Shown here piece by piece: positions 1 to 64,000 of a stretch of 64,000 nucleotides of DNA. Each line of letters starts with the position of its first letter. Position 1 is the first letter of the stretch. Source of the DNA: Mobula hypostoma (lineage: Eukaryota); contig NC_086108.1 in NCBI RefSeq assembly GCF_963921235.1, positions 47,246,001 to 47,310,000 on the forward strand, read 5' to 3'. A program made the translations under genes and the position numbers. The notes below the pieces were generated by a model. The model saw nothing but the letters and a program-made list of their open reading frames with translations. It had not been told where the DNA came from and made no database searches.

Positions 1-324
1 TAGCCAGAGAGTAATAACAGAACCTCAGAGGTCAAATAGTGGCCCAAAACAAGCAGACGTTGTGCTGATTATAGGTGCCACTTGAATCAGTGATTATATT
101 GCATACTACAAATGCATGTCCAGCTCTGCATCACTTTTGCATTTGGTAATACCTTATACAAAGTGCAGCACTTGAATCGCCTGAGCGTCACATTTAAATG
201 CAATTGAAGACACTTTCAGAATGCAAGCTTCAAAACAATATCAAGATACCTGCGAAGCTAACAAGAAACTAATGAAAATATGATTCTCTCAAAAATACCT
301 CAAAGTTAATATTGAAACAAAGAA

Positions 325-477
325 ACATAGAAAACCTACAGCACAATACAGGCCCTTTGGCCCACAAAGTTGTGCAGAACATGACCCTACCTTAGAAATT
401 ACTAGACTTCCCCAAAGCTCATCTGAAAGTCTCTTAAAAGACGCTATCATACCTGCCTCCACCACCGTCACTGTTGC
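325..477 (-). mobile_element. CR1 LINE 3' fragment
   Basis: Reverse complement of the 3' tails at 16230-16295 and 30640-30719 (gggcctgtattgtgctgtaggttttctatgt). Confidence 0.75.
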
Positions 478-718
478 TTTGATATTGATCAAAGAAAACT
501 GAGCCGACCACAAAATTTAATGGGTACTTTTCAATTTCTGTGTGCGTGGCTATGATTGCATTGTTAACTTGCCTCACCTGCTTAAAGGATGCACATAACT
601 TGACCAACTGCTTGACTAACATCAATTCATTCTAAACAACTATCCTTTTCCCTCCATTTATATTTAACATCAATAAATATGAAGCCAATAACAACTCCAT
701 ATAATTAACAGGCTTAAA

Positions 719-1927
719 CAGGGGTCCCTAACCTTTTTTGCACTGCGGACCGGTTAAATATTGACAATATTCTTGCAGACCGGCCAACCGGGGGGGGTGT
801 AGTGTTGCCAACAGAAAAGAGTAGCAGTCAAATACGTTGGGTTTACCCCGAGAAAGACTACAATGACCATGAAGCCTTGCCGGGGCACCAGTGCGCGTGC
901 GTGTACGTGCCAATTTCCCCCCCCCCCAGCAAATCATTTTTGGCGATTCTGTTCGGGAGGGGGTGTTAATCACGACTATAATATAGGTGATAAGTGGCTA
1001 ATACACTCAATTTCGTTTCTAAAAGGGTTTATCTAACAAATTTAATATTAAACACACAGCGCATATTTTCCTCGCATGAATATAGTGATAAGTCAATTAT
1101 CAGGGGAGGACAGGGAGCTTGAAGTAAGTGTTGAATGAACTTCCAGTAGAAGTGGTAGAGGCAGGTTCGATATTATCATTTAAAGAAACATTGGATAAGT
1201 ATTTGGACAGGAAAGGAATGGAGGGTTATGGGTTGAGTGCAGGTCGGTGGGACTAGGTGAGAGTAGCATTCGACACGGATTAGAAGGGCAGAGATGGCCT
1301 GTTTCCGTGCTGTAATTGTTATATGGTTATAGTAGTCACTTATAAGTAAATAGCATCATAACATTTTAAGTAACGTTTGGATATTAAACACACAGCACAT
1401 ATTTTCCCCGTAAGAACATATAAAATCATTGCAACACACCAATATCGCTGAATCAGTGGGAGCCCTGGGCTTGTTTCCCTGCAACAAGACGGTCCCATCG
1501 AGGGGTGATGGGAGACAGTGATACTCGAAGGGGGTTCCTTATGTCCAGTCTATTCCGCAATTTAGTTTTTGTTGCATTCATTGCAGAGATATGTTGGAAA
1601 TGGAAGCAACGTTTTCAGTCCTTTCGTGGCTATCTTAGGATATTTAGCCTTGACTTTGATCCAGAATGCTGGCAGAGATGTTATGTCAAACATACTTTTC
1701 AGCCCGTTGTCATTTGCAAACTCAAGGAGTTGATCTCCTTCCCGGGCCGACATGGATGACGCGCGGGTAATGACCTTGCATGCGTAATGGCTCAACAGTG
1801 GCCGTGACAGGGAATGAGGAAAGGTGCAGCTGACTCATATCGCCAAATCATATCGTTTCCTCACAGCCCGGTAGCGTATGCTTTGCGGCCCAGTACCAGT
1901 CCATGGGCCGGTGGTTGGGGACCGCTG
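719..1927 (-). mobile_element. Non-autonomous hAT (Charlie/Buster-type) DNA transposon
   Basis: TIRs CAGGGGTCCCTAACC / CAGCGGTCCCCAACC; perfect 8-bp TSD GGCTTAAA (711-718, 1928-1935). Transposase C-terminal remnant at ~1453-1770 (FWIKVKAKYPKIATKGLKTLLPFPT...GKQAQGSH*). Confidence 0.92.
1120..1330 (+). mobile_element. CR1 3' fragment nested within the hAT element
   Basis: gtggtagaggcagg...tttaaagaaacattggataagtat...ggcctgtttccgtgctgtaa, the same 3'-end pattern as other CR1 copies in the window. Confidence 0.7.
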
Positions 1928-2636
1928 GGCTTAAAGATTCACATTGATACCACAGTAGAATTTCATTTCCACGGCAAAATCATTCATCTGATGAATTTTA
2001 TTTCTTTGTCCATTTAATCAGCAACACATGAGGCACAAAAATTAACTCCTTATTGTTGAAATTCAAACCAGTCTTTCAATGAAAGTATCTAATTTTGTTT
2101 AATTTTAAGTTATGCTTGCTCCAGATATTAACAATAAATTATTCTACTTCAAATACAATTGGTAAGATTACTGACAAATTTACTTATACAGCCTTTAATG
2201 TTTGATACCGAGGGAAAGCAACTGGTCTGTACTTTTCATGTTATAACCCCCACAATAGAATAGGAACCATTTAAACTGGATATTACACATACTGAAGTAG
2301 TCAATCATCCAGGCCAAGTGGTAGAAATACTCAAAAGGTTAAGGCAGCATATTCCACACCAGCTCTGAAAAAATGTTTTAAACCTGATACATATTTCTCT
2401 TTCATGATACTACCTGACCTGTGGAGTGTTCCCAACATAATCAGATAAAACAATTTCAGTCTCTGCCGTTTTCTTTTATATTTATAATGACATGATTTGA
2501 TCTTGTATCAACTAAAGGCCAGAGCACAGACTGATTTTATGTCGGGATTTAAATGGGATTAACTTCCTGAATCAGGAGGTCCAGGTATTCAGTCAGGTTT
2601 CATTTCTCAAAATATGCAGGCATTAATAAAAAGTGA

Positions 2637-2745
2637 CACACACAAAATGCTGGATGAACTCAGCCGGTCAGGCAGTATCTATGGAAATGAATCAATGGTC
2701 GACATTTCAAGCCGAGACCCTTCTTCAGGACTGAGAAGCAAGGGG
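2637..2745 (-). mobile_element. Penelope-associated repeat end carrying a hammerhead-like motif
   Basis: cacaaaatgctggatgaactcagccggtcaggcag family sequence (also at ~4990, 6587, 8655, 41056, 43475, 46615, 51644, 62765). Minus strand reads CTGAAGA-AGGGTCTCGGCTT-GAAA-TGTC. Confidence 0.7.
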
Positions 2746-2835
2746 GAAGATAAAACGTGACCATTTTTAATTTCGCAAGTTGCTGATTTTCTGAGGCTCA
2801 AGGAGACTTGATCCTGAAAAAGGAACAGAATTTAC

Positions 2836-2961
2836 CTGCAGGCCTGGGAAGAAAGCTAACAAAGCATCCATCCATGTCCGTGCATTTAGCAGTGGCTTAT
2901 GTATGTGGACATCGAGAAGGAGAGGAGGTTGGCTTATATACTTCATGATGGCTGCATAGTG
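2836..2961 (-). CDS. EDEM3: EDEM3 exon 10 (126 nt); gene continues beyond the left edge
   Basis: ttcag|...|gtaaat encodes [42 protein letters not shown]. Exons 1-10 sum to 1059 nt (353 codons) in one open frame. Confidence 0.97.
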
Positions 2962-4553
2962 CTGAAAGGGAAAACAACAGATGACAGCACTGCCATTTCC
3001 TCTCAGATACCTTAAGTTAATGTATCAACTGAAATATTTTACTATTTCATTCCTTTCTAACACAGCAAACTAAAGCAATACTTAAAAAATAAATAATGAT
3101 GAAGTGATATATTGTATTGCAGTTCTGCAGAATAAAACAGATGTCAGTTTGATCCTAACAAAATTCGGAGAACAAAATGCTGTGGTATCCTGCTTGATCC
3201 AATCAAGATTAACATCCACGACTTAAATTACAGATAGCTAATGGTGTTTAAAAGAGAAAATCGCAAGCTATCGGGAAAGCACATAATTGTTTCACTTGGG
3301 CTACAATAGAGACTGCAACGTTAACCATGCTTCCAGTGTCAAAATAGTATGCCCACTACTTACTACCCTCAACCCACACATTTTTGGAATGTGTGAGGAA
3401 ACCGAAGCACCTAAAGAAACTCACACTATCAAGGGGAAAACATACTAACTCCTTACAAAGAGTGGCGGAAACTGAACCCTAATCACTGGCACTGTAAATA
3501 TTGCAATAACTGCTACATGACCCAGCTGCGCAAAGTTTAAAATGGAAACAAGTAGTATAGGGAAATGTGGCACTGCAGGAGGGCTTTCATTATGCAGATA
3601 GAAAACAAGGAGGATTGGGCATCAGGTACCAACCAAAGCCTCAGAAGTGGGTTCTCCAATAACTGCTTAAGTGTCTTCCCCTTGTCGATATGGTCTTGCC
3701 ATTGCACCCATCACAAATCAGTTAACTACCATTGCATCTAATTTTATGCCACCTTACAGGGAAGGGGGAAATACGTCAGTGAATGAAGTGGTTGTATATG
3801 GTGGCACTATTGTAGTGCCTGTTGCCTGTGAGATGTACAATGTAAAACTGAAGCATATAGCCATGCTTATGTGTGGGAGCAAATCTAATGACTCACTGAA
3901 CGTGCTGATTAATAAAAGATCGGATGGCAAGTGAATTAAGGGAGCGGCGAAATGAATAGTATCTGAGGCTGGTGATGCAATTAAAGGAAAACAGCATTTG
4001 AAGCTGCGTTCAATGAACTTCCCTGTAGTTGCTAGTTACCTTTGAGCGTCACCATCAAACAACAAACTGAACCACTCAGTTTTCAACACCAGTTACTCTA
4101 ATTGTGTAAATTCATTACAATGCGAATAACTGCTTAATTACCACCACTCTGATTATATTTAGCCATCTGATTGGTAATCAGAATCATGTAAAAAGTGAAG
4201 TTTGACCAGGTTTAACACAGATTAGTGCTGAAGTTTTAAACCTTCATAAAATTATTTACTTTTCTTCCAAATAGCTTGATTGCATAAGCCAGAGTAACAA
4301 TTCCCTATAAAAGCTTTTGGGTAATTCAGCTGTTTTATCCAGCAATGCCATTGGTAGGTTGTAATTCATTTCAGTTCCAGAAAGAGTGAGACTTTAAAAT
4401 CAATTATTTGAATTTTATATACATATTTGAGTCTATCATGCTAGTAATATCTACCTAGTTTCTTTTTACTGACCATTCCTAATATTCATGGAATTATTTA
4501 AAGAAGGAAAATAACGTGACAACTAAGATGTAGCAAAAAGAAGCAAAACTTAC

Positions 4554-4651
4554 AGTGTTGAATCTCTGCAGATAGCCATCATCACCAAGCAGAATGTATG
4601 CTTTGAAGAGATATTCATAATAAGAATCAATTCCAGCTCCAACTCCACTAT
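4554..4651 (-). CDS. EDEM3: EDEM3 exon 9 (98 nt)
   Basis: tgcag|...|gtaagt encodes (D)[32 protein letters not shown], with the GH47 DSYYEYL motif. Confidence 0.97.
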
Positions 4652-5176
4652 CTGCATAAAAAAATCAGTAAAAATAATTTCATTTATTATAATTTAATTT
4701 ATTTTTATATATTTCTTATTGTAATTTATAGTATATTCTATGCATTGCCCTGCACTGCTGCTAAAAAACAACAAATTTCATGACATACAGGTACGTCAGT
4801 GATAATAAACCTTATTCTAATTCTGAGAACATTAACTAGATAAAAGTAGTATGTCAATCTATAGGAAAACATCAATAATCTAGCTAAATATTGGAAAATG
4901 GTATTTTCAATATCAAGGAATATGAAGAAAGGAACTTTTCACAGCAATTCAGGTATTATTAGTAAAACTGACACTGAAATAAGAAGTAACACACAAAATG
5001 CTGGAGGAACTTAGCAGGTCAGGCAGCATCTATGGAGAGGAATAAAACATCTGCAAATTTTGTTTTGTTCATGAAATGAGAAACGGAGAGAAATAGATCA
5101 ATGTCAGGAGGAAACTGTAAAGCATCTGATTTGATAGATGGGGAACAGAGAGAAGCACTGAAGCAACGTGTCCCAC

Positions 5177-5282
5177 CTCTGCGGACCCAGTCTCCAGTGT
5201 GGATGTTGATGGTTGTTCCCACTAGGTTGCTGTTGCGCTGCCGCCTTTCCCACAAGAAGTCTAAGGCCTTCCGAGCATGTTG
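5177..5282 (-). CDS. EDEM3: EDEM3 exon 8 (106 nt)
   Basis: tacag|...|gtggga encodes [35 protein letters not shown](D). Confidence 0.96.
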
Positions 5283-6451
5283 CTGTACAGAAGAAAAACA
5301 GTCCATTGCATGAACAGCTAAAACCATCACTTAAGGTTACATACAGCAGATGCCAAATATCCAAGTTCAAAGTATCTGCAGTTTGACTTCAGCAACCACA
5401 CTGCATCTACAGAATCCAGATAAATTATGTTACGATTCTTGAATAAATGCAGAGTCCTCAATTCAACTTGTAAAGACTGTTAGGAACCAGACATGATGCG
5501 CTACTGGGTGACATACATTCATATTAGTTAGAGCACCACTATGCAATTTCCCAACATTCTCGAAGAATGATGAAACTGGCCATGAACAATAAAAGTGAAA
5601 ATAGCCTTCAAAAGTTACTCCCCCAATCCCAATTTACTGGCCTAATAAATAATATATAATTTGTGTGAAAAGTCTACAAAACCTTGATAGAACAGTCAGT
5701 GTTGTTGCATTCCAGTCTACTTGTTATCTTGACTGTGTGTGCATTGATGGATTTTTCCTCAACACTTGATGCTTGTTCCATCACAAAGACAGTGATGACA
5801 AGAATAAAACCAGTCGGATTTCAATTTTAATAAGACTGCAAAATGCAAGTTTTAAAATGTTTCCATTGAATATAGATGTTTAATTTAAAAGTTATCCTTA
5901 TGTACATGTAAAAATCTGTTCAAAGCTCAGTTGTGCAATGCATGTACTGACATTTAAATGGCATCCTAGCAGAATGCAAATGCCTAAAAACAGTCATACC
6001 AAAGAAGGCCCAATTGTAACTCACTAATTGTGGATGAAATTTACTTCATAGCTTGTTATAAGCATCTTTCATTTAGGTTACACTTTTAATATTCCAGATA
6101 TTCCCCAGGCACTTAACAGGTGACATCAACAAAAGAAATAACTTCTGTTTGACAAGGTACCAAAAAGGAAATCATCTGAAACAAAATCTGGCTCAAAGGT
6201 TGGTCAAAGAAACATGATTTAAGGAGGATCTTAAAACATAGGGAAGAACTTCCATAACTTGGGACCAAAACATGCGAAACCATCATTGCTGCCAGTGAAT
6301 TAAAAATCAGAAAAAACATAGAAGACCCGTATTAAAGGATGATTTTACTTTGAAGAACTGTTTGGTAGCATGAGGATACAGGGATAGATGGCAAGATCAT
6401 GGAGGGATTTGAAAACAATGGTGACTTGTCATCAAACTGGAAGCCTATATA

Positions 6452-8224
6452 CAGTTGCAAAAAAAAACGTTTGTGTACCCTTTGCAATTGCTTGCATTAA
6501 TTACTCATAAAATGTTGTCTGATCTTCATATTAGTCACAATAATAGACAAACACAATCTCTCTAAACTAATAACACACAAACAATCCACACAAAATGCTG
6601 GAGGAACTCAGTAGGCCAGGCAGCATCTACGGAAAAGAGTACAGTCGATGTTTCAGGCTGAGACCCATCAGGACCTGATAAAGGGTTTCGGGCCGAAACT
6701 TCGACTATACTCTTTTCCACAGATGCTGCCTGGCCTGCTGAGTTCCTCTAGCATTTTGTCTGTGTTGCTTGGATTTCCAGCATCTGCAAATCTTCACTTG
6801 TTTGTGAATACACAATCAATTGTACTTTTCCTGTCTTTATTGAACACATTGTTTAATCATTCACAGTCCAGGCTGGAAAGTGTACGTGAACCCTTATATT
6901 TAATATTTGGTAGAACCTTCTTTAGCAGCAATAACCTCCATCAGATGTCTCCTGTAGCTGCTGATCAGACTTGCACAATGGTGAGGAGGAATTTTAGACC
7001 ATTCCTCCATACAAAACTGCATGAACAGCCCTCTTCAGGTCATACCACAGCATCTCAATTGAGATAAGGTCTGGACTCTGACTAGGCCATTCCAAAACAT
7101 GAATTTTCTTTTTAAACCATTCTGTTGTTGGTTTAACCTTGTGTTTCGGATCATTGTCTTGTAGCATCATTCAACTTCTATTGAATTTCAGGTGATGGAC
7201 CCCTATCCTGACATTCTGTAAAATGTCTTGATACAACTTTGAATTCATTGTTCCCTCAATGATTGCAAGCTGTCCAGGCCTTGAGGCAGCAAAGCAGGCC
7301 CAAACCATGGTGCTCCTTCCACCATGCTTCACAGTTGGAATGAGGTTTTGGTGTTGGTGTGCAGTGCCCTTTTTCCTCCAAATACAGTGGTGTGCATTTC
7401 AACCGAAATGTTCGCCTTTTGTCTCATCTGTCCACAGAACACTGCCCCAGAAGCATGGTGGAACATCCAGGTGTATTTTTGCAACCTTGAGACATGGAGC
7501 ATTTTTTTTGGGAGAGCAGCTGTTTCCTCTATGGTGTCCTTCCATGAACATCATTTTTGTTCAGTGTTTTTCTTACAGTGGACACATGAACAGAGACTTT
7601 AGCAAGTTCTATAGATTTTTGCAGGTCTTTTGCTGTTACCTTTGGGTTATTTTTCACCTCTTGCAGCAGTGCACATTGTGCTCTTAGTGTGATTTTTACA
7701 GTACGGCCACTCTGAGGGAGAATAGCAACAGTACTGAATTTCCTCTATTTGTAGACAACTTCTCTGTCTCTAGACTGATGGAACACTCAGGTCTTTAGAA
7801 ATACTTTTGAAGCCTTTTCCAGCTTCATGTATCTAAAATTCTACTTTTAAGGTCCTCTGAAAGTTGTTTTGATCGAGGCATAGTGCACATAAACAAATCT
7901 TTCTTGAGATGAGCAGGCTCTGTCAGAAACCTGACTTTGTGCCTCCTTACAACCCACACCTCCAATCTCATCTCATTGATTGGTACACCTGACTCCAAAT
8001 AGCTTTTGTAGAAGTTCATATACTTTTTTGAACTAGACTGTGATTGTTTAAATGATGTACTCAGTCTCAACGAGAAGTAGTACAATTGTTTGTGTGATAT
8101 TAGCTTAGGCAGATTCTGTTTGTCTATTATCATGACATATATGAAGATCAGACCACATTTTATGAGTAATTAATGCAGAAAACTAAGTAACTGCAAAGGG
8201 TTCACAAACTTTTTCTTGCAACTG
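6452..8224 (-). mobile_element. Tc1/mariner transposon with long IR/DR-type TIRs and degenerate transposase
   Basis: Ends cagttgcaa...tttgtg(t/a)accctttgca as long (~200 bp) inverted repeats, with TA on the left. Minus-strand remnants MPRSKQLSEDLK (from 7881), VLWTDET and PTVKHGGRSTMVWACF; stops and frameshifts present. Confidence 0.9.
6587..6810. mobile_element. Palindromic Penelope-associated hairpin element inserted in the Tc1 left TIR
   Basis: Arms cacaaaatgctggaggaactcag...ctgagttcctctagcattttgt are reverse complements; absent from the right TIR. Confidence 0.8.
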
Positions 8225-9039
8225 GTAGAGACATGCAGTGAGTAAAGGTTAAAAAATAATTTGGATTGAATTGACCATGAGTTTTGAATGAGCAGATGTT
8301 AATATAGAGCAAAACTTAGCAACAGGAATAGGGTTCCCAGCACCTTGAGGCTGCTCTATTATGGGCCAAGTCAAATTTCAATTGTGTAACTTTTAAATGT
8401 GAATTGCTGTGCAATGAAATTTATGGGCATCATTAAGCTCAAAGCCTGCTCTTCCATAACATCATGGCTGATTTTACACCTCAATATCATTTTCATGCCC
8501 CAAGCCATATCTATCAATCTTAGCTTTGAATTAAATCAATGACTATCCTATTATTTTGTATCTCCATGAGATTACACCTCATTCTTTTAAACATAAACCT
8601 ACTCAATCTCTCCTCATACAAGTGAACCAAGAAACAAAATGAAAATCAGAAAACTGCAGATGTTAGAAACTGAAACAAAATCAGAAATAGAAAATACTGA
8701 CAACACTCAGCAGTTTGGATAACATCTGTGGAAAAAGAAATAGTTACTATTTCAGATCAAAGACTCCATCAGAACTGTTAACTCTGTCTTTTCATAGAGG
8801 CTGTCAGAGTAGCTGAATGTTTCTAGCAAATTTCCAGGAACCAGTCTGGTGATTCTTTATCACATCCCCTCTACTGCAAAATTCTCCTCCTTTTGGTAAA
8901 AGTATCAAAGTTGGACACAATACTTTGGAATGTTCTCACCAAGGCCCTTTAAAATCTTTTTCCTTGTACTCAAGTCAATTTGCAATAAAGACCAACTGAA
9001 TTGGTAGCTGTTCCAGCATGCTGGCTTTCAATGACATTG

Positions 9040-9735
9040 AATGGAAAGATGATTTCAGGGCATGCAGGGAGAGAGAAGATTGGAAACTACAAATGTGTAA
9101 ATTTGATATCAATATTTGGGAAAATGCTGTAATCTATTTATTTGAAAAATCATTGGAAGTGGCAGGACACTTTGAAAAAGGTGCAAATAAGTAATCAGTA
9201 ATTCTGGGTTTTATCAAGAGACAAAGAGACGTAATGCTCATCCTTTATTTTGAACAGTGGTCCTCCAGACTGAACTGGAGTATTGCATTCAGTTTTGATC
9301 ATCACATTATAGGAAGGACATGAAAGCATTACAGACGGTGTAGAAGAGATTCGTAAAAATGGTTTGTAGGATAAAAGACAACAATAACAGGATAGATTAT
9401 AGGAATTTGTGATGGCATTCTTTGAGAGAAGGCTGGCGAAAGGTTCAAACGTTCAGATTAGAGATCTGAAATATCTGTACAGAGTAAACAATTAGGGTTG
9501 AGGACCAGAGTATAACAAAAGTGAAAACAATTCAGAGTGCTATTAGCGTTTTGTTTTAAAAACAATGCATGGCCAGAAACTGGAAGGAGGTTCTATTATA
9601 TATTGGACAAAATACAATAGCGAAAAGTTTTCCAGGCTAGAGAAAAATGTCCAATGAAGGTAGGAGGAGTAAAAACAGGAGAGTTGATTTGGAAGAGAAT
9701 TGGTCTAATGGCTTCTCCATTTTCTGATACTTTGT
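9040..9735 (+). mobile_element. Old degenerate CR1 3' fragment
   Basis: Remnant actggagtattgcattcagttttgatcatcacattataggaagga (LEYC-QFW-P-YRKD motif of the CR1 ORF2 C-terminus). Confidence 0.6.
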
Positions 9736-9853
9736 GTATGGACAGACAGGTCCACTTGATTATTAATATTGCAAAAATCTCTCACCGCTTTAAAGATACT
9801 GAACATTGCTGTTCTATTCTTTTGATTGAAGAAAGGATCAAACAAAGTTGATT

Positions 9854-10497
9854 AGATCATAAACATAGGAGCATAATTATGCCACTTGACCCATCGAGTC
9901 TGCTCCACCATTCTATCATGGCTGATTTATCTCAACCCCAATCTCCTACCTTCTCTCCATAGCCTTTGACATTCTGACTAAACAAGAATCTATCAATCTC
10001 CACTTTAAATATACCCAACAGCTTGGCATCCAAAGACTGTGTCAGTAAATTCCACAGATTCACCACACTCTGGCTATAGAAATTCCTCCTCATCTGTCCT
10101 GAATGGACATCCCTCTATATGAGGCGGTGCCCTGTAGTCCTAGAATCCCCAACTATAGTAGATAACCTCTCCACATCCACTCTCTCGAGGCCTTCTAATA
10201 TTTAAGAAGTTTCAATTCTTCTAAACTCCAGTGACTACAGGTCTAGATCCATCAAACACTCCTTACACATTAACACTTTCATTCCAGGGATCATTTCTTG
10301 TGAACTTCCTCTGGATCCTCTCCAATGTCAGCATATCTTTTCTTAGATAAGGCACCCACAAACTGTTCACAACACTCCAGAAGTAGTCGGATCAATGTCT
10401 TATAAAGCCTCAACATTATATCTTTGTTTTTATATTCTAGTCCTCTCATAATGAATGGTAACATTGCATTTGCCTTCCTTACCATCAACTCGACTTG
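9854..10497 (-). mobile_element. CR1 LINE 3' fragment
   Basis: ORF 10291..10689 contains KANAMLPFIMRGLEYKNKDIMLRLYKTLIRLLLECCEQF; the CR1 3' tail ends near 9854. Confidence 0.85.
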
Positions 10498-10524
10498 TCT
10501 GATCCTCTCAACCAAATCATTTAA

Positions 10525-10845
10525 GTTACAGCAAGAAGGTGGAGGGAGAGGAGGAAGAAGTACAAGGTAGTGGGTGATAGGTGAAACCAGGAGAGGGGGA
10601 GGGGTGAAATAAAGAGATGGGAAGTTGACAGGTGAAAGAGATAAAGGGCTGGAGAAGGGGAAAACTGATAGGAGAGGGTAGAAGACCATGGAAGAAAGGA
10701 AAGGGGAGAAGCATCAGAAGGAGGTGATGAATAGGTAAGGAAATAAGATGAGGGGGGAAAATGGGATTGGTGAAGAGGGGGTGCAATCACTGGAAGTTCG
10801 AGAAATCAATGTTTATTCCTTCAGGTCGGAGGCTACCCAGACGGT
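10525..10845 (-). mobile_element. Penelope-like element 3' fragment
   Basis: Minus strand encodes RLGSLRPEGINIDFSNFQ* (end of the Penelope GIY-YIG ORF), followed by a pyrimidine-rich tail. Confidence 0.7.
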
Positions 10846-12188
10846 TTCTTTTACTTCCTCATTTGCACTGGAACCTTGGACCTCAAGTACTCCTGGGGAA
10901 GTTTTTTTGTGTCTTTTTCTGTGCTGACAAAACCAAAATATTTGTTTTATCCCTCTGCCATCATTTTATTCCCCATTAACTTTTTTGTTTGCTTTACGGT
11001 TCTTACGAGTTTACTCTCAGATTCTACTTTCCCTTTCTTTACCAATTTTCTTTTCCATTTCCTTAAATTTAAAACTATCTTTAACTAGTGTCCAGTGTCA
11101 TTGTGCCTTAAAAAAGATCAAAGAAGCAGGGTGTTCTCAGAGCTGGAAAATTGAACAGAAAATCTAATGAACAGGTTCAAAATTATAAGGGCCATTTCCT
11201 CTGGCTGAAGTCTAATATCTAGAGCAGGTACATTTAGACTGATTGGCAAAAGAACTCATTTATCAACAAGCGGTCAGACAACGTGATGCAAGAGCAACAC
11301 TGGATTTAATAAGTTGCTTTCAAATAAACAATTATATTAATTTTTGGAAGGAGGACAGGGAGAACAAGTGGGATTAAATAGACTGCATTTTGAAGACAGA
11401 TGATGAAAAGTGGATGGACTTAATGAATTCCATAAATGCTGCAGGTTTTTATGATTCTACAAAATCTCATGACTTCTGCCATTTTCAGTGCACAAAGCAT
11501 CATTGGCACAAGGACCTGAAAATAAAATTAGAGTGAAGTATTTAAATATTTTGTATTGAACTATTTAATTTTAAGTTTGAGTCTTAAACCTACTTACAAA
11601 TCATTAGAATACTATTCCAGAGCTGAATGGTTTTAATTAATAGGAGAGACTAAAGAGTGGTGTCCTCTTTTTACTTGAGTTGAGAGATCGAGAGAAGATT
11701 TGATAGGTGTAAAAATCATAAAGAGCTTTGACAAATTGGGAGAGACAATTGCAGCAACAAATGAACAGGTGGTTCCACATTTTAACTTATTATCAGTGAA
11801 ATTAGAGGATTTTTCTTTCCTCATATGGATAAGTCTACTATTGTGTGTGGATTATTTTCACAGATATTTGTGACACAGATTCAACTCATAATACTAAAGA
11901 ATGAGAAATCAATAGTTTTCTCTTCCAAATAAAAAAATAACTTTTAGAAAACAGAGAACATTTATTATCTTTGATTCAATTACCTCCCATCCTTTCAGAC
12001 TGCCGAATTTGTTGATAGTTCTTTCAGAGACCTGATAAAGGCAGCACATTTGAATGATTTTCTCTGATTCTTATGGTTAGAGGGATAACAAAAAGTGGGC
12101 CAGGGTATACTTGGATTTGAATTATGTACTTCCAACTCTAAATTGTACATGGATTCTGCCCTTTACTAATTGCTCCCTTTCCACACAC

Positions 12189-12323
12189 CTCAAAAATTGG
12201 GTCTCCAGAAAGTCTGCTCAGAGCTGCAAACTCCAGAATAAGAGTCCCTGCGCAGGCTGTACAGGTGTCTGTTTCTGTACCCGTTCTGGCTTGCGGTTGT
12301 CTCACTCCATACTTCAGATTGAC
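12189..12323 (-). CDS. EDEM3: EDEM3 exon 7 (135 nt)
   Basis: aaaag|...|gtgtgt encodes [45 protein letters not shown] (within ORF 12138..12350); phase 0 at both ends. Confidence 0.96.
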
Positions 12324-12427
12324 CTTTTTGTTCAAAAATATATTTTGCATTAATTACAAAGGAAATAAAGATATTTAAGTATTTTCAGGTTACCACATTT
12401 ATCATTTGCTAAATAACAAAATACTCA

Positions 12428-12663
12428 TAATAAATTTACTTTGAACTTTTAAATTATCAAAGTATATTTATGTCACTATATACAACCCTGAGATTCATTT
12501 TCTTGTGGACATACTCAATAAATCCATAATAGAATCAATGAAAGACTGCACTAACTCGGGCTTTCAACCAAAGAGCAAGAGACAACAAACTATGCAAATA
12601 CAAAAGAAAGAAATAATAATAATAAGCAATATCAAAAATATGAGATGAAGAGTCCTTGAAAGT
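12428..12663 (-). mobile_element. Rex1/Babar-type LINE 3' tail
   Basis: Reverse complement matches the tails at 35113-35365, 45610-45780 and 63650-63885 (gaatctcagggttgtata...tactttgata). Confidence 0.7.
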
Positions 12664-14013
12664 TAATTATTTTAAATTTAAGTTCAGAACTGAAGATTTT
12701 GTTGCTATTGGAATGTATCGTAAAATTGAATCCTGGTACATTTTAACATTGGGAGGACTAAAAACTCTTTCAATCACAGACTGCGAGAAAAATCATTTAA
12801 GAAGTGTCATACTGTCAGTGACATCCCTTATACACCCATTGATACTAATCCTACGTTAATCCCATTTTATTCCCTATAATGCCATTAGTTTCCCCTAGAT
12901 TTTACAACTCATCTGCACATCTGGGACATTTTACAGTGCCAATTAACCTTTCGATCTGCAAATCCTTGGGACGTGGGAGTATCAAGGAAACTCGCAGTCA
13001 TATGAAGAATGTACAAACTCCATCCAAGTTGGACTAGTGGTCAGCACTGAACCTAATATTCTGGAGGTGGAAGGCAGCAGCTCTGCTGGCTGCAATACTC
13101 AACTGCCTCTTTGTCCTTGTACAGTATCCAATTATGCCTGAGTAACTCTGATACATTGTTCCTGTCAAATGAGAACAACAACACTGCATTTGGAGATTAT
13201 TATGCTTGAGTAATCTCCATATCACATGGGTGACATTGCAACACTGTAACTGTGATAACCACCTACGAGAATGAAGTAAAATAATTGGAAAGCTTTGAGC
13301 ATTTAAGTAAGCTTTGTATAGGTGGATTTTACCAGTCCCACTGCAGCATTTGTTAAATGTTAAATTCACCCCAGTGTTGCTGCGGTGTAGGATACAGTAT
13401 TTCACTTGCACCTTACTAGACTAATGTCCTACGGTTATGTTGTGGTCAACTATAGGTGTATTTTCTCTACAGCTAGACAAATGGAAAAACAATGCAGTAT
13501 GTCACCAAAAAACATCACCGTTAGTAATGAATCACCATTCTCAGAAACTGCATGCACACCCATTGTCCGTCTACCACTTCTGAAAGGTTTGGCTGGGGTA
13601 CATCCTGGACTCTTCACTTCCTTCAATTGTGTCATCAAGTCTGTCATAATGTATCTAATGACTAATTACTGTTCTTCCCAGTTAACAGTTCTTCACCTTA
13701 GTTAGTGCAATTTGGGATGAGGGTCTTGTTGGTACACATTTCACTGCCTCAGCTTCTCAATTCCAAAGGCCTCCTCATGCCGTAGGGTATTTCCCTTTCT
13801 CTGTTCGGCTCTTCTGCATCCATCCCATTCATTCTTTTGTTCCTCTGTTCTTCACCTTTGTCTTTCCTTCTCCATTTACACTCTTCTATTGAACTGCATC
13901 CCTCACCATTGATCCAATTATCCCTCACCCTCTAGGCCCACTTGATCTAAGGAAGTGTAGCCGCATTGCAGACTATCCACAGCATATATAATCAAAAGAA
14001 AAGTCGTACTTAC

Positions 14014-14167
14014 CCTGGGGTATGGAAGTCCACTGGTGGTGTTGAATGCTGGTAGCAACCTGTACCCAAGTTCCTTTGCCATGTATAGAAGCTCATCATT
14101 ATACCACTGCATCTGCTCACTTTGCTCTTTCAGTATTGTAGCCATCGCATGACCTCCCAGCAAACCT
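14014..14167 (-). CDS. EDEM3: EDEM3 exon 6 (154 nt)
   Basis: gttag|...|gtaagt encodes [51 protein letters not shown] (within ORF 13918..14193). Confidence 0.97.
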
Positions 14168-14289
14168 CTAACAAGTGAAATAGTTACTGGCATCTCACAG
14201 ACTTCTCATGTGCAATTATCTATCAGATTCTGGTATTACTTTATATCATCTATTTACAAAGCTCATTTTCAACTATTGCCATTACTTAC

Positions 14290-14402
14290 CCTAGCACTCT
14301 TATATTAGTCTCAAAGACCGAGACAACAATATCATTATCCAAGTGAACATCATTTATAACCCTTTTCACAGCGGCTTCAAATTCTTCCACTTGGTTCAGC
14401 AG
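14290..14402 (-). CDS. EDEM3: EDEM3 exon 5 (113 nt)
   Basis: tctag|...|gtaagt encodes [37 protein letters not shown](G), containing the GH47 catalytic Glu motif VFETNIR. Confidence 0.97.
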
Positions 14403-14499
14403 CTAGAAACACAAAATCATATTACTCAGTGTCTCCTCCTGATTCTTTGACGTTCAATAGACAGTATTTTGAACCAAAAGCTAAGCTGTTTTCACTTAC

Positions 14500-14539
14500 T
14501 GCAAGTGTATCCAAAGTGTCAACCAAAGTCAAAGAAAAT
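14500..14539 (-). CDS. EDEM3: EDEM3 exon 4 (40 nt)
   Basis: ttcag|A TTT TCT ... GCA|gtaagt encodes FSLTLVDTLDTLA (GH47 mannosidase motif). Confidence 0.96.
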
Positions 14540-15390
14540 CTGAAAGACAATAGTTAACAGTTAACCTGAGGGCGAAGTGAACAGTTTTAGATGTATGGCA
14601 GTGGAAGTTTGCATGATGACTTCCATATCAATTTAATGTAGTTTTAGAACTTTTTCTTCTATTCACAGCTAAATATATGGAAATCAGCCAAAGAAAATGG
14701 GCAGGCAGTACAACTGTTTATATAAGAATAGCTGAAAGTCAGAACAAAATTGTTTTGCATTTTCCACAGAAATGGAGCAGAATTGTGGAATGCAATTCTC
14801 TGCCATCAGATTTCTGAATGGTCCACAAACCCATGAGCCCCTCATTATTTGTCCTTTGCACTTTTATTATTTAGTAACTTATAGTAATTTCTAGGTCTTG
14901 TACTATACCACTGCCGTTAAACCAAAAAAATCATGACATATGTTCGCAATAATTAATCTTATTCTGATTCTGAATTCTCAGATCACTAGTAATTAGGATT
15001 TGATTTACCAAAGAGAAATTCAATTTATCACACCTATTTGACATCTGTTTCATAAGCTTTCAGCAGTTGAAATATCAGGTTAAAAATAGTTATCTCATCC
15101 ACTCCCTTAATGTTTCATGGCAAGCCAATTTGAATCTTTAAGCATCTGGATTTATAAATAAGCAGACAGCTGTTTGCCTCTAACAGATGTAAAATTAATG
15201 GCTGCTGTCATTCACCGGTAGTGTTCCCACCTCAGAGCTAATAGATGGTTGATTCAATTTATTAAAATGCAAGTTATTTTCCTTTTTTTGAAATGGAGAA
15301 ATCAGACAGTTAGACTGACTGAAAACTATGGTTATGAAACAGTGTACCTCAATGCTCCAGCATTGACCTGAACTGGCAGTGTTCTTTAAA

Positions 15391-16295
15391 AGTACCACAA
15401 AGGTTGGGGGTGTTGTGGATAATGTGGAGGGCTGTCAGAGGTTACAGCGAGACATCGACAGGATGCAAAACTGGGCTGAGAAGTGGCAGATGGAGTTCAA
15501 CCCAGATAAGTGTGAGGTGGTTCATTTTGGTAAGTCAAATATGATGGCAGAATATAGTATTAATATATTTTATTAATGGTAAGACTCTTGGCAGTCTGGA
15601 AGACCACAGGGTTCTTGGGGTCAGAGTCCATAGGACACTCAAAGCTGCTACGCAGGTTGACTCTGTGGTTAAGAAGGCATAGGATACATTGGCCTTCATC
15701 AATCGTGGGATTGAGTTTAAGAGCCAAGAGGTAATGTTGCAGCTATATAGGACCCTGGTCAGACCCCACTTGGAGTACTGTGCTCACTATTGGTCGCCAA
15801 ACTACATGAAGGATGTGGAAACCATAGAAAAGGTGCAGAGGAGATTTACAAGGATGTTGCCTGGATTGGGGAGCATGCTTTATGAAAATAGGTTGAGTGA
15901 ACTTGGCCTTTTCTCCTTGGAGCAAAAAGGATGAGAGGTGACTGGATAGAGGTGTACAAAATAATGAGAAGCATTGATCGTGTGAATAGTCAGAGGCTTT
16001 TTCCCAGGGCTGAAATGGCTGGTACGACAGGGCATATTTTTAAGGTGCTTGGAAGCAGGTACAGAGGAGATATCAGGGGTAAGTTTTTTTACGCAGAGAA
16101 TGGTAAGTGTGGAATGGGCTGCCAGCGGCAATGGTGGATGTGGAAACGATACGGTCTTTTAAGAGACCCCCAGACAGGTACATGGAGCTTAGAAAAATAG
16201 AGGACTATGGGTACGCCTAGTGATTTCTAAGGTAAGGACATGTTCGGCACAGCTTTGTGGGCCAAAGGGCCTGTATTGTGCTGTAGGTTTCTATG
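15391..16295 (+). mobile_element. 5'-truncated CR1 LINE
   Basis: ORF2 C-terminal pieces (LQRDIDRMQNWAEKWQMEFNPDKCEV; LVRPHLEYC) plus 3' tail; highly similar to 29496-30719. Confidence 0.93.
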
Positions 16296-17021
16296 TTTAC
16301 TCCTCTATAGATGAACACAAAACAAAATGCAAGGCCATGAATGATCAAAATTGGATAATCTTTCCCTTTCACTTTCATCTTACGGTTATATTAAATACTC
16401 TTAGTACTGACTGGTATATTTAAAAAACCTTAGATAATCACTGATAATTTATAATACTACCATCTCAACTTTTAACCTGTACTGAATTACTTTGAATTTC
16501 GAAGCTATAAAATATTTGCCTTTGGAATATTTATGATTTCAGATGATAAAAGCATAACCACATTCTAAATATTGATAATTTAGTGCAAAATGAACTCAGA
16601 TCCAATAGCTACTGGATGGTAAAATACCACCTGAAGAATCTACAGTAAACTAGAAATCAGTTTCCATTTTATCGGAAGCCATTTAGCCTTCAATGTGACA
16701 TAATGCAGAGGTTAAGACTTTTTGCACCACCTATACCTTACAGATAACTTGCAAAAGTGACAATTAAATTTCACTGAACACACTTTAGATGAAAAGTAAC
16801 TATAAGTCTAAGATTCAGAATTAAAAAGCTTTGGGTTGAATAGGAACTCCCAAAACATCTGCTTCCTTGAAAACCAAAAAAAAATCAAAGTACAATGCAT
16901 CTTCCGTACAATTCTCACTTCATCTAAACTCTTCTCTCACTTATATTTCAAACTGTTTTTCAGAATGTCTGTGAACAAATGCTGAAACTAGTAAGGGGAA
17001 TTAGCCAAAAGCAGCACTAAC

Positions 17022-17122
17022 TTGCCGAGGGCATCATCCACATCACCACGACTGGGTTCCAAGCCACGAACACGGCCGCGGCATGTCAGAGGCATTAGCT
17101 CATCAGCTGGGTATGCATGTTC
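17022..17122 (-). CDS. EDEM3: EDEM3 exon 3 (101 nt)
   Basis: tgcag|...|gttagt encodes [33 protein letters not shown](K), near-identical to EDEM3 including the conserved Cys. Confidence 0.97.
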
Positions 17123-17259
17123 CTGCACAAATGCAAAATTAAAATTAAAAATTCAAATTATGCAATTGCACTCTGCATGCACCAAATTTCACAAAAATTG
17201 ATTCAATACAGAAATTAATCACATTTGGTGAGATCACATCTGGAATATTGTCTACACCA

Positions 17260-18610
17260 TAGAGTCATAGCAGAGAAACAGGCCCTTCGTCCCATCTAGT
17301 CCATGCCAAAACCACTTAAGCTGCCTACTCCTAATGATCTGCACCTGGACCATAACCCTCCCTATCCCTACTAAATTTTCTCTGTTCTCTCTCAACCTTG
17401 TTTACATCTTTCCTGTAGGTAGGTGACCAAAACTGCATACAATACTCCAAATTAGGCCTCACCAACATCTTATACTACCTCAATATAACATCCCATCTTC
17501 TGTACTCAATATGTTGATATATGAAGGTCAATATGCCAAAAGCCTTTTTTATGACCCTATCTACCTATGACGCCACTTACAACAAATTATGGACCTGTAT
17601 TCCCAGATCCCTTTGTTCTACCATACTCCTCAGGAAACTAACTTTTAATGTGTAAGACCTACACCTTGCATTAAATTCCATCTGCCATTTTTCAGCCCAT
17701 TTTTCCAGACAATGCAGATCCCTCTGCAAGCCATGATAGCCTTCCTCACTGTCCACTCCACCCCTAATCTTGTTACCATCTGCAAATCTGATCATCCAGT
17801 TAACCACATTATCCTTCAGATCACTGATCTAGATAAGAAACCACAAAGCACCCAGCACTGATCCCTGTGGCACACCACAAGTCACGGGCCTCCAGTGAGA
17901 GAGGCAACCCTCTGCTGGCACTCCCTGGCTTCTCTCACAAAGCCAATGTCTAATCCAGTTTACTACCTCATCTTGAATGCCGTGACTGAACCCTCTTGAC
18001 CAATTTACCATGCAGGACCTTGTAACATGCCTTACTAAAGTCCATGTAGACAACATCCACTGCCTTGCCTTCATCCACTTTCCTGGTAACTTACTCAAAA
18101 AGCTCTATAAGATTGGTTAAGCATGAACTACTACATACGAAGCCATGCTGACTATTCTTAATTAGTCCACGTCTATCCAAATACTTATATATCTGGTCCC
18201 TTAAAATAACTTCCAATAACTTTCTCACAACTTACGTAAGACTCACTGGCCTATAATTTCCTTGTTTATGTTTAGAGCCTTTTTCAAACACAGTGGAACA
18301 ACATCGGCTATCCTCCAATCTCTGATACCTCCCTTATCACTAAGGATGTTTAAATATCGCTTCAAGAGTCCCGGCAATTTCTGTACCTGCCTCCCATAGG
18401 ACCCGAGGGAACACCTTGTCATCCACGATGATCTGTCTCAGGGTAGTAAACACCTCCTCCTCTGTAATCTGTACAGGATCTGTGAAGTTAATGCCGCTTT
18501 GCCTCACTTCTATAGAGTCTATATCCATCTCCCGACTAAATATAGGTACAAAGAACGTATTTAAGATCTCCCCATCTGTTTTGGTTCCACACATGGATTA
18601 CCATTCTGGC
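17260..18610 (-). mobile_element. CR1 LINE fragment (RT region to 3' tail, internally deleted)
   Basis: ORFs 17577..17807, 17829..18098 (GVPQGSVLG) and 18340..18594. Confidence 0.9.
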
Positions 18611-18939
18611 CTTCCAGAGGACCAAGACCTCCTGATGCAGCAGGAGCACTGGGACAAAGAACAATAAATAACAAAGAACAACTATGGGGATCAAACTCAG
18701 GAAAAGAGTGGCTTCATTTGCAATCCCTGCAGAATCTATCAGGGCAGAACACAGCTGCTCCAGAAAAGAAATGTGGGGATAAAAAATAATTCTGGACAAA
18801 TACCTGACATAAAGTAAGGATGAAAACAGTAATTGAGCTAACCAAGGGAAAACAGATGAACAAAATTCCTGATGATTTTGCGCCATCATTTCATGGACCT
18901 TTAACATGATGCTCTCAAAACACTACTCTTCCTATTCTC

Positions 18940-19325
18940 CATCTACTCTACCAAGGGAGTACTTTCTCCAACACCCTGGTCCAAACATCCATCTCTTCTT
19001 TACCTTTCTGTGCATATACAGGCGATGCATCACAAAATGGTCACCCAATCAATGTTCGGTCACCCCATTTACAAGCATTGAATGCCAAGCCACTAGACAG
19101 TGATTTGGTAACACATTCAGACACATCCATTCAGTACTCAAGGGTAGCAGCAAACTTCCAGTCATCTGAGCTTTTAAAATTCTGATTTTTACTCTCTCTC
19201 ACTCCTCTTCGCCCTAAACTATTTCAATGGAGCCTAATGCAAGAGTGAAGAACAATGCATCTAATTCTTTGAATTGAGCGTTCTGAACTGAAAATTGAGC
19301 TTAACAATTCCAAATTGCTGCAATT
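18940..19325 (+). mobile_element. Degenerate Penelope GIY-YIG fragment
   Basis: Similar to 26300-26750; aagagtgaagaacaatgcatctaattcttt resembles the KLEEQHLIF motif. Confidence 0.45.
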
Positions 19326-19489
19326 TGTCTTTATAAAAATCTCTAGTTCCTTGGAAATGCTTCATCTCCCTTCTCAAATATAAGTGCTACAACAGCTACT
19401 CACCAGTGTTTTGACATCTCATATTTTTCTAGCAATTCATTATGTGTGTGTAATGTAACGAATTGATCTTGGCCCTATATTCTTTTTCA

Positions 19490-19830
19490 GGCAGATATGG
19501 CTCGTCAGCCGTGGTAGGCAGCTCATCTAGGGGAAGGAAAACTTTGATCTCAAATCTCCGCTGCCGTGCGGCTAAACCCACTCATGGGGAAGGCTTTGTG
19601 AGTCCCTAAGGCAGTCCTACGTTGAGTTCAATGTTGACAGGCAACACCTGCGACACTGCTGGTACCAAACTGTATCGGTTTCTGCTGTTCCTTTGGGTTC
19701 ATCAGATGCCTGGAGAGAGGGAGCTTGCTACATGGGCAACAGCTTGCTCTCCATATCATACTGCCCAGGCTCGTGTATCTAGACAGCTAGGACGCAATAT
19801 CCATGGTCAGCTCTGACCAACAGAGGCCTC
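19490..19830 (+). mobile_element. Interspersed repeat, probably RTE-derived non-autonomous element
   Basis: GC-richer block with ctaggggaaggaaaactttgatctcaaatc...ctgccgtgcggcta, recalled as resembling RTE 5' regions; not verified. Confidence 0.3.
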
Positions 19831-19919
19831 AGACAGATATTCTTTTAATGTACATGGAGGTAGTGGGATTTATGATGAATTTGACTGATTTTATCTTTTT
19901 GTGATCTTTTAAAAAATTC

Positions 19920-22900
19920 ATGACCTGATAGAGGACGCCACGGTGATCGGGTTTCTGGCACTGAGCCTGGTTCCGTGGTGCAGAAGGGAGAGAAGAAGAT
20001 GAGGCATGTGGTAGTCATAGGGGATTCCATAGTGACAGAAACAGACAGGAGGTTCTGTCAGCCTGCTAGAGATACCCACGAACTGGAGTGATAGAACTGA
20101 GGAAGGGGACAACAGAAATAAATCAAAGATAGCGTGCAACAGAGATGATAGAAAGGACAGGCAAGAGATGAAGCATAATCACAGCCAGTGGGATGAGTTA
20201 CAGGGCAATACAGGTGTTGTGCAGTTAAAACAGAAAGCAACAAATACTGGACTGAAAGTGTTGTATTTGAATGCACGCAGCATAAGAAATAAAATGGATG
20301 ATCTTGAAATTCAGCTACAGATTGGCAAGTATGATGTTGTGGCCATCTCTGAAACTTGGCTAAAGGATGGCTGCCATTGGGAGTTGAATGTCCAAGGACA
20401 TATGGTGTATCGGAAAGATACGTTAGTAGGCAGAGGGGGTAGTGTGGCCCTGTGTATAAGAAATAATATTAAGTCATTAGAAAGGGAGGACATAGGATCG
20501 GAAGGTATAGCGTCTCTATGGGTTGAGTTAAGAAATAGCAAGGGTAAAAGAACGCTAATGGCAGTTGTATACAGGCCTCCAAACAACAACCGGGACGTGG
20601 ATTACAAAGTACAGCAGGAGATAGAAAAGGTGTGTCAGAAGGGCAATGTCATGTTAATCGTTGGGGACTTTAACATGAAAGTGGATTGAGAAAACCAGAC
20701 CAGTACTGGACCTCAAGAGAGAGAATTTGTAGAATATCTATGGGATGGCTTTTTAGAACAGCTTGTTGTTGAGCCCACTAGGGGATCAGCTGTGTTGGAT
20801 TGGGTGTTGTGCAAAGATCGGAGGTGATAAGAGAGCTTAAGGTTAAGGAACCCTTAGGGAACAGTGATCACAATATGATTGAGTTCACTCTGAAATTTGG
20901 GAAGGAGAAACTAAAATCCAATGTCTCGGTATTTCAGTACAATAAAGGAAATTACAATGGCATGAGACGGGAACCGGCCAAGGTTAACTGGAAAGGAACA
21001 CGAGCAGGGAGAACAGCAGATCAGCAAAATGAGGGAATTGCAAGATAAAATAAGAAGAAATTTTCAAATGGAGGAAGGTCACTACCATGGCTGACAAGTG
21101 AAGTCACAGCCAAAGTAAAAACAAAAGAGAGGGCATAAAAGGAAGCCAAAGCTAGTGGGAAGATAGAGGATTGGGAAGCTTTTAAAAACTTGTAGAAGGA
21201 AACTAAGAAGGTCATTAGGAAGGAAAAGATGAATTATGAAAAGAAGCTGGCGGCTAATATCAAAGAAGATACTAAAAGCTTTTTTAAGTATATAAAGAGT
21301 AATAGAGAATTGAGGGTAGATATAGGACCAATACAAAATGACGCTAGAGATGTTGAAAGAGAGATGCAGAGATAGCAGAGGAACTGAATGCGTATTTTGC
21401 ATTAGTCTTCACAGTGGAAGACATCTGCAGTATACCGGACATTCAAAAGTGTCAGAGAAGTGAAGTATGTGCAGTGAAAATTACAACTGAAAAGGTGCTC
21501 AGGAAGCTTAATGATCTGAGGGTGGATAAATCTCCTGGACCTGATGGAATGCGCTCTTGGGTTCTGAAAGAAGTAGCTGGAGAGTTTGCGGAGGCATTAA
21601 CAATGGTCTTTCAAGAATTGATAGATTTTGGCGTTGTACCGGATGACTGGAAAATTGCAAATGTTACTCTGCAATTTAAGAAGGGTGGGAGGCAGCAGAA
21701 AGGAAATTATAGACCTTTTAGCCTGACACCAGTGGTTGGGAAGCTGCTGGAATCGATTGTTAGGGATGAGATTACAGAATACCTGGAGGCACATGACAAG
21801 GTAGGCCAAAGCCAGCATAGTTTACTGAAAGGAAAATCCTGCCTGACTAACCTACTGCAATTTTTTGAGGTAATTACAAGCAGGGTAGACGAAGGAGATG
21901 CAGTAGATGTGGTGTATTTGGATTTTCAGAAGGCCTTTGACAAGGTGCCACACATGAGGCTGCTTAGCAAGGTAAGAGCCCATGGAATTACAGGGGAGTT
22001 ACTAGCATGGGTGGAGCACTGGCTGATCGGCAGAGAACAGAGAGTGGGAATAAAGGGATCCTATTCTGGCTGGCTGCCGGTTACCAGTGGAGTTCCACAA
22101 GGGTCAGTGTTGGGACTGCTGCTTTTTACGATGTATGATTTGGACTATGGGATTAATGGAGTTGTAGCTAAATTTGTTGATGATACAAAAATAGGTGGAG
22201 GATTGGGTAGTGTCGAGGAAACAGAGAGCCTGCAGAGAGACTTAGATAGTTTAGGGAAATGGGCAAAGACGTGGCAAATGAAATACAATGTTGGAAAGTG
22301 TATAGTCATGCACTTTGGTGGAAGAAATAAACAGGCAGACTGTTATTTAGATGGGGAGAAAATTCAAAATACAGAGATGCAAAGGGACTTGGGAGTCCTT
22401 GTGCAGGATACCCTAAAGGTTAACCTCCAGATTGAGTCAGTGGTGAAGAAGGCAAATACAATGTTGGCATTAATTTCGAGAGGTATACAATATAAGAGCC
22501 GGGATATGATGTTAAGGCTCTGTAAAGCACTCGTGAGACCATTCTTGGAGTATTGTGTGCAGTTTTGGGCTCCTTATTTTAGAAAGGATATACTGACATT
22601 GGAGAGGGTTCAGAGAAGATTCACAAGAATGATTCCAGGAATGAACGGGTTACCGTATGAGGAATGTCTGGCAGCCCTTGGGCTGTATTTCCTGGAGTTC
22701 AGAAGAATGAGGGGTGATCTCATAGAAACATTCCAAATGTTAAAAGGCGTGAACAGATTAGATACGGCAAAGTTATTTCCCATGGTAGGGGAGTCTAAGA
22801 CAAGAGGGCATGACTTCAGGATTGAAGGACGTCCATTTAGAACAGAGATGCAGAGAAATTGCCTAAGTCAGAGGGTGGTAAATCTGTGGAATTTGTTGCC

Positions 22901-23106
22901 ACGAGCGGCCGTAAGAGGCCAAGTCATTGGGTACATTTAAAGCAGAGATAGATAGGCTCTTAATTAGCCTCGGCATCAAAGGGTATGGGGAGAAGGCAGG
23001 GGAGTGGGGATGACTGGAAAAATTGGATCAGCCCATGATTGAATGGCGGAGCAGACTCGATGGGCTGAATGGCCTGCTTCTGCTCCTATATCTTATGGTC
23101 TTATGG
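19920..23106 (+). mobile_element. Near full-length CR1 ORF2 (APE endonuclease + RT) with ORF1 esterase remnant; inactivated
   Basis: VVIGDSIV remnant (~20010). Endonuclease LYLNARSI...ISETWL...YRPPN...VGDFN (20168..20689) and SDHN. RT 508-aa ORF 21414..22940 (YLDFQKAFDKV, GVPQGSVLG, FVDDTK). 3' tail tcttatggtcttatgg; several in-frame stops. Confidence 0.96.
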
Positions 23107-23323
23107 AGACATCATTTGCTTCCACTTCTGCATGAAGGACCCTCTAATTCTGCCCTCACTCAGCAAGACAACTTTTAACAACTTCCTTGCATTTAAAATT
23201 TTTGTGTAATATGCAATCTACTTCACTCGTTTTGTATCAAATTAATGTGCCTCAGTGTTCCTGCTTTTATTATACTCACTCACTGAAATCCTGTTTTGCA
23301 CTTCTACTTCTTTTAATTACTTA

Positions 23324-24914
23324 CAGGTGTCTCCCGCTTTTCGAACGTTCGCTTTACGAAACCTCACTGTTACGAAAGACCTACATTAGTACCCTGTTTT
23401 TGCTTTCAGAAGGTGTTTTCACTGTTACGAAGAAAGGCAGCACGCGATAAAAAAATCAGCGCGCGATAAAAGGCAGCGCGCCGCCCGGGCAGCCGCTCTC
23501 CCCCGGATTCGGAACGGCATTACTTTAACACGTTGTATTGAGTAGCCGTTAGCAAGATGAGTTCTAAGGTGTCGGAAAAGACTGAAAGAGTAAGGGTGTT
23601 ACACTTAGCGTAAAACTAGACATAATTAAGTGTGTCGATCGTGGTGAACGAAGTAAAGACAAAGTGAGTTTGGCTTGTGGAAGTTGACGAAGATGATGTT
23701 GAAGAGGTTTTGGCATCCCATGACCAAGAACTGATAGATGAAGTGCTGATGCAATTGGAAGAGGAAAGGATAACAATCGAAACCGAATGCAGAAAGTGAA
23801 GCAACTGCGTGAGATTTTCGCTGCAGTGATAAAGTACGACTTTAATTTTGAAAGGGTACGTAGGTTTAGGGGATAGTTGCAGGATGGTTTGAGTGCTTAC
23901 AAACAACTGTACCATAGAAAAATGCGCGAGGCTCAGCAATCAAGCAAGCCTTCCACATCAGCCACAGCAGACGACGAACCTTGACTTTCGACATCGAGGC
24001 AGGCAGTCATAGGAGAAGATGAGCTGCCTGCCCTGATCGACAATGAGATGACACCCCCGTGTCCCACCACCCCAACACCCGGGCCCCGGACAGATACTGT
24101 ACCGATTCGCGAAGAATGCAGCGGTAGCCGGGAGGTACACAGCACATCGTTAAGAAAAAAGTCGAAGTAAACATGCTAATTAATTAGGTGCCACCTAGCA
24201 CGTAATTGTCGGCCCAGATCAGAGGCGATGCAATCGGCAATCGCCTCTGATCTGCACCGACATTTACATGCCGGGCAGCACCTAATTAATTAGCATGTTT
24301 ATTTCGGCTTTTTTCTTAACGATGTGCTGTGTGCCTCCCGGCTACCGCTGCATCCTTCGCGGCAATGTATCAGCCCAGAGGGTGGGGGCCACTACACCAC
24401 CCAGCCTGCGACGACTCAGTCTAACACACCATCATCAGTGTGCTCGGCGCTGTTTTCCCAATTCCGGTAAGTGATACTACACTGTACATACATTATTTCT
24501 ACTTTATATAGGCTGTGTATTTTTACGTGTTATTTGGTAGATTTGGCAGCTTCATAGTTTAAAAGTTACTGGAGAGCGCATTTATGCCAACAGCGCTTGC
24601 GTGAGATTTTCTGCCGAGAGCGCTTGCTTGAGATTTTTGCTACGGAGATCTGTGCAGGCAATCATTGTAGAGAAGTATTTCTACTTTATATAAGCTGTGT
24701 ATTTATCATATCATTCCTGCTTTTACTATATGTTACTGTTATTTTAGGTTTTATGTGTTATTTGGCATGATTTGGTAGGTTATTTTTGGGTCTGCGAACA
24801 CTCACAAGATTTTCCCCATATAAATAAATAGTAATTGCTTCTTCGCTTTACGACATTTCGGCTTACGAACCGTTTCATAGGAACGCTCTACCTTCAGATG
24901 GCGGGGGAAACCTG
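23324..24914 (+). mobile_element. Non-autonomous pogo/Tigger-like DNA transposon
   Basis: TA-flanked (23322-23323, 24915-24916) imperfect TIRs caggtgtctcccgc / caggtttcccccgc. CENP-B-type HTH remnant VTLSVKLDIIKCVDRGE and acidic DEDDVEEVLASHDQEL remnant. Confidence 0.85.
24108..24361. repeat. Long imperfect palindrome (~250 bp), hAT-MITE-derived, inside the Tigger-like element
   Basis: cgcgaagaatgcagcggtagccgggagg ... cctcccggctaccgctgcatccttcgcg, with centre cagatcagaggcgat-loop-atcgcctctgatctg. Confidence 0.9.
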
Positions 24915-26299
24915 TATTTACAAGCAGATAAACTTTGTAGCCTTCTCAACTAGTATTATGCATGGAAAGCTGATACCAGAACAATTTCTTGTTCTGGGTC
25001 AAGGGTTAAATCCTTTGGATTAATGCAATATTTACCCATCTCGGTGCAATAATGCACACGAGTAAAATAAACATGACTCCATCTCAGCCCACACCCTATG
25101 GAGTTTTCAGATTGCTGTACAGAGCAAACACATGCTGGATGATGAATTTCCAGCAAAGAGAGCTAATAGAAAGCAAACAGATTTAGCAAGGAAGCCTCAT
25201 GCTGAATATCAAACATCTATTATTTTAATAGACAATCATTTACATAAAATATTTTGTTATTTATGAAGCTGTCAAGCCTTTGACAGTAAATACTGAAAGG
25301 AATTGCATTTTTAAATTTGTTTTAACTTATGCATAAAATAAAAAAAATACATGATTGATCAAGGTTTAAATTGTTCTGATACCAGAATTAATATTAATAA
25401 CATGAACATTACCCAAGCATTTAAGTGAGAGGCTCATGGAAATTTGTGTCTATTTACTCATTAAAATAAAATATATATGCAAGTTAAATGTGGAACATTT
25501 ATATTTACCCTTCATAAAATTATGACTAATACATTATGCAACAATGAGGTGTACACAGAATATACAATAAAATGGAAATAATAATCTTGCACTTTAGATG
25601 AGACAAAAAGGCAAAACTATTAAAGCCAATTAGTATTACAAACAAAATAATGATTTTTGTTTAAATGATGTCCTTCAATCAAGAAACGTAATGTATTTTC
25701 AGAATGGTCTTACATTCTAAAACAGAACTCAGATATGTTGATCTGGTTGTTCATATCCTGCTTTTCCAGGAACAAGAAATTATCATAAAAAAACAAACCA
25801 CGGATGTTGAAGATCAGAAGCTCAGCAGAGAAGCAGAGTTAACGAGGGTGGTTCCAATTTCTGTTATACAGGCGAGTATCACTCTATTCATGAAAAATGA
25901 TCATCCCAGAAACACATAAAAATTACTCAACTGAGAATCGGAGAGGCAACAAAGTAGGAATGCTGATGAGACAATCAGCCCTGGAATACTCTTACCACCT
26001 TCAACAAGCAAGAAAATTAACTCTGTGGTAGAACTTCAAGACTCACTCCCACCTCAGTTTGAGACCTTTGGTTTCTGTTCCTCATCTCTTCTTCACACCC
26101 ATCAACTCTGGTTGAAAGATACCCTACAGTAATTCATCCTGTTGTGCAGGTGCTGTCTCATTGACATAACTATCCAATACTTTCCAATTCCTTCCTCTTT
26201 TCCATGCAAATCCTCATATTTTCCTCTTCAAGCACTTAGCCAATTCCCTTCTGAAGTCAGCTTCAGTAAGATTTCACCACCAGATGCATCTCCCTTCCA

Positions 26300-26755
26300 G
26301 CATTTCAGAAGGCCCTTTCTCTTCACAGCTTCCTGCTCCACTCCTGTCTCTCAACAGCCACATCCTTCCCAGAGCATGCTCCCATCTAACCCCAAGAAAT
26401 GCAACTTCTATCCTTTTACTTCCCATTATTCAGAAATCAAAAAATTAATCCAAGTGAAGCAATGATTCACTTGCACTTTTCCTAATCAAGTGTACTACCT
26501 TTGGTGAGCACAACGTAGTTTCCTTTGTATTGAAGAAACCAAATACAGATTGGATTATTGCAATGCAGAAGTGACTGCAAGCTCCCATTACTCACCACTT
26601 GAATTATTTTCTTCTCCCACTCTAACCACATGTCTGCAGGCATTCTGCACTGTTATAATGATGCCTAACAGAAGCCTGAGGAGCAGCACTTCATCTTCTC
26701 AGAGGCCTTCCTGACTCAACACTGAATTCTGCAATGTTAGGTAACTTGCTTTATC
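26300..26755 (+). mobile_element. Degenerate Penelope GIY-YIG fragment
   Basis: tgtattgaagaaaccaaatacagattg (YIGETK-like) and aagcctgaggagcagcacttcatcttc (KLEEQHLIF-like). Confidence 0.6.
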
Positions 26756-26797
26756 TGTCTGTATCAGAAAATGCCATTTCTCTGTAAACCATCCGTT

Positions 26798-27100
26798 ATT
26801 TTACTTAGAGAGACAGCACGGAACAGGCTTTTCCTTTAAGCCATGCCACCCAGCAACCCACCGATTCAACCCTAGCCTAATCACAGAACAATCTACAATC
26901 ATCAGTTAACCCACTACTAACCTGTACACCGAGGGACTGTGGGAGGAAAGCAGAGCACCCAGAGGAAACCCACGCACACATGGGAAGGAACATACATAAC
27001 ACCTGCTTACAGAGGAGGCCGGAATTGAACTCCGAATTCCGACATCCCAAGCTGTAATAGAATCGCTTCCTTAGCACAGCCTAACCAGCTGCGTTATAGC
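26798..27100 (-). mobile_element. tRNA-derived V-SINE (HE1-like)
   Basis: Minus strand has B-box-like gagttcaattcc, V-domain gcgtgggtttcctctgggtgctctgctttcctcccacagtcc and a CR1-like tail. Confidence 0.8.
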
Positions 27101-28549
27101 ATGCATTTCATGCCTTTTCACATTCCTATTGACTGGAATATACAGTTCGGTCTTGCCTTTGTAGCTAAGCCAACAGTACACTGACTACTATCTTAGAATG
27201 TCAGTGTATAATTAACATTCTCACAAAAATATGATTCAGGTTTGAACCTTTCTGTTTTAGAAACATAAAATCACCCCTGAAGCAAGAGATAACTCTGTAG
27301 AATATTCATCCTGCATTCAGCTGAACACATTCTATTTTCAAAGCACACATAGAAACCTACGAACCTGTACAAAAATTGAACAGGAATAAACAGACTAAGT
27401 ACAGGAAGGATGTTCCCAAGGATGTAAAGTCCAGAAACAGAGTACAGAGTTTAAAGATGCTGTAGCATGCCATTTAGAACTGAGATTAATAGAAATTTAT
27501 TCAATTAAAATATAGTGAACACCTCTACCACAGAAGATAAGCAAGGCAAGGTCATCAAAAATACTTACGTTGATATTTTTTTCTGAATACGAAAGTGATG
27601 AGAGTGTTGCGGAGAAAAGGAGTAACAGGATATTGAAATAAATCAGCCATGACCATTTTACAAACTGGATCAGTCCTTACGTAAGTGTCAGAGAGCCAAG
27701 TCTGCTTCTTCTCTATCTCCATGACCGCACCACTCTTAGTCATTTGCAGGAAAGTTATAAATAATTGCTTTTTTAGATGTATACATAAAATAGCTTTACT
27801 TTCTCTGTAACCAAATAAACTTTGGAATAAGCTATACAGCTCTGTGCTGCACATGACACCTTTATATTCATACAGCACTATCTGCCCTAATAAAATTACA
27901 TGCAGTGACTGGCATGGCAAATTTGAAAAAGCTAGCAACCTTCAAACAGTCTATAGAATTAAAAATCCATTAATTTGTTGGATTTTGGATCTGCTTCCAA
28001 TTTTATAACCACATCCTTTATTGCTCTAAAGTTGATAAACTAATTCTGCATGTTAGCGCATCATGCTGAGCTGACTCAGATTCCTTTATATTGCAGATGC
28101 ACAAGATAAAAATAATTGCTATTCCTTCATAAAAGAACTGCATCATTATTCAAGGTTCCATTTAATTTAGGCGTAAAAGTAATCTACACCCATTAAATTA
28201 TCAAACTGTTTCAAAAATAAATGAAAAGTTTTGGATTCCAAATCACATTCTACAGCAGTCATTGCAATAAGACTGCAATGACAATACTGAACTGGTACCT
28301 GTAGAATATGTGCATGCTCTATGTGCAGGTGGGAGGGTATCTCTCGGTTTAATTTTGTGTACCTTAAAAAATGCAACAGACTCTCCAATTGTAGTACTTT
28401 GCAACATGGCTTGATGTTATACTTCGTATTTCTATCAGTCTGACAATGCAACTACATTCTTAAATACAACACTTCCATGTGCCACATAAACAAAATTATA
28501 TATAATCAAAAATAAAAGAATTTCAATAAATAAAGATTGGTGGACTTAC

Positions 28550-28595
28550 CATGTAATTTTGATATGCATGATCAAACATCTCCAATACTTGATCC
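28550..28595 (-). CDS. EDEM3: EDEM3 exon 2 (46 nt)
   Basis: tacag|G GAT CAA ... TAC ATG|gtaagt encodes (R)DQVLEMFDHAYQNYM, matching EDEM3 NQVLEMFDHAYGNYM. Confidence 0.96.
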
Positions 28596-28944
28596 CTGTA
28601 AGTGGAAAAAATGCATCAAATTCATGCATGTCCAGAAGAGCAGTAAAATTATACCCTCCTGGGTCTACAACAGCATTACATTATCCCATGTCAATTTTTT
28701 TTATTACAAAAGCTCTTAAATTAATACTTAAATACTTAAAAAGCTCTTAAATTAATCAATACTTTCCTTCAGACAAATGAAACCATTTGTCCTTGTACCA
28801 GTGGTGTCACAATTGGTGGTCATGGAAGTAAATGGCAAATCTTTCTAATGCATCTTTGGTGAAATATTAGACGTCACAATCAGTAAAGAATTTTGAAAAA
28901 CCAATGCAATCCACACAATTATTTATTTTACAAACAGTAAAAAC

Positions 28945-29082
28945 CAGTGGACCCCAACCTCCGGCCCGCGGACCAAACAAGCTTTCTCTCAAAGATGTGC
29001 TGGGTGCATTCCGGCTACCGCTGCACCCCTGCATGCTTCGCGGATCGGTATCAGTGCGCGGCCCAGAGGTTGGGGACCAGTG
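28945..29082. mobile_element. hAT-type MITE (138 bp)
   Basis: TIRs CAGTGGACCCCAACC / CACTGGTCCCCAACC; perfect 8-bp TSD GTAAAAAC (28937-28944, 29083-29090). Confidence 0.9.
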
Positions 29083-29495
29083 GTAAAAACTATAAGCAAC
29101 TACTGCAAATTTGTTACCATCTCTTATGGGGAAAGAAATTGAAATTCACATTTGTCATTAATTTGGTCACCACAAAATTTTGAACATATAATACAGTGCA
29201 GGAACAGGTCCATCAGCTCACAATGTCTGTGCCATTCATGATACTAACTTAAACACATCTGCCTAAAAATGGCCTATATGGCTATAATCATATGTCTGTC
29301 TCAGTGCTTCTTAAATGATTTGATTAAAACAAATGCTGCCTATCTTAATCCTTACCAGCTTCAGTTACTTTTCACAATTTATACGTGTTATTTTCAAACT
29401 GAACACCTTTCTATAAACATCATACATCTCTTGTTGCTCACAGGAAATGTAATTTATAACTAATGAAAAATGTGCCCTGCAATCCAATATATATT

Positions 29496-30719
29496 TTTTT
29501 GAGGATGTGACGAAACACATTGACAAAGGTAGAGCAGTAGATGTACTGTATAAGGACTTAAGCAAGGTATTTGATAAGGCACGCATGCAAGGCTTATTGA
29601 GAAAGTAAGAAGGCATGGGATCCATGGGGACCTTGCTTTGTGGATCCAGAATTGGCTTGCCCACAGAAGGCAAAGAGTGGTTTTAGAAGGGTCATATTCT
29701 GCATGGAGGTTGGTGACCAGTGGTGTGCCTCAGGGATCTGTTCTGGGACCCCTTCTCATCGTGACTTTTATAAATGACCTGGACGAGGAAGTGGACGGAT
29801 GGGTTAGTAAATTTGCTGATGACACTAAGGTTGGGGGTGTTGTGGATAGTGTGAAGGGCTCTCAGAGGTTACAACGGGACATTTATAGGATGCAAAACTG
29901 GGCTGAGAAGTGGCAGATGGAGTTCAACCCAGATAAGTGTGAGGTGGTTCATTTTGGTAGCTCAAATATGATGGCAGAATATAGTATTAATGGTAAGACT
30001 CTTGGCAGTCTGGAGGATCAGAGGGATGTCGGGGTCCAAGTCCATATGACACTCAAAGCTGCTACGCAGGTTGACTCTGTTGTTAAGAAGGCATAGGGTG
30101 CATTGGCCTTCATCAACCGTGGGATTGAGTTTAGGAGCCAAGAGGTAATGCTGCAGCTATATAGGACCCTGGTCAGGCCCCACTTGGAGTACTGTGCTCA
30201 ATTCTGGTCGCCTCATTACAGGAAGGACATGGAAACCATAGAAAGGGTGCAGAAGAGATTTACAAGGATGTTGCCTGGATTGGGGAGCATGCCTTATGAG
30301 AATAGGTTGAGAGAACTCGGCCTTTTCTCCTTGGAGCGATGGAGGATGAGAGGTGACCAGACAGAGGTGTACAAGATAATGAGAGGCATTGATCGTGTGG
30401 ATAGTCAGAGGCTTTTATCCAGGGCTGAAATGGCTAGCACGAGAGGGCATAGTTTTAAGGTGCTTGGAAGTAGGTACAGAGGGAATGTCAGGGGTAAGTT
30501 TTTTTATGCAGACAGTGGTGAGTGCGTGGAGTGGGCTGCTGGCGGTGGTGGTGGAGGTGGATATGATTGGGTCTTTTAAGAGACTTCTGGATGGCTACAT
30601 GGCGCTTAGAAAAATAGAGGGCTATGGGTAAGCCTAGGTAGTTCTAAGGTAGGGACATGTTCAGCACAGCTCTGTGGGCTGAAAGACCTGTATTGTGCTA
30701 TTGGTTTTCTATGTTTCTA
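29496..30719 (+). mobile_element. 5'-truncated CR1 LINE (young subfamily)
   Basis: ORFs 29638..30096 (GVPQGSVLGP, FADDTK) and 30103..30579; tail tttctatgtttcta; possible TSD atatatt (29489-29495, 30721-30727). Confidence 0.95.
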
Positions 30720-32362
30720 AATATATTACTAGCACGAGTTTAACTTCACTTTCCAGAAAAATATTTTGTTTGATCGATAGAAATGTAATCAATTTTCAGC
30801 ATCATGAATAACAGAATGATTGCAGGAAAGTGTTCATCTCAAATATCAGAAAAAATATATATCTTTGTTCAATGGACATTTAGAAATAACCATTTATTAC
30901 CTTTGTATAAATTTTAAATAGATTGAACTGAATTCACAAAATATATCTGGTACAGAAAATATATCTGCTCACATAAATCTAAATTTACCTAACTTGCATC
31001 AGTCCTGTTCCCCATCAATCCATGCTCTGTCTCCTACAACTGTTCCAATATATTCTTGGATTTAAACATTTCTTCTTCATTTCCATATCTCCCAGCAGCC
31101 TCAGCCCCTTCCTACGCATGTATATTCCACTTACTCTGCATCCTTCCAAAATACTACTCCAATTATGACATCTTGAAAATCTTATTTGAATCAATTCAGT
31201 ACTGGCAGCCATGTACACAACTACTCAGCTCCAAACTCTGGATTCTCTCCCTAGGCATTTTCCCTTTTCACGAGTGCCCCTTAAAGTCGTCTTTTTTGGT
31301 CATCTTCCCTAGTTTCATGTGTTGGTTTGGTATCAAGCGTTAGAACGTAGAAGAGTACAGCACAGCAACAGGCCATTTGGCCCATATGTTGTGCTGAACC
31401 AGCTAAAAAAAAACAAATCAAAAACACCCACTTTTATTTGAATGGTAAAACTTTTCACCAAATAAGGTGAATAACAGCTTCCAAGATATTTTCCAGGAGC
31501 TAATTATCAAAGAGAGATGCCATGTGGGGAAAACACATACTTAGTATTCACAGAGCAGAAGATCCATTCTCTTGTAGCCTTCAATGAACAAATGGACAAT
31601 ATAGTCTCCAAGCATAACCATATCCAAGCTTTGTTTAGGTACTGCAGAACAAAGACTGAATTTGGGGTGCTCCTGGTTCTGGATCAGAGGCAACATAGGT
31701 TACACAGCTTCTCACTCATGTAAAGTAGCTTTACAAACAAGCTACACTCCAGCAAGACACTTCTTGGAGCAGAAGTGCAGCTCAGCAGTGAGGAAGATTG
31801 AGAAAACCTGGGATAAACACACAACCTTGCTTGACACCAACAACCTTTCAGCAAGGTAGACATCAAAGAGGTAAATCATCACCTTCAATGCACCAGTAAA
31901 GTCTTCAGTATCCTGAAGAAAAGATTGTAAGGTCAAGATTCATCCCTTCTTTCTCGTGTGCCTGAGATATAAACTACCGACAATAGACAATTCAAAATAC
32001 TGGATAGATACCACCCACACCAAATCTGCAAAATCCTTCAAATTGACAGTCAAAACAAGAAAAGCACGTCAGTAACCTTCCAAAACCAACATTTCCAGCA
32101 TCGAGGCCCTTAATGCATTGAGACAAATGCAAAGGACAGGTCACATTGTTCTTGTGCCCAATGGCAGATTCCTAAATCAATGGTAACGACAAACAAACTA
32201 GCAAAGGAAAATAGCAAACAAAGAAAACAGGATTAACAATGCAAGTTGGCCAGCATTCCACCTCAGTGCTATGCAGGAAGTCTCCAGGATGTTAAATAGA
32301 ATAAATATGTACAAGCTAGAAAGAGGCAGCCAGTGAACTAGCTTTGATGCTAATGCTCTAGC

Positions 32363-32944
32363 CGTTGGGTACGTTACTAGATACCACACACTTCAAGATA
32401 TTCTCTAATGCTAGGCGTTCGAGCAAATCCGGAACAAACATGCACCCTCTTTATTAAATATTCCCCCAATGGCGATGACATTATGCCAATGATTCATTAT
32501 TTTAATAGAAGACATAAATGTAAACTGATTATACCCCCACAAAGTTTTAAACTGGATAACTTATGTAAATATAATCAGCACGATTTAAGGAGTATCATAT
32601 TTGATTCTGTTCATGTCTTATATGGGGAGGTTATACAAAGTATGATTCTAGAAGCTTCTCATGGTACTGTATTATCTGAATAAGCATTTTCTCATTAGAT
32701 GACTTTTATCTACAAAGTTCAATGGAATTTTCCTTATAGGTATAAAAATAGCTGACTACAAGGCAGTGCCATCTTAGCATCTTAGTTCTCTTGTCTCTCT
32801 CCTTGCTTAGCAGACATCTATCACTGTCAGTTTCAATTTCCTTTTGTTCTATCAATGCTTAATAAAACTATCACAAAACATCAAGTTTTGAGCGTCTTTC
32901 CTGACTACTGAAAGAACCTTGGGTTGAAACATCAGAATCCAACA
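32363..32944 (+). mobile_element. Possible solo LTR
   Basis: TATA-like tataaaa (~32741), AATAAA (32861) and end ccaaca with a near-inverse start cgttgg; no TSD found. Confidence 0.25.
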
Positions 32945-34269
32945 AATGTGACATTTATTTTAGTCAATAGACAGGTACTGCGAATATACATTTCAAGTGA
33001 TTTGTAAAATATGCAACCATCCCTGAAACAGACACGTCAACAATCATTTAATATCAGCTTGAAAATAGATATGATCTGAAATCTGTTGAGAAACCACCAG
33101 CATTTCATCGGCAATTACATGCTGAAACAGAGAACCAGTCATTTATCTTCAATGATTTGTACTTTCCTGAAGACCTAATTTAAAAAACGTTTCTTGAACA
33201 ATTCATAAAAGAACATTTTTTTTTAAAAGTTGTGCTTCAGTTCTACATGGATATTTAAAAGTTAAGGATTATGTTTGCTGAGTAAATGTAACCCCCCAAT
33301 TACTGATGGTATTTTCTTCCCTCACCACTTTCACATCTTTCTGAACTACATATTATACTCACAAAATCTCAGCTCAAAATTTATCCCCAAGCTACTCTTC
33401 AAATTCAGAAAAAGCAATTAATGTTAGAGAAATGTTGCCAATAATATTCAGGTGTTCTCCTTTCAAATACTGGAAAAATCTGTTACATAAAAGTGTCTAG
33501 AAATGTTCAATTGCAGCAGCCCTACAATTCTTCTCTATCCACTCAACTCATCTCCTTCATATTCCTCGCCCATAAAGGTTTCAACTCCACCACAGGTACA
33601 AAGGCTCTGGACAGCTCCTTCACACATATCCCAAAAATAGCAAATCAAGTTAAATGCTAGGATATTAACTGTTTTTCCTTTTAAACCAGAGATCCACAGA
33701 AATCTGTCTACCTGGCTATGTACTACAAATAACTACTTGTTTCATATAACTTTTGATCATCTCTGAATTGGGTTTGCCCAAAGTTCCTCTCTGAATCAGT
33801 GATAACCAGATACAAGGAAAAGAAGCAATCTGAAAACCAAGCACCTAAGGAACATGGAACACAGAAGTAGGTGCAGGTGCAGCAGATTCGTACATGCTTT
33901 CAAATCTAAACCGATATAAAGATAGTACACTGAGAAACAAGCTATTTCCAAGTAATTCATTTTCCAAGGTTTCTAGTATTTCCCCAAAGAATCAAGATTC
34001 AGTTGATTTAAAGGAAAGCAGTGATGAAAAAATTGCTGCCTTGGAGTTGCAGCATCTGGGTGTGACTCTAACCTCTATGCACACTCCACACAGATAGTAC
34101 CATCCTCCCGGTGGCTGCTCTGCTATACCGTTTCTTCCATAAGAAAAACGTACCAGTTGGCAGATTAATTGGCCATTATAAATTGTCTCTAGGTGAGAGA
34201 AAAAAACTGGCCTGGAGTTGATAGGAACGTGAAAAGTATAAAATGGATTTAGTCTACAATTCACTTAAG

Positions 34270-34880
34270 GGTTGTATTCAGATCCAGTCAGTAATGAGGA
34301 AATCTAACAGAATGTCATCATTTATTGCAAGGGGAACTGAATATTTAAGTAGGGAAATTACACTTCAGCTTTACATGTCACTGGTGAGATCACGCCTTAT
34401 TTAAGGAAGAATGCTCATGTGTTGGAAGCAACTTAGACAATGTTCACTAAACTGATTCCAGGAATAAGCAGGTTGTCTTATGAGGAAAGTTTAGATAAGA
34501 TAGGCCTGAGGTTGCTGAAAGAGTTAAGAGTAATCTGATTAAAACATAAAACACGTAAAAGAGGCTTTGACATAGTAGATATGTAAAAGTTTTGAAAAGA
34601 AGAATCTAGAATGTACTATTTGAAAATAAGTGCTCATCCAGTTGTGACAAAGATTAATCTTCTTATTCTTCTCACAAAGGGTTTGGTTTTTGCAACATTT
34701 CTTCAAAGGGTGGAGAACACAGTCTTCAAGCAATTTTTAAGACAACCTAGACAGAATCTTGATAAGCAAGAAGTGAAAGGGAATTTAGCTGATCTGATTA
34801 ATAAGATTAACGCTATCTGACTGTACTGTGGAGCTAGCTCACGCAATTGCTTGGTCTGCTCTTGTTCCTAATTTATATGC
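34270..34880 (+). mobile_element. Degenerate CR1 3' fragment
   Basis: ttcactaaactgattccaggaata...tcttatgaggaaagtttag and a CR1-like tail. Confidence 0.6.
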
Positions 34881-34929
34881 TAGTTCATAACAATATGTAA
34901 TATTATGAATGAGGGTAGGCAGCAGATCC

Positions 34930-35374
34930 CACCACCCAGGACATGCTCTCTTCTTGCTACTGCCATCAGGAAGGTGGTACAGGAGCCTCAGGACTCACCC
35001 CACCAGGTTCAGGAACAGTTACTACTCATCAACCATCAGGCTCTTGAACCAAGGGGGATAACTTCAGTCAACTTTACTTGCCATCATTGAGATGTTCCCT
35101 CGACCTACGGACGCACTTTCAGGGACTCTTCATCTCTTGCTCTTGATATTTATTGCTTATTTATTTATTAATTATCATGTCTTTCTTTTTATTTTTTGCA
35201 ATTTGTTGTCTTTTGCACACTGGCTGAATACCCAAGTTGCTGCAATCTCTCTTGAATTGATAATGGTTAATAGTCTATTATGGATTTACCATGCCCACAA
35301 GAAAACGAATCTCAGGCTGGTCTATCGTGACATCAATGTACTTTGATAGTAAATTTACTTTGTTCTTTAAATTA
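34930..35374 (+). mobile_element. Rex1/Babar-type LINE 3' end
   Basis: ctactgccatcaggaaggtggtacaggagcctcaggactcaccccaccaggttcaggaacagttac, shared with 44790-44900 and 63500-63590; ends tactttgatagtaaatttactttg. Confidence 0.8.
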
Positions 35375-35391
35375 CGACTCTTTCATTACAT

Positions 35392-35506
35392 AACAAATGC
35401 CAAAGGTCGAAACATGAAAATCTTTAAATACCTTTGTTTCCTTTGTAACTAATGCAAAATATATATTTGAACAAAAAGGTCAATCTGAAGTATGGAGTGA
35501 GGCAAC
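35392..35506 (+). repeat. Inverted duplicate of the EDEM3 intron-6/exon-7 junction (partner 12296-12410)
   Basis: 35411-35506 matches the reverse complement of 12296-12391 at 88/96 positions without gaps, including a perfect 36-nt run TTTGAACAAAAAGGTCAATCTGAAGTATGGAGTGAG. Confidence 0.93.
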
Positions 35507-36534
35507 TTTGAAATAACCATTTTGTCAATGCACTGATTTATAAAGAACAGCTTTATACTTTTATTCTGATTCTTCACACACATCTCTTAAAGACAGCTTT
35601 CTGTGTCTTGTAAATAGCCACGTAATTCACACCGAAACAGTGATTTAATTTACATATGATTTGTACAAGCTGCAGGTGAGTCAACATTAGGAAACATTCA
35701 CAGCAAGAGCACATCAGTTCCTAGGTTCCCAGCGCTCATTTAATAGATTATGCTACTTTTCGGGGTTGTTTTTCCATTCATAATATAACTACATGCACCA
35801 GTTCTAAATCTGACCAAAACCAAACAAGCAAAAAGTTTAACAAATAATGGTTGTTGCATCCAGAACTAAATGTTTACAACTATTGAAATTAATATGATTG
35901 CCAATTCCTTTCTACTTTGTGGTTTAAAGTTTGGTTTAATGTTTCCTCTCTTGGAGCCAACTATAATGACTGGTGCCTCTGACAAAACCAAAACCAAAAA
36001 AGACAACTATCTGTTCAATACTGTTAAAATATTGCTCAGCAATTAAGCCTCAGGATAATTTGCACAATTAAACACACAGTAAAACAAAAGACTAGAGAAG
36101 TATTTTGAGAAGGCGTCTCTTTCTCCATGAATAAGAGCCTTTTCCTGGAATATTAGGCCACTCAGGATGGGATACACTCTTACAATCAGGAAGGAAAAAT
36201 ACCACTCATAAGTTTGGGCTGTAAACTAAATACTCAGGTTATGTGTAATGGGAACTAATTTTATGCAAAAATGAGTTTTTCCCATTTAAAAAAAAGCCAA
36301 AACAGGTTAATGCAAAACTGTATGGTACTTCTAATTGATTACAGAGGGTCTTGTTTTGAGCATGTTTACGAAGGGCCCCAGGTTATGAGTGCCTTGATTA
36401 ATGGAAATCTGACTTTACATAAATTCCCTCATATATTTTTAATGCATTTTTCCATCCATAATACATTTCATTGTGTTCATTAATGACTATCAACAGTACG
36501 TGCTCCATTAGGGCAGGGTAATTCAGAAGTAAAT

Positions 36535-36825
36535 ACAAGCAGGCTTTTCCCAACGAGAACTAGACCTTATGGGTTAAGGGTGAAAGATGAAATGTTTAAG
36601 GAGAACATGAGGGGAAACCTCTTCACTCAGAGGATGGTGAGAGTGTGGAACCAGCTGCCAGTGGAAGTGGTGGACATGGGTTCTATTTCAACATTTAGAG
36701 AAGTTTGGATAGGTACATGGATGGGAGGGGTATGGAGGCTATGGTCCAGGTGCAGGTTGATGGGACTAGAGAGATTAATAGTTTGGCATGGACCAGATAA
36801 ACAGAAGGGCCTGTTTCTATGATTC
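36535..36825 (+). mobile_element. CR1 3' fragment
   Basis: ORF 36580..36822 RGNLFTQRMVRVWNQLP is the CR1 ORF2 terminus. Confidence 0.8.
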
Positions 36826-39086
36826 TAGTTTAATTATGGTCAATATTAGAGTGATTATTCAATGAAATGGAAGAATGATAACAAATATGTAGAGCGAAGC
36901 AATAAGGGATGCTCTAGAAATCAGACTTTTCTGACTTAATGGCGAAATCAGCTTTTAGACAGTTCTCAGGAACCCAACCATCATGTAACCAGGAAGTGCC
37001 TGTACTGTGGTTCTCATTTCAGTCACGGTGAGCACTTCACAGGTCTGTGTTTGGAGGCTGGGATGGATGGGCTAACCTTACCCTACAACCCACCCTGCAC
37101 TGCTCACAATGCGACAAACTGCCAGCAACAAGCTGCATGATCAGTTACAGCAAATAGTTCTGTATACAAATTGCCTCTACCATTTTCCCAAGGAATGATT
37201 CCAAAACTTTGCGAATTCCTCTTTCAAAATACAATATGTTGTGAAGCCATTTTACACTTGCAGCCTAGCTTTAATCAGTCTTCATATTCAGTATTGCTCG
37301 TATTATAGTTTTCTGCCCTGGTTCCTTTCAATAACCAATTCATAAAGAAAGTCCAAGGCACAGGAACTTGGACATTTCAGCACACAGCAATTAACAATAA
37401 TGACATATTTTAAATAGTTCATTACTTTTTTTAAACAAATAAATTTGTTTCATTGAAAAGCATGGGACACCAAAATGAAGTTAAACTTTCAAATCCTGTA
37501 CTTATGAAAATATGGAACAGGCACTTCACTGGGTATGGAGTTATTTTAAGATTAACTTATATTTAGTTAGCCCCTTTAAATAAGCATCACTGGAATTCAA
37601 TTAATAAAGCCACTAAGTCTAGCATCTCATGAAAAGCCCCATAGGAATATATCAAACTTTGATTGAATTCAAGCTACAATTCAAAAACTGGACAATTAAG
37701 GGGGTCAGACTCTAAATACGGAAGTTCCCAAAAAATAGCTATGGATTCCATCATGAGGAAAATGCTTAATGACTTTTCAGATAAGATTCAATGGAGCATT
37801 CTGAAGCTGTGCAATTATGATTTGATTAGAGTATCTGAAAAGGATACGTAAACTCATTGCCAATGACATTCCTTTTAAAAAATTATTAATAGCCACCTTT
37901 ATTAATGACGTGGACGTGCATGTTATCAGAATGATATGCACTCAACCTACAGAGAATTCTCAGCTGTGGCAAGCACACCTCAATATCTTGGGGAAAAAAA
38001 CAATGTTTGACAGATCATTCTTAATCTGAAAAATTCGGTTAGAGTATAAATAGCCCCATTAAATATGAAATAAAAATGAATGGCATGTGAATTTATTTAA
38101 GCAGGTGGACAGTGAGAAAGATTTAGGAGTTGGAATGAATCAACCATAGAAGGTTTACAATTTCTCCCACTTTGCCATAGCTAAAACAAGCAGTTTGATG
38201 TTTAATCTAAGGGACAATTCACAACCAAGTAAAGCACATTATTCTGTTCCTTATGACCTTCAATCTCAGTTTGAATACAGAGTTTAGTTTCCACCTCCTC
38301 ACAGTAGTAAATTTAGCAGCTTCTGAGAGTATGGCATTGGAGGCTATTATTGATTCCTCTTTATAAATTTTGATAAACCCAATAGGTTGGAAGAATTGGA
38401 TCTTTTGAGAAAGAGAACTGAGAGCAATGTGACAAAGGGCAATAATATAATGAACTAATTGGGACTGTTGTCAAAGACTGACTATCTACAAATTAGTTGA
38501 GGCCAAGCAATATTGGATGCTGTTTTTCTTTACCAGAGAATGGCAGAGCAATGGAATAGATTTGACAAATTGTGTATGAAAATGTTCACTGTATTCTCTC
38601 TTGAGAGACAAGTGAATCTATTTCCAGCTAGCACAAAAAAAGCATAGGATGCTTAGAAATAAATAATTATTTTTTTTAAAAAGGGGATCAGTAGCCTGAC
38701 TCCAGTAGTAGTTTTGACTGCCTGCAGTGATAAAGGAGTAAGATCCAGATTGTGTCCTCAAATATCCTGCATTTTTAGAGATAGGTTTTACCTTTTCCTT
38801 CAGATTACATAGTCAAGACATCACAACGATACAGGAGTTGTTGAATGAGCTATTTAAAATCTGTAGCATTCAACCAACTCAAAAGTGAACAAATGTTAAG
38901 TTAAATCCATAAACATGGAGACAATGCCTTTTGAACAAAAATATCTCGACTGTGGAGGCCAAGTTCTTCAGTATATTTAAAGCGGAAACTTACAGGTAAT
39001 TGATTAGTAGGGGTATCAAAGGTACTAGGGAGAAGGTAGGAGAATGGGGGAGGCAAGAGAATGGGATCGAAAGGAGAATTCAATAT

Positions 39087-39370
39087 ACTTAGTTAGCGAT
39101 ACAGAGCGGAATAGGCCTTTCTGGCCCTTCGAGCTGTACCGCCCAGCAATCCTGATTTAAATCTAGCTTAATCATGGGACAATTTACAATGATCAATTAA
39201 CCTACCCAATACGTCTTTGGACCATTGGAAGGAACAGCAGGATCCTGTTGAAAAACATACACATTCCACGGAAAGGACATACAGATACGTCTTACAGGGG
39301 ACACCTGGATTGAACTCCAAATTCCAATGCCTCGAGCTGTAATAACATCATGCTAACCACTCGTGTGCCC
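39087..39370 (-). mobile_element. V-SINE copy inserted in a CR1 3' fragment (38920-39440)
   Basis: Similar to 26798-27100 and 62261-62533 (ggaataggcctttctggcccttcgagc...ttgaactcc). Confidence 0.7.
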
Positions 39371-39629
39371 CATGATCGAATGGCAGAGCAGCTCCAAGTG
39401 GGATGAAAGACATAATTCTAGCCCTATGTCTTATGGTCTAAGCACCCAAGCAATCATATTGTCAAGTTCACTGGTGACACGATGAGACAGACAACAGACA
39501 AAGGAGATGGTTATCGACTTCAGAAAAACCTGCACCAATCACACCCCTCTTTACATCAGCGGCACAGCAGTTTCAAAATCTTTGAACTGCATAGTTTGCA
39601 TTTCTTTCATGGTCCCAGAACAGAACCTC

Positions 39630-40215
39630 CACAGTCAAGAAAGTTCACCAATGCCTCTACTTCCTGAGGAAGCTGAAAAGTACTGATCATTTCACACTAA
39701 TACTCAAACTTCAATGGATACACAATGCAGAACGTGCTAAAATGCTGCATCCATGTGTGGTACAAAAAATGCACTGTGGCAGACAGGAGGGTTTTACAAC
39801 TGGTAGTTAAAACTGCCCAATGCAGCACCGGTATTAGCTTCTATACATGCCGGTGCCAGTGTTGCATTGGCAGTTTTAACTACTTATTATAGAGGGGGGG
39901 TGGGGGTGGGGTGTTGTGTGTGTGTATCTATTTATGTATTAATAGACAGATAGATAGATAGAGAACGGTGCCCAAAAAAGGCCAGCAATATCATACCATG
40001 AAGGATCCTATGCTTACAGACTGTTTGTCCCATTCCCATAAGTCACATTACGTACCTACGTATATAAGCTAATCTTATGTATATATGCCATATGCAATGG
40101 CTACTTGTACATTGTGTTTTACAGGATTGATTTTATGTTTATATTTATTGTGATTTTATGATTATTTAACAATCATTTCACTCTCCTTTACACTTGTGTA
40201 GTGAAGAATCTTGAA
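39630..40215 (+). mobile_element. Degenerate Rex1/Babar fragment with embedded G/GT/GATA microsatellites (39890-39962)
   Basis: gcctctacttcctgaggaagctgaa (LYFLRKL motif) and tail gaatcttgaatc. Confidence 0.55.
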
Positions 40216-40539
40216 TCTAAATGTGATTTTACTTAAAAAAAATTAATTAACTAAAATGGTGCCAAACAAATTATTTTATATTGTACAAAACATTATTTGT
40301 TAATTACAACCAGGTTATTTCATTAAGATTGTCACAGTGATTCATTCTTGAGAATGTTAAAATGAAACATATTAAAGGAATCTTTTCAGTATAATAATTT
40401 AGGAAATTAGCAGATTCCTTAAGATGTTTAAGCATATTTCTTTATAAATAAAGTTTTAGAATTCATTGCTTTATTTAACAAAGACAGAACTTCCCTATTG
40501 TCTGCATCACTACCTCATGTTTTATGTTTAAATCAACTC

Positions 40540-41790
40540 AAAGTGCTGCAAACTGTTCCAACATTCCTGAATAAATAACCCCTTCTCCAGCCTCCAACCC
40601 TCCTCCTCTTCTTGGACACTCCAATCTGCCTCTCTGCCTGCCCTGGATCTTTTCAATTCCAATTGCCGACGAGCCATCAATTGTCTCAACACCAGCACTC
40701 CTCTCTCCTCCTTGAACCTTACCTTCTCTGAATGCACTGCCTTCCCCTCTCTCCGTACCAATCCCAATCTTACCGTCAAGCCTGCAGACTCAGGGGGTGC
40801 TGTGACAGTGTGGCACACTGACCTCTATCTTCCTGAGGACAGGCGGCAAATCTCAGACACCTCCTCATACCTACTCCATGAGGAGGACCCCACTCCAAAC
40901 CATCAGAAAACTGTCTCAACACCATCACAAACCTCATCAACTCTGGAGAACTCCCATCCACTGCCACCAAACTCATAGTACATTTACACCGCACTACTCG
41001 CTTCTACCTCCTACCCAAGATCCAGAAACCTGACTGTCCGGGTAGGCCCATTGCCTAACAAACAAAGGAAAATCTGCCGGGGCTGAAAACCAAAGCACTG
41101 CACACAAAATGCAGGAGGAACTCAGCAGGCCAGGAGAGTAAACAGTCGGCATTCCAAGATCCTTCATCAGGGCCATTGTCTCTACCTGTTCCTGCCCCAC
41201 TGAACTCATGCCCTCATACCTTAACTCCATTCTATCCCCCTTGGTTCAGTCCCTTCCCACCTTCATCCTCAACACTTCTCATGCTGTCGATCTCCTCAGT
41301 AACTTTCAATTCCATGACCTAGACCACCTCATTTTTACCATGCATGTCCAGTCCCTATACACTTCTACCATCAGGAAGGCTTCAAAGCCCGCTGCTTCTA
41401 TCTCAACCCTCAGCGATCTTCCCTCGGCCCCATCCACTTTCTCCATATTCAAAGTAGCCACAGACACCTGCACGGGCCCCACCTACGCATACATCTTTGT
41501 TGGCTACATTGATGAATCTGCATTTATTCCAAGCCTTCCCCGGTGATGCTCCTTAACTCTTCTACCACTACGTTGATGACTGCATTGATGCTGATTCATG
41601 CACCCGCGCTGAGCTTGTCAATTTCATCAACTTTGCCTCTAACTTCCACCCTGCCCTTAAATTCATTTGGTTCATTTCTGACACCTCCCTCTACTTTCTC
41701 AATCTCTCTGTCTCCATCTTTGGAGACAAACTGTCAACTGACATTTTTTATAAACCTACCAATTCCCAGTTGTCTTGATTATATCTCTTT
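40540..41790 (+). mobile_element. Penelope-like element RT fragment, interrupted at 41056-41170 by a hairpin-family insert
   Basis: Motifs NLTVKPADSGGAVTVW, FYLLPKIQKP..PGRPI(VS), MHVQSLYT, GPTYAYIFVG and YVDD, broken by frameshifts. Confidence 0.88.
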
Positions 41791-42449
41791 TCACCAAATG
41801 AACTGTATGATCAGGTCATACCTTTCAACTTCTAACAGTATTAACTCGATCATCAGTTTTTTTTAAACTTAATTGCAACATGCACTTTTAAATGGAGACA
41901 AAAAACAGAAAATATTGGGAAACCACAGGAACTCAGGCAAGTCTATGAAAAGAAATGAACATTTAAGCATTAATCAGAATGCACTGTGCAGTTTGATAAG
42001 AATTGGCAGACATTTCTATTTTCATGCAGCATAATCCTTAATCACCTGTTGCAAATAGTCATTTTGCACATTTCTACACACAGATCCATTACTGTTGAAT
42101 ATTTCACTTACTATTTAACAGTTGACTAAAAACGTTATCAACAAGGCATGTGAAAACTACACAAAGTTCAATTGCCGTACACAGTAATTTGCCAGCTGTC
42201 CTCTGATTATTTAAAGATGTATTATTATACATTCATAAACAGTAATATTATCAACTCTGAGAGATGTGCACCTTTATATATACTTAAGAAAGACGATCAA
42301 CCTGCAAATATCACAGTAATCAAGATCTTTTCTATTTTAAACACCCCCCCCCCCCGTTTAAAGTCCTGAGCTCTGAATTAACCCCTTGCTGAAGGTATAT
42401 GACTATGGCATGTCACGGAGAGGCGAAGGAACCACATCCACTCACTCAC

Positions 42450-42589
42450 CTGAGTTGGCGTTTCTCTTCCTTCTCCATCGCCGCCACCATCCGCAGCCCC
42501 AGGCTGGACACAGTCAGCAGCAATAGCAGCAGCCTCCTGGCCGGGGCTGAGGATAAGCACCTCTCGCTACCACTTTCAACACCACTCAT
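42450..42589 (-). CDS. EDEM3: EDEM3 coding exon 1 (start codon and signal peptide)
   Basis: ATG at 42589 gives MSGVESGSERCLSSAPARRLLLLLLTVSSLGLRMVAAMEKEEKRQL(R): a hydrophobic signal-like stretch, then a match to mammalian EDEM3 'MSREEKQKLG'. Donor AG|GTGAGT at 42449; phase 2 fits exon 2. Lies next to a CpG-rich promoter. Confidence 0.88.
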
Positions 42590-42719
42590 CGGGCCGGCTC
42601 TCACCCACTTGCACACTGAGAGCAGAAATACTGCAGCAGTCTCCCATTCACTCACTCACTCACTCCTCACTCACACAACAATCATTAATGTAATGTCACC
42701 AGCTCCCGATCCCACCTCT

Positions 42720-42990
42720 TCCTGGTAGCCGCCATCTTTTGGTGACGCTAGAAAACTGACGTTGACAACTCCGCTATCCCCGCCTCCCCATTCACAGGCA
42801 CCACCGCTGATTGGTTTCGTCCCCGGCGATGATGTCACGTCCGCGGGAGATCTGTATGGCTTTTCCTTCCTTCCATCACCGCGGCAATCCCGCCATTCTG
42901 CAGCAGGGCTTGTTTGGTGACGCAATTTCCCGGCTGAAATAGCTTCCTTTGTCTCGCTACCGGACACTGATTGGTTGTAGAGCTGTCAAT
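42720..42990 (-). promoter_or_regulatory. EDEM3 CpG-rich promoter
   Basis: Local CpG enrichment immediately upstream of exon 1. YY1-type AAAGATGGCGGC (42728-42739), GC box (42778-42787), two CCAAT boxes (42810-42814, 42970-42974), several TGACG half-sites and ATGTCACGTC (42832-42841). Confidence 0.75.
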
Positions 42991-43474
42991 CATGGTTACC
43001 TCTGCTGGGTCAGGGTGGGAGCAACGTCCGGGAGTTGCAGTATCGTCAGGGGCGACCTGCTGGAGGTGGTGGGACTGGAATATTATTCGTATTGCTGAAA
43101 GCTGTGCTTATTTTATAATATGTAGAGAAGATGCCTTAGGTTTTGTGCCATTAGCCTGTTCTGCATTCTCCAGTGAATTGCCCCAGGCTTCTGTGAAGTT
43201 GTTTGAGTCTTGTCCTGTGTACTGAGGTACAGTGAAAAGCTCGTCCAAGCAGATCAAATGATCACAACAGTGTATTGATAAAGCAATAAAAGTATACGAA
43301 ATGCAACAGCTACAGAAAAAGTGCAGTGCAGGAAGACAATAAGGGGCAAGGTAGATGGTGGGGTCAAGAGTCCATCTCATCGAGTAAGGGAACATTAAAG
43401 AGTCTTATAGCAGTAGGGTGGAAACTCTGCTTGAGCCCAGTGGGATGTGCTTTCAAGCTTTTGTATCTTCTGCA

Positions 43475-43840
43475 ACACACAATCTGCTGGAGGAACTCAG
43501 TGGCCCAGCAATATCTATGGAAGGAAAAGAACTGCTGGTGTTTGGTGATTCAGTGGGTCCCTGATGTAGATTTTCGAGCTGAAATGTCAACATTTCCTTT
43601 TCTTCTCACATTCGGTTCTCGACCTGTTGAGTCCCCGGAGCAGATTGTTGTTGCTGCAGATTCCTTCCAGCATCGGCAAACTCAGCAGGTCAGACAGCAT
43701 CTATGGAGGGGAATAAAAAGTTGATGTCCTGCTGAAGGGTCTTGGCCCAAAACGTCGACTGTACTCTTTTCTGTAGGTGCCGCCTGGCCTGCTGAGTTCA
43801 AAATGCAGGAGGACCTCAGCAGGCCAGGCAGCATCTGCAG
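43475..43840. mobile_element. Cluster of Penelope-associated hairpin elements
   Basis: Repeated ctggaggaactcag / ctcagcaggtcagacagcatct / ctggcctgctgagtt units with degenerate hammerhead boxes. Confidence 0.7.
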
Positions 43841-43869
43841 TCTTATGGCCATTTTTTGCCCCTCATCTG

Positions 43870-46800
43870 CACAGATGGCGTGCATTCATGGGCTCAGTCA
43901 CTACTTCCTTCTGGATGTGATGAAAACTGCATTCATTACCCTTCTTCGTGTGTGGGGGTGGGTTGGAGCTACACAGCTCCTCTTTTGAGGAAACCATGAT
44001 GGCTATCATTAACTGAGGCTGAGGAAGGCCAGTGAAGTGTCCTGGGGTGATCAATAACAGCTTTAGATACTGTTGGAGGGGTGTGGATGTCCTGTCAAGG
44101 GAAAGCCACAACAGCAATGAATCTGGTTCTGTGGCTTAGAAGGGAAGCGGGGAGAAGAGGAGAGCACCATTGATGGGAGATTCATTGGTTGGGGAACGGA
44201 CCAGAGATTCTGTGGATGAGAGTAATGGTATGTTGTCTCCCCAGGGTCAGGGTCTTCACAGATCGGGTCCATAGCATTCTAAAGGAGGAGGGAGAGCAGC
44301 CAGGAGCGGTGGTACATATTAGTACCAATGATGTAAGTAGGAAAAGGGATGAGGTCCTGAAGAGTGAATATAGGGAGCTAGGAAGGAAGCCAAAAACAGG
44401 ACCTCAAGGGTAGTGATCTCTGGATTGGTGCTTCTGCCTCGCACCAGTGAGGGTAAGAACAAGAAGGTAAGACAGACAAATGCGTAGCTGAAGAGTTTGT
44501 GCAGGGGTCCAGGTTTCAGATTGGTGGATCATTGGCATCTCTTGTTGGGAAGGTATGACCTTTACAAAAGAAATGGGTTACAGCTGAACTTGAGAGGGAC
44601 CAATGTCCTTGCAGGCAGGTTTGCTTGAGGTGTTGGGGAGAGTTTAAACCAGGCTGGAAGGGGGATTGGAACCAGAGTGTGAGGTCAAATGATGAGCAAC
44701 TGGTGTAAAGATAGATGGGAAGTGTAGAGAGGCCGTGAGGAAGGATAGACAGTGGATAGGGCACAATTGCAGTCTGTTGTATGGCCATGCTCTTTTCTGT
44801 CTGCTGCTATCAGGTAGAAGGTACAGGGGTCTCAGGACTCACACCACCAGGTTCAGGAACAGTTACTACCCCTCAACCATCAGGCTCTTGAACCAAACGG
44901 GATAACTACACTCATTTAAGGGCTCTTTTATCTTGCTATTTCATGGGTTGTTTTACCTTGAGTGTTCACCTCGACAACAGACTTGATTGGAAAACCAACA
45001 CCAAGGCTGTTTACAGGAAGGGGGTGAGCAGACTCTATTTTCTAAGGAGGCTGAGATCCTTCAATGTGTGCAGCAGGATGGTGGAGATATTTCAGCAGTG
45101 TGTTGTAGCGAGTGCAGTCTTCTTTGCAGCTTAATGGTGGAGGAGCAGCATCGGTGCAGGTGATGAGAAAAGACTAGATAAACTCATCAAGAGGGATGGA
45201 TCCTTCCTTGGCAACAACCCGGACTTTTTTCAGTTAGTGGTGGAGAGGAGGTCACTAAACAAACTGTTATCCATCATGAACAATCTGGCACATCCTCTCC
45301 ATGACCTATTGAATAAGCATTTTCGAACAAACTCATTCAGCTCCGCTGTTGCAAGGATCGTTACAGAAAATCTTTCCCACCAAATGCAATAAGCACATAC
45401 AACAGTTCATCTCTGTGCAACAGAAGAACACACAATAGTCTCTGCTTAAATACTTCATACATTATTATTGCACATTGGAACTTTATTGTGTATATTATTC
45501 TGTACTTTATTAATAGTTAAGTCTGCACACTGCTAAATGTGTTTTTAAATGCTGCTGTAATGAAAGAATGTCCCACTTGGGATCAATAAAGTACTTATTA
45601 TTATGGTTGTTATTTATTGCTATTTATTTATCATCTGCATTTGCACAGTTTGTTTATAGTTCTTGATGTTTACAGTTTACTGTTCTATAGATTTGCTAAG
45701 TATGCCCGCAGAAAAAGAATCTCAGGGTTGATTGTGGTGACTTGTATGTACTCTGATAATGTTACTTTGAAATTTGAAGTGTGTTTCCTTTAAACCAAGA
45801 AGCATTAAGAATTCGGCTGATGAACTTAAGCATGGATCAGTAAATGGGATTACAATGTTGTGGCAATTACAGAGATTTCGCTGTTACATGTGCAGGATTG
45901 CCTGTTTAATGTTCTGAAGTTTAGATGTTTCAAAGGGATAAGGAGGGGGGAGTGGCATTGCTAATTGGGGATAGTATCACAGCTGCAGAAAGAGAGGATG
46001 TCATGGGGGGATCATCTACTGAGTGGAGGTGAAAGTCAGAAACAGCAAGGGAGTAATCACTCTCCTTAGATTATTCTATAGCCCCCCCCCCCCGCCACCA
46101 TACCTTATGAGGACCGGGCAAGTAGGCGGATTTTTGGAGAGGTGCACAAATAACCGGATCCTCGTCGTGGGTGGCTTGAGTTTCCCTATTACTGAATGGC
46201 ACTTCCTTAGGTTTAGATGGGGAGAATTTGCCAGATATGTCCAGGGTGGATTCCTGGCCAGGCCAATTAGACGAGAGGCCATACTGCATCAAAGTATGAG
46301 GTGAGGAGCCTGGTCAGATGGCAGACCTCTTGGTGGGCGAGCATTTTGGAGATGGTGACCACAACATTTAGCATAGCCATTGACAAGGATAGGAGCAGAC
46401 AATATTTGGAAAGTATTTAATGGGTGGGGGGAGCTAATTATGATGGTATTTAGGCACAAATATGTGACTGTAAAGTGGAAGCAGATGTTCTCAGGGAAGT
46501 GTGCTGCAGAAATGTGGAGGTTGTTTCGGGATCACCTGTATGGTATTCTACTGAAACAGAGGATGGTAGGGTAAAGGACCCATGGTTAACAAGCAAGGTG
46601 GATCATTTAGCAACATCCACAAAATTCTGGAGGAACTTTAGGCAGCATCTACAGAGGAAAATGAACAGTTCTGATGACGAGTCTCAGCCTGAAGCATCGG
46701 CAGTTGAAGCATGCTGAGTTCCTGCAGCATTTTGTGTGTGTTGCTGGTTTCCAGCATCTGGAGAATCTTCCCCCACCTTCTTATTCTGGCTTTTTCCCCA

Positions 46801-47375
46801 GTCTTGATGAAGGGTCCTGGTTTGAAATGTGGGCTCTTTATGTCAGGTTACTATCGGAAGCAAGAGAAGAGATTGATTGCTGGGACGTTGACAATGATCT
46901 TTGTGTACTCCTGGGCAATAGGAGTGGTATCAGAGGATTAGAGGAGGGCAAATGTCCTGTGTTCAAGAAATCGTGTGAAGTACAGATGAGTGAGCCTTAC
47001 GTCAGTGATGGGCAAGCTTTTGGAGAGGATTCTTAGGAACAAGATAACAGCATCTGGGGAAGCATAGGCTGATTAGGGATAGTCAACATGGTTTTGTGAG
47101 GGGCAGGTCATGCCTCATGAGCCTGAGTTTTTCAAGAAAGTGACAAAAGGTATGGATGAAGATAGAGTGTTGGATGAGGTGAAGATTGGGTCTAGTGAAG
47201 TGTATTTAGAAAGTCATGAGTCATGGCATCCATAGGAAATTGCTACATAGATTCAGAACTGGCTTGCCCCAGAAGGCAGAGGATTGTAGTAGATTGAACA
47301 TGTTCTGCCTGGAGGCCAGTAACTAGTGGTGTTATACAGGAATCTCTTCTGGGACCCCTACTCTTGGTAACCTTT
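43870..47375 (+). mobile_element. Degenerate CR1 (ORF1 esterase, endonuclease and RT remnants) interrupted by nested insertions
   Basis: ORF 44189..44413 VCCLPRVRV...VVHISTNDV (SGNH esterase-like ORF1); endonuclease remnants 45780-46370; RT remnants 46850-47375. Confidence 0.8.
44780..45780 (+). mobile_element. Rex1/Babar 3' end with a second Rex1-type LINE (44955-45605) nested in it
   Basis: VHLDNRLDWKTNTKAVYRKGVSRLYFLRRLRSFNV in ORF 44943..45134; inner tail gggatcaataaagtacttattattat; the outer tail resumes afterwards. Confidence 0.8.
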
Positions 47376-49319
47376 GGTTGGATGTGGGCACATCTTCTCA
47401 CTTTGGGCAGTTGGCAGAAGATAAATAGATACTCCACAACTTGTTTTCTAGGCCCGAGCCTTCTTTCTATAACCTTGAGTATTTCTTTCCTTAATAAATA
47501 TGCCAATTACATACATGTGATGTGCACTGGAACACATTAATTTATTTTATGACTGAAAATCTTAGCTCTTAACTGATACTGTTAGCTCAAAAAATGATTT
47601 TTTTTGTGTATGGAGTGGGCAAAAATCTACCCAAAGGAAATATAAAGATTTCTACCTTAAATGAATGAAAACAACACCATAGAAACATATAACTTGCAAA
47701 CAGGCCTTTCAGTCTGGCCATCAGTCACCCATTTTCTCATCAATTAAGTTCTATTCCTCACAGTCATACTCAGAACAATCTGCAGTGACCAATTAACCTA
47801 CTAATCTACACACCTTTGTGAACTGGGAGGAAACTTATAGGGACATAGGGGGAATATGTAAACTCCAACTCAGACAATATCTAAGGTCAGAGACAGTGGC
47901 TCTCTTAGCTGTGTTGCCCAATCTGAAAAACAAACTCTGAAAAGATGCACAGATTTGGTGTATCTAAATAGCTCTGTACATAAGATAGATCCTATTTACA
48001 GAACCATATCTTGCCCAATATTGCACACTTGACCTGAAACACATTTCATATATCAGTCAGCAGATCATCCTTGGGTTTAGAAAATATCACTTTCATATGG
48101 GTATCATAGATCCAAAAGAACTTTCGCTAATGAGTGGATTTTTTTAAACATTGAATCAAAGTGAAAGTTCCAAATTGTCAACTTCAAGAGTGTCGGTATG
48201 TAAATGAGAAGATAGATTCTTATTGGAAGATCTGAAGGCTAGCATGCTGGAGTAGTCCTCTTTATTAAGTAAACCCTTTGCCCTGTGAACCATGTAGTCA
48301 GAAGGTTTTAAACAAAAACCTGGAATTCTCTGCCTGATCTTTGAACAATGACTGTTATGAAAGTAAGTTCACTGCAGGCACACATGGATAAGTCACCAGG
48401 GTTTTTGTAGAGATCTTAATGAAGCTCAGACTTGATGTTATATAGGCCTTAGAATTTCTATTGCAATTATTCATCAATATATGAAAAGTTCAATAATTCC
48501 AGTAAAGTACACCTGAATGTTTTACAATTATCAAAAATAGCTTTATGATTGATGTCTTATTTGATACAATTGTGTGGACCTTTGAAGATGGATCCTTTAC
48601 TTGTTAGGCAGTTTTCCTGCAGCAGAGGGTTGAAGTTTTATTTCTTACTTAATAGCCACAGAGTTTGAAAGTAGATTTTAATAATTTTTAATGATGTATT
48701 AATTTAAAAAATTAAGTCATATTGAAGAAATAGGTCTTTAACGTACAGAGTCATGAAAGAGAATTTATCTGCTTCACACAGAAAATTGACAGTTAAAATA
48801 CCTAGTTTTACAACTTCCTTCAGTATCATCTTACTGATATATCCAAATTAATTCAGAAAATCCATAGAAGTTATATTACAGAATACATTTTAAGATAAAT
48901 TGTCTTCAGAGCCTCCCTCCTTCTGCTATGTAATAGCAACAAGGTTTATATTTAAAGTTCATGCACAGTAAAATTATTGAAAATTAATTTTTTTCAAAAG
49001 ATAACTGCTAACACCTTATTTCCAACATTAAATTTTGCCTACTCATTTTTACTACAAAAAGCCTGTATCGTTGTAAAAGTCAAAAGAACAATATAAAACT
49101 TATCTCACGTGGAAGTGCCAATGACAGTGGAAATGTCAAACAATTTGCAGAACATGGAAAACTATGATTAAAATATTACATGTGATTCCAACAGTTTTCA
49201 ACACTGAATGACACGTGTGCATTCTGCACTATTGCAGGAGAGCCTGGTTAAGTGTTTTAGACTAATAATATGAAATGACAGTAAACAAAATAGAAAAGTA
49301 GTACTTTGAAAAATCAGTG

Positions 49320-49985
49320 CAGGATGGAAATGTGTCAACATTCAAAGAGGCCTGGGTATGAAGGCCTTGTTTATGAATCATTGAAAGTTAAACACAGATA
49401 CAGGAAACAAACAGAAAGGTAAAGGAAATATAGGCCTCTATTGTAAGAAAATTTATGTGCAAGAATAAAAATGTCTTAGATGGGACCTTAGTGGGAACTT
49501 ACCTGCAGTATTGTGTCAGATCTAGTCTCATTCCCTAAGGAAGGATATTTTTTGCAATAGAGGAAAATCAATGAATGTTCACCAGATTTATTGTCAAAAT
49601 ATCAGGGATTGTCTCATGAGGAGAGTTAGCAGATTGGATCTATACTCTCTAGAGCTTAGAAAAATAAGAGGAAATCTCATTGAAGCATATAAAATACTTT
49701 TGGAACTCGACAATAATGTTGCCAAAACGATATAGTTCTCTGCCTAGGGTATTCATGACTGAGGTGGAGAGAAGTTTCTCAGGAAGTAGTGAATCATTGA
49801 AACTCTCTATCCAAGGGAACTGTGGAGGCTCAGTCACTATAGATATTGAAAATTTAGTGTAATATATTGTTAGTCGGGGAAAGTGGCGCAGAGGTTAATA
49901 ATTAGTCATGATTCTTATTGAACAATGGAACAGATGTAAAGAACTATGACCAATTCCTTCTTCTGCTTTTCATGTCCTATGTTCG
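49320..49985 (+). mobile_element. Degenerate CR1 3' fragment
   Basis: cctgcagtattgtgtcagatctag...aggaaggatat and tatactctctagagcttagaaaaataagaggaaatctcattgaa motifs. Confidence 0.65.
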
Positions 49986-50979
49986 TGTAGGATCTGCATT
50001 GAAATTATTCTGCATAGTGCAAACAGCAAGCAAATATAACTGCTGTGTGGAAATACATAAAGGTTGAAATGGTACAAGAGTCTGTTTTCAAATACGATGG
50101 TTTATATCCAATCATTTTGATTGTAATCCAACTATACCTTAGAAGGTAGGAGTTGCTAGAAGCTAGCAGAATAAAGAACATCAAAGTTTTTGACATGGAG
50201 ATTCCCTTCCCCCAAGCAGGGCAACTTTTAACTGAATACTGAAGTTTTACTTGTGGCACAACTCAATTTTCAGATGGTGGAAGCTCAGAGGAAATACTGT
50301 TTACCAGGTGGTTACCTTGTGTATATGTGTAAGTAGATTCAGTAAGACACTGTCACCACACAATATTCCCATATTCTATAAGAGAAATGTAGGCAAAATG
50401 CAATTGTTTCAAAATGCTTCAATTTGGTACCAATTTTAAAACTGTTTTAATTAGAGATGATATTTTACAATTCACTGAACCTTAACAGGGGTACATCTTG
50501 GACTCCTGTCCATTTATTGTTGAAGTGCCTCATTAGCTCTGTGGAAACTACCAGGGGCCCCTCAATTGAACCTTAAATAATTCATATTCACCAATGGAGT
50601 TGAAAGCAGTAAAATGTGTAAAATTTGAAAGATCAAGTAATAAGACAAATTACTATATTTTTGGTTCATTCTGCTTTACCATTGTTTTTGAAGAGTTCTC
50701 TTATTTTCCAGTGAATAACTTTGGATTGTGCTACTAGAGGATACGTCTTCATTTTCTTCTTCAAGAAATTCAACACCCCCCTCGACGTCCAAGGTTCTCT
50801 TACCTTGACTCCTTCTTCTTTCCTTCTGTCTGGAACATACCTGTCCTGTACTCAGTGCACTTGGTCTTTAAGCATCCTCCACGTGTCAGATGTGGGCTTG
50901 CCCAAAAACAGTCGTTCCCAATTAACTCTCCCTCGTTCCTGTCTAATGCTCCAATTTAATACTCACCCACAAGGTCCTT

Positions 50980-52860
50980 ATCCATAGCTACCTTAAAACA
51001 TAAAGAGCTGTGGTCACTGTTCTCTAGCTGCTCACCCATTGAAAGGTCGGTCACCTGGCCAGGCTGAATACCCAATATCAGATCCAGTACAATCCCTCCT
51101 CTTGTTGAACTACCTACATGTTGATTTAAGAAACCCTCCTGGATTCATCTAATAAATTCTGCCCCATCTAAACTTCTTGCACTCAGAAAGTTTATATTCA
51201 GGAAGTTGAAGTCCCCCATGACAGCAACCCTACTGGTTTTTCATTCCTTTTCTTAATCTGCCTGCATATCTGTTCCTCAATGTTATTCTACCGTGTGATT
51301 TGTAGTACAATCACATCAGAGTAATTGCACCCTTCCAATTTTTGAGTTCTATCTATTTGGACCCAGTGGAGGAGCCCTCCATTATGTTCCCTCTGAGTGC
51401 AGCTGTCATATCGTCCCTGATTAGGAGTGCAATTCCCCTCCCCCCAACCCCTTTTTACCTCCTTCCCAATATTTTCTAAATATCAAATCCCTGGAACATT
51501 AAGCACCCATTCACGTCCCTCTTTCAACCAAGTCTCTGTAATGGTCACAACATCACAGTTCCATGCTCTAAGTTAACCACCTTTCCTGATAACACCCCTA
51601 GCATTAAATACACACACACATTTCAAACTATCCATCCCATTGTACCTCAAGCAAGAGAAAATCTGCGGGAAATCTGAGCAACACACACAAAATGCTGGAG
51701 GAACTCAGCAGGCCTGGTAGCATCTCTTGGGAAAAAGTACAGTCAATGTTCTGGGCCAAGGACAGCCAAAGGGTCTCGGCTCGAAACGTTAACTGTACTT
51801 TTTTCCATAGATGCTGCCTGGCCTGCTGAGTTCCTCCAGCATTTTGTGTGTGTTGCTTGGCCCATTGTGTCCATTACTTTGCTCCTGCCTGTTTTTACAG
51901 GCCCTGACATCTACCTTCCTCTTCCCTCCACTTTCTGACCTGGTGCTCTGGATCCCACCTCTCTGCCAAGTTAGTTTAAACCCTCTCAAGTAGCAGTAGT
52001 GAACATCCTGTGCAGGATATTAGTTCCCCTCCAGTTTAGGTGCAACCCATCACTCCTGTGCAAGTCACATCCACCCCAGAATCAGTTCCAATGATGCAAG
52101 AATCTGAAATCCTGTCCCCTGCACCAGCTCCTCAGCCACCCATTCATCTGTACTGTCATCCTAATCCTGCCCCGACTAGCACATGGCACTGGGAGTAATC
52201 CGGAGATTACTACCATGGAGGTCCTGCTCTTTAGCCTCTTTCCTAACTCACTGTGCTCTCTGCACAGGACCGCTGACCCCTTTCTACCTACAATATGTCA
52301 TTGGCATCAATGTGCACCAAGACCTCTGACTGCTCCCCCATATTCTGCAGCCACTCTGAGACGTTCCAGACCCTAGCACCTGGGAAGCAGCACACTGTCC
52401 TGGGTTCTCCATCACGGCCACAGAACCCTCTGTTCATCCCCTTCACTATTGAGTCTCCTATCACTATTGTTCTGCCTGACTGAGTCTCAGAGCCAGCCAC
52501 AGTACCAATGGCCTGACTGCTCCTGCTGGGTCTTCGCCCCCAACGAAGGGGTGTACTTGTTGTTGAAAGGACTGAGCAGAGGAGAACTGTGTCCTGATTG
52601 CTGACTCCCTATACTTCTCCTGGTGGTCACTCGCCTACCACTGAAGGCAGCACACTGGCTGTGACCATCTCAGTAAAAGTTTCATCTGTGAGGTTTTCAG
52701 CCTCCTGGATGGTCCTGAGTTCATCCACTTCCAGCCCCAGTTCCTCATCCCTGTCAGTCAGGAGCTGAGGCTGGGCATACTTCCTGCAGATGTAGTCATC
52801 AGGGAGACTGTCAATTTACCCTGAAATCCCGCATCTCAAAGGTGGAGCATTCCAATGCCT
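50980..52860 (-). mobile_element. CR1 5' half (ORF1 esterase + endonuclease remnant)
   Basis: ORF 52288..52500 TIVIGDSIVKGMNRGFCG...VCCFPGARV...VHIDANDI; GDFNF and SDH-type endonuclease remnants at 51000-51230. Confidence 0.85.
51644..51860. mobile_element. Palindromic Penelope-associated hairpin element with 8-bp TSD
   Basis: Arms agcaacacacacaaaatgctggaggaactcagcagg / cctgctgagttcctccagcattttgtgtgtgttgct; flanked by CCCATTGT (51636-51643, 51861-51868). Confidence 0.85.
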
Positions 52861-54246
52861 TAACTATCCTGCCTACAGTGACCTCAGGACGAAGGATTTA
52901 CAGACCAAAAAGAAAGCTTTCCTGTTCTTACATGTGCCTTCTCTCTGAAAGGTTTGAGTTTTACACGTACCTCGGTCACTTACTCAGCCTCTTCCCACCT
53001 AATTTGTTATAATTTTAGCTCCAACTTCTCGAGCCCAATATCCACAATCAAAAAACAAATACAAATGACTCAGCACCCTTAGCACCCGCCTTCAAGAACT
53101 TATAACCTTTAGCCTCAATTTCAGCACCTTTTAATATTAAAGGTTTAATTGCAATAAAAAACCTTCCACTTCGTATAATTAATCTTGCTGTAGTTAGTAC
53201 TCAGTAGCTTGCCTGAAGAACTAGTTCTATTTCCACTACATCCAGGTCAGGACCGTTATAAGATTGTCAGACTTCTTTAAACCAAAGACACAGAGCTGTA
53301 TTGGTTGCTGGGGTTATTTGGAGAGTTATGAATGTGTGGTCATGCTATTACAGAAAATTACTGTATACAATTTGTCAATAGATAATAGCAAGATCCAATG
53401 TTGCACTTATTATGCAGCTAGTTGTGTAAGTTTTGGATGGATAAGGAATGATAGTTTCATGAAACTCTGAATTCAAAATTAACTTTTGGTGCTTGCATAA
53501 CTGTGCACTCTATTAAATGGTTACAGTTTAATACATTGGCTATAGCCATAATGACTTTGGGCACTTAAATAGGCAAAGTACAGAACAAGCACTTAAACAG
53601 ACAATGTACGGAAGGATACAGACCTAACTAAAGCGAGCAAATAGGATTCGGATAGATCTTGAAAAAGGTCAGCGCAGACATAGTGACCCCAATGGACTGT
53701 ACTATAGAACTTTGTGACTCTCTGACTCTATCAATTCTCTACCATAAACAGAAACTATATGGCATTACAAGTGTTGACAGAATGCAGAAAATTCAAGGAA
53801 TTGTTCTATGTATATTACATTGAAGCAGCCACCTTATTAATCTTCCATGAAGATAGTCCATTATATTATGTAGATAATTGTCATCATCACATAACATGAT
53901 TACCAAAGAATTTAATCATTAAATGCTTCAAGTTCTTTTGAATTTACACAATAGCTATCTCTTCCAATAATCTGTTTTATTCGAATTAACTCTTTCTATA
54001 TCTTTTTCATGCTATTGTTGGAATCACATGGATATGGGAATTTCAGTTCAGCCTGTGACTGCTTAGCCAACTGAAACAGGCAATGAATAAATAAATGGAA
54101 GTAACTCAGGTCCTTTTCCTTGGTTTTACAAACATCTTCTAGTTTTAAATCAAAATAGAATGTAATGTCCGGCATAATCTGGAAAGGACTATGAATCTAG
54201 ATAAAGAACTTTTGGCATTTTGGACATCTCACATTGAAAATAAAGT

Positions 54247-54252
54247 TTTATT
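54247..54252 (-). promoter_or_regulatory. Candidate NIBAN1 polyadenylation signal (AATAAA); another at 53976-53981
   Basis: Hexamer on the minus strand about 105 nt past the stop codon; usage cannot be established from sequence. Confidence 0.3.
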
Positions 54253-54356
54253 TCAGTTTCTGGTGCTTCAGTTGATTGATTTTCAATAGTGGTAGGATGC
54301 TCCCAATATTGATACATAGTTAATTCCTTTAATTCTGCTTCCACATCAATGACCAT

Positions 54357-56095
54357 CTACATCTGAGAATTCTTCTCATCTTGTTTAGCTTCACCCTGAT
54401 TCTGGGTTATTTTTTCTTCCTGGCTTTCAGAAGCAGCATGTGGCTCTTCGGTGTTTACCGTATGTGTAGAGGCAATTTCTTGAGCTTCCTCCTTGAGCAA
54501 TGTTGGGGCTCTTCCAGAAACTGCATCAGACTCAACACAATCAGCAGAAGTTTCATTTTCTGAACAATCACTTGTTTTTTGTGACATATCTTTTTTTTCA
54601 TCTTCTGTAGCCATCTCATTCTGACCTTGTGGTGGCTCATTAGTTGTTGTTGATAAGTCTTCATTACCTTGCTTCTCCTGACCTGCAGGATCATCAACTG
54701 TTGATGATAAGTTCTTGCATTCATTATCCTCCTTTTCTTCATTTTCCACAAGTTGAGTAACTGTTGATGATAATCCCTTGCACTCATTATCATCATCCTG
54801 AACTTTCACAAGTTCATCATCTGCTACTGGTAAGCCATCATTGTTATTATTTTCCTTATCCTGAACTTCCACAACTTCATCAACTGTTGACTGTAACTTT
54901 CCCTCCTCATTATCTTCCTGATCCTGAACCTCCACAACTTCTTCAGCTGCTACTGGTAAGCCATCATTGTTACTATTTTCCTTACCCTGAGCTTCCGCAA
55001 CTTCATCAACTGTTGACTGTAACTTTTCATCCTCATTATCTTCCTTAACCTGAACCTCCACAACTTCTTCAACTGCAACTGGTAAGCCATCATTGTTATT
55101 ACTTTCCTTGCCCTGAACTTCCACAACTTCACCAACTGTTGACTGTAACTTTTCATCCTCTTTAACTTCCTTGCCCTGATCTTCTCTACTTTGATCTTGT
55201 ACAAGTTCATCAACCATTGATGGTGAGCACTTGCATTCATTACCTTCCTTATCCTGACCTTCCACAAGTTCATCAGCTATTGAAGTTAAGCTCTTGGGTT
55301 CGTCTTCCCTATTCTGTCTTTCCACAAGTTCATCAGCTGGTACCGGCAAGTTTTTTACTTCAGATTCCTCAATTTTCTCTGGCTGAACTTCCACGGATTC
55401 AACTACTGATGTCACATCTTCACTTTTTATTTCACTTTGGTCCTCAAAATGTTCATCCACTTTTGGACTGGATTCAGTGTGTACTTCAACATGGTTTGCA
55501 TCATTTCCTTTGCACGGTAAAGCTTCCTGATCCTCAGAACTGTCCTCAGCTGGCACAATTGCCACGGTTAGCAAGTCATGTATTTCTTTTAAACTATCAG
55601 GAGCTGGAGTAGATGCATTTTCCTTCTCTTTTTCATTTTCCTGCCTGTCCTGACATTCATTTCTTGGTAGGTTCTCGTTATTGTTTGCATTGTTTAATTC
55701 CACTGGATTTCCACCTTCCTGATAATTCCCTGCAGTTGAACTAGATTCCTCTACTGCATTTACATCAAGTTCAGTTACCACTATTCCATTTGGCTTGGAG
55801 TGAAGAACTTCATTCCCCGATTTCTGGTGAGAAGTTGATGACTGTTCACTTTCCAGTTTCTCATTCAGTAGAATATCAGATGTAGGAGCAGAAATTTGAG
55901 AAATCACTTTTTCACCCACTTCCAGTCCCTCAGCACTCGAGTCTTTAGGTGGTGTTTTGGCTGGGCTCCTGGGTTGAGAACCTGGTGGTGTCTTTCCTTC
56001 ATTTTTATCAGTGAGATTGCCATCACTGTCACTGGTATAAGGCAAATTGTCCACAAATAGATTGTGTTTTTTCAAAATGGCAGCCTCTTGCACCA
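54357..56095 (-). CDS. NIBAN1: NIBAN1 terminal coding exon (acidic, low-complexity C-terminus with tandem repeats)
   Basis: Acceptor ctcctgttag| at 56096. Begins VVQEAAILKKHNLFVDN (Niban1 EAAILKKHNLFEDN motif); 579-codon open frame to TAG at 54357-54359. Adjacent to EDEM3 on the same strand, as in mammals. Confidence 0.9.
54640..55345 (-). repeat. Coding tandem repeat: ~63-bp (21-aa) monomers, central part organised as 126-bp dimers
   Basis: Motif tccacaa(c/g)tt recurs near 54745, 54805, 54868, 54931, 54994, 55057, 55120, 55198, 55261 and 55321; tggtaagccatcattgtt recurs at 54828, 54954 and 55080 (period 126). Confidence 0.92.
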
Positions 56096-58204
56096 CTAAC
56101 AGGAGAAAAAAACGTTTTACAATTTAAAATAAAACCACACAGGTAGCCTTGCACAATAAGAGTATTTCTATAAACAACATTTCAAAGGTGCAATCAAACC
56201 AAACTACATGCCATGCCATCGATGGGAATGTTAGCAAGTTTAACACAAAGCTAGCTAATGAGTTTTTTTTTTAAAGCTTGCAGCAGGAGAGGGAGGTGCA
56301 AGTAAGAGAGGAAGTTCCTAAATATGTGCCCATCAAGGTGAAATGCAGACTGTGGACTGCACAAAAGACCAGAATCAGAACTCTGGTTACCAGGAAAAGG
56401 GGAGAGGATGTCACGAAAGGAATTAGAGTTTAAAGCTTGAGGCTTGGTGATGGGAAGCTGCAAATACAGCAGGTACATGGTCTTTCGGCAGCAGTGCTGA
56501 AGGTTATAGGAGGCTTTGGAGGCTCACAGAGGTCACCAGCTACAGCAGCTGCCTTCATTTTATCCATCAAATGCCGACATGTTCTCATTCTCATTTCCCT
56601 ACACAGCAGCAGCAGAACCTACTGGTCTTACACGAGCAGTGCAGCCACCAGCAGTCCCCACTACTGGAGCCTTCTGGTTTGGGATGAACAAGAAGGATTG
56701 GGGGCATCAACACGGTGCATCACAGGATAGAAACAGCAGTTTCTTCAGCTGAAGTTTACAGGCAGTGGAAGCTGGAGTGCCAGTCAGGCATGCAGTACAT
56801 TTGTCAATTCTGAATTGACAAAGGCATAAGTTTCAAAGACAAGCAAGCTGAGGTGAGCAGGGAGAAAGGGTGATGTTGTAGGGTTGGAAGTATGTGGCTA
56901 CTTTATCAGGGTTCATAAGCTGTTTGTGGTCTACAGGGTACCAAAATTATGCATTATCTGTTATGGCCTGAGACAAAGGCCAGACAGGGGCGAAGTACTG
57001 AGTGCAGTGTATGAGCCAAAGAAAGTGCTGGTGTCTAACTGGAGAGAACCTATCCGAGCAGGATCAGAATAAGGTTGTGAGAGTTAATGGAGAGGCTGAG
57101 CAGGTTGTCAGCACCATACACGTGGAAGCTGACCACATGGCTTCAGATGGCGTCACCAAGGTGTAACTGATGATGGAGAGGACACCGTGGAGTGCTGCAG
57201 CCACAATGCCACATGGTTACCTAGTTTTCAGCTTCTAAATTTGTCTGAAGATGGGACCATCTCCACAGAACAATTCAGTGGTCACAAGTGCAGAATTCCA
57301 AAGCCAAAGATATGGAGATGGATAGAGGAGCCTTTGTTATAATCAGGACACTCAGACGGGGGTGAAGGGAAAGGGTAATCTAGGAGACATCAGAGATTGT
57401 GACTGGAGTTGGTGAATGGGGAATCAGTGTGGTCAAATATACAAAAAACTAAATAGAAATGGCGAGGGATGAGAGGGAATGCACCAGCATCAGAGTCAGA
57501 AAGGATGTCATTTGTGTCTTGAGTTATGTCTGTTTCAGTGTAATCCTGAATGGAGAGATTCAGATACAACATTGCTGTAAAGGTGGGCGGGTTTGGAAGG
57601 CAACGACCTGATCAGGGATTTTGGAAAGGACAAGGAGTTTGGAAAGTTAATGATATTTTGTGCCCTTCTCCTGTACCTTCAGCCAGGATCTTTACTTTCA
57701 ATGTGGCAGCTGAAAACAAAAAAAAACTTATGCCTTTAGTAGAGGAGAGCATTCCAAGGTTGTTTAATAGAAGCATCATTGATCAAAATTTGACACTGAG
57801 GTTCCGTAAGAGATATCAGGGCAGATAACCAAAAGCTTGGTTGAAGAAACAGATTATTTCATAAAGGGAGAAGAGAAATAGAGAGGTAAAGAGGGAATTT
57901 AACAGCTCCATATGATTGGAGTAAATACATTCATTAATTCATAGTATGAGAATTGGAGGATGCAGAGATCTCAAAGGCCTGAAGAACCAGAGGTTACAGA
58001 GATAAAAAGGGAAGAACATTAGGCCATGGAAAGATGAAAATGAAGAATTGTTAGCCATTAATGTGATGTAAGGTTCCAGATTATGATGGAATACAGCCAT
58101 TTTGTTGACAACCATGGTTCCTCATGGACACCTGGTTTTGAGCTGCTTGAACCTTTCGGAAGATAAGACCATATCCACGAGGATCCTACAAGGCAAACCC
58201 TAAC

Positions 58205-59841
58205 ATAATGAATTGGCTGTGATGCTTCGCTTCCAGATGAGCTAAATGTCTTTTACAAACGCTTTGAAAGGGAGAATAAAACAAAACCTGTGCGAATCCC
58301 TGCAGCATCTGGTGACCTTGTAACCTCTGTCTCAGAGGCTGACATCTTTCATGAGGGTGAACCCTCATAAGGCATCAGGCCCTGATGGGGCCTGATAGAG
58401 AAATGAAGACCTGTGCCAACCATCAGGCGGGAGTGTTCAAGAACATGAATCTCTCACTACAGCAGGCAGAGGTTCCCACCTCCTTCCAAAGGGCAACAAT
58501 CATACCAGGGCCCAAGAAGAGCAGAGTGAGCTGCCTCAATGACTATCACTCACATCTACTGTGATGAAGAGCTTTGAGAGGTTGGTGGTGACCAGAATCA
58601 ACTCCTGCTGAAGCAAGGACCTGCTCCTGCCACAACCTGCCTATCACCACAGTAGATCTACAGTGGATGCAATCTCACTAGCTCTCCACTTGGCCTTGAA
58701 TCACCTGGGCAGCAGCAATACCTACATCAGGCTGCTGTTTATTGACTACAACTCAGTGTTTGACACAATCATACGCTCAGTAATAAACAGCAAGCTCCAA
58801 AACCTGGGTCTCTGAAACTCCCTCTGCAACTGGATCCTTGACTTCCTCATCAGGAGATCACGGTCAGTGCAGATCAAAAATAACAGCTCCTCATTGATAA
58901 TTAACACTGGCACACCTGAAGGATGCATGCTTAGTCCACTGCTCTATTCTCCGTATGCACACATCTCTGTAGCTAGGCACAACTCAAATACCATCTACAA
59001 ATTTACCAATGACACAACAATAGCTGGCAGAATTTCACATGGTGAGGAGGAGGCACTAGGAGAGAGATCGATCAGCTAGTTGAGTCGTGTCGAAACAACA
59101 GCCTTCCACTCAATGTCAGCAAGACCACAGATATGGTTGTGGACTTCAGGAAGGAGAAGTCAAGGGAACACACACCAGTCCTTATCAAGGGATCAGAAAT
59201 GGAAAGGGTGAGCAGATTCAACTTCCTGGGTGTCAACATCTCTGAAGATCTATCCTAGGCCCAACATATTGATGCAACTACAAAGAAGGCATGATCAGGG
59301 TTATACTGTATTTCATTAGGGGTTTGAGGAAACTTGGTATGTCACCAAAGACTCTCACAAATTTCTACAGATGAACTGCAGAGAGCATTCTGACTGGTTG
59401 CATCATCACCTATTATGGAGGAGCCACTGCACAGGATCAGAAAAGGCTGCAGGAAGTTGCAAATGCAGCCAACTCCATCGTGAGCACTAGCCTCCCCAGC
59501 ACTGAGGACATCTTCAAAAGGTGATGCACCATAAAGGCAGTATTCATCATCAATGACCCCCGTTACACAGGACACCCCCTTTTCTTATTGCTACCATCGA
59601 GGAGGTACAAGAGCTTGAAGAGATACTGTCAACACTTTAGCAGCAGCTCCTTCCCCGCCACCACCAGATTACCTCACTTTTTTTTCTTTTTTTCCTCTTT
59701 TTGCACTACTCATTTAATTATATATATATATCTTATTGTAATTTATAGTTTCTTTGTTATACTGTATATTACAATGTACTGCTGCTGCAAAACTACATAT
59801 TTCATGATATATGCCAGTGATTTTAATTCTGATTCTGATTC
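58205..59841 (+). mobile_element. Rex1/Babar-clade LINE, 5'-truncated and degenerate
   Basis: PDELNVFYKRFE, KASGPDG, PKKSRVSCLNDY, LLFIDYNSVFDTI, NTGTPEGCMLSPLLYS and YKFTNDTT remnants; tail ttctgattctgattc. Confidence 0.9.
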
Positions 59842-61580
59842 AGTGTTCACTATCACATATTGGATATTGAGAGTCCCCACCAAGAATGTTCTATGCCCTT
59901 TCTTAATTTAAAGATTTATTTTCAGAGTGTTTCTGATTAGGACATTTTTCAAATTTTTCTCTTCTTACTACCATTGATAGGTGGTGACGAGCAGTCTCTG
60001 TGAAGATACTCCCACAGTGTTGTTAGGTTGTGAGTTTCTGGAGTTTCAGCAATGATGAAGGACTGGCAATTTATTTTCAAGCGAGTGCCAATTGAGATGG
60101 TGGGAACTGATCCTAATGCTTCTTCCAAATGATGTTTAATATGAAGGAGAGCGGACTCATTTGCTGACCGAGGACAGTGACTGGGAATCAGAAAGACATT
60201 TGCACCTCACCCACTCGCCTCGCCTCCACCCTTCCACGACATACCATTCTTTCCTGCAGTGAGAGCTACCCCTGCTGGTGAGATGGAACCTACTCAGGGA
60301 TCATGATGGAAACATCTGAAACCCACTGAGCTATAGTGTATGGCTCTGTGGATCTGAAGCTGCAACTTGATTATCCTTTGGGGCAGTTCGCAAAAGTCAC
60401 ATCCCCAAATGTTAGTGGGGAGTGCACTGCAGGGTTGACATTAATTTTGTCTGTATTTGGTGCCTAGGTCGATGGTACATTCAGTCTAGGCCATCCAATT
60501 TTATTCTTAAATACTTCTCTAGGTCACTTCAGAGGTTAGTAACAGGTCATCCATATTAAAGTGTGTCTTCTGTGTCACGGGTCAGGCTGAGTGAGTGAAG
60601 CCTTTAATGAAACGGAGGAGTGCCGATAGTTTCACGGTTACCATTGCTGATATATGCTTTCAGTCTAGATTTACTTCATGGACTGAATTTATATACCTTA
60701 GCTGCCTTAGTGGATTTCAACTCCTACCCTTGGTTCATTGTCCAAGCACCGAACTACTATGTTATCCATGACAATTGAAGGTTAAGCCAGTGGTCCACCT
60801 CTGAGTGGAAATCTACGTTCCTCAGATCCAATGGAGCACAGATGATGGCTCTACCAGGCCAAAGGACGAAAGTGAAACAAGGCAAAGGTTTCAATGGAAG
60901 CAGGGAACTGGAGAAATGGGGATATTTGTTGCAGCAATGTCACATTGGATACAAGAAGGCTACAAGAATTTGAAGGTGACTTGCGAGAGAGGTTTTCCAA
61001 GCCCAGGCACAGAGAAAGGCTGAGGGAAGGAAGATGGCATTATTTGTGATAAACAAAACGTGAGCTGTCAGGCCATGTGCAATGGCAAAGTCAACAGTGG
61101 CTGAGAGTACAGCTGGAGAAGTATTGTGGAGGAAGAGTTGAGGTAGGGGAAGAAATGCATACAGCTCCGTGAAGACAGAGCAGGTAGAGTTGAAATAGAC
61201 AGTGGAAATTATTCTACAGGTGTCACTGAATACAAAGGCTGAGGAAGAAAATTAGTAAGAAACCTCAGTGAGAAATTTGGCATGATGCTTGAGCTGTTTA
61301 CTAGATACCTAGCAGCCAATTCACAGCATCAAACCATCGCCTACCTACCTACCTTTACCTGTTTTCAGCAGGTGAGAAGAACACTTGCCACAATGTTTTT
61401 TCTCTCTTTAATGAAAGTGAAAAATTGTTGAATATATCTACAGGTCAATTTACAAAAGGGCAGGGGTTTTATTGTAATTGTTTTCAAGTCTGATTTTAGC
61501 TGTTAATTGTTTAAAATTTATCAGCTAATCTGAAGACTGGGTCATTTTCTAGGATCAACAGATATGCAAACATTCTTTAC

Positions 61581-61692
61581 CTTTGATCACCTCCTTGATA
61601 ATGGTGTCAAGTAAAATTTCTTCATAGATATTCTCCACTTGAACGAGTTTTGTGTAATCTGCAAAGATGTATTGCTCAAATTTCTGAAGCTC
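61581..61692 (-). CDS. NIBAN1: NIBAN1 (FAM129A) penultimate coding exon (112 nt)
   Basis: aacag|...|gtaaag encodes ELQKFEQYIFADYTKLVQVENIYEEILLDTIIKEVIK(V), resembling the Niban ELQKYEQFIFAD motif; phase 1 matches the next exon. Confidence 0.9.
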
Positions 61693-62260
61693 CTGTTCAT
61701 GAAGGAAAAAAAGCATATGTTCAGCTCTCTGTTAAAAAGTCCACTTTAAGCCTACCATCTTGGCTTCAAACTTATTCCATTAGCACAACGTTGACCAATA
61801 TGCTGAAAATCTCCTAATTTCTTCTATGTGAGCAAGGAACGGAGGAAAGTTCAAAACATAACCTCATTCCCTTTTTCTCCTTCCAGTTAATGTCATTTTA
61901 TTATTTCAATATTCTAAAAGAAAATGAAACCATTTCTTAACTCCTGAAAATCAAAAATATTTAAAAATTAAATATACCAGATACTAATGTGTAGGAATCC
62001 TCAAGCCATACACTTCAAGTTTTAACCTATTTATTTTAAATGATGGAGGGAGTATATTACATATTAAGTAGTGATATCTATTACTTTGTACCATAATTTT
62101 AAATCATGCCTGATTAATTGGTTGACAATACTATTTAAGAAAATTAACATTTTGATTACTGATGGTAAAAGAAATTACAGAGAACCGACTTAAGTTTGTT
62201 AACTCTGGTGTAACTTAAATGTCTTCTGAAGGTGTAGCAATAAAGTCTGGCATCAGTTCA

Positions 62261-62533
62261 TTTAGTTGAGATACAGTGTGGAATAGGCCCTTCTGGCCCT
62301 TCGAGCCACGCTGGCCACCAATCCCCCAATTTATCGGTAGCCTAACAACTGGATAATTTATAAATGACCAATCAACCAACCAATCGGTTCATCTTTGGAC
62401 TGTGGGAGGAACCCGGAGCACCCGGATGAAACCCACGCGGTCCCGGGATGAACGTACAAATTCCTTACAGGCGGTGGCGGGAATTGAACCCGGGTCACCT
62501 GTACTGTAAAGTGTTGTGCTAGCCACCACGCTA
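62261..62533 (-). mobile_element. tRNA-derived V-SINE (HE1-like), well preserved
   Basis: A box tagcgtggtgg, B box ggttcaattcc, V-domain gcgtgggtttcatccgggtgctccgggttcctcccacagtccaaaga, and a CR1-like 3' tail. More decayed copies near 3340-3520, 12840-13100 and 47680-47920. Confidence 0.85.
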
Positions 62534-63354
62534 AATGTTCTTCATCCCCGTGAACTGTCTGCTTACACATTTCCTTCTCTCTGATTATACTTTCCTTCCT
62601 GATGAAGTGCTAGTACTCAGGCTTCTACTTCATAGCGTAACAGTGGTGAACGTGAACAAAAATGAGAATTTTATCAAGTCGTCCCTCCATTTCACTTCTT
62701 TACACTGGCTCTTTTCCCTCTACAATCCCAGACTCCACCTGAAGTGTCTACCACTCCTTGTCTCCATGGAAGCTGCTTGGTTTGCCGAGTTCCTCCAGCA
62801 GTTTATTTGTTGCTCCTGATTCCAGCATCTGCTGGGATCCTGCATTCCCTCATGGTGTCCAAAGAGCCAGCAGAGTACAGTTAGATTTCCCAGAATTTAC
62901 GCTCGGAAATCTCCATACATAGCCTGCTCTTGGTTAGAGCTCTTGGTAAGTAGATCAATTTGTCTGCTTGATCAGAAAGAAAAATATTGCAGAAAGATAG
63001 ACATGTAGAAAGTGATTTACTTTTTATATAAATGAATCCAATGAATTTAAACATTTCTATTTTTAAGTGTGCTAAACATTTAGTGTTTAAATATTTTAAC
63101 ATTTGTGATTTTAATATTTTCACTTTTGTATTGTATTTATGACTTTGAGTATTTGTTAATATCAAAGTTTTTTTTACAGACTTTCAATCTGTGTAGCATC
63201 TGATGAGTGTGGTGGTAAAGGCCTCACGAGTTAGCAATGCAGAGCCTGCCTGTTACTGGACTTCACTACACATCTTTAATCAATTTGCCAGGGACACACT
63301 ACATCCAAGTATAAGAACTAATAGCTCTGGCTGGTTTACGATCAGAATAAATAA

Positions 63355-63887
63355 GAATAAAAGCCTACAAAAAGTAGTGGATACAGCCCTGTCCATCACA
63401 GGTAAAGCCCTCCCCACCATTGAGCACATCTGCACTGAGCCCTATCACAGGAAAGTAGCATCCATCATCAAGGACCCCCACCTCCAGGCCATGCTCTCCT
63501 CCTGCTGCAGGAAGGAGGTTCAGGAGCCCTAGGTTCCCACCTCCAGGTTCAGGAACAGTTATTAGCCCTCAGCCATCAAGCTCCTGAATCAGAGGGGATA
63601 ACCTCACTCACCCCAACCCTAAGCTGAATACCACAGCCTATGGTTCACTTTTAAGGACCCTACGATTCATTCTGAATACTATTTACTTATGTATCTGTTC
63701 TGATTATTTTGTTTTTCTTCTTGTATTTGCACAATTTATTGTCTTTTTCACATTGTTTGTCCATCTTTGTAGATATCCATTGATTCTATTGTGCTTCTTT
63801 GTATTTACTGTGAATGCCTGCAAAAAATGAATCATGGGTATTATGGTGACACATATGTACTTTGATAATAAATTTACTTTGAACTTT
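63355..63887 (+). mobile_element. Rex1/Babar-type LINE 3' end
   Basis: LQKVVDTALSITGKALPTIEHI...IIKDPH in ORF 63203..63532; tail tactttgataataaatttactttgaacttt. Confidence 0.85.
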
Positions 63888-64000
63888 AAGACTAAGATCC
63901 AGCTTAACACGATTGGCTGAAACTCTGCACTCTGTTTTTCAAGCAGGGCTTAATTCATGGGGTAATGCCTCTGCCTCATGAAAGCATGAAGTATTGGTAC

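Follow-up and report, generated by a model that had tools for sequence, protein, structure and literature searches.

Intron 1 of the EDEM3 gene contains an antisense copy of the exon 7 splice acceptor of the same gene, lying inside the tail of a dead retrotransposon. The copy is a real, old, two-copy feature. It looks like a scar of DNA repair rather than a splicing switch, and the evidence does not call for reading it as a long-range splicing element. For its origin we favour, at slightly better than even confidence, a neutral duplication made during repair and primed by homology between the LINE tails. The window analysed, i.e., the whole stretch of DNA presented here, comprises 64,000 nucleotides.

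The EDEM3 gene and the antisense copy

The gene that hosts both arms of the repeat is EDEM3, encoded on the minus strand. Its exons 6 and 7 match PF01532, and named ray EDEM3 proteins contain the exon 6 peptide with 100% identity, followed by that of exon 7. Exon 1 ends at 42450 and is followed by intron 1 (42449-28596), which contains the antisense copy, and then by exon 2 (28595-28550), exon 3 (17122-17022), exon 4 (14539-14500), exon 5 (14402-14290), exon 6 (14167-14014), exon 7 (12323-12189), and exon 8 (5282-5177), with splice sites read from the sequence. Exon 7 is 135 nt long, in frame, and part of the GH47 domain (PF01532, E=2.3e-6). Exons 2-6 with their introns (14014-28595, minus strand) form the part that a duplex between the two arms would loop out; the exons sum to 454 nt in the gene model built here, as had been calculated in an earlier, sequence-only reading of this DNA. 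Intron 6 starts with the donor GTAAGT and ends with the acceptor TTTTTGAACAAAAAG, which is purine-rich as judged from its letters rather than from a strength score. The odd acceptor raised the question of a U12-type intron, which is ruled out by the GTAAGT donor.

The sequence-only reading had described an ungapped inverted match between 35411-35506 and 12296-12391, and recomputation gave the same 88/96 identical positions, with a perfect run of 36 nt (12301-12336 against 35466-35501). The outward extension at lower identity was also recovered, with 14/20 identities in the adjoining 20 nt and 23/35 over the full 35 nt that separate the 96-nt block from the LINE tail. With the LINE tails included, the whole inverted alignment covers about 400 columns at 74% identity. 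The copied block itself is 131 nt long, and its arms differ at 20 sites. The donor (12296-12426, minus strand) consists of the last 103 nt of EDEM3 intron 6, including the AG, and the first 28 nt of exon 7. The copy, on the plus strand, has a distal part (35411-35506), which is antisense to the acceptor in the pre-mRNA, and a tail-proximal part (35376-35410), corresponding to 12392-12426. At the exit junction (35504-35513, plus strand), AAC, common with exon 7, is followed by TTTGAAA, and together they make one LINE tail repeat unit; TTTGAA is expected at a fixed site by chance with a probability of about 5e-4. In a genome search with 12296-12420 (125 nt), 2 candidates gave 2 matches, both of them within this window; these counts are lower bounds. 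The eight core differences are of mixed kinds, which rules out A-to-G hyper-editing of a retro-copied RNA. Titles and abstract openings of the EDEM3 literature on circular RNA and splicing contained no report on this element among the matches listed.

Other repeats were noted in the window. EDEM3 intron 7 contains transposase-like fragments, probably of the Tc1 type (7171-8224), with inverted repeats at 6452-6585 and 8085-8224. Two direct copies of a CR1-like reverse transcriptase fragment are 87% identical and lie in intron 3 (15396-16298) and intron 1 (29823-30716). A palindromic short repeat element at 51636-51860 has related copies at 6578-6805, 41047-41134, and 43475-43799. An acidic open reading frame of 588 residues on the minus strand (54357-56123), with 63-nt and 60-nt tandem repeats and free of Pfam matches, is probably a large exon of the neighbouring gene.

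LINE tails beside both arms

The proposal that related LINE tails accompany both arms proved right, as one family adjoins them in opposite orientations in introns 1 and 6, 23 kb apart. The intron 6 element (12427-12663, minus strand) is a 5'-truncated 3' tail of 236 nt, sense to the gene, that differs from the family consensus by 7.0% (16/229) and carries a target-duplication-like motif at both ends. The intron 1 element (34926-35369, plus strand) is a 3' fragment of about 445 nt, antisense to the gene. The (GAACTTT)n tails end the family's 3' ends. RVT_1 was detected in 2/4 frames scanned, in one of them above the curated cut-off, together with PF09004; another scan gave 0/4 relevant matches. 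We take PF09004 to be the end of Rex-type open reading frames, and the Rex label is based on this and on the name given in the sequence-only reading. Judged by domain and tail features rather than by reverse transcriptase phylogeny, the family fits the description of Rex1 available in PMC6274825, namely a reverse transcriptase domain followed downstream by a conserved 3' UTR with an oligonucleotide repeat at its end.

At the donor locus, the last 31 nt of the LINE tail (12427-12457) are inverted, and the copy has the uninverted form. The inverted segment lies between short inverted repeats, and the intron 1 copy preserves the earlier orientation. When the donor tail is turned back, alignment with 26 family copies shows the same tail/flank junction at donor and copy; the junction was thus duplicated together with its flank in a single piece, at a time when the micro-inversion had not yet happened. 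The inversion is absent from the copy and common to the related species C, D, and E, so it is later than the duplication and earlier than the split of this lineage from those species. Of the 17 tails in 464 kb, no other two have a common 3' flank. Co-duplication of the whole LINE tail was considered and is unsupported, as the two tails differ at 42/223 sites and have only 1 derived site in common.

The 26 reference copies were drawn from 29 loci, of 40 scored among 3836 candidates, with L016-L018 dropped as near-identical to L015. These loci, L015-L018 (G000:C96:23.78-23.86 Mb), are four near-identical LINE-containing blocks, 22-32 kb apart, which suggests a recent tandem segmental array. The reference copies had been selected because they resemble this stretch; 8 unselected local copies are 11.5-20% diverged. 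Against a consensus of copies selected in this way, the intron 1 LINE differs at 34/253 sites and the intron 6 LINE at 16/229 (p=0.024), and because of the selection no claim is made that the former is older. The distal half of the intron 1 LINE differs at 18/217, similar to the 7% of the donor tail. Divergence of the intron 1 LINE tail from consensus climbs toward the entry junction (7/107, 11/110, 14/108, 16/110; trend p=0.045), and the last bin beside it (35259-35369) has an excess of transversions, 12/16 against 36% in the family (p=0.002). With likeness-selected reference copies, this is only a hint of a putative repair-linked mutation cluster beside the entry junction.

The copy in related species

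A search of sequencing runs listed this species, a close one, and more distant ones; it also listed organism B, with a share of 0.57. None of the listed runs was recorded as RNA, and runs presumed to be RNA had word shares of 0.05-0.21 over 12100-14600, to which no weight is given here. Contigs from DNA-sized runs of species C, D, and E were placed on 35350-35950, along with those of one presumed RNA run (X9), which gave 0 contigs on the copy. The copy is present in E, where one contig (35350-35934) spans the whole of it, in D, where it is covered by two pieces (35350-35445 and 35472-35932), and in C, where a contig at 35492-35932 makes its last 15 nt visible. The sequence-only reading had named a species-private or misassembled copy as a finding that would speak against its proposal; this is not what was found, since the exit junction occurs in independent runs of three other species. 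General risk at repeats is what would favour a local misassembly or a private variant, but the E contig that spans the whole copy and the 20 differences among 131 sites between the arms leave it a negligible probability.

Between this genome and E, the 96-nt core of the copy shows 3-5 substitutions in 94 sites and a 2-nt deletion, which affects the copy only, and the adjoining intron shows 16/419 (Fisher p 0.56-1.0). Two of E's core changes, both A>G, were deduced from contig totals (24 differences, 22 of them located) and a table of kinds. The whole copy gives 8/129 (p=0.32). The core/flank rate ratio is 0.84-1.39 with 95% limits of 0.16 to 4.0, a weak test that excludes strong constraint and is compatible with moderate constraint. 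The comparison with D gives 9/96 over 35350-35445 against 22-24/426 in the flank (p about 0.15). Within these wide limits, the copy has accumulated changes as fast as the intron around it since the species diverged. The sequence-only reading had set decay at the neutral rate in relatives against its own hypothesis, and such decay is what is seen: the copy changes like the adjoining intron and the visible changes are uncompensated. A conserved complementary arm selected for pairing, as had been suggested, is not borne out by the core and flank rates.

At five sites (35408, 35410, 35431, 35449, and 35465), the exon-side letter is found in both E contigs. At each of them the change therefore occurred in this lineage's copy, with no answering change in the donor. 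Two of the five are G-U compatible, with 38% expected from the family substitution spectrum (P=0.63); inside the core, wobbles make up 2/3 of the own-lineage changes. No compensatory change was found among the visible difference rows of C, D, and E, beside which stand 9 further rows lacking positions. Logan contigs are described, in the available text of 10.1101/2024.07.30.605881, as non-branching k=31 paths in which each 31-mer is distinct. In E, donor and copy lie on two separate unbroken contigs; no 31-nt window is therefore identical between the arms, and this species lacks an intact 36-nt core.

The intron 6 arm of C and D carries a deletion of 22-23 nt, seen from contig loose ends, and D's copy has no gap there. 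This deletion (runs X12 and X16; equivalents of 12381-12403) lies about 58-80 nt upstream of the exon 7 acceptor and is flanked in D by 4-nt microhomology. D keeps identity of at least 30 nt across the acceptor, its contigs overlapping exactly at 35472-35501. The D donor does not have the usual T at the equivalent of 35449, where the copy in this genome has C; it has G at the equivalent of 35381, and one T>G difference of D has no position shown. Two concerted changes in D, at these equivalents of 35449 and 35381, are thus possible candidates.

The identity peak over the acceptor

The peak of identity is genuine, has its centre at the acceptor, and was sharper in the ancestor. The drop of identity along the copy exceeds chance (change-point permutation P=0.003; run of at least 36 nt, P=0.018). 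Over the full 131 nt, the arms (20/131) and the two LINE tails (42/223) show no difference in divergence (Fisher p=0.47). After removal of the changes of this lineage, the ancestor is left with 2/83 differences distally and 12/48 proximally (p=1e-4, for a boundary set post hoc), and the match over the acceptor was therefore sharpened before the species split. The sharpening may be due to conversion, to former selection, or to error-rich synthesis at the entry junction combined with a frozen donor. The sequence-only reading ascribed the peak to selection for pairing or to gene conversion. The latter stands as a fair explanation; pairing selection is not supported, given the neutral rate, the uncompensated changes, the indels confined to one arm, and the core broken in one species.

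Predicted RNA duplex and exon 7 inclusion

The arms are complementary in the minus-strand pre-mRNA, as had been proposed, and a very stable duplex is possible: the predicted energy is -122 kcal/mol for the 96-nt core and -374 kcal/mol for the whole repeat. The EDEM3 part of the window contains 14 inverted pairs, of which this one is predicted to form the second strongest duplex and is the only one overlapping an exon. A longer inverted pair (9851-10484 and 22441-23104; 668 columns, 71%) brackets exons 3-7 and is predicted to be more stable, at -664 kcal/mol. The two G-U wobbles reported for the core were found again, but the A-C mismatches number three, not two, and are accompanied by C-U, A-G, and U-U non-pairs. 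The exonic A-C site at 12300 is, as described, the third base of an Arg codon, where an edit from AGA to AGG would be silent, both codons encoding Arg. Between the arms lie 23 kb and five exons, and transcription that has passed the end of intron 1 has another 16 kb to go before it reaches the partner arm; presumably, intron 1 is often removed before that arm appears.

Exon 7 is retained, directly after exon 6, in 46/46 cartilaginous-fish EDEM3 proteins examined, and only 1/154 proteins, a predicted vole model, is devoid of it. The set was retrieved with exon 6 as query, and 5/20 members of one cluster were left out. It is weak evidence against skipping, because annotations omit circles and unstable isoforms, and because exon 6 was the query.

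Origin of the copy

In the favoured explanation, the starting point is observed: two copies of one LINE family lie in opposite orientation in EDEM3 introns 1 and 6. We infer that a break at the tail end of the intron 1 LINE would have invaded the homologous intron 6 tail, that synthesis would have run 131 nt beyond the tail, across the acceptor and into exon 7, and that the new strand may have been rejoined to its own other end via the 3-nt AAC microhomology, which would leave a tail unit beyond the insert. The donor tail took its 31-nt micro-inversion later, before the split from C, D, and E. The peak could then have had two sources. One is splicing constraint, which keeps the donor arm from changing; the other is an early conversion that covered the distal 83 nt, or else synthesis that was error-rich close to the entry junction. 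After the species split, the copy drifted at the rate of the surrounding intron, within the wide limits given above. In some transcripts the arms may pair, with slight skipping or circular RNA as a result, as can happen with any inverted pair. Selection maintaining the duplex finds no support in the results, and the element is probably neutral. The repair route is supported by the exit junction, which is free of poly(A) and reads AAC and then TTTGAAA like the family tail ends. The donor distance of 23 kb counts against it, being greater than the 5-kb range of confident repair calls given in the available text of PMC2671141. An empty orthologous site was not found among the three relatives, all of which carry the copy.

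Plain LINE 3' transduction from the intron 6 element, put forward in the sequence-only reading, is unlikely, since the donor tail is truncated to 236 nt and cannot have supplied the whole intron 1 element. Of the marks of transduction, a single tail-like unit is present beyond the insert, and inspection by eye revealed no clear target-site duplication around 34926-35506. A neutral relic of reverse transcription made in another way would have an identical structure, and we regard it as a tentative and rather unlikely alternative. LINE machinery would have acted on the sense tail of the EDEM3 pre-mRNA, priming in exon 7 at a tail-like site, copying 131 nt and the tail, and then switching to a longer LINE RNA. 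The sense orientation of the donor tail and the resemblance of the exit sequence to the family 3' ends agree with this, and the divergence of the distal half of the intron 1 LINE, close to that of the donor tail, would allow a similar age. However, mispriming on 3 nt and a template switch are both required, poly(A) is absent, a clear target-site duplication is not visible by eye, and simple transduction from so short and truncated a donor is unlikely. Concerted evolution, in which occasional gene conversion keeps the arms alike, or in which ancestral pairing selection has since relaxed, would account for the ancestral contrast of 2/83 with 12/48 and for the two candidate shared changes in D, and conversion between neighbouring repeats within about 10 kb is described (PMC8230782, citing Aleshin and Zhi, in the part available). 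The arms are farther apart than 10 kb, though, and the five own-lineage changes and E's private changes stayed unhomogenised; moreover, the D rows lacking positions hold no A>G, so no long tract crossed 35385 or 35393. We consider this explanation unlikely.

The reading of the copy as a selected long-range RNA duplex, which would mask the exon 7 acceptor and lead to skipping, to a 454-nt circle of exons 2-6, or to editing, draws on the predicted energies, on the rank of the pair, and on its being the sole one that touches an exon. The copy is retained in four lineages, with a perfect stretch of 30-36 nt over the acceptor in two of them, and the acceptor is purine-rich; weak acceptors are more prone to loop-out skipping according to the accessible text of PMC13019027. 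Nevertheless, the neutral-rate change, the uncompensated substitutions, the one-sided indels, and the core broken in E speak against selection, as do the lack of an exon-7-less protein among the 46 from cartilaginous fishes and the fact that an edit at 12300 would be silent. The distance between the arms and the end of intron 1 long before its partner is transcribed are further objections, and the enrichment of functional inverted pairs is said to grow with proximity in the text available of PMC13019944. This reading is very unlikely. A mixed history, in which the acceptor-spanning 30-80 nt of a LINE-tail-primed copy were later held by pairing or by repeated conversion in at least some ray lineages, so that a long-range switch of natural origin would mask exon 7 or favour a circle of exons 2-6, is quite unlikely; in its favour are the ancestral peak, D's 30-nt match, and D's two candidate shared changes. 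Repair primed by the LINE tails remains the preferred origin.

Comparison with known systems

The closest parallel is provided by the 824 local repair-mediated duplications of the human genome, unique inserts in transposons, reported by Pace et al. 2009 (PMC2671141). In the text available, these have a median of 147 bp, microhomology of 2-9 nt, and no poly(A); they include 4 partial exon/intron donors and one ACSBG2 exon copied inverted into an intron of its own gene, and a distant group of 58 same-chromosome cases is listed whose origin the authors left open. The EDEM3 copy resembles them as a unique, transposon-interrupting insert with a same-chromosome donor, a length of 131 nt near the median, and no poly(A). 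Compared with the defining features given in the accessible part of that study, its length exceeds the minimum insert of at least 50 bp within a transposon, the distal transposon fragment being one unit with a 9-nt match; the sequence occurs in one other genomic place (2 matches, a lower bound); and there is breakpoint microhomology, AAC at the exit, with no A-tract. The donor is 23 kb away rather than within 5 kb, which assigns the copy to the distant group, outside the strict proximal class. A further difference is that, in place of microhomology, one end shows homology over about 230 nt of LINE tail. Templated sequence insertions (PMC5110952, as far as its text is available) are similar in being short templated inserts, and the EDEM3 junction resembles the break-repair patches of class 2. 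In contrast to class 1, of the LINE-1 type, the copy has neither poly(A) nor a TTTT/A site, and no clear target-site duplication by eye (PMC5110952); unlike templated insertions in general, it is old and shared between species, is not a known polymorphism, and has a local donor.

Should the duplex prove to act, the origin of a long-range splicing element could be traced back to a repair event, and the relatives would serve as natural mutants, E with a broken core and C and D with a shortened donor arm. Reverse-complementary matches flank circular RNAs, and an inverted intronic Alu pair reportedly loops out an exon of TBXT. Editing-complementary sequences are intronic antisense partners of exon sequence in ADAR substrates. 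The EDEM3 copy is likewise an intronic antisense partner of an exon with A-C mismatches, but neither conservation nor compensation was seen for the pair, and an edit at its one exonic A-C site would be silent. Inverted Alu pairs promote skipping, and the effect is stronger near weak acceptors and over short distances, according to the accessible parts of PMC13019027 and PMC13019944. As in such intronic pairs, the EDEM3 arms are complementary, lie in introns flanking exons, and have a stable predicted duplex. They differ from the pairs in those two sources, as far as available, because one arm covers the acceptor itself, the distance is 23 kb against windows of 5 or 10 kb, and the EDEM3 pair is known from sequence alone. 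Overall, the element is an example of local templated duplication into a transposon, a process already known, and in this case the product is an antisense copy of a splice site that is tolerated across several ray species.
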